A DNA stretch of 64,000 bases from Carpediemonas membranifera BICM. Lineage: Eukaryota > Protista > Fornicata. The stretch is from contig JAHDYR010000062.1 of NCBI GenBank assembly GCA_019828565.1, positions 171,566 through 235,565 on the forward strand. The letters are read 5' to 3'. How positions within the stretch are numbered: position 1 is the stretch's first letter; each line of letters starts with the position of its first letter. This document shows, piece after piece, positions 1 to 64,000 of this stretch. The notes beneath the pieces were generated by a model that saw nothing but the letters and a program-made list of their open reading frames with translations, did not search any database and had not been told where the DNA came from. Position numbers and translations under genes: made by a program.

Positions 1-2296
1 GCCCTGATCCTGGCTGTGAAGACTACTGTATCCGCCAACCCACAGTGGTAGCAACCCGCGGTGTGTCTGTGGTACGGACAGACTCCCTTGGGCTCGCTCC
101 TGTTCTGCCATCCATTTGACCATGTTGTTACTGCTTCCAGGTAGTTGGCCTTGTCGAGGTTGTCCCTGAGGTTTTGGCCAGCCTCCTCCTTGCCGTTGTT
201 CTCCAGGATCTCTGGTAGCTTCTTCTCGTCCACCAGCCTAGCTTGGAAGAATTCCCTGGTTCCTTGCTCCAGTCCATTTGTGGGGTTCGTGAGGAGGAAG
301 CTTTCCATCTCCACCCCCTTTGCATACATGATTATCTTCCAACCCTCCGACCTTTCGATCCTTGCCAGCTGAGCCGCCAGGCGGTTGGCCCCAGTCCCTG
401 AAAGTATGTATGTGCTTCTCATACTCGATCGGCGGCCGCCCCGTCCCGACCTCCACGAAGGTGGCCGGCGGCAGCCCCGTCACTGCCCATGCCGTGTACC
501 TCGCTTGGTCCATGCTTGCTGCCGGTATGTCCTGGTAATACAGGCCATGCCCGTGTCCAAGAATGTCCCCAGTGCTGAGGTCAAAGAGTACGATCCCGCC
601 CTCAACCGGGATGGCAGGGGATCCCTGCCTTCTTGACGCCAGGGTCTGCGCACTCGAAGTCGATGGCTCCGATCACCAGTCGTTTCTCCTTGTCCTTTCT
701 AGGCATCCTCGGCGGCTGGCTGCTGACCTTGTTTGAGTCGACCTCCTCGTCCTGGTCGATCTTGCCTTGGTTGGCCCCGACCATGTCCTTGTTCACTTCC
801 AGGAGGCTGTCGTCGAGGCTTCTTCTGCCGGGCATGGTGGCCTGCTGGCGTCGTTCCTCCTTGTCCTTGACATGTTGCTCCTCGTCTCCGTCGATGACCG
901 TGCTAGCGGACGACCTGTCCAGATCGGCATGTTCGTCCCTATTGCTGCGGACCGAGGTGGCCTTGAGCACTTCCAGCCTCACCTTCCGGAACGGCGGCTC
1001 GTTGCTAAGGGGGTCTCCTCCCCCTTCGCCCAGGATATTGGTTCTGCCCTTCAGGTAGATCCCTGACTTGTTCCATGCTGCCTGCCATATGGCCGGGGCC
1101 TCCGGTGCCTGAAGCCTGAGGATGTCCCTAGCCTCCTCCATGAAGCGGCTGATGGACCATGCTGACGTGTCGCTTAGCTCTAGGATGACCCTGTACTTGC
1201 CGTCCTCTTGCTCGTAGGCCACTCTGGTGACCGGGCCTTGGTTTGCCGGATCCCATACCTTGTCGTAAGGCACGCCTTCTACGGCCTCGTCTCCATGAGC
1301 CCCTGATACCAGTATGAACGACCCTTCGGCCTTCTTGACGCTGTCCCTGTCTACATCCCATTCGATGGGCCCATCTTCCTTCGGCCGAGGATCGCCGTCT
1401 CGATGTCCTTCTCAGATGGCCATCTTGCCATGCCAGTGAAGCCCGCTTTCAGCGTCTTGGGCTCCAGTGCCTGTGCCATGTCCTTTGCTTCCTCGTCTCT
1501 GGGGTTGAGCGCCTCTGTGAGCATGTAGAAAAGGTCGCGGAGGCCGTGGATGCCGCATGGGTTCCTGAGGATGATGTCCTTGTTGTCAGTGACGCCGGTT
1601 GCGAAGAGGATGCGTCTGGCGTTCATGATTACTTCCTTGCGTCCTTTGGAGTTCGCATTGAGCGACTTTTCCTGTAAACTTGCCTGTTCTACGAAGAAGT
1701 AGAGTCCTTGAATCGTTCCTTTCAGCGAGGAAGCTGTCCAGTAGTTCCCTGATGTCCTCCCACTGCTTCTGCGTGGAATCCCTGATCCTTGTCGGTATTT
1801 CTACCTGCATTGTTGAGTGCAAAATTTCTCCCCTTTCCTAGTCCATAAACTGGGTCGGAATTTTTGGGTCCGAAAGTCGGGCCACATGTACATATCCGGG
1901 TGAGGTCTCCGTCCAGGCCTTCCAGTTTCTCCCATTGTCCATGCTCCGTACTATATAGGCCATTCTTTCAAAAAGGCGCGGTCCTAAAAATGCGTCGCCC
2001 TTTTTCTGAGTAGCGGGGCCTTTCTGTGTAGTTGTTGTTGCTTTGTTCGTAGTCTCCTTTTTAGCCTCTATCGACGGCCCCTGTTTCCCTTTTTGTGCTG
2101 CCCTTCCTTCCTTGTGGTCTTGACAAAACCATGTAGCCGCCGGTGCTAGCACTGGCCCTCGACGGTTGTTTTCCTTTTCCTTGTAAACATACGTTCCATG
2201 AAGACACTTTGATTCCTTGGTATGGGCGTGGAGCTCCCACTCGCGCCCAGCGGTATGCCCTGATAGCAACCCTTGAATGTTCAGACAGGAGGCCAA
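1..2296 (-). CDS. ORF1 copy A, N-terminal ~760 codons including the Maelstrom-like DEDDh exonuclease domain (start uncertain, frameshifted by probable read errors)
   Basis: ORF-track fragments 1838-2296, 1586-1822, 1351-1626, 602-1273 and 238-513 join into one reading frame when compared with copies B-D, whose breaks fall elsewhere. Confidence 0.75.
15..680 (-). other. DEDDh/ECHC (Maelstrom / arenavirus-NP-like) exonuclease domain, copy A
   Basis: IDFEC at 650-664, PVE at 601-609, CPYH-x6-YHCGLAD at 30-80. Confidence 0.75.
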
Positions 2297-2410
2297 GGCC
2301 GCTCCTTCTGAGCTCCATGGGGCACTGCCCTATCCATATAGGCCAGGCCTGTTGGTCCTTGTCCATCCATGATCGAAGTGTTTCCACTTTGCTGAAATCA
2401 TTGGTGAACT

Positions 2411-5400
2411 GACCCCCAAATGGCGAGTCGGACGCGAACGGGCAGCGCGCTCCTGGAATCAGCAGAGCGATACTCACTCCACGTATTCCGGTAGCGCGCG
2501 GTCCGGCGCCCTCCGCCCGCCTCGATGCTCGGCCGACCCAACTCGACCCTCGTCTGGATGCGACAGAGCAGGCGATTCCGGCCGAGCTCTGGATCTGAAT
2601 AGTAGACATACATGGTGCGTTTACTGACAGTGCGCTGCGTGCGTGCAGCGTGAGTGTGGGGTGTTCATTCAGAGTCGAGATGTGACTCGACCCCCAAATG
2701 GCGAGTCGGACGCGAACGGGCAGCGCGCTCCTGGAATCAGCAGAGCGATACTCACTCCACGTATTCCGGTAGCGCGCGGTCCGGCGCCCTCCGCCCGCCT
2801 CGATGCTCGGCCGACCCAACTCGACCCTCGTCTGGATGCGACAGAGCAGGCGACTCCAGCCGAGCTCTGGAGATGAATAGTAGATGCATATGGTGCGTTT
2901 TACTGACAGTGCGCTGCGTGCGTGCAGCGTGAGTGTGGGGTGTTCATTCAGAGTCGAGATGTGACTCGACTCCCCAAAAACGATGAGTCGGACGCGAACG
3001 GGCAGCGCGCTCCTGGAATCAGCAGAGCGATACTCACTCCACGTAGTCCGGTAGCGCGCGGTCCGGCGCCCTCCGCCCGCCTCGATGCTCGGCCGACCCA
3101 ACTCGACCCTCGTCTGGATGCGACAGAGCAGGCGATTCCGGCCGAGCTCTGGATCTGAATAGTAGATGCATATGGTGCGTTTACTGACAGTGCGCTGCGT
3201 GCGTGCAGCGTGAGTGTGGGGTGTTCATTCAGAGTCGAGATGTGACTCGACTCCCCAAAAGCGATGAGTCGGACGCGAACGGGCAGCGCGCTCCTGGAAT
3301 CAGCAGAGCGATACTCACTCCACGTAGTCCGGTAGCGCGCGGTCCGGCGCCCTCCGCCCGCCTCGATGCTCGGCCGACCCAACTCGACCCTCGTCTGGAT
3401 GCGACAGAGCAGGCGACTCCGGCCGAGCTCTGGATCTGAATAGTAGATGCATATGGTGCGTTTACTGACAGTGCGCTGCGTGCGTGCAGCGTGAGTGTGG
3501 GGTGTTCATTCAGAGTCGAGATGTGACTCGACCCCCAAAAACGATGAGTCGGACGCGAACGGGCAGCGCGCTCCTGGAATCAGCAGAGCGATACTCACTC
3601 CACGTATTCCGGTAGCGCGCGGTCCGGCGCCCTCCGCCCGCCTCGATGCTCGGCCGACCCAACTCGACCCTCGTCTGGATGCGACAGAGCAGGCGATTCC
3701 GGCCGAGCTCTGGATCTGAATAGTAGATGCATATGGTGCGTTTACTGACAGTGCGCTGCGTGCGTGCAGCGTGAGTGTGGGGTGTTCATTCAGAGTCGAG
3801 ATGTGACTCGACTCCCCAAATGGCGAGTCGGACGCGAACGGGCAGCGCGCTCCTGGAATCAGCAGAGCGATACTCACTCCACGTAGTCCGGTAGCGCGCG
3901 GTCCGGCGCCCTCCGCCCGCCTCGATGCTCGGCCGACCCAACTCGACCCTCGTCTGGATGCGACAGAGCAGGCGATTCCGGCCGAGCTCTGGATCTGAAT
4001 AGTAGATGCATATGGTGCGTTTACTGACAGTGCGCTGCGTGCGTGCAGCGTGAGTGTGGGGTGTTCATTCCAGAGTCGAGATGTGACTCGACTCCCAAAT
4101 GGCGAGTCGGACGCGAACGGGCAGCGCGCTCCTGGAATCAGCAGAGCGATACTCACTCCACGTATTCCGGTAGCGCGCGGTCCGGCGCCCTCCGCCCGCC
4201 TCGATGCTCGGCCGACCCAACTCGACCCTCGTCTGGATGCGACAGAGCAGGCGACTCCAGCCGAGCTCTGGAGATGAATAGTAGATGCATATGGTGCGTT
4301 TACTGACAGTGCGCTGCGTGCGTGCAGCGTGAGTGTGGGGTGTTCATTCAGAGTCGAGATGTGACTCGACTCCCCAAAACGATGAGTCGGACGCGAACGG
4401 GCAGCGCGCTCCTGGAATCAGCAGAGCGATACTCACTCCACGTAGTCCGGTAGCGCGCGGTCCGGCGCCCTCCGCCCGCCTCGATGCTCGGCCGACCCAA
4501 CTCGACCCTCGTCTGGATGCGACAGAGCAGGCGATTCCGGCCGAGCTCTGGATCTGAATAGTAGATGCATATGGTGCGTTTACTGACAGTGCGCTGCGTG
4601 CGTGCAGCGTGAGTGTGGGGTGTTCATTCAGAGTCGAGATGTGACTCGACTCCCAAAACGATGAGTCGGACGCGAACGGGCAGCGCGCTCCTGGAATCAG
4701 CAGAGCGATACTCACTCCACGTATTCCGGTAGCGCGCGGTCCGGCGCCCTCCGCCCGCCTCGATGCTCGGCCGACCCAACTCGACCCTCGTCTGGATGCG
4801 ACAGAGCAGGCGACTCCAGCCGAGCTCTGGAGATGAATAGTAGATGCATATGGTGCGTTTACTGACAGTGCGCTGCGTGCGTGCAGCGTGAGTGTGGGGT
4901 GTTCATTCAGAGTCGAGATGTGACTCGACTCCCAAAACGATGAGTCGGACGCGAACGGGCAGCGCGCTCCTGGAATCAGCAGAGCGATACTCACTCCACG
5001 TAGTCCGGTAGCGCGCGGTCCGGCGCCCTCCGCCCGCCTCGATGCTCGGCCGACCCAACTCGACCCTCGTCTGGATGCGACAGAGCAGGCGATTCCGGCC
5101 GAGCTCTGGATCTGAATAGTAGATGCATATGGTGCGTTTTACTGACAGTGCGCTGCGTGCGTGCAGCGTGAGTGTGGGGGTGTTCATTCAGAGTCGAGAT
5201 GTGACTCGACCCCCAAAACGCTGAGTCGGACGCGAACGGGCAGCGCGCTCCTGGAATCAGCAGAGCGATACTCACTCCACGTATTCCGGTAGCGCGCGGT
5301 CCAGCGCCCTCCGCCCGCCTCGATGCTCGGCCGACCCAACTCGACCCTCGTCTGGATGCGACAGAGCAGGCGATTCCGGCCGAGCTCTGGATCTGAATAG

Positions 5401-8400
5401 TAGATGCATATGGTGCGTTTACTGACAGTGCGCTGCGTGCGTGCAGCGTGAGTGTGGGGTGTTCATTCAGAGTCGAGATGTGACTCGACTCCCCAAATGG
5501 CGAGTCGGACGCGAACGGGCAGCGCGCTCCTGGAATCAGCAGAGCGATACTCACTCCACGTATTCCGGTAGCGCGCGGTCCGGCGCCCTCCGCCCGCCTC
5601 GATGCTCGGCCGACCCAACTCGACCCTCGTCTGGATGCGACAGAGCAGGCGATTCCGGCCGAGCTCTGGATCTGAATAGTAGATGCATATGGTGCGTTTA
5701 CTGACAGTGCGCTGCGTGCGTGCAGCGTGAGTGTGGGGTGTTCATTCAGAGTCGAGATGTGACTCGACTCCCAAAACGATGAGTCGGACGCGAACGGGCA
5801 GCGCGCTCCTGGAATCAGCAGAGCGATACTCACTCCACGTAGTCCGGTAGCGCGCGGTCCGGCGCCCTCCGCCCGCCTCGATGCTCGGCCGACCCAACTC
5901 GACCCTCGTCTGGATGCGACAGAGCAGGCGACTCCAGCCGAGCTCTGGATCTGAATAGTAGATGCATATGGTGCGTTTACTGACAGTGCGCTGCGTGCGT
6001 GCAGCGTGAGTGTGGGGTGTTCATTCAGAGTCGAGATGTGACTCGACTCCCCAAAACGATGAGTCGGACGCGAACGGGCAGCGCGCTCCTGGAATCAGCA
6101 GAGCGATACTCACTCCACGTAGTCCGGTAGCGCGCGGTCCGGCGCCCTCCGCCCGCCTCGATGCTCGGCCGACCCAACTCGACCCTCGTCTGGATGCGAC
6201 AGAGCAGGCGACTCCAGCCGAGCTCTGGATCTGAATAGTAGATGCATATGGTGCGTTTACTGACAGTGCGCTGCGTGCGTGCAGCGTGAGTGTGGGGTGT
6301 TCATTCAGAGTCGAGATGTGACTCGACTCCCCAAAACAGTCGAGTCCGGACGCGAACGGGCAGCGCGCTCCTGGAATCAGCAGAGCGATACCTCACTCCA
6401 CGTATTCCGGTAGCGCGCGGTCCGGCGCCCTCCGCCCGCCTCGATGCTCGGCCGACCCAACTCGACCCTCGTCTGGATGCGACAGAGCAGGCGATTCCGG
6501 CCGAGCTCTGGATCTGAATAGTAGATGCATATGGTGCGTTTACTGACAGTGCGCTGCGTGCGTGCAGCGTGAGTGTGGGGTGTTCATTCAGAGTCGAGAT
6601 GTGACTCGACTCCCAAATGCCGAGTCGGACGCGAACGGGCAGCGCGCTCCTGGAATCAGCAGAGCGATACTCACTCCACGTATTCCGGTAGCGCGCGGTC
6701 CGGCGCCCTCCGCCCGCCTCGATGCTCGGCCGACCCAACTCGACCCTCGTCTGGATGCGACAGAGCAGGCGACTCCGGCCGAGCTCTGGATCTGAATAGT
6801 AGATGCATATGGTGCGTTTACTGACAGTGCGCTGCGTGCGTGCAGCGTGAGTGTGGGGGTGTTCATTCAGAGTCGAGATGTGACTCGACTCCCCAAAACG
6901 ATGAGTCGGACGCGAACGGGCAGCGCGCTCCTGGAATCAGCAGAGCGATACTCACTCCACGTAGTCCGGTAGCGCGCGGTCCGGCGCCCTCCGCCCGCCT
7001 CGATGCTCGGCCGACCCAACTCGACCCTCGTCTGGATGCGACAGAGCAGGCGATTCCGGCCGAGCTCTGGATCTGAATAGTAGATGCATATGGTGCGTTT
7101 ACTGACAGTGCGCTGCGTGCGTGCAGCGTGAGTGTGGGGTGTTCATTCAGAGTCGAGATGTGACTCGACCCCCAAAATGGCGAGTCGGACGCGAACGGGC
7201 AGCGCGCTCCTGGAATCAGCAGAGCGATACTCACTCCACGTATTCCGGTAGCGCGCGGTCCGGCGCCCTCCGCCCGCCTCGATGCTCGGCCGACCCAACT
7301 CGACCCTCGTCTGGATGCGACAGAGCAGGCGACTCCGGCCGAGCTCTGGATCTGAATAGTAGACATGCATAGGTGCGTTTACTGACAGTGCGCTGCGTGC
7401 GTGCAGCGTGAGTGTGGGGTGTTCATTCAGAGTCGAGATGTGACTCGACCCCCAAATGGCGAGTCGGACGCGAACGGGCAGCGCGCTCCTGGAATCAGCA
7501 GAGCGATACTCACTCCACGTATTCCGGTAGCGCGCGGTCCGGCGCCCTCCGCCCGCCTCGATGCTCGGCCGACCCAACTCGACCCTCGTCTGGATGCGAC
7601 AGAGCAGGCGATTCCAGCCAGCTCTGGAGATGAATAGTAGATGCATCATGGTGCGTTTACTGACAGTGCGCTGCGTGCGTGCAGCGTGAGTGTGAGGTGT
7701 TCGTTCAGAGTCGAGATGTGACTCGACTCCCCAAAACGCGATGAGTCGGACGCGAACGGGCAGCGCGCTCCTGGAATCAGCAGAGCGATACTCACTCCAC
7801 GTAGTCCGGTAGCGCGCGGTCCGGCGCCCTCCGCCCGCCTCGATGCTCGGCCGACCCAACTCGACCCTCGTCTGGATGCGACAGAGCAGGCGATTCCGGC
7901 CGAGCTCTGGATCTGAATAGTAGATGCATATGGTGCGTTTACTGACAGTGCGCTGCGTGCGTGCAGCGTGAGTGTGGGGTGTTCATTCAGAGTCGAGATG
8001 TGAGCTCGACCCCCCAAATGGCGAGTCGGACGCGAACGGGCAGCGCGCTCCTGGAATCAGCAGAGCGATACTCACTCCACGTATTCCGGTAGCGCGCGGT
8101 CCGGCGCCCTCCGCCCGCCTCGATGCTCGGCCGACCCAACTCGACCCTCGTCTGGATGCGACAGAGCAGGCGACTCCGGCCGAGCTCTGGATCTGAATAG
8201 TAGACATACATGGTGCGTTTACTGACAGTGCGCTGCGTGCGTGCAGCGTGAGTGTGGGGTGTTCATTCAGAGTCGAGATGTGACTCGACCCCCAAATGGC
8301 GAGTCGGACGCGAACGGGCAGCGCGCTCCTGGAATCAGCAGAGCGATACTCACTCCACGTATTCCGGTAGCGCGCGGTCCGGCGCCCTCCGCCCGCCTCG

Positions 8401-9969
8401 ATGCTCGGCCGACCCAACTCGACCCTCGTCTGGATGCGACAGAGCAGGCGATTCCGGCCGAGCTCTGGATCTGAATAGTAGACATACATGGTGCGTTTAC
8501 TGACAGTGCGCTGCGTGCGTGCAGCGTGAGTGTGGGGTGTTCATTCAGAGTCGAGATGTGACTCAACCCCCAAATGGCGAGTCGGACGCGAACGGGCAGC
8601 GCGCTCCTGGAATCAGCAGAGCGATACTCACTCCACGTATTCCGGTAGCGCGCGGTCCGGCGCCCTCCGCCCGCCTCGATGCTCGGCCGACCCAACTCGA
8701 CCCTCGTCTGGATGCGACAGAGCAGGCGATTCCGGCCGAGCTCTGGATCTGAATAGTAGACATACATGGTGCGTTTACTGACAGTGCGCTGCGTGCGTGC
8801 AGCGTGAGTGTGGGGTGTTCATTCAGAGTCGAGATGTGACTCAACCCCCAAATGGCGAGTCGGACGCGAACGGGCAGCGCGCTCCTGGAATCAGCAGAGC
8901 GATACTCACTCCACGTATTCCGGTAGCGCGCGGTCCGGCGCCCTCCGCCCGCCTCGATGCTCGGCCGACCCAACTCGACCCTCGTCTGGATGCGACAGAG
9001 CAGGCGACTCCGGCCGAGCTCTGGATCTGAATAGTAGACATACATGGTGCGTTTTACTGACAGTGCGCTGCGTGCGTGCAGCGTGAGTGTGGGGTGTTCA
9101 TTCAGAGTCGAGATGTGACTCGACCCCCAAATGGCGAGTCGGACGCGAACGGGCAGCGCGCTCCTGGAATCAGCAGAGCGATACTCACTCCACGTATTCC
9201 GGTAGCGCGCGGTCCGGCGCCCTCCGCCCGCCTCGATGCTCGGCCGACCCAACTCGACCCTCGTCTGGATGCGACAGAGCAGGCGATTCCGGCCGAGCTC
9301 TGGATCTGAATAGTAGACATACATGGTGCGTTTACTGACAGTGCGCTGCGTGCGTGCAGCGTGAGTGTGGGGTGTTCATTCAGAGTCGAGATGTGACTCA
9401 ACCCCCAAATGGCGAGTCGGACGCGAACGGGCAGCGCGCTCCTGGAATCAGCAGAGCGATACTCACTCCACGTATTCCGGTAGCGCGCGGTCCGGCGCCC
9501 TCCGCCCGCCTCGATGCTCGGCCGACCCAACTCGACCCTCGTCTGGATGCGACAGAGCAGGCGATTCCGGCCGAGCTCTGGATCTGAATAGTAGACATAC
9601 ATGGTGCGTTTACTGACAGTGCGCTGCGTGCGTGCAGCGTGAGTGTGGGGTGTTCATTCAGAGTCGAGATGTGACTCAACCCCCAAATGGCGAGTCGGAC
9701 GCGAACGGGCAGCGCGCTCCTGGAATCAGCAGAGCGATACTCACTCCACGTATTCCGGTAGCGCGCGGTCCGGCGCCCTCCGCCCGCCTCGATGCTCGGC
9801 CGACCCAACTCGACCCTCGTCTGGATGCGACAGAGCAGGCGACTCCGGCCGAGCTCTGGATCTGAATAGTAGACATACATGGTGCGTTTACTGACAGTGC
9901 GCTGCGTGCGTGCAGCGTGAGTGTGGGGTGTTCATTCAGAGTCGAGATGTGACTCGACCCCCAAATGGC
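2411..9969. repeat. Tandem array 1: 27 units of a ~278-280 bp GC/CpG-rich repeat
   Basis: Unit GACCCCCAAATGGCGAGTCGGACGCG...CAGAGTCGAGATGTGACTC starts at 2411, 2689, 2968 ... 9678; a partial 28th unit (9956-9969) is cut by the element. Confidence 0.99.
9956..9969 (+). other. Target-site duplication, left copy (GACCCCCAAATGGC), element B
   Basis: The same 14-mer recurs at 18663-18676, immediately after the other end of the element; an uninterrupted repeat unit contains it once. Confidence 0.9.
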
Positions 9970-10876
9970 AAAGAAAGAAATTTATGGTGCTTGGATTCTG
10001 ACCCCGGACTGAGCTTGTTTCCCGTTGTCTTGGAGCTGAGTGCCCCGGGGGTACTGCCTATTTCCCGTGGCAAACTGGTCAGCAGCGTTTGCCTTGGGCT
10101 TTCGGTGCTACTGTCTCCGCGGAAAGCCGATTCCAATCGCCCCAGAGGCCCTGCGGCCATCTCCGTGCAAATATGCTTTCCTGTCTCCCTGAAAGTCCGG
10201 CAACTATCCGGGGAGCCTGGGGGTCTGTCCTCGGGGCATTGACAGGCAGGATCGTCCTGCAGAACCTTGACTATGACACTCCTTGCTTCCCTGCAGTCCT
10301 TGTAGAGCCGTTCAGCCACGGCACCCTCTCGTCTGTCCGGTTCCCCAATTCCATGCCCCCTCGACTCTGTTAAGAAGCCTACCCGAAGGCGGGGAAAGTG
10401 ACTAAGTCCATGCTGTCTACCCCGGTTAGGTGGCGTGGGTCAGGGCATGGGTGGTGTACCCCCAGGCACTAGGCCTGGTTGTCCTGTTACCCCTTACAAC
10501 ATTTCGCTTGCACTACATGTCCTTGGTTTCCCATGTCGTTAACAAGGGGCGGCAGGGGCACCTGTGCCCTCCGACCCCGTGGCCAGTCCCTGCAGTTTCC
10601 TTGGGGTCCCAACGAGTGGTGCAACCATATGAATATGGATTTCCTTGACCTTATCCTTGCTCTGTCCTTGTTGCATGTCCTTTCTTTCTTATTTCTGGTC
10701 TGTCCTTCCTGTTGTTTCCTTGCAGTCGTTCCTTCCCTTGCTTTGGTTCCTGGCTGCCGGGATGCGTGGGGCCTTTCCTCACTGATCCCAGGAGCTTAGC
10801 ACCAACGAGGGTGGTCCATAGCTGATTCCTTGTCCATCCCTTCCCGGTCCTGGAGTCAGGGGTTCATGACATGCTT

Positions 10877-13800
10877 CTATTCCACCTTGAAGCTGTTGTA
10901 AACCTTTGCCAGTTCCCGTAGTCCTGCCGTGAGGCCTTCCCCAAATGTCCTCCGAGCCCCATATTATTAGTTGCTGTAATTCTAGGATGGGTCTTTCCTG
11001 GTACCATTCGCCCTGGGGGGCCCTGCCTTACTTCCAAGTCCTTAGTTTTGTGCTTCGCTGCTGTCCACAGCTTTTGTCCAAGCTTCTCCCCTGTCTACTG
11101 CCGGGCATTCACAGATTATGTGCGCTGCCGATCCCTAGCCTCTGGCCCTCTGCCCACTCCCTGATCATTTCCTGCTTCCTTGCTGGTCCTGGCTTTTTCC
11201 CTAATGATCCTGTAGAACAGGCTCACCTCCGACTCCTCCGAGCATAGGGGGCATAGTCTGCTAATTTCTCTCTTCAGGTCAGCGCCTTGGGCCAGCTCTG
11301 TGATGGCTCTCATAGGGCCCTCCCTCTCTCTGCCGACGATGGGGATGGGCTGACATTGGCTGCAATGGATACAATTCTCTTCCATTCCGCCCTGCTTTGC
11401 CCCTTCCCAGCCTTTCGGTCTACCGTAGGCTTACCTTTGCAGACACTTGCTTAATTTCCCTTGTCCCCATGATTTCCATTAGTCCTAGTGCCGTACGGCT
11501 TTTGCACCGCTTCATCCACCCCCTCCTGATCGTTTCCATGCCATAATCCAGTAGCGCTGGTTTAGGGGCTCTCTCTGGTGCCCTCCAGTAGATGCTGCAC
11601 TCTCCCCTAGCTTCCCACATAACCGTGCCCCGCCCCCATTCTCTGTTTCTGACTGGTATATCCCTGGTCCCTGTAGTTGACTATCCTTTTTGACTGCCAG
11701 CCATTCCATGTGTGCCTGGAGGTCCACCCATCCATTCATCAGCCTCATGGCTGCGCCCCCTCCCGGTCCTGTTCCTGCCATGATTCCCTGCCAGTCATTC
11801 CAGATCCTTCTACCTCCCGGTGCGTTCCCCCACACCTCGACTCCGAAGAGGATCCTGGGCCATATATATATTTCCAGTAGTAGCCTGCTCGCTAGTGCTG
11901 GCATGTTTGCCCTGGTCCACCCTGCCCATCTCACCAGTCTCTTGTACCTTTCGCTCTGCTCCTGTTTCCGCCTTATGCAGGCCGACGCTAGGGTCCTTCC
12001 CACTTGCGATCCATAATCCCAGGTATCTCGCCTCCTTCTCTGGCAGTAGTGTTACCCCCTCGATCCTGACTAGGGGCTGTTCTGTCCACGCTAATCATTA
12101 CATTCTTCTGGGCGTTCACCCTCATTTCATGCTCTCTGATTATGTCCACCATTATGTTGGCGACCATCTGGCTATGCTCCGGTTTTGCTCCCTGTGACCG
12201 CAGTGTCATCCACAAACATGGTAAGTGCTGCCGGTAGTCGGTCGCTGAGGGTGGCTCGTGGTCCTTGGCGGTTCTCTGATGTCGTACCGTTCTCCCTTGA
12301 TTTTTCTTTCTGGCCAGGTGGGGCCAGTTAGCCATGAACAGCACAAACAGTGTCGGTGCCAGGACGCACCCTTGCTTAACTCCCCTGTTGGTTCTTTCCC
12401 ATGCCTTTGCCCCCTTGACTGATATCCAGGGTTTCCTTTATTGTGCCTTGAATTGCCCTGATCAAGTGCTCCTCCACCCCCATACCCTGTAGCTTATCCA
12501 TGAGAATGTCCCTTGGTACCGTGTCATATGCCTTCTCGATGTCCAGAAAGATTGACGTGGTCTCACCCCCTCCTGGTGCCGCTGCACGATGTACTGTATC
12601 TGCTGGATGACGTCCCTGTCTGACTGGAAACCAGCCTGTTCTCTTGGTATGAACCTTTTTCGTTGCTGCTTCCAGACGTATCTTGAGCAATCTACCATAG
12701 ACCCTGTACAGCAGTGGTGTCAAGGATATTGGTCTATATGATTCCGGCTTGACCCTTGGCTTCCCTTTTCTTGTGTATGGCCGACACTGTGGCATACTTC
12801 CATGCTTTGGGTACGTCGCCCTCCCTGTAGACCCTGTTGATGAGCCTCGTCACTTCCCTAAGGCCTTTCTCATCCAGCTCTCTCAGCATGTCTCCAGATG
12901 TGAGGTCAGGCCCTGGTGCGGTGTCCCTCCTGATCCTTTTTGATTGCGGCTTTGACCTCGCTTTCCTTGAACTCATTTCCGTCCCTGCCCTCCATGTCTT
13001 TCCAGGTGGGTTCCCTGCCTCTGCTGACTCTAGCATACTGTTTGCAGAGGATCTCGCTGATGGCCGCCTTGTCCGTGGTTATCACTCCGTCCTTGAGGAG
13101 GCTCTCCGGCATTCCCTTGTATTGGTTGTCACACCACCACCTTCTGATGGCAGCTTCCACTGAGGGCCCTTGAGGGCCCTATACCCCCTTTTTTGCACTT
13201 CTGCTGATGTCGGCCACCCATTTGGCCCTGCGCTCTCCCCAGTATTTCTCCAGCTCCTCTTTCATCCTTTCCTTCCTGGTCCTGTTGCCTATTTCTGTCC
13301 ATGGGGTTCGCTGGAGTTCGCTCCACACTCCGTTCCCGAACACTTTGTCCCTTGCCTTTGCTCCCCTGTTGTTCACTGGGTCGCCCATGCATGCTCTTAT
13401 AGTCTCTTCCCATTGGTCCGAGCTCTTGATCCTGTTCGGCTTTGGGACTGTGACTGGCCCCTCCTTCTTTTTCATGGGCCGGGTGTGCACCTCGGGTATG
13501 GCCAGAGCCACGTCTCGCTCACTTCTGCCATAGTACCGTTGTTCCTTCCATGCTAGTGTGATTCCATTGTGTGCTGAGCCCCCATACCCCGACCTTCTGA
13601 GACTCTACCACCTCAATCTCCGCCCCTGGATTCCTGGTGTTGTCACTGCAAAGTCCGGGGTTGATGTTCCTGATGTGAGCGTCCCAGACTTGGGTATGAT
13701 GGCTTTGAGCCTGTGCTTCTCCATCATATCCTTCCACCGGGTGGATCTTTCCATCTGGCCTGGGTCGATGTTCCAGTCTCCCATAATTATGGCCTCCATG

Positions 13801-14337
13801 CTCCCTTTCATGTCCATGATCTTCTGTATAGTGTCCCTGAATCCATCCTTCTCCTGCTTGCTGTGGCCGGATGGAGGGCCATACGTTGATGACTAGTATG
13901 TCCCTGCCGGTTCTCATTATGCTGGCTTGCACTCTTCCCGATAGGCTGTCCGTTATGCCGATGTCCCACTTTGCAGTTGCGTGTGGGCTCACTATCGATG
14001 CCGATGCCTTCCCTTGTTCCCTTCCATCTTGGCGCAGGTTCGTCATTGCCTGCTATGCCTAGTTGTCGGTTGATGCGGTGCTGACTTTTTGACATCCGCC
14101 TTTCGTTTTTCGTTGGCTAAGACCAGGTCCTCTTCCGTCTCCCTCCCTGCTGAGTGCGTAGTCAAGGTCCATGAAGCAATGAACCCTCGTATTCGCCGTT
14201 CTCCATGTCTCTTGTATGAGTACTGCCTCTATGTCCTTCAACCTTAGCTGAATCGCCGTTGCCATAGACGCCGTGAAGTCCTTTCCTCTTCCTATGTGTC
14301 CCTCTGTGTTCAGACTAAGTATCTTGTAGGTTACCAT
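10877..14337 (-). CDS. ORF2 copy B: APE endonuclease - reverse transcriptase - CCHC zinc finger (~1150 aa, reconstructed across frameshifts)
   Basis: Starts MVTYKILSLNTEG. APE motifs LIQET, INVYGP, IIMGDWN, TPDFAV. RT motifs APGPD, YRPISL, QAGF, FLDIEKAYDTV, GVKQGCVLAP, FVDD (12205-12216), YLG. Then CPLC...HIICECP; ends ...KVYNSFKVE* (TAG at 10877-10879). Confidence 0.92.
11102..11253 (-). other. C-terminal CCHC zinc finger of ORF2 (CPLC-x~37-HIICEC)
   Basis: Continuous in copy D (ORF 43347-43739: PLCSEE...AAHIICECP); H-x4-C pattern typical of non-LTR ORF2 C-termini. Confidence 0.65.
12015..12925 (-). other. Reverse transcriptase domain, copy B
   Basis: Non-LTR RT motifs in the expected order from APGPD to RYLG; best preserved in copy C (ORFs 28631-29050 and 27866-28474). 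Confidence 0.95.
13550..14337 (-). other. APE (exonuclease III-like) endonuclease domain, copy B
   Basis: N-x-x-G (LNTEG), QET, NVYGP, GDWN, PDF and a terminal WNH motif in APE order. Confidence 0.9.
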
Positions 14338-14513
14338 TGCCTTTGTCCTGTTTCCTTATCCTGCGAATTCCCAGAATTTGGGGCCCCAACTTCCCGCTCC
14401 TCTCCTGCTATCCTTGTCCTAACAAGGGGCTAGATACCGGTCTCGGTGACCCTTGTCAGGCCAACCTTGTTACCACCTGGTGACCTTCCATTCTTCGGGC
14501 GGGGTACTTGGGA

Positions 14514-14609
14514 GGGGGACGATATGACGTGACCCCCCCTTTGGCTGCCGCTACAGCCTACCGGCAGTGCATTTCAGCTAATGCCGGGCCCTGGAGTGGG
14601 AGCCAGGGC
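14514..14609. promoter_or_regulatory. Cluster of four adjacent hairpins in the ORF1-ORF2 spacer (putative structured RNA)
   Basis: GGGGG/CCCCC (14514-14537), GGCTG/CAGCC (14543-14558), CCGGCA/TGCCGG (14561-14587), GCCCTGG/CCAGGGC (14588-14609); also present in copies C and D. Function is inferred. Confidence 0.4.
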
Positions 14610-14656
14610 TTGTGAATTATAAAGAAAATGTTGCTTGTTCCTTGAAGAATACTGCT

Positions 14657-17600
14657 TTACCATGTCCTTACTCCTCCTCCGTGGACTCCCCACTGCCGCT
14701 GCAGCTGTCCTCGGCCTGACTCACTTGCTGTCCTTGTAGACTCTGCATTACCGTGATGAACTGGGTCATCAGGTCCATGGAGTGAGATCTGCTTGGCCTT
14801 CTTAGCCTTCTTGTGCTTGTGCCGGGGGGATCGTGGGCTTCTCCTTGCTGGGCTTAGTCGCGACGCCGGAGAGCACCAACCTTCCGTGGCCTTGCTCTTG
14901 CATGAGTCGGGCAGCCTTGAGCGCTGAGATCTCTTGTTGCGCCTCTGCCAGCTGCTTTCGGAGCCGCAGCTTCTCCGAGTCCATGCCGGTTGCCTGTCTG
15001 CTTCCAGACTCCCAGTCCATGTCCTCTTCGTGCCTGCTTCTCTTTCCGCTGTCCGAGTCCATGATCCTACTCGTGCTGCCCTCCTTGCGCTTGAGCGTCG
15101 TGGAGGAAGAGTGATCCTTGCTGTTGTCCATGCCTCCCTCTGAGCCTCTACCGGCCCAGGTGTTCCCGCTGAACGAGCCTCTCATCTGCGTTCCCGTGTT
15201 GTCCTGTCTCTCCCTGTCGTCTCCTCCGTGGTTGCGATCCGAGGTCCTGTTCATGTTACCAGCTCTGTCGCCGGTTCTGTCGTCAGCTCTGACACCAGCT
15301 CTACCGCCGGCTCCGTGTCCTACCCTTCTGTCCTCTTCCCTGTCTCCATGCTGGTCGTGATGTCCTTGATCCGCGTCCTGGCCGAAGTGCCTGCCCACCA
15401 TCCTGGTGCTAATCCGCCTCGCCTTTTCCTCCAGGCCGTTGTCCGAAGAACCTACTTTGGTATGGCTGTTCCGGACTTTCCGTCGATGGTGGGGACATAC
15501 GTGATGCCTGGGACATTGACTGTGTTGGCTCTGGGCTCGTCCGGGATAGCTGCCGAGACTAGTCTGGCCCCTTCCTTGCGCATGCGGCTTAGGATGGTCC
15601 CAGCCTCGCTGACCCTGACCATGCCCCCAGTCTCTCGGGATGAAGCTCGCCCCTAGGGTGATCCTACCCCTGTTCCTGGGGGGCCTTGACGTTGACTATG
15701 ACCTTCTCATAGTCCCTGAGGCTCTCTGCTAGGTCGTCGCAGCCCCAGACTCCTTGATGAGCCGTAGCCTCCTTCGAGGGCCACCACTCGTATAGCATGG
15801 CCATGGTTATGATGTCCTCCTCCCTTGCTGCCCCTAGGCCCTTCCTGACGCGTACCATGCGGAGCTGGTTTAGCCGTGGCTCTTTCCATGATGGTCCATA
15901 GCGGGCTTCTCTCCAGTACACCTTCGTTGTCCATGATTGTGAGGGGGGCCGGTAAGATGCCCTTCATGCCCAACAGAACCTCCCCGAACCCGAAGCCGAT
16001 GCCGAAGCGGTGTCCGTTGTCCGGGACTACGAGGGATCCTGTCGCCGACTTCCCTGCTGACGTCCCTTGCGTCCCCGATCGGGTACGTGCCGAAGATCTC
16101 AAAGGTGTCCCTCCTTGTCGCGAATTCCGGGCCTCCCATGATATCCATGCCCGGCTCCGCCTTCCCGACTGCTTCCATGGTCTTGTCGAGTGCCTTACCC
16201 ATGTAGTGGTAGACGTCTGGGGTGCTCATCCTCTCCTTGCATGGGGCCCTGATCCTGGCTGTGAAGACTACTGTATCCGCCAACCCACAGTGGTAGCAAC
16301 CCGCGGTGTGTCTGTGGTACGGACAGACTCCCTTGGGCTCGCTCCTGTTCTGCCATCCATTTGACCATGTTGTTGCTGCTTCCGGGTAGTTGGCCTTGTC
16401 GAGGTTGTCCCTGAGGTTTTGGCCAGCCTCCTCCTTGCCGTTGTTCTCCAGGATCTCTGGTAGCTTCTTCTCGTCCACCAGCCTAGCTTGGAAGAATTCC
16501 CTGGTTCCTTGCTCCAGTCCATTTGTGGGGTTCGTGAGGAGGAAGCTTTCCATCTCCACCCCTTTGCATACATGATTATCTTCCAACCCTCCGACCTTTC
16601 GATCCTTGCCAGCTGAGCCGCCAGGCGGTTGGCCCCAGTCCCTGAAAGTATGTATGTGCTTCTCATACTCGATCGGCGGCCGCCCCGTCCCGACCTCCAC
16701 GAAGGTGGCCGGCGGCAGCCTTCGTCACTACCCATGCCGTGTACCTCGCTTGGTCCATGCTTGCTGCCGGTATGTCCTGGTAATACAGGCCATGCCCGTG
16801 TCCAAGAATGTCCCCAGTGCTGAGGTCAAAGAGTACGATCCCGCCCTCAACCGGGATGGCGGGGATCCCTACCTTCTTGACGCCAGGGTCTGCGCACTCG
16901 AAGTCGATGGCTCCGATCACCAGTCGTTTCTCCTTGTCCTTTCTAGGCATCCTCGGCGGCTGGCTGCTGACCTTGTTTGAGTCGACCTCCTCGTCCTGGT
17001 CGATCTTGCCTTGGTTGGCCCCGACCATGTCCTTGTTCACTTCCAGGAGGCTGTCGTCGAGGCTTCTTCTGCCGGGCATGGTGGCCTGCTGGCGTCGTTC
17101 CTCCTTGTCCTTGACATGTTGCTCCTCGTCTCCGTCGATGACCGTGCTAGCGGACGACCTGTCCAGATCGGCATGTTCGTCCCTATTGCTGCGGACCGAG
17201 GTGGCCTTGAGCACTTCCAGCCTCACCTTCCGGAACGGCGGCTCGTTGCTAAGGGGGTCTCCTCCCCTTCGCCCAGGATATTGGTTCTGCCCTTCAGGTA
17301 GATCCCTGACTTGTTCCATGCTGCCTGCCATATGGCCGGGGCCTCCGGTGCCTGAAGCCTGAGGGATGTCCCTAGCCTCCTCCATGAAGCGGCTGATGGA
17401 CCATGCTGACGTGTCGCTTAGCTCTAGGATGACCCTGTACTTGCCGTCCTCTTGCTCGTAGGCCACTCTGGTGACCGGGCCTTGGTTTTGCCGGATCCCA
17501 TACCTTGTCGTAAGGCACGCCTTCTACGGCCTCGTCTCCATGAGCCCCTGATACCAGTATGAACGACCCTTCGGCCTTCTTGACGCTGTCCCTGTCTACA

Positions 17601-18548
17601 TCCCATTCGATGGGCCCATCTTCCCTTCGGCTTGAGGATCGCCGTCTCGATGTCCTTCTCAGATGGCCATCTTGCCATGCCAGTGAAGCCCGCTTTCAGC
17701 GTCTTGGGCTCCAGTGCCTGTGCCATGTCCTTTGCTTCCTCGTCTCTGGGGTTGAGCGCCTCTGTGAGCATGTAGAAAAGGTCGCGGAGGCCGTGGATGC
17801 CGCATGGGTTCCTGAGGATGATGTCCTTGTTGTCAGTGACGCCGGTTGCGAAGAGGATGCGTCTGGCGTTCATGATTACTTCCTTGCGTCCTTTGGAGTT
17901 CGCATTGAGCGACTTTCCTGTAAACTTGCCTGTTCTGCGAAGAAGTAGAGTCCTTGAATCGTTCCTTTCAGCGAGGAAGCTGTCCAGTAGTTCCCTGATG
18001 TCCTCCCACTGCTTCTGCGTGGAATCCCTGATCCTTGTCGGTATTTCTACCTGCATTGTTGAGTGCAAAAATTTCTCCCCTTTTCCTGGTCCATAAACTG
18101 GGTCGGAATTTTTTTGGGTCCGAAAGTCGGGCCACATGTACATATCCGGGTGAGGTCTCCGTCCAGGCCTTCCAGTTTCTCCCATTGTCCATGCTCCGTA
18201 CTATATAGGCCATTCTTTCAAAAAGGCGCGGTCCTAAAAAAATGCGTCGCCCTTTTTCTGAGTAGCGGGGCCTTTCTGTGTAGTTGTTGTTGCTTTGTTC
18301 GTAGTCTCCTTTTTAGCCTCTATCGACGGCCCCTGTTTCCCTTTTTGTGCTGCCCTTCCTTCCTTGTGGTCTTGACAAAACCATGTAGCCGCCGGTGCTA
18401 GCACTGGCCCTCGACGGTTGTTTTCCTTTTCCTTGTAAACATACGTTCCATGAAGACACTTTGATTCCTTGGTATGGGCGTGGAGCTCCCACTCGCGCCC
18501 AGCGGTATGCCCTGATAGCAACCCTTGAATGTTCAGACAGGAGGCCAA
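14657..18548 (-). CDS. ORF1 copy B (~1200-1300 aa): unknown N-terminal region, DEDDh/ECHC exonuclease, unknown domain, low-complexity region, coiled coil, basic tail
   Basis: Fragments 18234-18548, 17424-18185, 16663-17466, 15870-16700, 15707-16102, 15664-15921 and 14802-15401 chain together by comparison with other copies; ends ...GGGVRTW* (TAA at 14657-14659). Start codon uncertain. Confidence 0.75.
16260..16925 (-). other. DEDDh/ECHC exonuclease domain, copy B
   Basis: IDFEC at 16894-16908, in frame with PAIPVEGGIVLFDL (ORF 16663-17466); CPYHRHTAGCYHCGLAD at 16275-16325. Confidence 0.78.
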
Positions 18549-18662
18549 GGCCGCTCCTTCTGAGCTCCATGGGGCACTGCCCTATCCATATAGGCCAGGC
18601 CTGTTGGTCCTTGTCCATCCATGATCGAAGTGTTTCCACTTTGCTGAAATCATTGGTGAACT

Positions 18663-18676
18663 GACCCCCAAATGGC
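18663..18676 (+). other. Target-site duplication, right copy, element B
   Basis: GACCCCCAAATGGC directly after the element's 5' end; identical junctions at 2411 and 34933. Confidence 0.9.
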
Positions 18677-21600
18677 GAGTCGGACGCGAACGGGCAGCGC
18701 GCTCCTGGAATCAGCAGAGCGATACTCACTCCACGTATTCCGGTAGCGCGCGGTCCGGCGCCCTCCGCCCGCCTCGATGCTCGGCCGACCCAACTCGACC
18801 CTCGTCTGGATGCGACAGAGCAGGCGATTCCGGCCGAGCTCTGGAGATGAATAGTAGATGCATATGGTGCGTTTACTGACAGTGCGCTGCGTGCGTGCAG
18901 CGTGAGTGTGGGGTGTTCATTCAGAGTCGAGATGTGACTCGACTCCCAAAACGATGAGTCGGACGCGAACGGGCAGCGCGCTCCTGGAATCAGCAGAGCG
19001 ATACTCACTCCACGTATTCCGGTAGCGCGCGGTCCGGCGCCCTCCGCCCGCCTCGATGCTCGGCCGACCCAACTCGACCCTCGTCTGGATGCGACAGAGC
19101 AGGCGATTCCGGCCGAGCTCTGGATCTGAATAGTAGATGCATATGGTGCGTTTACTGACAGTGCGCTGCGTGCGTGCAGCGTGAGTGTGGGAGTGTTCAT
19201 TCAGAGTCGAGATGTGACTCGACTCCCAAAAACGATGAGTCGGACGCGAACGGGCAGCGCGCTCCTGGAATCAGCAGAGCGATACTCACTCCACGTAGTC
19301 CGGTAGCGCGCGGTCCGGCGCCCTCCGCCCGCCTCGATGCTCGGCCGACCCAACTCGACCCTCGTCTGGATGCGACAGAGCAGGCGATTCCGGCCGAGCT
19401 CTGGATCTGAATAGTAGATGCATATGGTGCGTTTTACTGACAGTGCGCTGCGTGCGTGCAGCGTGAGTGTGGGGTGTTCATTCAGAGTCGAGATGTGACT
19501 CGACCCCCAAATGGCGAGTCGGACGCGAACGGGCAGCGCGCTCCTGGAATCAGCAGAGCGATACTCACTCCACGTATTCCGGTAGCGCGCGGTCCGGCGC
19601 CCTCCGCCCGCCTCGATGCTCGGCCGACCCAACTCGACCCTCGTCTGGATGCGACAGAGCAGGCGACTCCGGCCGAGCTCTGGATCTGAATAGTAGACAC
19701 ATGCATGGTGCGTTTACTGACAGTGCGCTGCGTGCGTGCAGCGTGAGTGTGGGGTGTTCATTCAGAGTCGAGATGTGACTTGACCCCCAAATGGCGAGTC
19801 GGACGCGAACGGGCAGCGCGCTCCTGGAATCAGCAGAGCGATACTCACTCCACGTATTCCGGTAGCGCGCGGTCCGGCGCCCTCCGCCCGCCTCGATGCT
19901 CGGCCGACCCAACTCGACCCTCGTCTGGATGCGACAGAGCAGGCGATTCCGGCCGAGCTCTGGATCTGAATAGTAGATGCATATGGTGCGTTTACTGACA
20001 GTGCGCTGCGTGCGTGCAGCGTGAGTGTGGGGTGTTCATTCAGAGTCGAGATGTGACTCGACTCCCAAAACGATGAGTCGGACGCGAACGGGCAGCGCGC
20101 TCCTGGAATCAGCAGAGCGATACTCACTCCACGTAGTCCGGTAGCGCGCGGTCCGGCGCCCTCCGCCCGCCTCGATGCTCGGCCGACCCAACTCGACCCT
20201 CGTCTGGATGCGACAGAGCAGGCGATTCCGGCCGAGCTCTGGATCTGAATAGTAGATGCATATGGTGCGTTTACTGACAGTGCGCTGCGTGCGTGCAGCG
20301 TGAGTGTGGGGTGTTCATTCAGAGTCGAGATGTGACTCGACTCCCCAAAATGTAATGAGTCGGACGCGAACGGGCAGCGCGCTCCTGGAATCAGCAGAGC
20401 GATACTCACTCCACGTATTCCGGTAGCGCGCGGTCCGGCGCCCTCCGCCCGCCTCGATGCTCGGCCGACCCAACTCGACCCTCGTCTGGATGCGACAGAG
20501 CAGGCGACTCCAGCCGAGCTCTGGAGATGAATAGTAGATGCATATGGTGCGTTTACTGACAGTGCGCTGCGTGCGTGCAGCGTGAGTGTGGGGTGTTCAT
20601 TCAGAGTCGAGATGTGACTCGACTCCCAAAACGATGAGTCGGACGCGAACGGGCAGCGCGCTCCTGGAATCAGCAGAGCGATACTCACTCCACGTAGTCC
20701 GGTAGCGCGCGGTCCGGCGCCCTCCGCCCGCCTCGATGCTCGGCCGACCCAACTCGACCCTCGTCTGGATGCGACAGAGCAGGCGATTCCGGCCGAGCTC
20801 TGGATCTGAATAGTAGATGCATATGGTGCGTTTACTGACAGTGCGCTGCGTGCGTGCAGCGTGAGTGTGGGGTGTTCATTCAGAGTCGAGATGTGACTCG
20901 ACTCCCCAAATAACGAGAGTCGGACGCGAACGGGCAGCGCGCTCCTGGAATCAGCAGAGCGATACTCACTCCACGTATTCCGGTAGCGCGCGGTCCGGCG
21001 CCCTCCGCCCGCCTCGATGCTCGGCCGACCCAACTCGACCCTCGTCTGGATGCGACAGGCAGGCGATTCCGGCCGAGCTCTGGAGATGAATAGTAGATGC
21101 ATATGGTGCGTTTACTGACAGTGCGCTGCGTGCGTGCAGCGTGAGTGTGGGGTGTTCATTCAGAGTCGAGATGTGACTCGACCCCCAAAATGACGAGTCG
21201 GACGCGAACGGGCAGCGCGCTCCTGGAATCAGCAGAGCGATATTCACTCCACGTAGTCCGGTAGCGCGCGGTCCGGCGCCCTCCGCCCGCCTCGATGCTC
21301 GGCCGACCCAACTCGACCCTCGTCTGGATGCGACAGAGCAGGCGACTCCGGCCGAGCTCTGGAGATCTGAATAGTAGATGCATATGGTGCGTTTACTGAC
21401 AGTGCGCTGCGTGCGTGCAGCGTGAGTGTGGGGTGTTCATTCAGAGTCGAGATGTGACTCGACTCCCCAAATGGCGAGTCGGACGCGAACGGGCAGCGCG
21501 CTCCTGGAATCAGCAGAGCGATACTCACTCCACGTATTCCGGTAGCGCGCGGTCCGGCGCCCTCCGCCCGCCTCGATGCTCGGCCGACCCAACTCGACCC

Positions 21601-24600
21601 TCGTCTGGATGCGACAGAGCAGGCGATTCCGGCCGAGCTCTGGATCTGAATAGTAGATGCATATGGTGCGTTTACTGACAGTGCGCTGCGTGCGTGCAGC
21701 GTGAGTGTGGGGTGTTCATTCAGAGTCGAGATGTGACTCGACTCCCCAGAATGGTGAGTCGGACGCGAACGGGCAGCGCGCTCCTGGAATCAGCAGAGCG
21801 ATACTCACTCCACGTAGTCCGGTAGCGCGCGGTCCGGCGCCCTCCGCCCGCCTCGATGCTCGGCCGACCCAACTCGACCCTCGTCTGGATGCGACAGAGC
21901 AGGCGACTCCGGCCGAGCTCTGGAGATGAATAGTAGATGCATATGGTGCGTTTACTGACAGTGCGCTGCGTGCGTGCAGCGTGAGTGTGGGGTGTTCATT
22001 CAGAGTCGAGATGTGACTCGACTCCCCAAAAACGATGAGTCGGACGCGAACGGGCAGCGCGCTCCTGGAATCAGCAGAGCGATACTCACTCCACGTAGTC
22101 CGGTAGCGCGCGGTCCGGCGCCCTCCGCCCGCCTCGATGCTCGGCCGACCCAACTCGACCCTCGTCTGGATGCGACAGAGCAGGCGACTCCAGCCGAGCT
22201 CTGGATCTGAATAGTAGATGCATATGGTGCGTTTACTGACAGTGCGCTGCGTGCGTGCAGCGTGAGTGTGGGGTGTTCATTCAGAGTCGAGATGTGACTC
22301 GACTCCCAGAACGATGAGTCGGACGCGAACGGGCAGCGCGCTCCTGGAATCAGCAGAGCGATACTCACTCCACGTAGTCCGGTAGCGCGCGGTCCGGCGC
22401 CCTCCGCCCGCCTCGATGCTCGGCCGACCCAACTCGACCCTCGTCTGGATGCGACAGAGCAGGCGATTCCGGCCGAGCTCTGGATCTGAATAGTAGATGC
22501 ATATGGTGCGTTTACTGACAGTGCGCTGCGTGCGTGCAGCGTGAGTGTGGGGTGTTCATTCAGAGTCGAGATGTGACTCGACTCCCCAAAATGGCGAGTC
22601 GGACGCGAACGGGCAGCGCGCTCCTGGAATCAGCAGAGCGATACTCACTCCACGTATTCCGGTAGCGCGCGGTCCGGCGCCCTCCGCCCGCCTCGATGCT
22701 CGGCCGACCCAACTCGACCCTCGTCTGGATGCGACAGAGCAGGCGACTCCGGCCGAGCTCTGGATCTGAATAGTAGATGCATACATGGTGCGTTTACTGA
22801 CAGTGCGCTGCGTGCGTGCAGCGTGAGTGTGGGGTGTTCATTCAGAGTCGAGATGTGACTCGACTCCCCAAAAACGATGAGTCGGACGCGAACGGGCAGC
22901 GCGCTCCTGGAATCAGCAGAGCGATACTCACTCCACGTATTCCGGTAGCGCGCGGTCCGGCGCCCTCCGCCCGCCTCGATGCTCGGCCGACCCAACTCGA
23001 CCCTCGTCTGGATGCGACAGAGCAGGCGACTCCAGCCGAGCTCTGGAGATGAATAGTAGATGCATATGGTGCGTTTACTGACAGTGCGCTGCGTGCGTGC
23101 AGCGTGAGTGTGGGGTGTTCATTCAGAGTCGAGATGTGACTCGACTCCCAAAAACGATGAGTCGGACGCGAACGGGCAGCGCGCTCCTGGAATCAGCAGA
23201 GCGATACTCACTCCACGTAGTCCGGTAGCGCGCGGTCCGGCGCCCTCCGCCCGCCTCGATGCTCGGCCGACCCAACTCGACCCTCGTCTGGATGCGACAG
23301 AGCAGGCGATTCCGGCCGAGCTCTGGATCTGAATAGTAGATGCATATGGTGCGTTTACTGACAGTGCGCTGCGTGCGTGCAGCGTGAGTGTGGGGTGTTC
23401 ATTCAGAGTCGAGATGTGACTCGACCCCCAAATGGCGAGTCGGACGCGAACGGGCAGCGCGCTCCTGGAATCAGCAGAGCGATACTCACTCCACGTATTC
23501 CGGTAGCGCGCGGTCCGGCGCCCTCCGCCCGCCTCGATGCTCGGCCGACCCAACTCGACCCTCGTCTGGATGCGACAGAGCAGGCGACTCCGGCCGAGCT
23601 CTGGATCTGAATAGTAGACATACATGGTGCGTTTACTGACAGTGCGCTGCGTGCGTGCAGCGTGAGTGTGGGTGTGTTCATTCAGAGTCGAGATGTGACT
23701 CGACCCCCAAATGGCGAGTCGGACGCGAGATCGGGCAGCGCGCTCCTGGAATCAGCAGAGCGATACTCACTCCACGTATTCCGGTAGCGCGCGGTCCGGC
23801 GCCCTCCGCCCGCCTCGATGCTCGGCCGACCCAACTCGACCCTCGTCTGGATGCGACAGAGCAGGCGACTCCAGCCGAGCTCTGGAGATGAATAGTAGAT
23901 GCATATGGTGCGTTTACTGACAGTGCGCTGCGTGCGTGCAGCGTGAGTGTGGGGTGTTCATTCAGAGTCGAGATGTGACTCGACTCCCAAAACGATGAGT
24001 CGGACGCGAACGGGCAGCGCGCTCCTGGAATCAGCAGAGCGATACTCACTCCACGTAGTCCGGTAGCGCGCGGTCCGGCGCCCTCCGCCCGCCTCGATGC
24101 TCGGCCGACCCAACTCGACCCTCGTCTGGATGCGACAGAGCAGGCGATTCCGGCCGAGCTCTGGATCTGAATAGTAGATGCATATGGTGCGTTTACTGAC
24201 AGTGCGCTGCGTGCGTGCAGCGTGAGTGTGGGGTGTTCATTCAGAGTCGAGATGTGACTCGACCCCCAAAATGGCGAGTCGGACGCGAACGGGCAGCGCG
24301 CTCCTGGAATCAGCAGAGCGATACTCACTCCACGTATTCCGGTAGCGCGCGGTCCGGCGCCCTCCGCCCGCCTCGATGCTCGGCCGACCCAACTCGACCC
24401 TCGTCTGGATGCGACAGAGCAGGCGACTCCGGCCGAGCTCTGGATCTGAATAGTAGACATACATGGTGCGTTTACTGACAGTGCGCTGCGTGCGTGCAGC
24501 GTGAGTGTGGGGTGTTCATTCAGAGTCGAGATGTGACTCGACCCCCAAATGGCGAGTCGGACGCGAACGGGCAGCGCGCTCCTGGAATCAGCAGAGCGAT

Positions 24601-26224
24601 ACTCACTCCACGTATTCCGGTAGCGCGCGGTCCGGCGCCCTCCGCCCGCCTCGATGCTCGGCCGACCCAACTCGACCCTCGTCTGGATGCGACAGAGCAG
24701 GCGATTCCGGCCGAGCTCTGGATCTGAATAGTAGACATACATGGTGCGTTTACTGACAGTGCGCTGCGTGCGTGCAGCGTGAGTGTGGGGTGTTCATTCA
24801 GAGTCGAGATGTGACTCAACCCCCAAATGGCGAGTCGGACGCGAACGGGCAGCGCGCTCCTGGAATCAGCAGAGCGATACTCACTCCACGTATTCCGGTA
24901 GCGCGCGGTCCGGCGCCCTCCGCCCGCCTCGATGCTCGGCCGACCCAACTCGACCCTCGTCTGGATGCGACAGAGCAGGCGATTCCGGCCGAGCTCTGGA
25001 TCTGAATAGTAGACATACATGGTGCGTTTACTGACAGTGCGCTGCGTGCGTGCAGCGTGAGTGTGGGGTGTTCATTCAGAGTCGAGATGTGACTCAACCC
25101 CCAAAATGGCGAGTCGGACGCGAACGGGCAGCGCGCTCCTGGAATCAGCAGAGCGATACTCACTCCACGTATTCCGGTAGCGCGCGGTCCGGCGCCCTCC
25201 GCCCGCCTCGATGCTCGGCCGACCCAACTCGACCCTCGTCTGGATGCGACAGAGCAGGCGACTCCGGCCGAGCTCTGGATCTGAATAGTAGACATACATG
25301 GTGCGTTTACTGACAGTGCGCTGCGTGCGTGCAGCGTGAGTGTGGGGTGTTCATTCAGAGTCGAGATGTGACTCGACCCCCAAATGGCGAGTCGGACGCG
25401 AACGGGCAGCGCGCTCCTGGAATCAGCAGAGCGATACTCACTCCACGTATTCCGGTAGCGCGCGGTCCGGCGCCCTCCGCCCGCCTCGATGCTCGGCCGA
25501 CCCAACTCGACCCTCGTCTGGATGCGACAGAGCAGGCGATTCCGGCCGAGCTCTGGATCTGAATAGTAGACATACATGGTGCGTTTACTGACAGTGCGCT
25601 GCGTGCGTGCAGCGTGAGTGTGGGGTGTTCATTCAGAGTCGAGATGTGACTCAACCCCCAAATGGCGAGTCGGACGCGAACGGGCAGCGCGCTCCTGGAA
25701 TCAGCAGAGCGATACTCACTCCACGTATTCCGGTAGCGCGCGGTCCGGCGCCCTCCGCCCGCCTCGATGCTCGGCCGACCCAACTCGACCCTCGTCTGGA
25801 TGCGACAGAGCAGGCGATTCCGGCCGAGCTCTGGATCTGAATAGTAGACATACATGGTGCGTTTACTGACAGTGCGCTGCGTGCGTGCAGCGTGAGTGTG
25901 GGGTGTTCATTCAGAGTCGAGATGTGACTCAACCCCCAAAATGGCGAGTCGGACGCGAACGGGCAGCGCGCTCCTGGAATCAGCAGAGCGATACTCACTC
26001 CACGTATTCCGGTAGCGCGCGGTCCGGCGCCCTCCGCCCGCCTCGATGCTCGGCCGACCCAACTCGACCCTCGTCTGGATGCGACAGAGCAGGCGACTCC
26101 GGCCGAGCTCTGGATCTGAATAGTAGACATACATGGTGCGTTTACTGACAGTGCGCTGCGTGCGTGCAGCGTGAGTGTGGGGTGTTCATTCAGAGTCGAG
26201 ATGTGACTCGACCCCCAAAATGGC
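18663..26224. repeat. Tandem array 2: 27 units of the ~279 bp repeat
   Basis: Unit starts at 18663, 18941 ... 25931; partial unit 26210-26224. Confidence 0.99.
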
Positions 26225-27132
26225 AAAGAAAGAAATTTATGGTGCTTGGATTCTGACCCCGGACTGAGCTTGTTTCCCGTTGTCTTGGAGCTGAGTGCCC
26301 CGGGGTACTGCCTATTTCCCGTGGCAAACTGGTCAGCAGCGTTTGCCTTGGGCTTTCGGTGCTACTGTCTCCGCGGAAAGCCGATTCCAATCGCCCCAGA
26401 GGCCCTGCGGCCATCTCCGTGCAAATATGCTTTCCTGTCTCCCCTGAAAGTCCGGCAACTATCCGGGGAGCCTGGGGGTCTGTCCTCGGGGCATTGACAG
26501 GCAGGATCGTCCTGCAGAACCTTGACTATGACACTCCTTGCTTCCCTGCAGTCCTTGTAGAGCCGTTCAGCCACGGCACCCTCTCGTCTGTCCGGTTCCC
26601 CAATTCCATGCCCCCTCGACTCTGTTAAGAAGCCTACCCGAAGGCGGGGAAAGTGACTAAGTCCATGCTGTCTACCCCGGTTAGGTGGCGTGGGTCAGGG
26701 CATGGTGGTGTACCCCCAGGCACTAGGCCTGGTTGTCCTGTTACCCCCTTACAACATTTCGCTTGCACTACATGTCCTTGGTTTCCCATGTCGTTAACAG
26801 GGCGGCAGGGGCACCTGTGCCCCTCCGACCCCCGTGGCCAGTCCCTGCAGTTTCCTTGGGGTCCCAACGAGTGGTGCAACCATATGAATATGGATTTCCT
26901 TGACCTTATCCTTGCTCTGTCCTTGTTGCATGTCCTTTCTTTCTTATTTCTGGTCTGTCCTTCCTGTTATTTCCTTTGCAGTCGTTCCTTCCCTTGCTTT
27001 GGTTCCTGGCTACCGGGATACGTGGGCCTTTCCTCACTGATCCCAGGAGCTTAGCACCCAGCGAGGGTGGTCCATGGCTGATTCCTTGTCCATCCCTTCC
27101 CGGTCCTGGAGTCAGGGGTTCATGACATGCTT

Positions 27133-30100
27133 CTATTCCACCTTGAAGCTGTTGTAAACCTTTGCCAGTTCCCTGTAGTCCTGCCGTGAGGCCTTCCCAA
27201 ATGTCCTCCGGAGCCCCATATTATTAGTTGCTGTAATTCTAGGATGGGTCTTTCCTGGTACCATTCGCCCTGGGGGCCCTGCCTTACTTCCAAGTCCTTA
27301 GTTTTGTGCTTCGCTGCTGTCCACAGCTTTGTCCAAGCTTCTCCCCTGTCTACTGCCGGGCATTCACAGATTATGTGCGCTGCCGATCCTAGCCTCTGGC
27401 CCTCTGCCCACTCCCCTGATCATTTCCCTGCTTCCTTGCTGGTCCTGGCTTTTTCCCTAATGATCCTGTAGAACAGGCTCACCTCCGACTCCTCCGAGCA
27501 TAGGGGGCATAGTCTGCTAATTTCTCTCTTCAGGTCAGCGCCTTGGGCCAGCTCTGTGATGGCTCTCATAGGGCCCTCCCTCTCTCTGCCGACGATGGGG
27601 ATGGGCTGACATTGGCTGCAATGGATACAATTCTCTTCCATTCCGCCCTGCTTTTGCCCCCTTCCCAGCCTTTCGGTCTACCGTAGGCTTACCTTGCAGA
27701 CACTTGCTTAATTTCCTTGTCCCCATGATTTCCATTAGTCCTAGTGCCGTACGGCTTTTGCACCGCTTCATCCACCCCCTCCCGATCGTTTCCATGCCAT
27801 AATCCAGTAGCGCTGGTTTAGGGGCTCCCTCTCTGGTGCCCTCCAGTAGATGCTGCACTCTCTCCCTAGCTTCCCACATAACCGTGCCCCCGCCCCCATT
27901 CTCTGTTTCTGACTGGTATATCCTGGTCCCTGTAGTTGACTATCCTTTTGACTGCCAGCCATTCCATGTGTGCCTGGAGGTCCACCCATCCATTCATCAG
28001 CCTCATGGCTGCGCCCCCTCCCGGTCCTGTTCCTGCCATGATTCCCTGCCAGTCATTCCAGATCCTTCTACCTCCCGGTGCGTTCCCCCACACCTCGACT
28101 CCGAAGAGGATCCTGGGCCATATATATATTTCCAGTAGTAGCCTGCTCGCTAGTGCTGGCATGTTTGCCCTGGTCCACCCTGCCCATCTCACCAGTCTCT
28201 TGTACCTTTCGCTCTGCTCCTGTTTCCGCCTTATGCAGGCCGACATAGGGTCCTTCCCACTTGCGATCCATAATCCCAGGTATCTCGCCTCCTTCTCTGG
28301 CAGTAGTGTTACCCCCTCGATCCTGACTAGGGCTGTTCTGTCCACGCTAATCATTACATTCTTCTGGGCGTTCACCCTCATTTCATGCTCTCTGATTATG
28401 TCCACCATTATGTTGGCGACCATCTGGCTATGCTCCGGTTTGCTCCCTGTGACCGCAGTGTCATCCACAAACATGGTAAGTGCTGCCGGTAGTCGGTCGC
28501 TGAGGTGGCTCGTGGTCCTTGGCGGTTCTCTGATGTCGTACCGTTCTCCCTTTGATTTTCTTTTCTGGCCAGGTGGGGCCAGTTAGCCATGAACAGCACA
28601 AACAGTGTCGGTGCCAGGACGCACCCTTGCTTAACTCCCCTGTTGGTTCTTTCCCATGCCTTTGCCCCCTTGACTGATATCCAGGTTTCCTTTTATTGTG
28701 CCTTGAATTGCCCTGATCAAGTGCTCCTCCACCCCCATACCCTGTAGCTTATCCATGAGAATGTCCCTTGGTACCGTGTCATATGCCTTCTCGATGTCCA
28801 GAAAGATTGACGTGGTCTCACCCCCCTCCCGGTGCCGCTGCACAATGTACTGTATCTGCTGGATGACGTCCCTGTCTGACTGGAAACCAGCCTGTTCTCT
28901 TGGTATGAACCTTTTCGTTGCTGCTTCCAGACGTATCTTGAGCAATCTACCATAGACCCTGTACAGCAGTGGTGTCAAGGATATTGGTCTATATGATTCC
29001 GGCTTGACCCTTGGCTTCCCTTGTCTTGTGTATGGCCGACACTGTGGCATACTTCCATGCTTTGGGTACGTCGCCCTCCCTGTAGACCCTGTTGATGAGC
29101 CTCGTCACTTCCCTAAGGCCTTTCTCATCCAGCTCTCTCAGCATGTCTCCAGATGTGAGGTCAGGCCCTGGTGCGGTGTCCCTCCCGATCCTTTTGATTG
29201 CGGCTTTGACCTCGCTTTCCTTGAACTCATTTCCGTCCCTGCCCCTCCATGTCTTCCAGGTGGGTTCCCTGCCTCTGCTGACTCTAGCATACTGTTGCAA
29301 GAGGATCTCGCTGATGGCCGCCTTGTCCGTGGTTATCACTCCGTCCTTGAGGAGGCTCTCCGGCATTCCCTTGTATTGGTTGTCACACCACCACCTTCTG
29401 ATGGCAGCTTCCACTGAGGCCCTTGAGGCCCTATACCCCCTTTTTTTGCACTTCTGCTGATGTCGGCCACCCATTTGGCCCTGCGCTCTCCCCAGTATTT
29501 CTCCAGCTCCTCTTTCATCCTTTCCCTTCCCGGTCCTGTTGCCTATTTCGTCCATGGGGTTCGCTGGAGTTCGCTCCACACCCGTTCCCGAACACTTTGT
29601 CCTTTTGCCTTTGCTCCCCTGTTGTTCACTGGGTCGCCCATGCATGCTCTTATAGTCTCTTCCCATTGGTCCGAGCTCTTGATCCTGTTCAGCTTTTGAG
29701 ACTGTGACTGGCCCCTCCTTCTTTTTCATGGGCCAGGTGTGCACCTCGGGTATGGCCAGAGCCACGTCTCGCTCACTTCGCCATAGTACCGTTGTTCCTT
29801 CCATGCTAGTGTGATTCCATTGTGTGCTGAGCCCCATACTCCCCGACCTTCTGAGACTCTACCACCTCAATCTCCGCCCCCTGGATTCCTGGTGTTGTCA
29901 CTGCAAAGTCCGGGGTTGATGTTCCTGATGTGAGCGTCCCAGACTTGGGTATGATGGCTTTGAGCCTGTGCTTCTCCATCATATCCTTCCACCGGGTGGA
30001 TCTTTCCATCTGGCCTGGGTCGATGTTCCAGTCTCCCATAATTATGGCCTCCATGCTCCCTTTCATGTCCATGATCTTCTGTATAGTGTCCCTGAATCCA

Positions 30101-30592
30101 TCCTTCTCCTGCTTGTTGTGGCTGGATGGAGGGCCATACACGTTGATGACTAGTATGTCCCTGCCGGTTCTCATTATGCTGGCTTGCACTCTTCCCGATA
30201 GGCTGTCCGTTATGCCGATGTCCCACTTTGCAGTTGCGTGGGCTCACTATCGTGCCGATGCTCTTCCCTTGTTCCTCTTCCATCTTGGCGCAGGTTCGTC
30301 ATTGCCTGCTATGCCTAGTTGTCGGTTGATGCGGTGCTGACTTTTGACATCCGCCTTTCGTTTTTCGTTGGCTAAGACCAGGTCCTCTTCCGTCTCCCTC
30401 CCTGCTAGTGCGTAGTCAAGGTCCATGAAGCAATGAACCCTCGTATTCGCCGTTCTCCATGTCTCTTGTATGAGTACTGCCTCTATGTCCTTCAACCTTA
30501 GCTGAATCGCCGCTGCCATAGACGCCGTGGAAGTCCTTTCCTCTTCCCATGTGTCCCTCTGTGTTCAGACTAAGTATCTTGTAGGTTACCAT
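27133..30592 (-). CDS. ORF2 copy C (APE-RT-ZnF)
   Basis: INVYGPP...IIMGDWN (ORF 29806-30189), YRPISL...QAGF...FLDIEKAYD (ORF 28631-29050), MFVDD...RYLG (ORF 27866-28474). Confidence 0.9.
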
Positions 30593-30918
30593 TGCCTTTG
30601 TCCTGTTTCCCCTTATCCCGCGAATTCCCAGAATTTGGGAGCCCCAGCTTCCCGCTCCTCTCCCGCTATCCTTGTCCTAACAAGGGGCCTAGATGCCGGT
30701 CTCGGTGACTCCCTTGTCAGGCCAACCTTGTTACCACCTGGTGACCTTCCATTCTTCGGGCAGGGTACTTAGGAGGGGGACGATATGACGTGACCCCCCT
30801 TTGGCTGCCGCTACAGCCTACCGGCAGTGCATTTCAGCTAATGCCGGGCCCTGGGTGGGAGCCAGGGCTTGTGAATTATAAAGAAAAATGTTGCTTGTTC
30901 CTTGAAAGAATACTGCTT

Positions 30919-33900
30919 TTACCATGTCCTTACTCCTCCTCCGTGGACTCCCCACTGCCGCTGCAGCTGTCCTCGGCCCGACTCCACTTGCTGTCCTTGT
31001 AGACTCTGCATTACCGTGATGAACTGGGTCATCAGGTCCATGGGTGAGATCTGCTTGGCCTTCTTAGCCTTCTTGTGCTTGTGCTGGGGGATCGTGGGCT
31101 TCTCCTTGCTGGGCTTAGTCGCGACGCCGGAGAGCACCAACCTTCCGTGGCCTTGCTCTTGCATGAGTCGGGCAGCCTTGAGCGCTGAGATCTCTTTGTT
31201 GCGCCTCTGCCAACTGCTTTCGGAGCCGCAGCTTCTCCGAGTCCATGCCGGTTGCCTGTCTGCTTCCAGACTCCCAGTCCATGTCCTCTTCGTGCCTGCT
31301 TCTCTTCCGCCGTCCGGAGTCCATGATCCTACTCGTGCTGCCCTCCTTGCGCTTGAGCGTCGTGGAGGAAGAGTGATCCTTGCTGTTGTCCATGCCTCCC
31401 TCTGAGCCTCTACCGGCCCAGGTGTTCCCGCTGAACGAGCCTCTCATCTGCGTTCCCGTGTTGTCCTGTCTCTCCCTGTCGTCTCCTCCGTGGTTACGAT
31501 CCGAGGTCCTGTTCATGTTACCAGCTCTGTCGCCGGTTCTGTCGTCAGCTCTGACACCAGCTCTACCGCCGGCTCCGTGTCCTACCCTTCTGTCCTCTTC
31601 CCCGTCTCCATGCTGGTCGTGATGTCCTTGATCCGCGTCCTGGCCGAAGTGCCTGCCCACCATCCTGGTGCTAATCCGCCTCGCCTTTTCCCCTCCAGGC
31701 CGTTGTCGAAGAACCTACTTTGGTATGGCTGTTCGGACTTTCCGTCGATGGTGGGGACATACGTGATGCCTGGGACATTGACTGTGTTGGCTCTGGGCTC
31801 GTCCGGGATAGTTGCCGAGACTAGTCTGGCCCCTTCCTTGCGCATGCGGCTTAGGATGGTCCCAGCCTCGCTGACTCCTGACCATGCCCCCAGTCTCTCG
31901 GGATGAAGCTCGCCCCTAGGGTGATCCTACCCCTGTTCCTGGGGGCCTTGACGTTGACTATGACCTTCTCATAGTCCCTGAGGCTCTCTGCTAGGTCGTC
32001 GCAGCCCCAGACTCCTTTGATGAGCCGTAGCTCTCCTTCGAGGGCCACCACTCGTATAGCATGGCCATGGTTATGATGTTCCTCTCCCTTGCTGCCCCTA
32101 GGCCCTTCCTGACGCGTACCATGCGGAGCTGGTTAGCCGTGGCTCTTTCCATGATGGTCCATAGCGGGCTTCTCTCCAGTACACCTTCGTTGTCCATGAT
32201 TGTGAGGGGGGCCAGTAAGATGCCCTTCATGCCCAACAGAACCTCCCCGAACCCGAAGCCGATGCCGAAGCGGTGTCCGTTGTCCGGGACTACGAGGATC
32301 CTGTCGCCGACTTCCCCTGCTGACGTCCCTTGCGTCCCCCGGATCGGGTACGTGCCGAAGATCTCAAAGGTGTTCCTCCTTGTCGCGAATTCCGGGCCTC
32401 CCATGATATCCATGCCTCGGCTCCGCCTTCCCGACTGCTTCCATGGTCTTGTCGAGTGCCTTACCCATGTAGTGGTAGACGTCTGGGGTGCTCATCCTCT
32501 CCTTGCATAGGGCCCCTGATCCTGGCTGTGAAGACTACTGTATCCGCCAACCCACAGTGGTAGCAACCCGCGGTGTGTCTGTGGTACGGACAGACTCCCT
32601 TGGGCTCGCTCCTGTTCTGCCATCCATTTGACCATGTTGTTACTGCTTCCAGGTAGTTGGCCTTGTCGAGGTTGTCCCTGAGGTTTTGGCCAGCCTCCTC
32701 CTTGCCGTTGTTCTCCAGGATCTCTGGTAGCTTCTTCTCGTCCACCAGCCTAGCTTGGAAGAATTCCCCGGTTCCTTGCTCCAGTCCATTTGTGGGGTTC
32801 GTGAGGAGGAAGCTTTCCATCTCCACCCCCTTTGCATACATGATTATCTTCCAACCCTCCGACCTTTCGATCCTTGCCAGCTGAGCCGCCAGGCGGTTGG
32901 CCCAGTCCCTGAAAGTATGTATGTGCTTCTCATACTCGATCGGCGGCCGCCCCGTCCCGACCTCCACGAAGGTGGCCGGCGGCAGCCCCGTCACTGCCCA
33001 TGCCGTGTACCTCGCTTGGTCCATGCTTGCTGCCGGTATGTCCTGGTAATACAGGCCATGCCCGTGTCCAAGAATGTCCCCAGTGCTGAGGTCAAAGAGT
33101 ACGATCCCGCCCTCAACCGGGATGGCAGGGATCCCTGCCTTCTTGACGCCAGGGTCTGCGCACTCGAAGTCGATGGCTCCGGATCACCAGTCGTTTCTCC
33201 TTGTCCTTTCTAGGCATCCTCGGCGGCTGGCTGCTGACCTTGTTTGAGTCGACCTCCCTCGTCCTGGTCGATCTTGCCTTGGTTGGCCCCGACCATGTCC
33301 TTGTTCACTTCCAGGAGGCTGTCGTCGAGGCTTCTTCTGCCGGGCATGGTGGCTCGCTGGCGTCGTTCCTCCTTGTCCTTGACATGTTGCTCCTCGTCTC
33401 CGTCGATGACCGTGCTAGCGGACGACCTGTCCAGATCGGCATGTTCGTCCCTATTGCTGCGGACCGAGGTGGCCTTTGAGCACTTCCAGCCTCACCTTCC
33501 GGAACGGCGGCTCGTTGCTAAGGGGGGCCCCCTCCCCTTCGCCCAGGATATTGGTTCTGCCCTTCAGGTAGATCCCTGACTTGTTCCATGCTGCCTGCCA
33601 TATGGCCGGGGCCTCCGGTGCCTGAAGCCTGAGGGATGTCCCTAGCCTCCTCCATGAAGCGGCTGATGGACCATGCTGACGTGTCGCTTAGCTCTAGGGA
33701 TGACCCTGTACTTGCCGTCCTCTTGCTCGTAGGCCACTCTGGTGACCGGGCCTTGGTTTGCCGGATCCCATACCTTGTCGTAAGGCACGCCTTCTACGGC
33801 CTCGTCTCCATGAGCCCCCTGATACCAGTATGAACGACCCTTCGGCCTTCTTTGACGCTGTCCCTGTCTACATCCCATTCGATGGGCCCATCTTCCTTCG

Positions 33901-34818
33901 GCTTGAGGATCGCCGTCTCGATGTCCTTCTCAGATGGCCATCTTGCCATGCCAGTGAAGCCCGCTTTCAGCGTCTTGGGCTCCAGTGCCTGTGCCATGTC
34001 CTTTGCTTCCTCGTCTCTGGGGGTTGAGCGCCTCTGTGAGCATGTAGAAAAGGTCGCGGAGGCCGTGGATGCCGCATGGGTTCCTGAGGATGATGTCCTT
34101 GTTGTCAGTGACGCCGGTTGCGAAGAGGATGCGTCTGGCGTTCATGATTACTTCCTTGCGTCCTTTGGAGTTCGCATTGAGCGACTTTCCTGTAAACTTG
34201 CCTGTTCTACGAAGAAGTAGAGTCCTTGAATCGTTCCTTTCAGCGAGGAAGCTGTCCAGTAGTTCCCTGATGTCCTCCCCACTGCTTCTGCGTGGAATCC
34301 CTGATCCTTGTCGGTATTTCTACCTGCATTGTTGAGTGCAAAATTTCTCCCCTTTCCCAGTCCATAAACTGGGTCGGAATTTTTGGGTCCGAAAGTCGGG
34401 CCACATGTACATATCCGGGTGAGGTCTCCGTCCAGGCCTTCCAGTTTCTCCCATTGTCCATGCTCCGTACTATATAGGCCATTCTTTCAAAAAGGCGCGG
34501 TCCTAAAAATGCGTCGCCCTTTTCTGAGTAGCGGGGCCTTTCTGTGTAGTTGTTGTTGCTTTGTTCGTAGTCTCCTTTTTAGCCTCTATCGACGGCCCCT
34601 GTTTCCCTTTTTGTGCTGCCCCTTCCTTCCTTGTGGTCTTGACAAAAACCATGTAGCCGCCGGTGCTAGCACTGGCCCTCGACGGTTGTTTTCCTTTCCT
34701 TGTAAAACATACGTTCCATGAAGACACTTTGATTCCCTTGGTATGGGCGTGGAGCTCCCACTCGCGCCCAGCGGTATGCCCCTGATAGCAACCCTTGAAT
34801 GTTCAGACAGGAGGCCAA
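30919..34818 (-). CDS. ORF1 copy C with DEDDh/ECHC domain
   Basis: ORF 32461-33024 carries the C-terminal two-thirds of the exonuclease uninterrupted (MDQARYTAWAVTGLPP...YAKGVEME...CPYH...HCGLAD); IDFEC at 33160-33174. Confidence 0.75.
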
Positions 34819-34932
34819 GGCCGCTCCTTCTGAGCTCCATGGGGCACTGCCCTATCCATATAGGCCAGGCCTGTTGGTCCTTGTCCATCCATGATCGAAG
34901 TGTTTCCACTTTGCTGAAATCATTGGTGAACT

Positions 34933-37900
34933 GACCCCCAAATGGCGAGTCGGACGCGACGGGCAGCGCGCTCCTGGAATCAGCAGAGCGATACTCACTC
35001 CACGTATTCCGGTAGCGCGCGGTCCGGCGCCCTCCGCCCGCCTCGATGCTCGGCCGACCCAACTCGACCCTCGTCTGGATGCGACAGAGCAGGCGATTCC
35101 GGCCGAGCTCTGGATCTGAATAGTAGACATACATGGTGCGTTTACTGACAGTGCGCTGCGTGCGTGCAGCGTGAGTGTGGGGTGTTCATTCAGAGTCGAG
35201 ATGTGACTCGACCCCCAAATGGCGAGAGTCGGACGCGAACGGGCAGCGCGCTCCTGGAATCAGCAGAGCGATACTCACTCCACGTATTCCGGTAGCGCGC
35301 GGTCCGGCGCCCTCCGCCCGCCTCGATGCTCGGCCGACCCAACTCGACCCTCGTCTGGATGCGACAGAGCAGGCGACTCCAGCCGAGCTCTGGAGATGAA
35401 TAGTAGATGCATATGGTGCGTTTACTGACAGTGCGCTGCGTGCGTGCAGCGTGAGTGTGGGTGTTTATTCAGAGTCGAGATGTGACTCGACTCCCCAAAA
35501 CGATGAGTCGGACGCGAACGGGCAGCGCGCTCCTGGAATCAGCAGAGCGATACTCACTCCACGTATTCCGGTAGCGCGCGGTCCGGCGCCCTCCGCCCGC
35601 CTCGATGCTCGGCCGACCCAACTCGACCCTCGTCTGATGCGACAGAGCAGGCGATTCCGGCCGAGCTCTGGAGATGAATAGTAGATGCATATGGTGCGTT
35701 TACTGACAGTGCGCTGCGTGCGTGCAGCGTGAGTGTGGGGTGTTCATTCAGAGTCGAGATGTGACTCGACTCCCAAAACGATGAGTCGGACGCGAACGGG
35801 CAGCGCGCTCCTGGAATCAGCAGAGCGATACTCACTCCACGTAGTCCGGTAGCGCGCGGTCCGGCGCCCTCCGCCCGCCTCGATGCTCGGCCGACCCAAC
35901 TCGACCCTCGTCTGGATGCGACAGAGCAGGCGATTCCGGCCGAGCTCTGGATCTGAATAGTAGATGCATATGGTGCGTTTACTGACAGTGCGCTGCGTGC
36001 GTGCAGCGTGAGTGTGGGTGTTCATTCAGAGTCGAGATGTGACTCGACTCCCCAAAAACGATGAGTCGGACGCGAACGGGCAGCGCGCTCCTGGAATCAG
36101 CAGAGCGATACTCACTCCACGTAGTCCGGTAGCGCGCGGTCCGGCGCCCTCCGCCCGCCTCGATGCTCGGCCGACCCAACTCGACCCTCGTCTGGATGCG
36201 ACAGAGCAGGCGATTCCGGCCGAGCTCTGGATCTGAATAGTAGATGCATATGGTGCGTTTACTGACAGTGCGCTGCGTGCGTGCAGCGTGAGTGTGGGTG
36301 TTCATTCAGAGTCGAGATGTGACTCGACCCCCAAAATGGCGAGTCGGACGCGAACGGGCAGCGCGCTCCTGGAATCAGCAGAGCGATACTCACTCCACGT
36401 ATTCCGGTAGCGCGCGGTCCGGCGCCCTCCGCCCGCTCTCGATGCTCGGCCGACCCAACTCGACCCTCGTCTGGATGCGACAGAGCAGGCGACTCCGGCC
36501 GAGCTCTGGATCTGAATAGTAGATGCATACATGGTGCGTTTACTGACAGTGCGCTGCGTGCGTGCAGCGTGAGTGTGGGGTGTTCATTCAGAGTCGAGAT
36601 GTGACTTGACCCCCAAATGGCGAGTCGGACGCGAACGGGCAGCGCGCTCCTGGAATCAGCAGAGCGATACTCACTCCACGTATTCCGGTAGCGCGCGGTC
36701 CGGCGCCCTCCGCCCGCCTCGATGCTCGGCCGACCCAACTCGACCCTCGTCTGGATGCGACAGAGCAGGCGACTCCAGCCGAGCTCTGGAGATGAATAGT
36801 AGATGCATATGGTGCGTTTACTGACAGTGCGCTGCGTGCGTGCAGCGTGAGTGTGGGTGTTTCATTCAGAGTCGAGATGTGACTCGACTCCCAAAAACGA
36901 TGAGTCGGACGCGAACGGGCAGCGCGCTCCTGGAATCAGCAGAGCGATACTCACTCCACGTAGTCCGGTAGCGCGCGGTCCGGCGCCCTCCGCCCGCCTC
37001 GATGCTCGGCCGACCCAACTCGACCCTCGTCTGGATGCGACAGAGCAGGCGATTCCGGCCGAGCTCTGGATCTGAATAGTAGATGCATATGGTGCGTTTA
37101 CTGACAGTGCGCTGCGTGCGTGCAGCGTGAGTGTGGGTGTTCATTCAGAGTCGAGATGTGACTCGACTCCCAAAACGATGAGTCGGACGCGAATGGCAGC
37201 GCGCTCCTGGAATCAGCAGAGCGATACTCACTCCACGTATTCCGGTAGCGCGCGGTCCGGCGCCCTCCGCCCGCCTCGATGCTCGGCCGACCCAACTCGA
37301 CCCTCGTCTGGATGCGACAGAGCAGGCGACTCCAGCCGAGCTCTGGAGATGAATAGTAGATGCATATGGTGCGTTTATTGACAGTGCGCTGCGTGCGTGC
37401 AGCGTGAGTGTGGGTGTTCATTCAGAGTCGAGATGTGACTCGACTCCCCAAAACGATGAGTCGGACGCGAACGGGCAGCGCGCTCCTGGAATCAGCAGAG
37501 CGATACTCACTCCACGTAGTCCGGTAGCGCGCGGTCTGGCGCTCCTCCGCCCGCCTCGATGCTCGGCCGACCCAACTCGACCCTCGTCTGGATGCGACAG
37601 AGCAGGCGATTCCGGCCGAGCTCTGGATCTGAATAGTAGATGCATATGGTGCGTTTACTGACAGTGCGCTGCGTGCGTGCAGCGTGAGTGTGGGTGTTCA
37701 TTCAGAGTCGAGATGTGACTCGACTCCCAAATGGCGAGTCGGACGCGACCGGCAGCGCGCTCCTGGAATCAGCAGAGCGATACTCACTCCACGTATTCCG
37801 GTAGCGCGCGGTCCGGCGCCCTCCGCCCGCCTCGATGCTCGGCCGACCCAACTCGACCCTCGTCTGGATGCGACAGAGCAGGCGATTCCGGCCGAGCTCT

Positions 37901-40900
37901 GGATCTGAATAGTAGATGCATATGGTGCGTTTATTGACAGTGCGCTGCGTGCGTGCAGCGTGAGTGTGGGGTGTTCATTCAGAGTCGAGATGTGACTCGA
38001 CCCCCAAATGGCGAGTCGGACGCGAACGGGCAGCGCGCTCCTGGAATCAGCAGAGCGATACTCACTCCACGTAGTCCGGTAGCGCGCGGTCCGGCGCCCT
38101 CCGCCCGCCTCGATGCTCGGCCGACCCAACTCGACCCTCGTCTGGATGCGACAGAGCAGGCGACTCCGGCCGAGCTCTGGAGATGAATAGTAGATGCATA
38201 TGGTGCGTTTACTGACAGTGCGCTGCGTGCGTGCAGCGGAGTGTGGGTGTTATTCAGAGTCGAGATGTGACTCGACTCCCCAAAAACGATGAGTCGGACG
38301 CGAACGGGCAGCGCGCTCCTGGAATCAGCAGAGCGATACTCACTCCACGTAGTCCGGTAGTGCGCGGTCTGGCGCTCTCCGCCCGCCTCGATGCTCGGCC
38401 GACCCAACTCGACCCTCGTCTGGATGCGACAGAGCAGGCGACTCCGGCCGAGCTCTGGATCTGAATAGTAGATGCATATGGTGCGTTTATTGACAGTGCG
38501 CTGCGTGCGTGCAGCGTGAGTGTGGGTGTTTATTCAGAGTCGAGATGTGACTCGACTCCCAAAAACGATGAGTCGGACGCGAACGGGCAGCGCGCTCCTG
38601 GAATCAGCAGAGCGATACTCACTCCACGTAGTCCGGTAGCGCGCGGTCCGGCGCCCTCCGCCCGCCTCGATGCTCGGCCGACCCAACTCGACCCTCGTCT
38701 GGATGCGACAGAGCAGGCGATTCCGGCCGAGCTCTGGATCTGAATAGTAGATGCATATGGTGCGTTTACTGACAGTGCGCTGCGTGCGTGCAGCGTGAGT
38801 GTGGGGTGTTCATTCAGAGTCGAGATGTGACTCGACTCCCCAAACGGCGAGTCGGACGCGAACGGGCAGCGCGCTCCTGGAATCAGCAGAGCGATACTCA
38901 CTCCACGTATTCCGGTAGCGCGCGGTCCGGCGCCCTCCGCCCGCCTCGATGCTCGGCCGACCCAACTCGACCCTCGTCTGGATGCGACAGAGCAGGCGAC
39001 TCCGGCCGAGCTCTGGATCTGAATAGTAGATGCATACATGGTGCGTTTATTGACAGTGCGCTGCGTGCGTGCAGCGTGAGTGTGGGTAGCTCATTCAGAG
39101 TCGAGATGTGACTCGACTCCCAAAACGATGAGTCGGACGCGAACGGGCAGCGCGCTCCTGGAATCAGCAGAGCGATACTCACCCACGTATTCCGGTAGCG
39201 CGCGGTCCGGCGCTCCTCCGCCCGTCTTCGATGCTCGGCCGACCCAACTCGACCCTCGTCTGGATGCGACAGAGCAGGCGACTCCAGCCGAGCTCTGGAG
39301 CGAATAGTAGATGCATATGGTGCGTTTATTGACAGTGCGCTGCGTGCGTGCAGCGTGAGTGTGGGTGTTCATTCAGAGTCGAGATGTGACTCGACTCCCA
39401 AAAACGATGAGTCGGACGCGAACGGGCAGCGCGCTCCTGGAATCAGCAGAGCGATACTCACTCCACGTAGTCCGGTAGCGCGCGGTCCGGCGCCCTCCGC
39501 CCGCCTCGATGCTCGGCCGACCCAACTCGACCCTCGTCTGGATGCGACAGAGCAGGCGATTCCGGCCGAGCTCTGGATCTGAATAGTAGATGCATATGGT
39601 GCGTTTACTGACAGTGCGCTGCGTGCGTGCAGCGTGAGTGTGGGGTGTCTATTCAGAGTCGAGATGTGACTCGACCCCCAAATGGCGAGTCGGACGCGAA
39701 CGGGCAGCGCGCTCCTGGAATCAGCAGAGCGATACTCACCCACGTATTCCGGTAGCGCGCGGTCCGGCGCCCTCCGCCCGCCTCGATGCTCGGCCGACCC
39801 AACTCGACCCTCGTCTGATGCGACAGAGCAGGCGACTCCGGCCGAGCTCTGGATCTGAATAGTAGACATACATGGTGCGTTTACTGACAGTGCGCTGCGT
39901 GCGTGCAGCGTGAGTGTGGGTGTTTATTCAGAGTCGAGATGTGACTCGACCCCCAAATGGCGAGTCGGACGCGAACGGGCAGCGCGCTCCTGGAATCAGC
40001 AGAGCGATACTCACTCCACGTATTCCGGTAGCGCGCGGTCTGGCGCCTCCGCCTGCCTCGATGCTCGGCCGACCCAACTCGACCCTCGTCTGGATGCGAC
40101 AGAGCAGGCGACTCCAGCCGAGCTCTGGAGATGAATAGTAGATGCATATGGTGCGTTTATTGACAGTGCGCTGCGTGCGTGCAGCGTGAGTGTGGGTGTT
40201 CATTCAGAGTCGAGATGTGACTCGACTCCCAAAACGATGAGTCGGACGCGAACGGGCAGCGCGCTCCTGGAATCAGCAGAGCGATACTCACTCCACGTAG
40301 TCCGGTAGCGCGCGGTCCGGCGCCCTCCGCCCGCCTCGATGCTCGGCCGACCCAACTCGACCCTCGTCTGATGCGACAGAGCAGGCGATTCCGGCCGAGC
40401 TCTGGATCTGAATAGTAGATGCATATGGTGCGTTTACTGACAGTGCGCTGCGTGCGTGCAGCGTGAGTGTGGGGTGTTCATTCAGAGTCGAGATGTGACT
40501 CGACCCCCAAATGGCGAGTCGGACGCGAACGGGCAGCGCGCTCCTGGAATCAGCAGAGCGATACTCACTCCACGTATTCCGGTAGCGCGCGGTCCGGCGC
40601 CCTCCGCCCGCCTCGATGCTCGGCCGACCCAACTCGACCCTCGTCTGATGCGACAGAGCAGGCGACTCCGGCCGAGCTCTGGATCTGAATAGTAGACATA
40701 CATGGTGCGTTTATTGACAGTGCGCTGCGTGCGTGCAGCGTGAGTGTGGGGTGTTCATTCAGAGTCGAGATGTGACTCGACCCCCAATGGCGAGTCGGAC
40801 GCGAACGGGCAGCGCGCTCCTGGAATCAGCAGAGCGATACCACCCACGTATTCGGTAGCGCGCGGTCCGGCGCCCTCCGCCCGCCTCGATGCTCGGCCGA

Positions 40901-42454
40901 CCCAACTCGACCCTCGTCTGGATGCGACAGAGCAGGCGATTCCGGCCGAGCTCTGGATCTGAATAGTAGACATACATGGTGCGTTTACTGACAGTGCGCT
41001 GCGTGCGTGCAGCGTGAGTGTGGGGTGTTCATTCAGAGTCGAGATGTGACTCAACCCCCAAATGGCGAGTCGGACGCGACGGCAGCGCGCTCCTGGAATC
41101 AGCAGAGCGATACTCACTCCACGTATTCCGGTAGCGCGCGGTCCGGCGCCCTCCGCCCGCCTCGATGCTCGGCCGACCCAACTCGACCCTCGTCTGATGC
41201 GACAGAGCAGGCGATTCCGGCCGAGCTCTGGATCTGAATAGTAGACATACATGGTGCGTTTATTGACAGTGCGCTGCGTGCGTGCAGCGTGAGTGTGGGG
41301 TGTTCATTCAGAGTCGAGATGTGACTCGACCCCCAAAATGGCGAGTCGGACGCGAACGGGCAGCGCGCTCCTGGAATCAGCAGAGCGATACTCACTCCAC
41401 GTATTCCGGTATGCGCGGTCTGGCGCCTCCGCCCGCCTCGATGCTCGGCCGACCCAACTCGACCCTCGTCTGGATGCGACAGAGCAGGCGACTCCGGCCG
41501 AGCTCTGGATCTGAATAGTAGACATACATGGTGCGTTTATTGACAGTGCGCTGCGTGCGTGCAGCGTGAGTGTGGGGTGTTCATTCAGAGTCGAGATGTG
41601 ACTCGACCCCCTAAATGGCGAGTCGGACGCGAACGGGCAGCGCGCTCCTGGAATCAGCAGAGCGATACTCACCCACGTATTCCGGTAGCGCGCGGTCTGG
41701 CGCTCCTCCGCCCGCCTCGATGCTCGGCCGACCCAACTCGACCCTCGTCTGGATGCGACAGAGCAGGCGATTCCGGCCGAGCTCTGGATCTGAATAGTAG
41801 ACATACATGGTGCGTTTATCGACAGTGCGCTGCGTGCGTGCAGCGTGAGTGTGGGGTGTTCATTCAGAGTCGAGATGTGACTCAACCCCCAAATGGCGAG
41901 TCGGACGCGAACGGGCAGCGCGCTCCTGGAATCAGCAGAGCGATACTCACTCCACGTATTCCGGTAGCGCGCGGTCCGGCGCCCTCCGCCTCGCCTCGAT
42001 GCTCGGCCGACCCAACTCGACCCTCGTCTGATGCGACAGAGCAGGCGATTCCGGCCGAGCTCTGGATCTGAATAGTAGACATACATGGTGCGTTTATTGA
42101 CAGTGCGCTGCGTGCGTGCAGCGTGAGTGTGGGGTGTTCATTCAGAGTCGAGATGTGACTCAACCCCCAAAATGGCGAGTCGGACGCGGACGGGCAGCGC
42201 GCTCCTGGAATCAGCAGAGCGATACTCACCCACGTATTCCGGTAGCGCGCGGTCCGGCGCCCTCCGCCCGCCTCGATGCTCGGCCGACCCAACTCGACCC
42301 CTCGTCTGATGCGACAGAGCAGGCGACTCCGGCCGAGCTCTGGATCTGAATAGTAGACATACATGGTGCGTTTATTGACAGTGCGCTGCGTGCGTGCAGC
42401 GTGAGTGTGGGGTGTTCATTCAGAGTCGAGATGTGACTCGACCCCCAAAACGGC
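34933..42454. repeat. Tandem array 3: 27 units
   Basis: Unit starts at 34933 ... 42162; partial unit 42440-42454. Confidence 0.99.
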
Positions 42455-43366
42455 AAAAGAAAGAAATTTATGGTGCTTGGATTCTGACCCCGGACTGAGC
42501 TTGTTTCCCGTTGTCTTGGAGCTGAGTGCCCCGGGTACTGCCTATTTCCCGTGGCAAACTGGTCAGCAGCGTTTGCCTTGGGCTTTCGGTGCTACTGTCT
42601 CCGCGGAAAGCCGATTCCAATCGCCCCAGAGGCCCTGCGGCCATCTCCGTGCAAATATGCTTTCCTGTCTCCCCTGAAAGTCCGGCAACTATCCGGGGAG
42701 CCTGGGGGTCTGTCCTCGGGCATTGACAGGCAGGATCGTCCTGCAGAACCTTGACTATGACACTCCTTGCTTCCCCTGCAGTCCTTGTAGAGCTGTTCAG
42801 CCACGGCACCCTCTCGTCTGTCCGGTTCCCCAATTCCATGCCCCCTCGACTCTGTTAAGAAGCCTACCCGAAGGCGGGGAAAGTGACTAAGTCCATGCTG
42901 CTCCACCCCGGTTAGGTGGCGTGGGTCAGGGCATGGTGGTGTACCCCCAGGCACTAGGCCTGGCTGTCCTGTTACCCCTTACAACATTTCGCTTGCACTA
43001 CATGTCCTTGGTTTCCCCATGTCGTTAACAGGGCGGCAGGGGCACCTGTGCCCCTCCGACCCCTCGTGGCCAGTCCCTGCAGTTTCCTTTGGGGTCCCAA
43101 CGAGGGTGCAACCATATGAATATGGATTTCCTTGACCTTATCCCTTGCTCTGTCCTTGTTGCATGTCCTTTCTTTCTTATTTCTGGTCTGTCCTTCCTGT
43201 TATTTCCTTGCAGTCGTTCCTTCCCTTGCTTTGGTTCCTGGCTACCGGGATACGTGGGGCCTTTCCTCACTGATCCCAGGAGCTTAGCACCCAGCGAGGG
43301 GTGGTCCATGGCTGATTCCTTTGTCCATCCCTTCCCGGTCCTGGAGTCAGGGTTCATGACATGCTT

Positions 43367-46300
43367 CTATTCCACCTTGAAGCTGTTGTAAACCTTTGCC
43401 AGTTCCCGTAGTCCCGCCGTGAGGCCTTCCCAAATGTCCTCCGAGCCCCATATTATTAGTTGCTGTAATTCTAGGATGGGTCTTTTCCTGGTACCATTCG
43501 CCCTGGGGCCCTGGCCTTACTTCCAAGTCCTTAGTTTTGTGCTTCGCTGCTGTCCACAGCTTTGTCCAAGCTTCTCCCCTGTCTACTGCCGGGCATTCAC
43601 AGATTATGTGCGCTGCCGATCCTAGCCTCTGGCCCTCTGCCCACTCCCTGATCATTTCCTGCTTCCTTGCTGGTCCTGGCTTTTCCCTAATGATCCTGTA
43701 GAACAGGCTCACCTCCGACTCCTCCGAGCATAGGGGCATAGTCTGCTAATTTCTCTCTTCAGGTCAGCGCCTTGGGCCAGCTCTGTGATGGTTCTCATAG
43801 GGCCCCTCCCCTCTCTCTGCCGACGATGGGGATGGGCTGACATTGGCTGCAATGGATACAATTCTCTTCCATTCCGCCCTGCTTTTGCCCCTTCCCAGCC
43901 TTTCGGTCTACCGTAGGCTTACCTTGCAGACACTTGCTTAATTTCCCTGTCCCCATGATTTCCATTAGTCCTAGTGCCGTACGGCTTTTTGCACCGCTTC
44001 ATCCACCCCCCTCCCGATCGTTTCCATGCCATAATCCAGTAGCGCTGGTTTAGGGGCTCCCTCTCTGGTGCCCTCCAGTAGATGCTGCACTCTCTCCCTA
44101 GCTTCCCACATAACCGTGCCCCGCCCCCATTCTCTGTTTCCTGACTGGCATATCCCGGTCCCTGTAGTTGACTATCCTTTTTGACTGCCAGCCATTCCAT
44201 GTGTGCCTGGAGGTCCACCCATCCATTCATCAGCCTCATGGCTGCGCCCCTCCCGGTCCTGTTCCTGCCATGATTCCCTGCCAGTCATTCCAGATCCTTC
44301 TACCTCCCGGTGCGTTCCCCCACACCTCGACTCCGAAGAGGATCCTGGGCCATATATATATTTCCCAGTAGTAGCCTGCTCGCTAGTGCTGGCATGTTTG
44401 CCCTGGTCCACCCTGCCCATCTCACCAGTCTCTTGTACCTTTCGCTCTGCTCCTGTTTCCGCCTTATGCAGGCCGACATAGGGTCCTTCCCACTTGCGAT
44501 CCATAATCCCAGGTATCTCGCCTCCTTCTCTGGCAGTAGTGTTACCCCCTCGATCCTGACTAGGGCTGTTCTGTCCACGCTAATCATTACATTCTTCTGG
44601 GCGTTCACCCTACATTTCATGCTCTCTGATTATGTCCACCATTATGTTGGCGACCATCTGGCTATGCTCCGGTTTGCTCCCTGTGACCGCAGTGTCATCC
44701 ACAAACATGGTAAGTGCTGCCGGTAGTCGGTCGCTGAGGTGGCTCGTGGTCCTTGGCGGTTCTCTGATGTCGTACCGTTCTCCCTTTGATTTTCTTTCTG
44801 GGCTGGTGGGGCCAGTTAGCCATGAACAGCACAAACAGTGTCGGTGCCAGGACGCACCCTTGCTTAACTCCCCTGTTGGTTCTTTTCCCATGCCTTTGCC
44901 CCCTTTGACTGATATCCAGGTTTCCTTTTTATTGTGCCTTGAATTGCCCCTGGATCAAGTGCTCCTCCACCCCCATACCCCGTAGCTTATCCATGAGAAT
45001 GTCCCTTGGTACCGTGTCATATGCCTTCTCGATGTCCAGAAAGATTGACGTGGTCTCACCCCCTCCCGGTGCCGCTGCACAATGTACTGTATCTGCTGGA
45101 TGACGTCCCTGTCTGACTGGAAACCAGCCTGTTCTCTTTGGTATGAACCTTTTCGTTGCTAAGCTTCCAGACGTATCTTTCGAGCAATCTACCATAGACC
45201 CTGTACAGCAGTGGTGTCAAGGATATTGGTCTATATGATTCCGGCTTGACCCTTGGCTTCCCTTTCTTGTGTATGGCCGACACTCGTGGCATACTTCCAT
45301 GCTTTTGGGTACGTCGCCCTCCCTGTAGACCCTGTTGATGAGCCTCGTCACTTCCCTACGGCCTTTCTCATCCAGCTCTCTCAGCATGTCTCCAGATGTG
45401 AGGTCAGGCCCCTGGTGCGGTGTCCCTCCTGATCCTTTTGATTGCGGCTTTGACCTCGCTTTCTCTTGAACTCATTTCCGTCCCTGCCTCTCCATGTCTT
45501 CCCAGGTGGGTTCCCTGCCTCTGCTGACTTCTAGCATACTGTTGCAAGAGGATCTCGCTGATGGCCGCCTTGTCCGTGGTTATCACCCGTCCCTTGAGGA
45601 GGCTCTCCGGCATTCCCTTGTATTGGTTGTCACACCACCACCTTCTCCTGATGGCAGTTTCCACTGAGGCCCTTGAGGCCCCATACCCCCTTTTTGCACT
45701 TCTCTGCTGATGTCGGCCACCCATTTGGCCTCCCTGCGCCTCTCCCCAGTATTTCTCCAGCCCTCTTTCATCCTTTCCCTTCCTGGTCCTGTTGCCTATT
45801 TCGTCCATGGGGTTCGCTGGAGTTCGCTCCCACACTCCGTTCCCGAACACTTTGTCCCTTGCCTTGCTCCCCTCTGTTGTTCACTGGGTCGCCCATGCAT
45901 GCTCTTATAGTCTCTTCCCATTGGTCCGAGCTCTTTGATCCTGTTCAGCTTTTGAGACTGTGACTGGCCCCTCCTTCTTTTTCATGGGCCAGGTGTGCAC
46001 CTCGGGTATGGCCAGAGCCACGTCTCGCCCACTTCGCCATAGTACCGTTGTTCCCTTCCATGCTAGTGTGATTCCATTGTGTGCTGAGCCCCATACCCCG
46101 ACCTTCTGAGACTCCCTACCACCTCAATCTCCGCCCCCTGGATTCCCTGGTGTTGTCACTGCAAAGTCCGGGGCTGATGTTCCTGATGTGAGCTGTCCCA
46201 GACTTGGGGCATGATGGCTTTGAGCCTGTGCTTCTCCCATCATATCCTTCCACCGGGTGGATCTTTCCATCTGGCCTGGGTCGATGTTCCAGTCTCCCAT

Positions 46301-46865
46301 AATTATGGCCTCCATGCTCCCTTCATGTCCATGATCTTCTGTATAGTGTCCCTGAATCCATCCTTCTCCTGCTTGTTGTGGGAGCTGGATGGAGGGGCCA
46401 GTTACACGTTGATGACTAGTATGTCCCCTGCCGGTTCTCATTATGCTGGCTTGCACTCTTCCCTGATAGGCTGTCCGTTATGCCGATGTCCCACTTTGCA
46501 GTTGCGTGGCTCACTATCGTGCTGATGCTCTTCCCTTTGTTCCTTCCATCTTTGGCGCAGGTTCGTCATTGCCTGCTGGTGCCTTAGTTGTCGGTTGATG
46601 CGGTGCTGACTTTTGACATCCGCCTTTCGTTTTTCGTTACTAAGACCAGGTCCCTCTTCCGTCTCCCTCCCTGCTAGTGCGTAGTCAAGGTCCACATGGA
46701 AGCAATGAACCCTCGTATTCGCTGTTCTCCATGTCTCTTGTATGAGTACTCGCCTCTATGTCCTTCTCAACCTTAGCCGAATCGCCGCTGCCATAGACGC
46801 CGTGAAGTCCTTTTCTCTTCCTATGTGTCCCTCTGTGTTCAGACTGGCATCTTGTAGGTTACCAT
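43367..46865 (-). CDS. ORF2 copy D (many apparent frameshifts)
   Basis: YRPISL, FLDIEKAYD, MFVDD, RYLG, GDWN and HIICECP in ORF fragments. Confidence 0.85.
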
Positions 46866-47191
46866 TGCCTTTGTCCTGTTTCCTCTTATCCCGCGAATTC
46901 CCAGAATTTGGGAGCCCCAGCTTCCTGCCTCCCTCTCCTGCTATCCTTGTCCCAACAAGGGCCTAGATGCCGGTCTCAGACCCCTTGTCAGGCCAACCTT
47001 TGTTACTCACCTGGTGACCTTCCATTCTTTCGGGCAGGGTACTTAGGAGGGGGACGGATATGACGTGACCCCCTTTGGCTGCCGCTACAGCCTCACCGGC
47101 AGTGCATTTCAGCTAATGCCGGGCCCTGGGTGGGAGCCAGGGCTTGTGAATTATAAAGAAAATGTTGCTTGTTCCTTGAAAGAATACTGCT

Positions 47192-50100
47192 TTACCATGT
47201 CCTTACTCCTCCTCCGTGGACTCCCCACTGCCGCTGCAGCTGTCCTCGGCCTGACTCCACTTGCTGTCCTTTTGTAGACTTGCATTACCGTGATGAACTG
47301 GGTCATCAGGTCCATGGGTGAGATCTGCTTGGCCTTCTTAGCCTTCTTGTGCTTGTGCTGGGGATCGGGGCTTCTCCTTGCTGGGCTTAGTCGCGACGCC
47401 GGAGAGCACCAACCTTCCGTGGCCTTGCTCTTTGCATGAGTCGCAGCCTTGAGCGCTGGAGATCTCTTGTTGCGCCTCTGCCAACTGCTGGAGCCGCAGC
47501 TTCTCCGAGTCCATGCCGGTTGCCTGTCTGTTTCCAGACTCCCGCAGTCCATGTCCTCTTCGTGCCTGCTTCTTTCCGCTGTCCTCGAGTCCATGATCCC
47601 ATTTCCGTGCTGCCCTCCCTTGCGCTTGAGCGTCGTGGAGGAAGAGTGATCCTTGCTGCTGTCCATGCCTCCCTCTGAGCCTCTACCGGCCCTAGGTGTT
47701 CCCGCTGAACGAGCCTCCCCATCTGCGTTCCTGTGTTGTCCTGTCTCTCCCTGTCGTCTCCTCCCGTGGTTACGATCCGAGGTCCTGTTCATGCTTACCA
47801 GCCTCTGCACGCCGGTCTCTGTCGTCAGCTCTGACACCAGCTCCTACCGCCGGCTCCGTGTCCCCACCCTTCTGTCCTCTTTCCCTGTCTCCATGCTGGT
47901 CGTGATGTCCTTGATCCGCGTCCCGGGCCGAAGCGCCTGCCCACCATCCTGGTGCTAATCCGCCTCGCCTTTTCCTCCAGGCCGCTGTCGAAGAACCTAC
48001 TTTGGTATGGCTGTTCGGACTCTTCCGTCGATGGTGGGGACATACGTGATGCCTGGGACATTGACTGTGTTGGCTCTGGGCTCGTCCGGGATAGTTGCTG
48101 AGACTAGTCTGGCCCCCTTCCCTTGCGCATGCGGCTTAGGATGGTCCCAGCCTCGCTGACTCCTGACTCATGCCCCAGTCTCTCGGGATGAAGCTTCGCC
48201 CCTAGGGTGATCCTACCCCTGTTCCTGGGGCCTTGACGTTGACTATGACCTTCTCTATAGTCCCTGAGGCTTCTGCTAGGTCGTCGCAGCCCCAGACTCC
48301 TTTGATGAGCCGTAGCCTCCTTCGAGGGCCACCACTGTATAGCATGGCCATGGTTATGATGTTCCTCCTCCCTTGCTGCCCCCTAGGCCCTTCCTGACGC
48401 GTACCATGCGGGAGCTGGTTAGCCGTGGCTCTTTCCATGATGGTCCATAGCGTTTCTCTCCAGTACACCTTCGCTGTCCATGATTGCGAGGGGGCCAGTA
48501 AGATGCCCTTCATGCCCAACAGAACCTCCCCGAACCCGAAGCCGATGCCGAAGTGGTGTCTCGCTGTCCGGGACTACGAGGATCCTGTCGCCGACTTCCT
48601 GCTGGACGTCCCTTGCGTCCCCGGATCGGGTACGTGCCGAAGATCTCAAAGGTGTCTCCTCCTTGTCGCGAATTCCGGCCTCCCATGATATCCATGCCTC
48701 GGCTCCGCCTTCTCCTGACTGCTTCCATGGTCTTGTCGAGTGCCTTACCCATGTAGTGGTAGACGTCTGGGGTGCTCATCCTCTCCTTGCATAGGGCCCC
48801 TGATCCTGGCTGTGAAGACTACTGTATCCGCCAACCCACAGTGGTAGCAACCCGCGGTGTGTCTGTGGTACGGACAGACTCCCTTGGGCTCGCCCCGTTC
48901 CGCCATCCATTTGACCATGTTGTTACTGCTTCCAGGTAGTTGGCCTTGTCGAGGCTGTCCCTGAGGTTTTGGGCCAGCCTCCTCCTTGCCGTTGTTCTCC
49001 AGGATCTCTGGTAGCTTCTTCTCGTCCACCAGCCTAGCTTGGAAGAATTCCCTGGTTCCCTTGCTCCAGTCCATTTGTGGGGTTCGTGAGGAGGAAGCTT
49101 TCCATCTCCACCCCTTTGCATACATGATTATCTTCCAACCCTCCGACCTTTCGATCCTTGCCAGCTGAGCCGCCAGGCGGCTGGCCCAGTCCCTGAAAGC
49201 ATGTATGTGCTTCTCATACTCGATCGGCGGCCGCCCCTGTCCCGACTCCTCCACGAAGGTGGCCGGCGGCAGCCCCTGTCACTGCCCATGCCGTGTACCT
49301 CGCTTGGTCCATGCTTACGCCGGTATGTCCTGGTAATACAGGCCATGCCCGTGTCCAAGAATGTCCCCAGTGCTGAGGTCAAAGAGTACGATCCCGCCCT
49401 CAACCGGGATGGCAGGGATCCCTGCCTCTTGACGCCAGGGTCTGCGCACTCGAAGTCGATGGTCTGGATCACCAGTCGTTTCTCCTTGTCCTTTCAGGCA
49501 TCCTCGGCGGCTGGCTGCTGACCTTGTTTGAGTCGACCTCCCTCGTCCTGGTCGATCTTTGCCTTGGTTGGCCCCGACCATGTCCTTGTTCACTTCCCAG
49601 GAGGCTGGCCGTCGAGGCTTCTTCTGCCGGGCATGGTGGCTCGCTGGCGTCGTTCCTCCTTGTCCTGACATGTTGCTCCTCGTCTCCGTCGATGACCGTG
49701 CTAGCGGACGACCTGTCCAGATCGGCATGTTCGTCCCTATTGCTGCGGACCGAGGTGGCTCTTGAGCACTTCCAGCCTCACCTTCCGGAACGGCGGCTCG
49801 TTGCTAAGGGCCCCTCCCTCGCCCAGGATATTGGTTCTGCCCTTCAGGTAGATCCCCTGACTTGTTCCATGCTGCCTGCCATATGGCCGGGGCCTCCGGT
49901 GCCTGAAGCCTGAGGATGTCCCTAGCCTCCTCCATGAAGCGGCTGATGGACCATGCTGACGTGTCGCTTAGCTCTAGGATGACCCTGTACTTGCTGTCCT
50001 TCTTGCTCTCGTAGGCCACTCTTGCGACCGGGCCTTGGTTTGCCGGATCCCATACCTTGTCGTGGCAAGCACGCCTTCTACGGCCTCGTCTCCATGAGCC

Positions 50101-51108
50101 CCTGATACCAGTATGAACGACCCTTCGGCCTTCTCTTTGACGCTGTCCCTGTCTACATCCCATTCGATGGGCCCATCTTCCTTCGGCTTGAGGATCGCCG
50201 TCTCGATGTCCTTCTCAGATGGCCATCTTGCCATGCCAGTGAAGCCCGCTTTCAGCGTCTTGGGCTCCAGTGCCTGTGCCATGTCCTTTGCTTCCTCGTC
50301 TCTGGGGTTGAGCGCCTCTGTGAGCATGTAGAAAAGGTCGCGGGAGGCCGTGGATGCCGCATGGGTTCCTGAGGATGATGTCCTTGTTGTCAGTGACGCC
50401 GGTTGCGAAGAGGATGCGTCTGGCGTTCATGATTACTTCCTTTGCGTCCTTTGGAGTTCCTGCATTGAGCGACTTTCTCCTGTAAACTCTGCCTGTTCTA
50501 CGAAGAAGTAGAGTCCTTGAATCGTTCCTTTCAGCGAGGAAGCTGTCCAGTAGTTCCCTGATGTCCTCCCACCGCTTCTGCGTGGAATCCCTGATCCTTG
50601 TCGGTATTTCTACCTGCATTGTTGAGTGCAAAATTTCTCCCCTTTCCCAGTCCATAAACTGGGTCGGAATTTTTGGGTCCGGAAAGTCGGGCCACATGTA
50701 CATATCCGGGTGAGGTCTCCGTCCAGGCCTTCCAGTTTCTCCCATTGTCCATGCTCCGTACTATATAGGCCATTCTTTCAAAAAGGCGCGGTCCTAAAAA
50801 TGCGTCGCCCTTTTCTGAGTAGCGGGCCTTTCTGTGTAGTTGTTGTTGCTTTGTTCGTAGTCTCCTTTTTAGCCTCTATCGACGGCCCCTGTTTCCTTTT
50901 TGTGCTGCCCTTCCTTCCTTTGTGGTCTCTGACAAAAACCATGTAGCCGCCGGTGCTAGCACTGGCCCTCGACGGTTGTTTTCCTTTCCTTGTAAACATA
51001 CGTTCCATGAAGACACTTTGATTCCTTGGTATGGGCGTGGAGCTCCCACTCGCGCCCAGCGGTATGCCCTGGATAGCAACCCCTTGAATGTTCAGACAGG
51101 GAGGCCAA
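47192..51108 (-). CDS. ORF1 copy D (many apparent frameshifts)
   Basis: IDFEC at 49446-49460; CPYH...HCGLAD at 48826-48876. Confidence 0.7.
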
Positions 51109-51222
51109 GGCCGCTCCTTCTGAGCTCCATGGGGCACTGCCCTATCCATATAGGCCAGGCCTGTTGGTCCTTGTCCATCCATGATCGAAGTGTTTCCACT
51201 TTGCTGAAATCATTGGTGAACT

Positions 51223-54200
51223 GACTTCAAATGGCGAGTCGGACGCGACGGGCAGCGCGCTCCTGGAATCAGCAGAGCGATACTCACTCCACGTATTCCG
51301 GTAGCGCGCGGTCCGGCGCCCTCCGCCCGTCTTTCGATGCTCGGCCGACCCAACTCGACCCTCGTCTGATGCGACAGAGCAGGCGATTCCGGCCGAGCTC
51401 TGGAGATGAATAGTAGATGCATATGGTGCGTTTATTGACAGTGCGCTGCGTGCGTGCAGCGTGAGTGTGGGTGTCTATTCAGAGTCGAGATGTGACTCGA
51501 CTCCCCAAACGATGAGTCGGACGCGAATGGCAGCGCGCTCCTGGAATCAGCAGAGCGATACTCACTCCACGTATTCCGGTAGCGCGCGGTCTGGCGCTCC
51601 TCCGCCCGCCTCGATGTTTCCGGCCGACCCAACTCGACCCCTCGTCTGATGCGACAGAGCAGGCGATTCCGGCCGAGCTCTGGATCTGAATAGTAGATGC
51701 ATATGGTGCGTTTATTGACAGCAGCTGCGTGCGTGCAGCGTGAGTGTGGGTAGCCCATTCAGAGTCGAGATGTGACTCGACTCCCAAAACGATGAGTCGG
51801 ACGCGAACGGGCAGCGCGCTCCTGGAATCAGCAGAGCGATACTCACCCACGCAGTCCGGTAGCGCGGTCCGGCGCTCCTCCGCCCGCCTCGATGCTCTCG
51901 GCCGACCCAACTCGACCCTCGTCTGATGCGACAGAGCAGGCGATTCCGGCCGAGCTCTGGATCTGAATAGTAGATGCATATGGTGCGTTTACTGACAGCA
52001 GCTGCGTGCGTGCAGCGTGAGTGTGGGTGTCTATTCAGAGTCGAGATGCGACTCGACCCCCAAATGGCGAGTCGGACGCGACGGGCAGCGCGCTCCTGGA
52101 ATCAGCAGAGCGATACTCACCCACGCATTCCGGTAGCGCGCGGTCCGGCGCCTCCGCTCCGCTCTCGATGCTCGGCCGACCCAACTCGACCCTCGTCTGG
52201 ATGCGACAGAGCAGGCGACTCCGGCCGAGCTCTGGATCTGAATAGTAGACATACATGGTGCGTTTATTGACAGTGCGCTGCGTGCGTGCAGCGTGAGTGT
52301 GGGGTGTCTATTCAGAGTCGAGATGTGACTTGACCCCCAAATGGCGAGTCGGACGCGAACGGGCAGCGCGCTCCTGGAATCAGCAGAGCGATACTCACTC
52401 CACGTATTCCGGTATGCGCGGTCCGGCGCCCTCCGCCCGCCTCTCGATGCTCGGCCGACCCAACTCGACCCCTCGTCTGATGCGACAGAGCAGGCGATTC
52501 CGGCCGAGCTCTGGATCTGAATAGTAGATGCATATGGTGCGTTTATTGACAGTGCGCTGCGTGCGTGCAGCGTGAGTGTGGGTAAAAGTTCATTCAGAGT
52601 CGAGATGTGACTCGACTCCCCAAAACGATGAGTCGGACGCGAACGGGCAGCGCGCTCCTGGAATCAGCAGAGCGATACTCACTCCACGTAGTCCGGTAGC
52701 GCGCGGTCTGGCGCTCCTCCGCCCGCCTCGATGCTCGGCCGACCCAACTCGACCCTCGTCTGATGCGACAGAGCAGGCGATTCCGGCCGAGCTCTGGATC
52801 TGAATAGTAGATGCATATGGTGCGTTTATTGACAGTGCGCTGCGTGCGTGCAGCGTGAGTGTGGGTAGCTCATTCAGAGTCGAGATGTGACTCGACTCCT
52901 GTAAACGATGAGTCGGACGCGACCGGCAGCGCGCGCTCCTGGAATCAGCAGAGCGATACTCACTCCACGTATTCCGGTATGCGCGGTCCGGCGCTCCTCC
53001 GCCCGCCTCGATGCTCGGCCGACCCAATCCTCGACCCCTCGTCTGGATGCGACAGAGCAGGCGACTCCAGCCGAGCTCTGGAGATGAATAGTAGATGCAT
53101 ATGGTGCGTTTATTGACAGTGCGCTGCGTGCGTGCAGCGTGAGTGTGGGTGTTTATTCAGAGTCGAGATGTGACTCGACTCCCAAAACGATGAGTCGGAC
53201 GCGAACGGGCAGCGCGCTCCTGGAATCAGCAGAGCGATACTCACCCACGTAGTCCGGTAGCGCGCGGTCTGGCGCTCCTCCGCCCGTCTTCGATGCTCGG
53301 CCGACCCAACTCGACCCTCGTCTGGATGCGACAGAGCAGGCGATTCCGGCCGAGCTCTGGATCTGAATAGTAGATGCATATGGTGCGTTTATTGACAGTG
53401 CGCTGCGTGCGTGCAGCGTGAGTGTGGGTGTTCATTCAGAGTCGAGATGTGACTCGACTCCCTTAAATGGCGAGAGTCGGACGCGAACGGCAGCGCGCTC
53501 CTGGAATCAGCAGAGCGATACTCACTCCACGTATTCCGGTAGCGCGCGGTCCGGCGCCCTCCGCCCGCCTCGATGCTCGGCCGACCCAATCCCGACCCTC
53601 GTCTGGATGCGACAGAGCAGGCGATTCCGGCCGAGCTCTGGATCTGAATAGTAGATGCATATGGTGCGTTTACTGACAGTGCGCTGCGTGCGTGCAGCGT
53701 GAGTGTGGGGTGTTCATTCAGAGTCGAGATGTGACTCGACCCCCAAATGGCGAGTCGGACGCGAACGGGCAGCGCGCTCCTGGAATCAGCAGAGCGATAT
53801 TCACCCACGTATTCCGGTAGCGCGCGGTCCGGCGCCCTCCGCCCGCCTCGATGCTCGGCCGACCCAACTCGACCCCTCGTCTGGATGCGACAGAGCAGGC
53901 GACTCCGGCCGAGCTCTGGAGATGAATAGTAGATGCATATGGTGCGTTTATTGACAGTGCGCTGCGTGCGTGCAGCGTGAGTGTGGGTGTTCATTCAGAG
54001 TCGAGATGTGACTCGACTCCCAAAACGATGAGTCGGACGCGAACGGGCAGCGCGCTCCTGGAATCAGCAGAGCGATACTCACCCACGCAGTCCGGTAGCG
54101 CGCGGTCTGGCGCTCCTCCGCCCGCCTCGATGCTCGGCCGACCCAACTCGACCCTCGTCTGGATGCGACAGAGCAGGCGATTCCGGCCGAGCTCTGGAGA

Positions 54201-57200
54201 TGAATAGTAGATGCATATGGTGCGTTTATTGACAGCAGCTGCGTGCGTGCAGCGTGAGTGTGGGGTGTCTATTCAGAGTCGAGATGTGACTCGACTCCCC
54301 AAAACGATGAGTCGGACGCGAACGGCAGCGCGCTCCTGGAATCAGCAGAGCGATACTCACCCACGTATTCCGGTATGCGCGGTCCGGCGCCTCTCCGCCC
54401 GCCTCGGATGCTCGGCCGACCCAACTCGACCCTCGTCTGGATGCGACAGAGCAGGCGACTCCAGCCGAGCTCTGGAGATGAATAGTAGATGCATATGGTG
54501 CGTTTATTGACAGCAGCTGCGTGCGTGCAGCGTGAGTGTGGGTGTTTCATTCAGAGTCGAGATGTGACTCCGACTCCCAAAACGATGAGTCGGACGCGAA
54601 CGGGCAGCGCGCCCTGGAATCAGCAGAGCGATACTCACTCCACGTAGTCCGTAGCGCGGTCTGGCGCTCCTCCGCCCGCCTCGATGCTCGGCCGACCCAA
54701 CTCGACCCTCGTCTGATGCGACAGAGCAGGCGATTCCGGCCGAGCTCTGGATCTGAATAGTAGATGCATAGCGGTGCGTTTATTGACAGTGCGCTGCGTG
54801 CGCAGCGAGTGTGGGGTGTCTATTCAGAGTCGAGATGTGACTCGACCCCCAAATGGCGAGTCGGACGCGAACGGGCAGCGCGCTCCTGGAATCAGCAGAG
54901 CGATACTCACTCCACGTATTCCGGTAGCGCGCGGTCTGGTGCCCTCCGCCCGCCTCGCTGATGCTCGGCCGACCCAACTCGACCCCTCGTCTGATGCGAC
55001 AGAGCAGGCGATTCCGGCCGAGCCTGGATCTGAATAGTAGATGCATATGGTGCGTTTATTGACAGTGCGCTGCGCGTGCAGCGTGAGTGTGGGGGTGTTC
55101 ATTCAGAGTCGAGATGTGACTCGACTCTAAATGGCGAGTCGGACGCGAGCGGGCAGCGCGCTCCTGGAATCAGCAGAGCGATACTCACCCACGTATTCCG
55201 GTAGCGCGCGGTCCGGCGCCCTCCGCCCGCCTCGATGCTCGGCCGACCCAACTCGACCCCTCGTCTGGATGCGACAGAGCAGTGCTGATTCCGGCCGAGC
55301 TCTGGATCTGAATAGTAGATGCATATGGTGCGTTTATTGACAGTGCGCTGCGTGCGTGCAGCGTGAGTGTGGGTGTGTCTATTCAGAGTCGAGATGTGAC
55401 TCGACCCCCAAATGGCGAGTCGGACGCGAACGGGCAGCGCGCTCCTGGAATCAGCAGAGCGATATTCACTCCACGCATTCCGGTAGCGCGCGGTCCGGCG
55501 CCCTCCGCCTGCCTCGATGCTCGGCCGACCCAACCTCGACCCTCGTCTGGATGCGACAGAGCAGGCGACCCGGCCGAGCTCTGGAGATGAATAGTAGATG
55601 CATATGGTGCGTTTATTGACAGCAGCTGCGTGCGTGCAGCGTGAGTGTGGGTGTTCATTCAGAGTCGAGATGTGACTCGACTCCCAAAACGATGAGTCGG
55701 ACGCGAACGGGCAGCGCGCTCCTGGAATCAGCAGAGCGATACTCACTCCACGCAGTCCGGTAGCGCGCGGTCCGGCGCCCTCCGCCTCGCCTCGATGCTC
55801 GGCCGACCCAACTCGACCCTCGTCTGGATGCGACAGAGCAGGCGACTCCAGCCGAGCTCTGGATCTGAATAGTAGATGGCTATGGTGCGTTTACTGACAG
55901 TGCGCTGCGTGCGCAGCGTGAGTGTGGGTAAGCTCATTCAGAGTCGAGATGTGACTCGACTCCCAAAACGATGAGTCGGACGCGAACGGGCAGCGCGCTC
56001 CTGGAATCAGCAGAGCGATACTCACCCACGTAGTCCGGTAGCGCGCGGTCCGGCGCGCCTCCGCCTGCCTCTCGATGCTCGGCCGACCCAACTCGACCCT
56101 CGTCTGGATGCGCGACAGAGCAGGCGATTCCGGCCGAGCTCTGGATCTGGAATAGTAGATGCATATGGTGCGTTTATTGACAGTGCGCTGCGTGCGTGCA
56201 GCGTGAGTGTGGGTGTCTCATTCAGAGTCGAGATGTGACTCGACTCCCAAATGGCGAGTCGGACGCGACCGGCAGCGCGCTCCTGGAATCAGCAGAGCGA
56301 TACTCACTCCACGTATTCCGGTAGCGCGCGGTCCGGCGCCCTCCGCCCGCCTCGATGCTCGGCCGACCCAACTCGACCCTCGTCTGATGCGACAGAGCAG
56401 GCGACTCCGGCCGAGCTCTGGATCTGAATAGTAGATGCATACATGGTGCGTTTATTGACAGTGCGCTGCGTGCAGCGTGAGTGTGGGTGTTTCATTCAGA
56501 GTCGAGATGTGACTCGACCTCAGAAACGATGAGTCGGACGCGACGGGCAGCGCGCTCCTGGAAATCAGCAGAGCGATACCACTCCACGTAGTCCGGTAGC
56601 GCGGTCTGGCGCTCTCCGCCCGCCTCGATGCTCGGCCGACCCAACTCGACCCTCGTCTGGATGCGACAGAGAGCAGGCGATTCCGGCCGAGCTCTGGATC
56701 TGAATAGTAGATGCATATGGTGCGTTTATTGACAGTGCGCTGCGTGCGTGCAGCGTGTGAGTGGGGTGTTCATTCAGAGTCGAGATGTGACTCGACCCCC
56801 AAATGGCGAGTCGGACGCGAACGGGCAGCGCGCTCCTGGAATCAGCAGAGCGATACTCACCCACGTATTCCGGTAGCGCGGTCCGAGCGCCTCCGCCTGC
56901 CCTTTCGATGCTCGGCCGACCCAACTCGACCCTCGTCTGGATGCGACAGAGCAGGCGACTCCGGCCGAGCTCTGGAGATGAATAGTAGATGCATATGGTG
57001 CGTTTATTGACAGTGCGCTGCGTGCGTGCAGCGTGAGTGTGGTGTTTATTCAGAGTCGAGATGTGACTCGACTCAAAACGATGAGTCGGACGCGAACGGG
57101 CAGCGCGCTCCTGGAATCAGCAGAGCGATACTCACCCACGTAGTCTCGGTAGCGCGCGGTCCGGCGCCTCCGCCTGCCTTCGATGCTCGGCCGACCCAAC

Positions 57201-59017
57201 TCGACCCTCGTCTGATGCGACAGAGCAGGCGATTCCGGCCGAGCTCTGGATCTGAATAGTAGATGCATATGGTGCGTTTACTGACAGTGCGCTGCGTGCG
57301 TGCAGCGTGAGTGTGGGTGTTCATTCAGAGTCGAGATGTGACTCGACTCCAAATGGCGAGTCGGACGCGACCGGGCAGCGCGCTCCTGGAATCAGCAGAG
57401 CGATACTCACTCCACGTATTCCGGTAGCGCGGTCCGGCGCTCCTCCGCCCGCCTCGATGCGCTCGGCCGACCCAACTCGACCCCTCGTCTGGATGCGACA
57501 GAGCAGGCGACTCCGGCCGAGCTCTGGATCTGGAATAGTAGACATACATGGTGCGTTTATTGACAGTGCGCTGCGTGCGTGCAGCGTGAGTGTGGGTGTT
57601 CATTCAGAGTCGAGATGTGACTCGACCCCCAAATGGCGAGTCGGACGCGACGGCAGCGCGCTCCTGGAATCAGCAGAGCTGATACTCACCCACGTATTCC
57701 GGTAGCGCGGTCCGGCGCCTCCGCCCGCCTCGATGCTCGGCCGACCCAACTCGACCCTCGTCTGGATGCGACAGAGCAGGCGATTCCGGCCGAGCTCTGG
57801 ATCTGAATAGTAGACATACATGGTGCGTTTACTGACAGTGCGCGCTGCGTGCGCAGCGTGAGTGTGGGGTGTTCATTCAGAGTCGAGATGCGACTCAACC
57901 CCCAAAATGGCGAGTCGGACGCGACGGGCAGCGCGCCCTGGAATCAGCAGAGCGATACCACCCACGTATTCCGGTAGCGCGGTCCGGCGCCCTCCGCCCG
58001 CCCTCGATGCTCGGCCGACCCAACTCGACCCTCGTCTGGATGCGACAGAGCAGGCGACTCCGGGCCGAGCTCTGGATCTGAATAGTAGACATACATGGTG
58101 CGTTTATTGACAGTGCGCTGCGTGCGTGCAGCGTGAGTGTGGGGTGTTCATTCAGAGTCGAGATGTGACCTCAACCCCAAATGGCGAGTCGGACGCGAAT
58201 GGCAGCGCGCCCTGGAATCAGCAGAGCGATACTCACTCCACGTATTCCGGTAGCGCGCGGTCTGGCGCTCCTCCGCCCGCCTCGATGCTCGGCCGACCCA
58301 ACTCGACCCTCGTCTGATGCGACAGAGCAGGCGATTCCGGCCGAGCTCTGGATCTGAATAGTAGACATACATGGTGCGTTTATTGACAGTGCGCTGCGTG
58401 CGTGCAGCGTGAGTGTGGGGGTGTTCATTCAGAGTCGAGATGTGACTCGACCCCCAAATGGCGAGTCGGACGCGAACGGGCAGCGCGCTCCTGGAATCAG
58501 CAGAGCGATACTCACTCCACGTATTCCGGTAGCGCGCGGTCCGGCGCGCCCTCCGCCTGCCTCGATGCTCGGCCGACCCAACTCGACCCCTCGTCTGGAT
58601 GCGACAGAGCAGGCGATTCCGGCCGAGCTCTGGATCTGAATAGTAGACATACATGGTGCGTTTATTGACAGTGCGCTGCGTGCGTGCAGCGTGAGTGTGG
58701 GGTGTTCATTCAGAGTCGAGATGACTCAACCCCCTCAAATGGCGAGTCGGACGCGAACGGGCAGCGCGCTCCTGGAATCAGCAGAGCGATACTCACCCAC
58801 GTAGTCCGGTAGCGCGCGGTCCGGCGCCCTCCGCCCGCCCTCGATGCTCGGCCGACCCAACTCGACCCTCGTCTGATGCGACAGGAGCAGGCGATTCCGG
58901 CCGAGCTCTGGATCTGAATAGTAGACATACATGGTGCGTTTATTGACAGTGCGCTGCGCGTGCAGCGTGAGTGTGGGTGTTCATCAGAGTCGAGATGTGA
59001 CTCGACCTCAAAATGGC
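51223..59017. repeat. Tandem array 4: 28 units (noisy)
   Basis: Unit starts at 51223 ... 58728; partial unit 59004-59017. Confidence 0.98.
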
Positions 59018-59964
59018 AAAGAAAGAAATTTATGGTGCTTGGATTCTGGACCCCCGGACCGAGCTTGTTTCCCGCTGTCTTGAGCCGAGTGCTGTGCTCG
59101 CTCGTCCGCTCTCCCCGGGTGGCAAACTGGCTATCCTTCAGCAGCGTTTGCCTCGGCTTTCGGTGCGACTGCTCCGCGGAAACCGATTCTCCCACTGCTC
59201 CCAGAGGCCCCTGCGGCCATCTCCGTGCAAATATAAGCTCTCTCCTGCCTCCCTGAAAGTCTCGGCAACTATCCGGGGAGAGCCTGGGGGTCTGTCCTCG
59301 GGCATTGGACAGGCAGGATCGTCCTGCAGAATCCCTGACTCACAGACACTCTTGCTTCCCTCTGCAGTCCTTGTAGAGCTGTTCAGCCACGGCACCCTCT
59401 CGTCTGTCCGGGTTCCCCACCCATGCCCCTCGACTCCTGTTAAGAAGCCTACCCGCTAGTGCGGAAAGTGTGGACTCAAGTCCATGCTGTCTACCCTCGG
59501 TTAGGTGGCGTGGGTCAGCATGTGTGCGTACCCCCAGGCACTAGGCCCGGGTTGTCCTGTTACCCTACAACATTTCCCTGCTTGCACTCACATGTCCTTG
59601 GTTTCATAAGTCGTTAATCAGGCAGGCACCATCTGTGTCTCTCTCCTGACCTTTCGTGGCCAGTCCCTGCAGTTTCCCTCTCTCGAGTCCCAACGCGTGG
59701 TGCCCAACCATATGAATGATGGATTTCCTTTGACCTTATCCTTGTTCTGTCCTTGCGCTGTATGTCCTTTCTTTCTTATTTCTGGTCTGTCCTTCCTGTT
59801 ATTTCCTTTGCAGCCGTTCCCTTTTCCCTTTGCTTTTGTTCCTGGCTACCGATACGTGGGCCTTTCCTCACTGATCCCAGGAGCTAGCACCCAGCGAGGG
59901 TGGTCCATGGCTGATTCCTGTCCATCCCTTCCCGGTCCTGGAGTCAGGGGTTCATGACATGCTT

Positions 59965-62900
59965 CTATTCCACCTTTGAAGCTGTTGTAAACCTTTGCCA
60001 GTTCCCTGTAGTCCTGCCGTGAGGCCTTCCCAAAATGTCCTCCGAGCCCTATAATATTAGTTGCTGTAATTCTAGGATGGGTCTTTCCTGGTACCACCAT
60101 TCGCCCTCGCCCCTGCCTACTTCCCAAGTCCTTGCCTTTTGTGGCTTCGCTGCTGTCCACAGCTTTGTCCAAGCTTCTCTGTCTACTCGCCGGGCATTCA
60201 CAGACTATGTGCGCTGCCGATCCCAGCCTCCCCTGGCCCTCTGCCCACTCCCCTGATCATTTCCTGCTTCCTTGCTGGTCCTGGCTTCTACAATGATCCT
60301 GTAGAACAGGCTCACCTCCGACTCCTCCGAGCAGCATAGTCTGCTACACTTTCTCTCTTCAGGTCAGCGCCTTGGGCCAGCTCTGTGGATGGTCTCCCTA
60401 TAGGGCCCTCCCCTCTCTCTGCCGACGATGGGATGGCCGACATTGGCTGCAATGGATACCCTCTCTTCCATTCCGCCCTGCTTTTGCCCCTTCCAGCCTT
60501 TCGGTCTACTGTAGGCTTTCACCTTGCAGACACTTTGCTTTACCTCTTTGTCCCCATGACTTTTCCATTAGTCCCAGTGCCGTGCGAGCTTTTTGCACCG
60601 CTTCATCCACCCTCCTGATCGTTTCATGCCATAAATCCAGTAGTGCTGGCTTAGCTCCTCTGCGTGCCCTCCAGATGCTGCACTCTCCCCAGCTTCCTCA
60701 CATAACCGTGCCCCGCCCCATTCTCTGTTTCTGACTGGCTATCCTGGTCCCTGTAGTTGACTCATCCTTGACTGCCAGCTATTCCATGTGTGCCTGGAGG
60801 TCCACCCATCCATTCATCAGCCCTCATGGTTGCGCCCCTCCCGGTCCTTGTTCGCCATGATTCCCTGCCAGTCATTCCCAGATCCTTTTCTACCTCCCGG
60901 TGCGTTCTCCACACCTCGACCTGAAGAGGATCCTGGGCCATATATATTTCCAGTAGTAGCCTGCTCGCTAGTGCTGGCATGTTTGCCCCGGTCCACCCTG
61001 CCCATCTCAACTCAGTCTCTTGTACCTTTCGCTCTGCTTCCTGTTTCCGCCTCATGCAGGCCTCAGACAGAGGGTCCTTCCCACTCTGCGATCCGGCGCT
61101 AATCCCAGGTATCTCGCCTCCCCTTCTCTGGCAGGCAGTAGTGTGTTACCTCCCTCGATCCTGACTAGGGGCTGTTCTGGTCCACGTCTCAATCATCAGC
61201 ATCTCTTTCAAGGGCACTCCACATTTCATGCCTTCCTCTGATTATGTCCACCATTTATGCTGGCGACCATCTGGCTGTGCCCGGTTTGCTCCCTTGTGAC
61301 CGCAGTGTCATCCACACAAACATGGTAAGTGCTGCCGGTAGGTCGGTCGCTGAGGTGGCTCCGTAGGTCCTTGGCGGTTCTCTGATGTCGCACCGTTCTC
61401 CCTTTGATTTTCTTTCTGGCCAGGTGGGGCCAGTTAGCCATGAACAGCACACAAACAGTAAGTCGGTGCCAGTGTGACGCACCCTGCTTAACTCCCCTTG
61501 TTGGTTTCTTTCCCCATGCCTTTGCCCCCTTGACTGATATCCAAGGTTTCCTTATTGTGCCTGTTCGAATTGCCCTGATCAAGTGCTCCTCCACCTACAT
61601 ACCCTGTGAAGCTGATCCATGAGAATGTCCCCTGGTACCGTGTCATATGTCTTCTCGATGTCTCCAGAAAGATTGACGTGGTCTCTACCCTCCCGGTGCC
61701 GCTGCACAAATGTACTGTATCTGCTGGATGACGTCCCTGTCTGGACTGGAAACCAGCCTTGTTCTCTTCTTTGGTATGAACTCTTTTCTCGTTGCTGCTT
61801 CCAGACGCATCTTGAGCACTACCATAGACCCTGCACAGCAGTGGTGTCAAGGATATTGGTCTACATATGATTCCGGCTTCTGACCCCTTTGGCTTCCCTT
61901 TCTGTGTATGGCCGACCACTGTGGCATACCTACTTCCATGCTTTGCACGGCCGCTCCCTGTAGACCCTGCTGATGAGCCTCCCTGTCACTTCCCCTAAGG
62001 CCTTTCATCCAGCTCTCTCTCAGCATGTCTCCCAGGATGTGAGGTCAGGCCCTGGTGCGGTGTCCCTCCTGATCCTTTTGGATTGCGGCTTTGACCTCGC
62101 TTCTCCTTGAACTCATGCCTCCGTCCCTGCCCCTCCATGTCTCTCCAGGTGGGTTCCCTGCCTCTGCTGGACTCCCAGCATACTGTTGCAAGAGGGATCT
62201 CGCCTGATGGTCAGCCTTGTCCGTGGCTATCACCCGTCCCTGAGGAGGCTCTCCGGCACTCCCTTGTATTGTTGTCACACTACTCACCTTTCTGATGGTG
62301 TCGCACTCGAGGCCTCCCTTTGAGGCCCTATACTCTGCACTTCTGCTGATGTCGGCCACCCATTTGGCCCTGCGCTCTCCCTCTGCATTTCTCCTTCCAG
62401 CCTCTTCTTCATCCTCTTTCCTTCCCTGGTCCCAGTTTGCGCTCATTTCTGTCCATGTTCGCTGGAGTTCGCTCCACACCTGTTCCCGCGAACACTTTGT
62501 CCTTTGCCTTGCTCCCGTTGTTCACTTCACTGGTCGCCCATGCATTTGCGTCTCATAGTCTCTTCCATTGGTCCGAGCCTTGATCCTGCCCAGCTTTTGA
62601 GACCAGTGATCGGCCCCTCCTTTCTTTCTCATTTCATGGGCCAGGTGTGCACCTCGGATGCGCCAGAGCCACCGTCTCTGCCTCACTTCCTAGCGCAGTA
62701 CCGTTGTTCCTTCCATGTGCTAGAGTGATCTGCCATTGTGTGAGCTGAGCATCCCATACTCCCGACCTCCTGAGACTCTACTCACCCCACCCTCCCGCCC
62801 CCGGATTCCTGGTGCTGTCACTGCAGCCCGCCAACATGTTCCTGATGTGAGCGTCCCAGACTCTGCGTGACGAAGGGCTTTGAGCCTGTGCTTCCATCAT

Positions 62901-63536
62901 ATCCTTCCACCGGGTGGATCTTTTCCATCGGGCCTGGGTCGATGTGTTCCAGTCTCCCACACCATGGCCTCCCATGCTCCCTTTCATGTCCATGACCTTC
63001 GGCAGAGTGTCCCTGAATCCATCCTTCTCCCGCGTTTTGCTGTGGCAGCCGGGATGGAGGGCCATACATCGCTGATGACTAGTATGTCCTGCCGGTTTCC
63101 CCCTTTATTGCTGGCTTCTTGCACTCTTCCCGATAGGCTGTCTCGGGCTGTTATGCCGATGTCCCACTTGTGCCGTGTAGTGCGGTCACTATCGCGCTGA
63201 TGCTCTTCCTTTGTTCCCTTTCCCATCTTGGGCGCAGGTTCGCTGGCATGCTGCCTCGCTATGCCTAGTTGTTGTCGGCTGATGCGGTGCTGACTTTGAC
63301 ATCCGCCTTTCGTCGTTACAAGACCAGGTCCTCTTCCGTCTCCTCTCCCTGCTAGGTGGCCGGCGTCCACGAAGCAATGAACCCTCGTATTCGCCGTTCT
63401 CCCATGTCTCTTTGTGGCGAGTACCGCCTCTATAGTCCTCAACCTTAGCTGAACTGCTGCTGCCATAGACGCTGCAAGTCCTTTCCTCTTCCATGTGTCC
63501 TCTGTGTTCAGATTCAAGTATCTTGTAGGTTACCAT
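59965..63536 (-). CDS. ORF2 copy E (heavily error-broken)
   Basis: MVTYKIL start at 63536; RPISLTP, VDD and GDWN remnants. Confidence 0.75.
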
Positions 63537-63817
63537 TGCCTTTGTCCTACTTATCCTGGTGAATTCCAGAATTTGGGAGCAGCCTCGCCTCTATCCTTGT
63601 CCTAACAAGCCTAGATGCCGGTCTCTGCATCTCTTGTCAGGCCAACCTTGTTACCACCTGGTGACCTTCCATTCTTTCGGGCAGGGCATTCTAGGTGATC
63701 GATATGACGTGACTTTGGCTGCCAAGCTGCTACAGCTCACCGGCAGTACTGCTGGAATGCTGGCCCTGTGGGAGCCAGGGCTTTAAACAGCAAGCCGGCT
63801 CTTGAAAGAATACTGCT

Positions 63818-64000
63818 TTACCATGTCCTTACTCCTCTCCGTGGACTCCCACTGCCGCTGCAGCTGTCCTCGGCCCGACTCACTTGCTGTCCTTTGTAGA
63901 CTCTTGCATTACCGTGATGAACTGGGTCATCAGGTCCATGGGTGAGATCTGCTTGGCCTTCTTAGCCTTCGTGCTTTGTGCCGATCGGGCTTCTCCCTTG
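63818..64000 (-). CDS. ORF1 copy E, C-terminal end
   Basis: Matches the ORF1 3' end of other copies (…ISPMDLMTQFITVMQ…VRTW*). Confidence 0.65.

Follow-up and report, generated by a model that had tools for sequence, protein, structure and literature searches.

Several copies of one retrotransposon, each joined to a satellite at the same base, could mean either that the element repeatedly chose this site or that a single insertion was multiplied together with its surroundings. This is the question raised by the 64,000 nt of Carpediemonas membranifera BICM DNA analysed here (the window), a tandem array of a ~16.25-kb unit (range 16.23-16.56 kb) made up of satellite monomers and one retrotransposon each. 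The 279-bp repeat unit given in the original prediction was recovered as a period in all four satellite arrays, I (2411..9969; 27 monomers of 279 bp), II (18663..26224; 27 monomers), III (34933..42454; 27 monomers) and IV (51223..59017; 28 monomers, and the array with most noise), which hold 27.0, 27.0, 27.1 and 28.0 copies of it, giving 27, 27, 27 and 28 monomers between successive elements. Five element copies on the minus strand alternate with these arrays: A (1..2410), a 5' part whose remainder is cut off by the window edge; B (9970..18662), a non-LTR retrotransposon of 8,693 bp; C (26225..34932; 8,708 bp); D (42455..51222; 8,768 bp); and E (59018..64000), a 3' part likewise cut by the edge. 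Successive 5' junctions lie 16,252, 16,270 and 16,290 bp apart, and successive 3' junctions 16,255, 16,230 and 16,563 bp apart.

Copy B runs from AGTTCACC to a (TTTC)2TTT tail; the two element ends are unlike each other, with a 14-bp target-site duplication (TSD) and a simple-repeat tail and without LTRs. ORF2 (approximately 10880..14349, minus strand), which is frameshifted in this read, encodes an APE endonuclease, a reverse transcriptase (RT) and a C-terminal Cys/His motif. In a frameshift-aware alignment it is colinear with residues 40-1152 of the full-length protein P0002 at 37% identity, and the best PDB matches of P0002 were L1 ORF2p. A Pfam scan that took in 77 open-frame fragments from copies B and C assigned the APE domain (approximately 13560..14337, minus strand) to PF14529 (E 4e-7) and the RT to PF00078 (E 2e-16), the RT core (11991..12849, minus strand) being matched in RVT_1 pieces and carrying an FVDD motif. 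The APE domain shows the motifs LNTE, QETW, GDWN, PDF and SAH, and the catalytic motifs N, E, D-x-N, D and H are all present and common to relatives; where SDH is the usual APE motif, both the element and its relatives have SAH. The expectation of an APE-type LINE was thus borne out by both domain matches, by colinearity with P0002, and by the TSD and tail. Pfam detected no RNase H in P0002, P0177 or P0322, which lie on contigs of 10-11 kb, nor in the fragments from the window, and the ORF1 region (approximately 14700..18620, minus strand; ~1,300 codons), which is interrupted by read errors, gave no Pfam match at curated cut-offs. A scan for bacterial promoters and terminators was empty and is irrelevant to the element.

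The proteins of the element are 96-99% identical to C. membranifera proteins, and for ORF1 (window 16610-17678) 345 of 349 aligned residues are identical to J8273_1798. Near-identical gene models sit on two separate contigs, J8273_1798 on one of 1,840,870 bp and J8273_5573 on one of 198,299 bp, and we also noted a sister family (J8273_4944) ~80% identical to the element. The RT phylogeny called for by the original prediction yielded a distinct lineage, a long branch shared with four unnamed or Carpediemonas proteins that is unstable beside L1-like rows: in a FastTree of 82 rows it adjoins three of these (support 0.82), and in an IQ-TREE of 38 of the same rows it lies across a 97/98 branch from them. 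Both trees place it outside the RNase H-bearing cluster. They did not provide a clade name, as named Tx1 and R1 references are absent from them and the sole L1-typed row is Striga, typed by Pfam architecture. A metagenome scan with P0001 returned one weak locus (L001, 32 residues, E 1e-4) among 63 stretches.

One ORF1 segment of copy C (P0326; 32464..33183, minus strand) may bear a DEDD-exonuclease or Maelstrom-like signature and, judged from DEDD or EHHCHC motifs picked out by eye, is a possible, putative nuclease that we treat as a lead only. Its nearest family-labelled Atlas clusters were RNase_T and Rv2179c-like (0.92), with matches sharing 140-155 features, under the 170 typical of same-family matches. 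Sequence searches of Pfam, PHROGs, NCBIfam and PDB gave no relevant match, the single-sequence model had a pLDDT of 36, and fold searches with it found nothing at E<=0.001 (best Z 4.9), the DEDD fold being absent from the listed matches; the frame-changing counterpart fragment of copy B had no usable Atlas match. DEDDy-exonuclease ORFs are described in bdelloid LTR elements and Terminons, as is a protist Maelstrom, in passages of PMC5408684 and PMC2628886. Those cases would share with ours a retroelement with a DEDD-type nuclease and a Cys-His-Cys motif, but they are LTR or Penelope-like elements, whereas the candidate nuclease here lies in ORF1 of an APE LINE.

All eight junctions fall as originally described, the 3' junctions (9969/70, 26224/5, 42454/5 and 59017/8) at one monomer position and in one orientation, and the 5' junctions (2410/1, 18662/3, 34932/3 and 51222/3) likewise. 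The two 14-bp TSD copies beside the 3' end (9956..9969, plus strand) and the 5' end (18663..18676, plus strand) of copy B match exactly, and the small deviations noted originally for later copies, an additional A at 26224 and further departures at 42454, 51223 and 59017, are in the noisier window half. The target had also been placed in the loop of an inverted repeat. That repeat is present (GACTCG at 2684, CGAGTC at 2702), but the hairpin loop is no more than chance, the monomer containing four 6-bp inverted repeats of this kind where shuffling gives 2.0 on average (P ~0.19), and we rejected this idea; local DNA folding favours a competing, overlapping stem. What matters in the inverted repeat is nick symmetry. 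At an example empty target (P allele, 9117..9140), two inferred nicks bracket the 14-mer, at C^GAGTC on the plus strand (9135/9136) and at the same word on the minus strand (9122/9121), and 22 of 3892 choices of position and TSD length (7-20 nt) in the monomer give a 6-nt symmetric context.

The target-type allele is found in 63 of 109 monomers, yet there is one element per period. Monomer polymorphism is densest inside the 14-mer, with 10 of the 19 variable columns of arrays I-II in the first 17 columns, although part of these 14-mer columns reflects alignment around homopolymers. Both target-site variants replace the C that stands at -1 of one of the nicks, and both changes are CpG-to-TpG. 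By Rfam and tRNA search the monomer is not an rRNA, snRNA, tRNA or SL RNA (no Rfam match at gathering score in the 64 kb and none at E<=10 in 8280-9969; no ARAGORN tRNA in the window), and it could still be a diverged or undescribed RNA. Its folding z-scores were -3.07 and -2.66, and compensatory pairs numbered 0 of 90 and 0 of 86, counted from 8 of the 109 little-varying monomers. No contig of X1, X2 or X3, three sequencing runs of one study, matched the satellite, which does not prove its absence; only X1 contigs matched the window.

We consider it most probable (roughly 0.7) that the window represents one LINE insertion in the satellite, later amplified with its flanks as a tandem ~16.25-kb block. 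This had been raised originally as a caveat and proved the better explanation: because monomer counts are equal, variants keep a collinear order and the 5' and 3' ends are identical, the junctions appear to descend from one insertion. The order of monomer variants exceeded all 300 shuffles in 6 of 6 array pairs (gaps allowed), and three-site monomer types matched by position in 16/27 (I-II), 21/27 (I-III) and 18/27 (II-III), where shuffling gave means of 6-7 (p=0.0001); these values come from assembled sequence, not raw reads, and consensus polishing across repeat copies could create or blur collinearity. In arrays I-III the 7 monomers adjoining the 3' junction follow the same succession of types, and array IV closes with 5-6 monomers of that class. 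The first 60 nt of the element are identical in 4/4 copies, the 3' tail is alike in 4/4 save one homopolymer letter, and none of the window's five elements is truncated. The blocks are imperfect, as the 28-monomer array IV matches arrays I-III in only 8/27 when right-aligned (not significant) and, when left-aligned, significantly matches array II alone. Over the first 15 monomers, I-III (p=0.0006) and II-IV (p=0.0009) agreed, II-III did so weakly (p=0.023), and I-II, I-IV and III-IV did not. A 32.5-kb two-block period, hinted at by the likeness of I to III and II to IV, was rejected, the element splits being unsupportive (0 substitutions for AC|BD versus 8 for AB|CD).

The element would have integrated by target-primed reverse transcription into a satellite monomer, its APE domain presumably nicking the plus strand at TGGC^GAGTC and the minus strand at GGTC^GAGTC, 14 nt apart. 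The block might then have multiplied by unequal exchange or recombination-dependent copying, with some accompanying gain and reshuffling of monomers. The element is probably young and intact, and most of its ORF breaks would be read errors.

Indeed, the differences between copies look like nanopore error. They are mostly A/G swaps and indels, which are typical of poorly polished nanopore sequence, and they rise toward one window end, monomer match falling from 97 and 97 to 95 and 92% across arrays I-IV and RT frameshifts relative to P0001 numbering 7 (B), 4 (C), 15 (D) and 17 (E). The ~80% identity of copy E in the element alignment is probably depressed by alignment, since BLAST gives ~91% for that end. 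Within 12275-12644, covered by a single X1 contig, 3/3 copy B frameshifts coincide with X1 indels of matching kind. Of 28 substitution rows, 16 came from two diverged contigs and were removed beforehand; in 10 of the 12 left, X1 has the letter of C and D and not that of B. It may be that X1 is the source sample of the window itself. The prevalence of A/G swaps and indels, and their increase toward one end, would also suit a sequencing or assembly artefact, either an over-expanded repeat or a concatemer of a circular 16-kb molecule, with fewer copies in the genome. We think this unlikely, because monomer number and the order of multi-base haplotypes vary from array to array, and random read errors on a single template would hardly generate such variation.

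Less credible still is a strictly site-specific element whose copies each inserted independently at the same satellite base, like R1 in rDNA. The shared base, orientation and TSD and the symmetric C^GAGTC nick pair are in keeping with such behaviour, for which R1Bm EN offers a precedent, its cuts on the two strands falling at related words around a stretch of 14 bp (PMC1919474). It is nevertheless hard to reconcile with the 27/27/27/28 spacing, the collinear variants and the identical ends, with truncation in 0/5 copies, or with the many target-type monomers that stay empty between elements. The four sites originally read as fixed-site evidence are not independent, because their junctions are parts of a single repeating unit of 16.23-16.56 kb; within the window, all junctions trace to one block. 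What survives of the proposed site-specific insertion is the C^GAGTC nick pair, a single event noticed post hoc, which may hint at target choice. That the APE nuclease targets this satellite genome-wide seems to us somewhat short of an even chance. Slightly more doubtful is the combined proposal that the family is satellite-site-specific throughout the genome and that the array grew by amplification of one such insertion, which is compatible with our preferred single amplified insertion and extends it. Nick symmetry, the dense polymorphism within the 14-mer, the loss of C at -1 of a nick in both variants, as target escape would produce, and the gene models on two different contigs point in this direction, although CpG-to-TpG changes are explicable without selection. 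X1 contigs stop at 9970 and 18664, leaving 1 and 3 letters unaligned, without a bridge into the TSD; such stops, which suit variability of flanks or tails as well as low depth, are only a weak hint.

Retrotransposons co-amplified within satellite higher-order repeats are a known general class, with which the array shares one insertion carried in a repeated block and a conserved monomer order; here, by contrast, roughly half of each block is element sequence, and the element appears intact and resides in a fornicate protist. Zepp/ZeppL-LINE1 centromeric clusters of green algae are likewise LINE-rich repetitive loci in unicellular eukaryotes. Zepp elements nest in one another, whereas those described here alternate with the 279-bp satellite. 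The 28S rDNA-specific R1Bm (R1 clade) resembles the element in its APE and RT, 14-bp target region and tandem-array home, and cuts both strands, the words ACA!GTG and ACT!ATC being short and related (as given in PMC1919474). The target of our element is neither rDNA nor any Rfam family, its inferred nick word C^GAGTC is identical on both strands, and its specificity is putative. Tx1-clade elements (Keno, Kibi, Koshi, Tx1-Mar and satellite-targeting families) combine APE with target preference, satellites included, and are described as animal-borne in PMC4494074; the present element occupies its own long branch, in a protist, with an ORF1 of no recognised family. YURE and Utopia elements (U2 genes and a U2-derived satellite) are non-LTR elements in tandem arrays too (PMC4640811), but use a restriction-like endonuclease where ours uses APE, and the Rfam search found no U2 similarity in our satellite. 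Even if specificity holds, the new target class envisaged originally is unsupported, since the legend to the Tx1 phylogeny (Fig. 3 of PMC4494074) has 'Sat, satellites' as a target type and YURE elements favour U2-derived satellites (PMC4640811).

Paper searches, together with term searches in the main text and supplementary file 2 of PMC8516963 and in the preprint, gave no published description of the array or the element. Three further leads come from the locus: an RT lineage still unplaced, a possible ORF1 nuclease and a structured satellite in a reduced-kinetochore protist. The Carpediemonas kinetochore is described as extremely reduced in PMC8516963, and the satellite-LINE array is a candidate locus for CenpA in this organism. 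A comprehensive scheme, in which unclassified Carpediemonas APE LINEs make two head-to-head nicks at C^GAGTC to enter specifically a hairpin-rich 279-bp satellite, carry a Maelstrom-like DEDD nuclease in ORF1 and, with the satellite, form the centromere-like arrays of a protist lacking Ndc80 and CenpC, while the satellite evolves escape alleles at the cut sites, is improbable as a whole. The array constitutes a cautionary case, since identical LINE junctions in a satellite can arise by block amplification and are not proof of target choice. Should the C^GAGTC preference be true, however, the element would represent a sequence-specific APE lineage beyond the R1 and Tx1 clades, with a compact nuclease using one word for the first and second nicks, and would open the second-strand step, which is poorly understood, to clean study.

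The window is periodic throughout (1-42446 matches 16246-58734 at 97% in self-comparison), with a LINE-satellite unit of 16.23-16.56 kb in which arrays of the 279-bp monomer (I, 2411..9969; II, 18663..26224; III, 34933..42454; IV, 51223..59017; 27.0, 27.0, 27.1 and 28.0 copies) are interleaved with five stretches of a minus-strand element 8.7 kb long (copies A to E; B, 9970..18662; C, 26225..34932; D, 42455..51222), A and E running off the ends of the window. The eight junctions all lie where the original prediction had placed them, and the 14-bp TSD that it described, GACCCCCAAATGGC, is an exact duplicate flanking copy B, with small deviations further along the window. The element starts with AGTTCACC at its 5' end and closes with (TTTC)2TTT. 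These limits are corroborated by contigs of the sequencing run X1, which stop at 9970 (one unaligned letter) and 18664 (three unaligned letters), neither junction being bridged.

The junctions in the window are not independent of one another. The 109 monomers sort into few haplotypes and, when typed at three sites, match position by position at 16/27 (arrays I-II), 21/27 (I-III) and 18/27 (II-III), where shuffled orders average 6-7 (p=0.0001). Array IV, left-aligned, matches II (16/27) and not I or III, and in a gapped comparison all six array pairs exceed all 300 shuffles. The seven monomers adjoining the 3' junction form an identical type series in arrays I-III, and array IV closes with a similar block. 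The first 60 nt of the element are the same in 4/4 copies, whose tails agree and none of which is truncated relative to the others. One insertion, amplified afterwards together with its flanks, would yield equal spacing, collinear variants and the same ends, so that the possibility raised as a caveat at the outset is favoured by monomer order, element ends and spacing. Were each junction an independent insertion at the same base, this pattern would not be expected: such a history sits badly with the collinear monomer series, the shared ends and the lack of truncation, and a target-type allele occurs in 63/109 monomers, yet there is one element per period.

The blocks are imperfect copies, with 28 monomers in array IV and first halves that differ. 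These imperfections fit ongoing unequal exchange and could in part reflect consensus mixing during assembly; artefactual over-expansion of the array is a less likely possibility. Over the first 15 monomers, I resembles III and II resembles IV, which hints at a 32.5-kb two-block period, one that finds no support in the element splits.

Breaks in the ORFs are mostly read errors. Differences among copies are chiefly A/G swaps and indels that increase along the window, with array match falling from 97 and 97 to 95 and 92%, and RT frameshifts rise from 7 and 4 in B and C to 15 and 17 in D and E. In 12275-12644, all three copy B frameshifts coincide with indels of the right kind in one X1 contig, and X1 agrees with C and D rather than B at 10/12 substitution rows (16 of the 28 rows, from two diverged contigs, were left out), although X1, possibly derived from the same source as the window, gives no independent confirmation. 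B and C share certain breaks, one of them near 12766. ORF2 is probably intact. The diverged X1 contigs (10127-10234 and 12310-12428) suggest further LINE families in the sample; the one near the 3' end has 11 differences in 108 bases, and the RT piece has deeper coverage and nine listed differences.

Among 77 open-frame fragments from copies B and C, informative Pfam matches came from two families, Exo_endo_phos_2 (lowest E 4e-7) and RVT_1 (lowest E 2e-16), which upholds the assignment to APE-type LINEs. In a frameshift-aware alignment, ORF2 matched residues 40-1152 of P0002, an unnamed 1160-aa protein, at 37% identity, and along this alignment comprises APE, RT and a C-terminal Cys/His motif; Pfam scans of the B and C fragments, of P0002 and of two further unnamed relatives, P0177 and P0322, detected no RNase H. 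The APE motif near 13575 reads SAH, as throughout the lineage, these three proteins included, where SDH is usual; the three sit on contigs of 10.3-11.0 kb, about one element in size. The nearest proteins are from Carpediemonas membranifera: J8273_5573 (178/186 aligned residues identical to copy C), J8273_1798 (347/352, copy A) and the sister family J8273_4944 (~80%). These matches point to C. membranifera, or a species very near it, as the host. Both RT trees unite the window element with J8273_4944 and three unnamed full-length proteins in a single branch (100/100 in IQ-TREE, 38 of 82 rows; 1.0 in FastTree, all 82 rows). The phylogeny that had been called for thus gives a well-supported branch whose deeper position differs between methods, and since the rows also included no labelled Tx1 or R1 references, we leave the clade unnamed. 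A weak 32-residue RT-like match lies on a metagenome contig (L001:6011-6118). At the element start (18316-18660, minus strand), a frame without stops runs for 115 codons starting at base 3 and has ATGs near nt 41 and 45; either the 5' leader is very short or the founder copy had lost its 5' end.

The ~4-kb ORF1 region matches no family at Pfam's curated cut-offs. In copy C, a 240-aa frame (32464-33183, minus strand; ~16270-16920 in copy B) carries the motif IDFE and, towards its C-terminus, C-x-x-H...C-x-L-A-D, possibly a DEDD/Maelstrom-like signature. Its nearest named Atlas clusters are RNase_T and Rv2179c-like (0.92; 140-155 shared features), and its ten best named matches all belong to the RNase_T clan; profile, PDB and fold searches gave no confirmation. 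ORF1 of copy C may carry a nuclease of this kind, for which EHHCHC and DEDHD residue sets are described in part of PMC2628886. DEDDy ORFs are known in LTR and Penelope-like elements (PMC5408684, in excerpt), and a limited literature search found no DEDD-type case in a LINE ORF1. By eye, the end of the region (14860-15000, minus strand) shows a predicted coiled-coil-like stretch and, after it, a run of basic, Lys/His-rich residues, and a 12-bp minisatellite of 4.6 copies (15259-15313 and 31521-31575) encodes a short acidic repeat within ORF1.

The repeat itself is best described as a satellite, young, dyad-rich and GC-rich (62%). Rfam and tRNA searches returned no match. Either strand of the monomer gives a more stable fold than its shuffles (z -3.07, -2.66), but no compensatory base pairs occurred among 8 of the 109 monomers; it may still be an undescribed RNA gene. 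That the satellite acts as a centromere is speculative; the idea comes from the host, which, as stated in part of PMC8516963, has lost Ndc80 and CenpC and keeps a CenpA candidate.

The inverted repeat around the insertion site does not stand out as a hairpin: the monomer has four such repeats where shuffles average 2.0 (P about 0.19), and folding of the local DNA favours a competing stem. Target-primed reverse transcription is an established mechanism, under which a minus-strand element with this 14-bp TSD would imply nicks (^) at TGGC^GAGTC (plus strand) and GGTC^GAGTC (minus strand). Both fall on one hexamer, C^GAGTC, which each strand of the target-type monomer tested contains once; a 6-nt symmetric nick context arises in 22/3892 choices of position and TSD length in the monomer (0.6%) and in 0.17% in element DNA. 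According to the portion of PMC1919474 consulted, both nicks made by the R1Bm endonuclease are placed by sequence recognition around a 14-bp region, so that a symmetric pair would be the expected trace of a sequence-preferring APE. In both common target-site variants, T stands in place of C at position -1 of one nick, a change that either target escape or plain CpG mutation would explain. The monomer's first 17 bases are its most polymorphic stretch (for example 9122-9135, P, and 4648-4662, R), with target-site haplotypes of 63 P and 46 R plus an AAC variant.

The element works like an ordinary APE LINE, its nick geometry possibly resembling that of R1Bm. The APE LINE with a 14-bp TSD in a repeat stands from the original prediction; separate insertions at one site are unlikely. 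Nor would the target class be new: excerpts of PMC4494074 enter 'Sat, satellites' as a target type in a Tx1 tree legend, and those of PMC4640811 place YURE in a U2-derived satellite. The list of usual targets in the part of PMC5035012 consulted lacks satellites. No published description of the element or array came up in the literature searched, which included PMC8516963 and its preprint. The element is a candidate for the sequence-specific class, and it may belong to Tx1, to R1 or to neither. Its sequence specificity, resting on a single event noticed after the fact, we put at somewhat under even odds (about 0.4); should junctions across the genome follow the C^GAGTC rule, the element would have a testable upside.

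Follow-up and report, generated by a model that had tools for sequence, protein, structure and literature searches.

The ORF1 protein of a non-LTR retrotransposon in the free-living anaerobic protist Carpediemonas membranifera very probably contains a Maelstrom-type DEDDh exonuclease domain, for which a zinc site and all the catalytic residues are predicted. By analogy with its relatives, the domain is probably catalytically active. The element was studied in a 64,000-nucleotide stretch of contig JAHDYR010000062.1, referred to here as the window, and all positions are those of the window (Table 1). In the favored reading of its function, the ORF1 exonuclease, predicted to act in the 3'-5' direction, would degrade RNA while carried on the RNA-protein particle of the element, its targets being double-stranded or small silencing RNAs that would silence the element. 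The whole statement, including the mechanism, was assigned a probability of about 0.45.

Table 1. Element copies, coding features, predicted exonuclease motifs and repeat arrays in the window.
Feature	Position	Strand	Basis or remark
Whole non-LTR element, copy B	9970..18662	-	T-rich 3' end, no poly(A)
14-bp target-site duplication, element 3' end	9956..9969	+	junction comparison
14-bp target-site duplication, element 5' end	18663..18676	+	junction comparison
Element copy A, 5' part only	1..2410	-	self-comparison, junctions
Element copy C	26225..34932	-	self-comparison, junctions
Element copy D	42455..51222	-	self-comparison, junctions
Element copy E, 3' part only, no exonuclease domain in window	59018..64000	-	self-comparison, junctions
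ORF1, about 1,130 codons	14668..18056 (end approximate)	-	collinear with P0002, P0009, P0022
Second conserved ORF1 domain (GxKGILL, WP, FIPRxWG motifs)	15470..16200	-	homologue alignment
ORF2: APE endonuclease, RT (FVDD), C-terminal Cys/His motif HIICECP	10870..14337	-	end approximate; apparent read errors
Predicted Maelstrom-type DEDDh exonuclease domain of ORF1, copy B	16260..16926	-	3 apparent read-error indels
Exonuclease domain, copy C (P0001, folded query)	32515..33183	-	single frame
Exonuclease domain, copy A	15..680	-	motif and self-comparison
Exonuclease domain, copy D	48810..49480	-	more errors than other copies
ExoI I-D-F-E-C (D5, E7 of folded query)	16894..16908	-	conservation and structural end register
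P-V-E-G-G, Glu24 in strand beta2, predicted zinc ligand (Bombyx E137 equivalent)	16840..16854	-	model, conservation, PMC4408791
ExoII-position Glu123 in KGxxME	16536..16553	-	invariant, 11/11
C-P-Y-H...H-C-G-L-A-D: predicted zinc ligands C198, H201, C210; ExoIII H209, D214	16275..16325	-	conservation; Bombyx spacing
279-bp repeat array, insertion target, 27 copies	18666..26224		tandem-repeat analysis
Further 279-bp arrays	2414-9969, 34933-42454, 51228-59017		27-28 copies per array

Four tandem units of about 16.25 kb, whether full or partial, make up the window together with part of a fifth element. In each unit, a minus-strand element of 8.7 kb precedes an array of 27-28 monomers of a 279-bp repeat. 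Variant monomers of the repeat recurred in register between arrays 1-3, with an identity of 0.85-0.88 at shift 0 compared with 0.58 for the shuffled null; for array 4, which is rich in errors, the values were 0.66-0.78. Because the monomer variants recur in register, copies A-D of the element are not independent, and the 16.25-kb unit is either amplified whole or an assembler echo. The motifs IDFEC, PVEGG, MESFLL, CPYH and HCGLAD each occurred four times on the minus strand, once per copy A-D (in copy B at 16908, 16854, 16553, 16325 and 16292, respectively). The original prediction, made from the DNA letters, had named motifs common to all four copies, and this was confirmed, but the four copies represent one amplified insertion and do not count as independent support.

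All motifs of copy C lie in the same frame within 240 stop-free codons at 32464-33183. Copy B has three single-base indels, near 16722, 16636 and 16563, which put its motifs into different frames, and copy D has LVIQT in place of LVIGA ahead of DFE. The indels of copies B and C look like long-read errors, since they are private to each copy, enriched in homopolymers and in one case absent from an independent contig. Private indel columns fell in runs of three or more in about 50 of 73 cases for copy B and 25 of 32 for copy C, a slightly generous count, compared with 18% of background bases. Furthermore, copy C is interrupted just before GAIDFE by an extra base at 33181, which is missing from an independent contig of run X2; the contigs of runs X1 and X2 span parts of the element only, and runs X3 and X4 yielded none.

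Some further features of the repeats were observed. The whole window is a 16.25-kb higher-order repeat, with a copy number that may be real or an assembly echo, and identity to copy B drops from left to right (99, 98, 96 and 85%), as at a thinly covered end of a long-read contig. The 279-bp repeat has two main monomer types and may be a satellite or an array of uncharacterised RNA genes. The predicted folding of one monomer was more stable than that of its shuffles (z -3.36). The repeat gave no Rfam or tRNA match; the Rfam search over 9000-20000 returned nothing at E<1 and that over 18000-19300 two chance-level matches, and no tRNA was found.

An APE endonuclease (PF14529, E 4.3e-07, 30.2 bits against a cutoff of 27.4) and a non-LTR reverse transcriptase (RT; PF00078, E 1.7e-16) were both found in ORF2, which starts at 14337, and the element is thus an APE-type non-LTR retrotransposon. 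No long terminal repeats were present in the self-comparison of the window. A 14-bp duplication of the repeat brackets the entire 8.7 kb, the exonuclease domain included, and the 3' end is a short T-rich tract that abuts the target. R1 and the Tx1-group are target-specific APE LINEs, with a multicopy tandem-repeat target and a duplication of fixed length. The setting was the same in our study, but the target is the 279-bp repeat and only one independent insertion was seen, the four junction pairs at one site all coming from one amplified unit. The C-terminal motif of the APE domain, usually SDH, reads SAH at 13589, 29842 and 46099 (minus strand) in the three copies read. In addition, a 160-codon open frame was observed at the 3' end of copy B (9960-10439, minus strand); it is broken differently in the other copies and gave no Pfam match.

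ORF1 was taken as one gene of about 1,130 codons because the homologues P0009 and P0022 continue in a single frame through the downstream region to the coiled coil, with an end near 14670. The exonuclease accordingly lies within one ORF1 of an APE-RT LINE, as had been proposed. The sister protein P0002 (KAG9391360.1) is collinear with window 18056-15676. The stops of P0002 and P0004 at 849 aa had suggested that ORF2 and the exonuclease ORF might be separated by a third ORF, and this reading was dropped as P0009 and P0022 cross that region in one frame. The order in ORF1 is a variable N-terminal domain, a linker, the exonuclease, a second conserved domain, a low-complexity region and the coiled coil. 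In every long homologue the exonuclease is followed by the second domain, which spans about 250 aa and had no Pfam match. The ORF1 proteins of CR1, L2 and RTEX LINEs likewise combine an enzyme domain with a coiled coil, but that enzyme is an SGNH esterase and not a nuclease. In a sister family, the exonuclease ORF J8273_4943 and the RT J8273_4944 have consecutive locus tags and accessions on the same 218,884-bp contig, and this RT is 81% identical to that of the window. The exonuclease domain travels with the RT, for which this pair, the one sister locus where RT adjacency was examined, provides independent support.

Homologues were collected with phmmer from 1.84 billion representative sequences (E<=0.001), which gave 14 matches, 12 of them new. 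Among the 10 that were looked up, four were from Carpediemonas membranifera and six were other NCBI records, the latter located on contigs of 3.8-10.8 kb, with four of the six proteins measuring 1,129-1,250 aa. The closest proteins were those of Carpediemonas membranifera, with P0006 at 98% identity, and the homologues in this organism split into five or more lineages that are about 31-52% identical. No relatives were found in metagenome contigs, viral contigs or prokaryote genomes. One match, P0021 (E 3.5e-4), was removed; it is a tandem-repeat protein that lacks the motifs. P0013 (KAG9395705.1), annotated as 'Splicing factor U2AF', is a fragment of the exonuclease-ORF1 family, and the annotation is likely wrong.

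Residue conservation was evaluated on a dereplicated set of 13 sequences, mostly at 20-69% identity, which omits the near-duplicates and fragments P0003-P0006, P0009, P0013 and P0023. Near-invariant columns (invariant or with one exception) numbered 29 of 221, and all nine proposed catalytic and zinc residues were among them, eight of which had been named before the homologues were known. Unlike the four copies, these diverged homologues provide independent support for the motifs. The hypergeometric probability of 3e-9 for this overlap is inflated, the homologues having been chosen by similarity to the query. C198, H201, C210, D214 and E123 were each conserved in 11/11 sequences, E7 in 9/9, H209 in 10/11, E24 in 9/10 and D5 in 8/9; the single exception at E24 falls at the ragged start of a gene model. 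A catalytic residue was lost in two Carpediemonas membranifera homologues, P0010 (D to Y) and P0016 (H to L).

The domain of copy C was modeled with AlphaFold from a 19-sequence alignment, with a mean pLDDT of 71.6 and a pTM of 0.70, compared with a pLDDT of 36.3 for the single-sequence fold; residues 48-87 and 203-207 were under 50. An RNase H-like/DEDD fold was predicted, in agreement with the original prediction. The order beta1-beta2-beta3-helix-beta4-helix-beta5-helix is that of DnaQ-like nucleases, with D5 and E7 in beta1, E24 in beta2, Glu123 after beta4, and H209 and D214 at the last helix. In the model, the DnaQ/RNase H-like fold and the placement of ExoI and ExoIII are those of the DEDDh superfamily, and the key residues would probably cluster in 3D.

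Structural searches with the model pointed to the same superfamily. In a search independent of Foldseek, 49 of the 50 matches listed were, by their titles, DEDD/DnaQ-type nucleases or polymerases bearing such a domain, and the Foldseek matches were likewise DEDD nucleases. The Z scores were 9.8, 9.2 and 9.0 for Maelstrom, 7.3 for Lassa NP and 7.2 for LCMV NP. In a second structural search, Bombyx MAEL was at the top (Z 10.2, rmsd 4.1, 162 residues aligned), tied with ERI1, DnaQ and RNase T. Overall, the Maelstrom structures scored Z 9.0-10.2 over 155-167 aligned residues, which is moderate. Moreover, the Atlas model of P0002 415-650 had all 10 of its neighbors at TM 0.57-0.62, of which five were named exonucleases, three RRM/ESRP1-type proteins and two phage proteins without a name. 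Weak Foldseek matches included two chrysovirus proteins and one Fusarium mycovirus protein, a hint of DEDD-like domains there.

The structural alignments placed model residues 1..223 against DnaQ 8..176, Bombyx 118..315 and Lassa 385..542. Under the assumption of an ungapped terminal strand and helix, D5 would fall on DnaQ D12, Bombyx D122 and Lassa D389, D214 on DnaQ D167, Bombyx R306 and Lassa D533, and C198/H201/C210 on Bombyx C290/H293/C302, with reference residue numbers from passages of PMC4408791 and PMC3429428. The C-H, H-C and C-D spacings of 3/9/4 were found in all 11 sequences covering the region and are the same as in Bombyx C290-H293-C302-R306 (passages of PMC4408791). Together with E24 in beta2, this spacing agrees with the E-C-H-C zinc site that had been put forward, as a predicted site.

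The DEDDh pattern originally proposed stood in its D-x-E, its H-x4-D and its complete catalytic set, but the Glu of PVE is predicted to be a zinc ligand and not ExoII. From its position, the ExoII residue is probably the invariant Glu of KGxxME, which is Glu123 and not Asp, giving the order D-E-E-H-D and the tetrad D-E-E-D. The Glu of KGxxME occupies the position of the HNxxFD motif.

The relationship to Maelstrom and to arenavirus NP was compared. The protist MAEL (Entamoeba EHI_192630) and animal Maelstrom (PDB 5AF0, 4YBG, 9NHC) have the DEDDh fold in common with the predicted domain, which also shares with Maelstrom the Glu in beta2 and C-x2-H-x8-C at the same spacing, and the catalytic residues are kept as in the active amoebal MAEL. 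Unlike Maelstrom, the domain is embedded in a retrotransposon ORF1, with no HMG box seen, an identity of 8-12% and Glu at ExoII. The Maelstrom and arenavirus nucleocapsid profiles, which had been suggested for a check of the domain, gave no Pfam match with the window protein or its homologues, and the sequence search against known nucleases found no match in Pfam, PHROGs, NCBIfam or PDB sequences. At the sequence level, the domain is therefore outside both Pfam families. In the EHHCHC signature, the candidate first His (H42) was present in 9/10 homologues and the candidate second His in 3/10, with Thr in the window protein, these candidates having been placed without direct alignment to MAEL sequences. 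Since the Pfam model missed the domain and part of the signature is absent, it is Maelstrom-type and not a Maelstrom.

Nor is the domain an arenavirus NP. The C-terminal ExoN of arenavirus NP (Lassa 3R3L, LCMV 4O6H) is an ECHC-type DEDDh domain fused to the RNA-coating protein of a genetic parasite, it has an H-x4-D ExoIII as in the window domain, and an Atlas feature match of 0.89 was obtained, as a lead only. However, its fold score is lower (Z 7.2-7.3), its C-H-C spacing is longer, and the Gly after the ExoI Glu is mostly missing in our family, being Cys in the window protein and Gly in 2/9 homologues. The fold score and the zinc-ligand spacing thus favored the Maelstrom half of the original 'Maelstrom / arenavirus-NP-like' description over the NP half.

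ORF1p is a high-copy LINE protein that coats the element RNA in many copies, and for this reason a scavenger role is favored over a step performed once per cycle. An RNA exonuclease is favored because known proteins that combine the DEDD and ECHC sets act on RNA and because ORF1p coats the RNA of the element. Entamoeba MAEL with DEDD and ECHC is an active exoribonuclease (passages of PMC4408791), and arenavirus NP, an RNA-coating protein, destroys dsRNA via its ECHC-DEDDh domain (passages of PMC3429428 and PMC7968707). From these active relatives we infer catalysis, and likewise the RNA substrate and the anti-silencing role. Several points speak against the favored reading. ExoII is Glu in place of Asp, two homologues have lost a catalytic residue, parts of the model have a pLDDT under 50, and the Z scores are moderate. 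The ORF1p exonuclease could also attack the RNA of its own element unless it is restricted in substrate. In addition, Lassa G392 is needed for activity (passages of PMC3429428), and Cys stands at the matching position here. Argonaute and Dicer are absent from several diplomonads according to passages of PMC11437800 that do not cover Carpediemonas.

The main alternative, though rather unlikely, is that the nuclease works in cis on the element RNA. It would either shorten 3' ends that carry a tail or result from read-through until they match the exact T-rich end employed in target-primed reverse transcription, or clear the template RNA in place of the missing RNase H. The sharp T-rich 3' end at the target, free of poly(A), is consistent with such trimming, the tandem-array setting makes read-through plausible, and ERI1 and RNase T, among the tied top fold matches, are 3'-end trimming enzymes. 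No RNase H was seen in ORF2, with Pfam blank on three C-terminal pieces, whereas P0008, the nearest outside RT relative, bears an RNase H and aligns to copy B over the RT only. A similar role has been proposed for the DEDDy ORF3s (passages of PMC5408684). However, a once-per-cycle step would suit ORF2 over high-copy ORF1, a 3'-5' exonuclease differs from RNase H, and the identical 3' ends, as one amplified insertion, carry little information on processing. Compared with this, it is improbable that the nuclease works on DNA and removes 3' flaps or mismatches at primer ends during integration. Although the DnaQ, RNase T and TREX1 folds are within about 1 Z of Maelstrom and the same function has been suggested for the DEDDy domain in Dada transposases (passages of PMC3706591), the tested ECHC-type members, Entamoeba MAEL and arenavirus NP, use RNA, and a function at DNA ends would be expected on ORF2.

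It is about equally improbable that the domain is only the RNA-binding module of ORF1p, with no working nuclease. Animal MAEL binds ssRNA without catalysis (passages of PMC4408791). Profile searches of ORF1 recovered neither an RRM nor a CCHC knuckle nor any other RNA-binding domain known from ORF1 proteins, which is in line with such a module, as are the Glu at ExoII and the two homologues with catalytic substitutions. However, D5, E7, E123, H209 and D214 are kept across deep divergence, while the pseudonuclease Maelstroms lose them, and nidovirus ExoN also shows D or E at ExoII (passages of PMC7968707). Finally, it is highly improbable that the exonuclease ORF belongs to the host or is a mere passenger beside an RT gene, a reading for which only the single sister locus of RT adjacency leaves room. 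This reading is already largely refuted by the position of the domain inside the target-site duplication, by the ORF that it shares with the C-terminal coiled coil (uninterrupted in P0009), by the one continuous strand skew across ORF1 and ORF2, and by the recurrence of the domain in several diverged multicopy families.

Exonucleases of the DEDD superfamily are known in other mobile elements. Intact DEDD 3'-5' exonucleases were reported in ORF3 of the rotifer Juno/Vesta LTR elements and of the Athena/Terminon elements (passages of PMC5408684), as well as in Dada transposases (passages of PMC3706591). In the rotifer ORFs, DEED is also present, and a Cys-His-Cys motif occurs in Vesta2/5 (passages of PMC5408684). 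These domains are RNase D-like DEDDy, reside in LTR, Penelope-like or DNA elements, and form separate ORFs or lie inside the transposase, whereas the predicted domain of the window is DEDDh/ECHC inside a non-LTR ORF1. DEDDy exonucleases in other retroelement classes and in Dada are thus already known. For a DEDD or MAEL domain in a non-LTR element, by contrast, the literature searched, with Repbase, Dfam and most subscription journals outside the scope, held no earlier description, which is in agreement with the original expectation. The element was not mentioned in the searched passages of the DAM-retrotransposon preprint (bioRxiv 10.64898/2026.05.21.726589) or of the Carpediemonas membranifera genome paper (PMC8516963), the latter giving 0 matches for 'transpos'. 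A broader proposal, in which a new ORF1 type would carry an active ECHC-DEDDh silencing suppressor and the element pool would be the source of host Maelstrom and the arenavirus NP exonuclease, is quite unlikely.

With the predicted domain, a nuclease joins the short list of enzyme domains in LINE ORF1 proteins. Animal Maelstrom defends the host, and here a Maelstrom-type domain, predicted to be catalytically complete, is on the side of the transposon. The 220-residue domain is directly expressible and assayable. Moreover, the rare ECHC-DEDDh fold would have a third home after hosts and arenaviruses, and the direction of transfer is testable by phylogeny.
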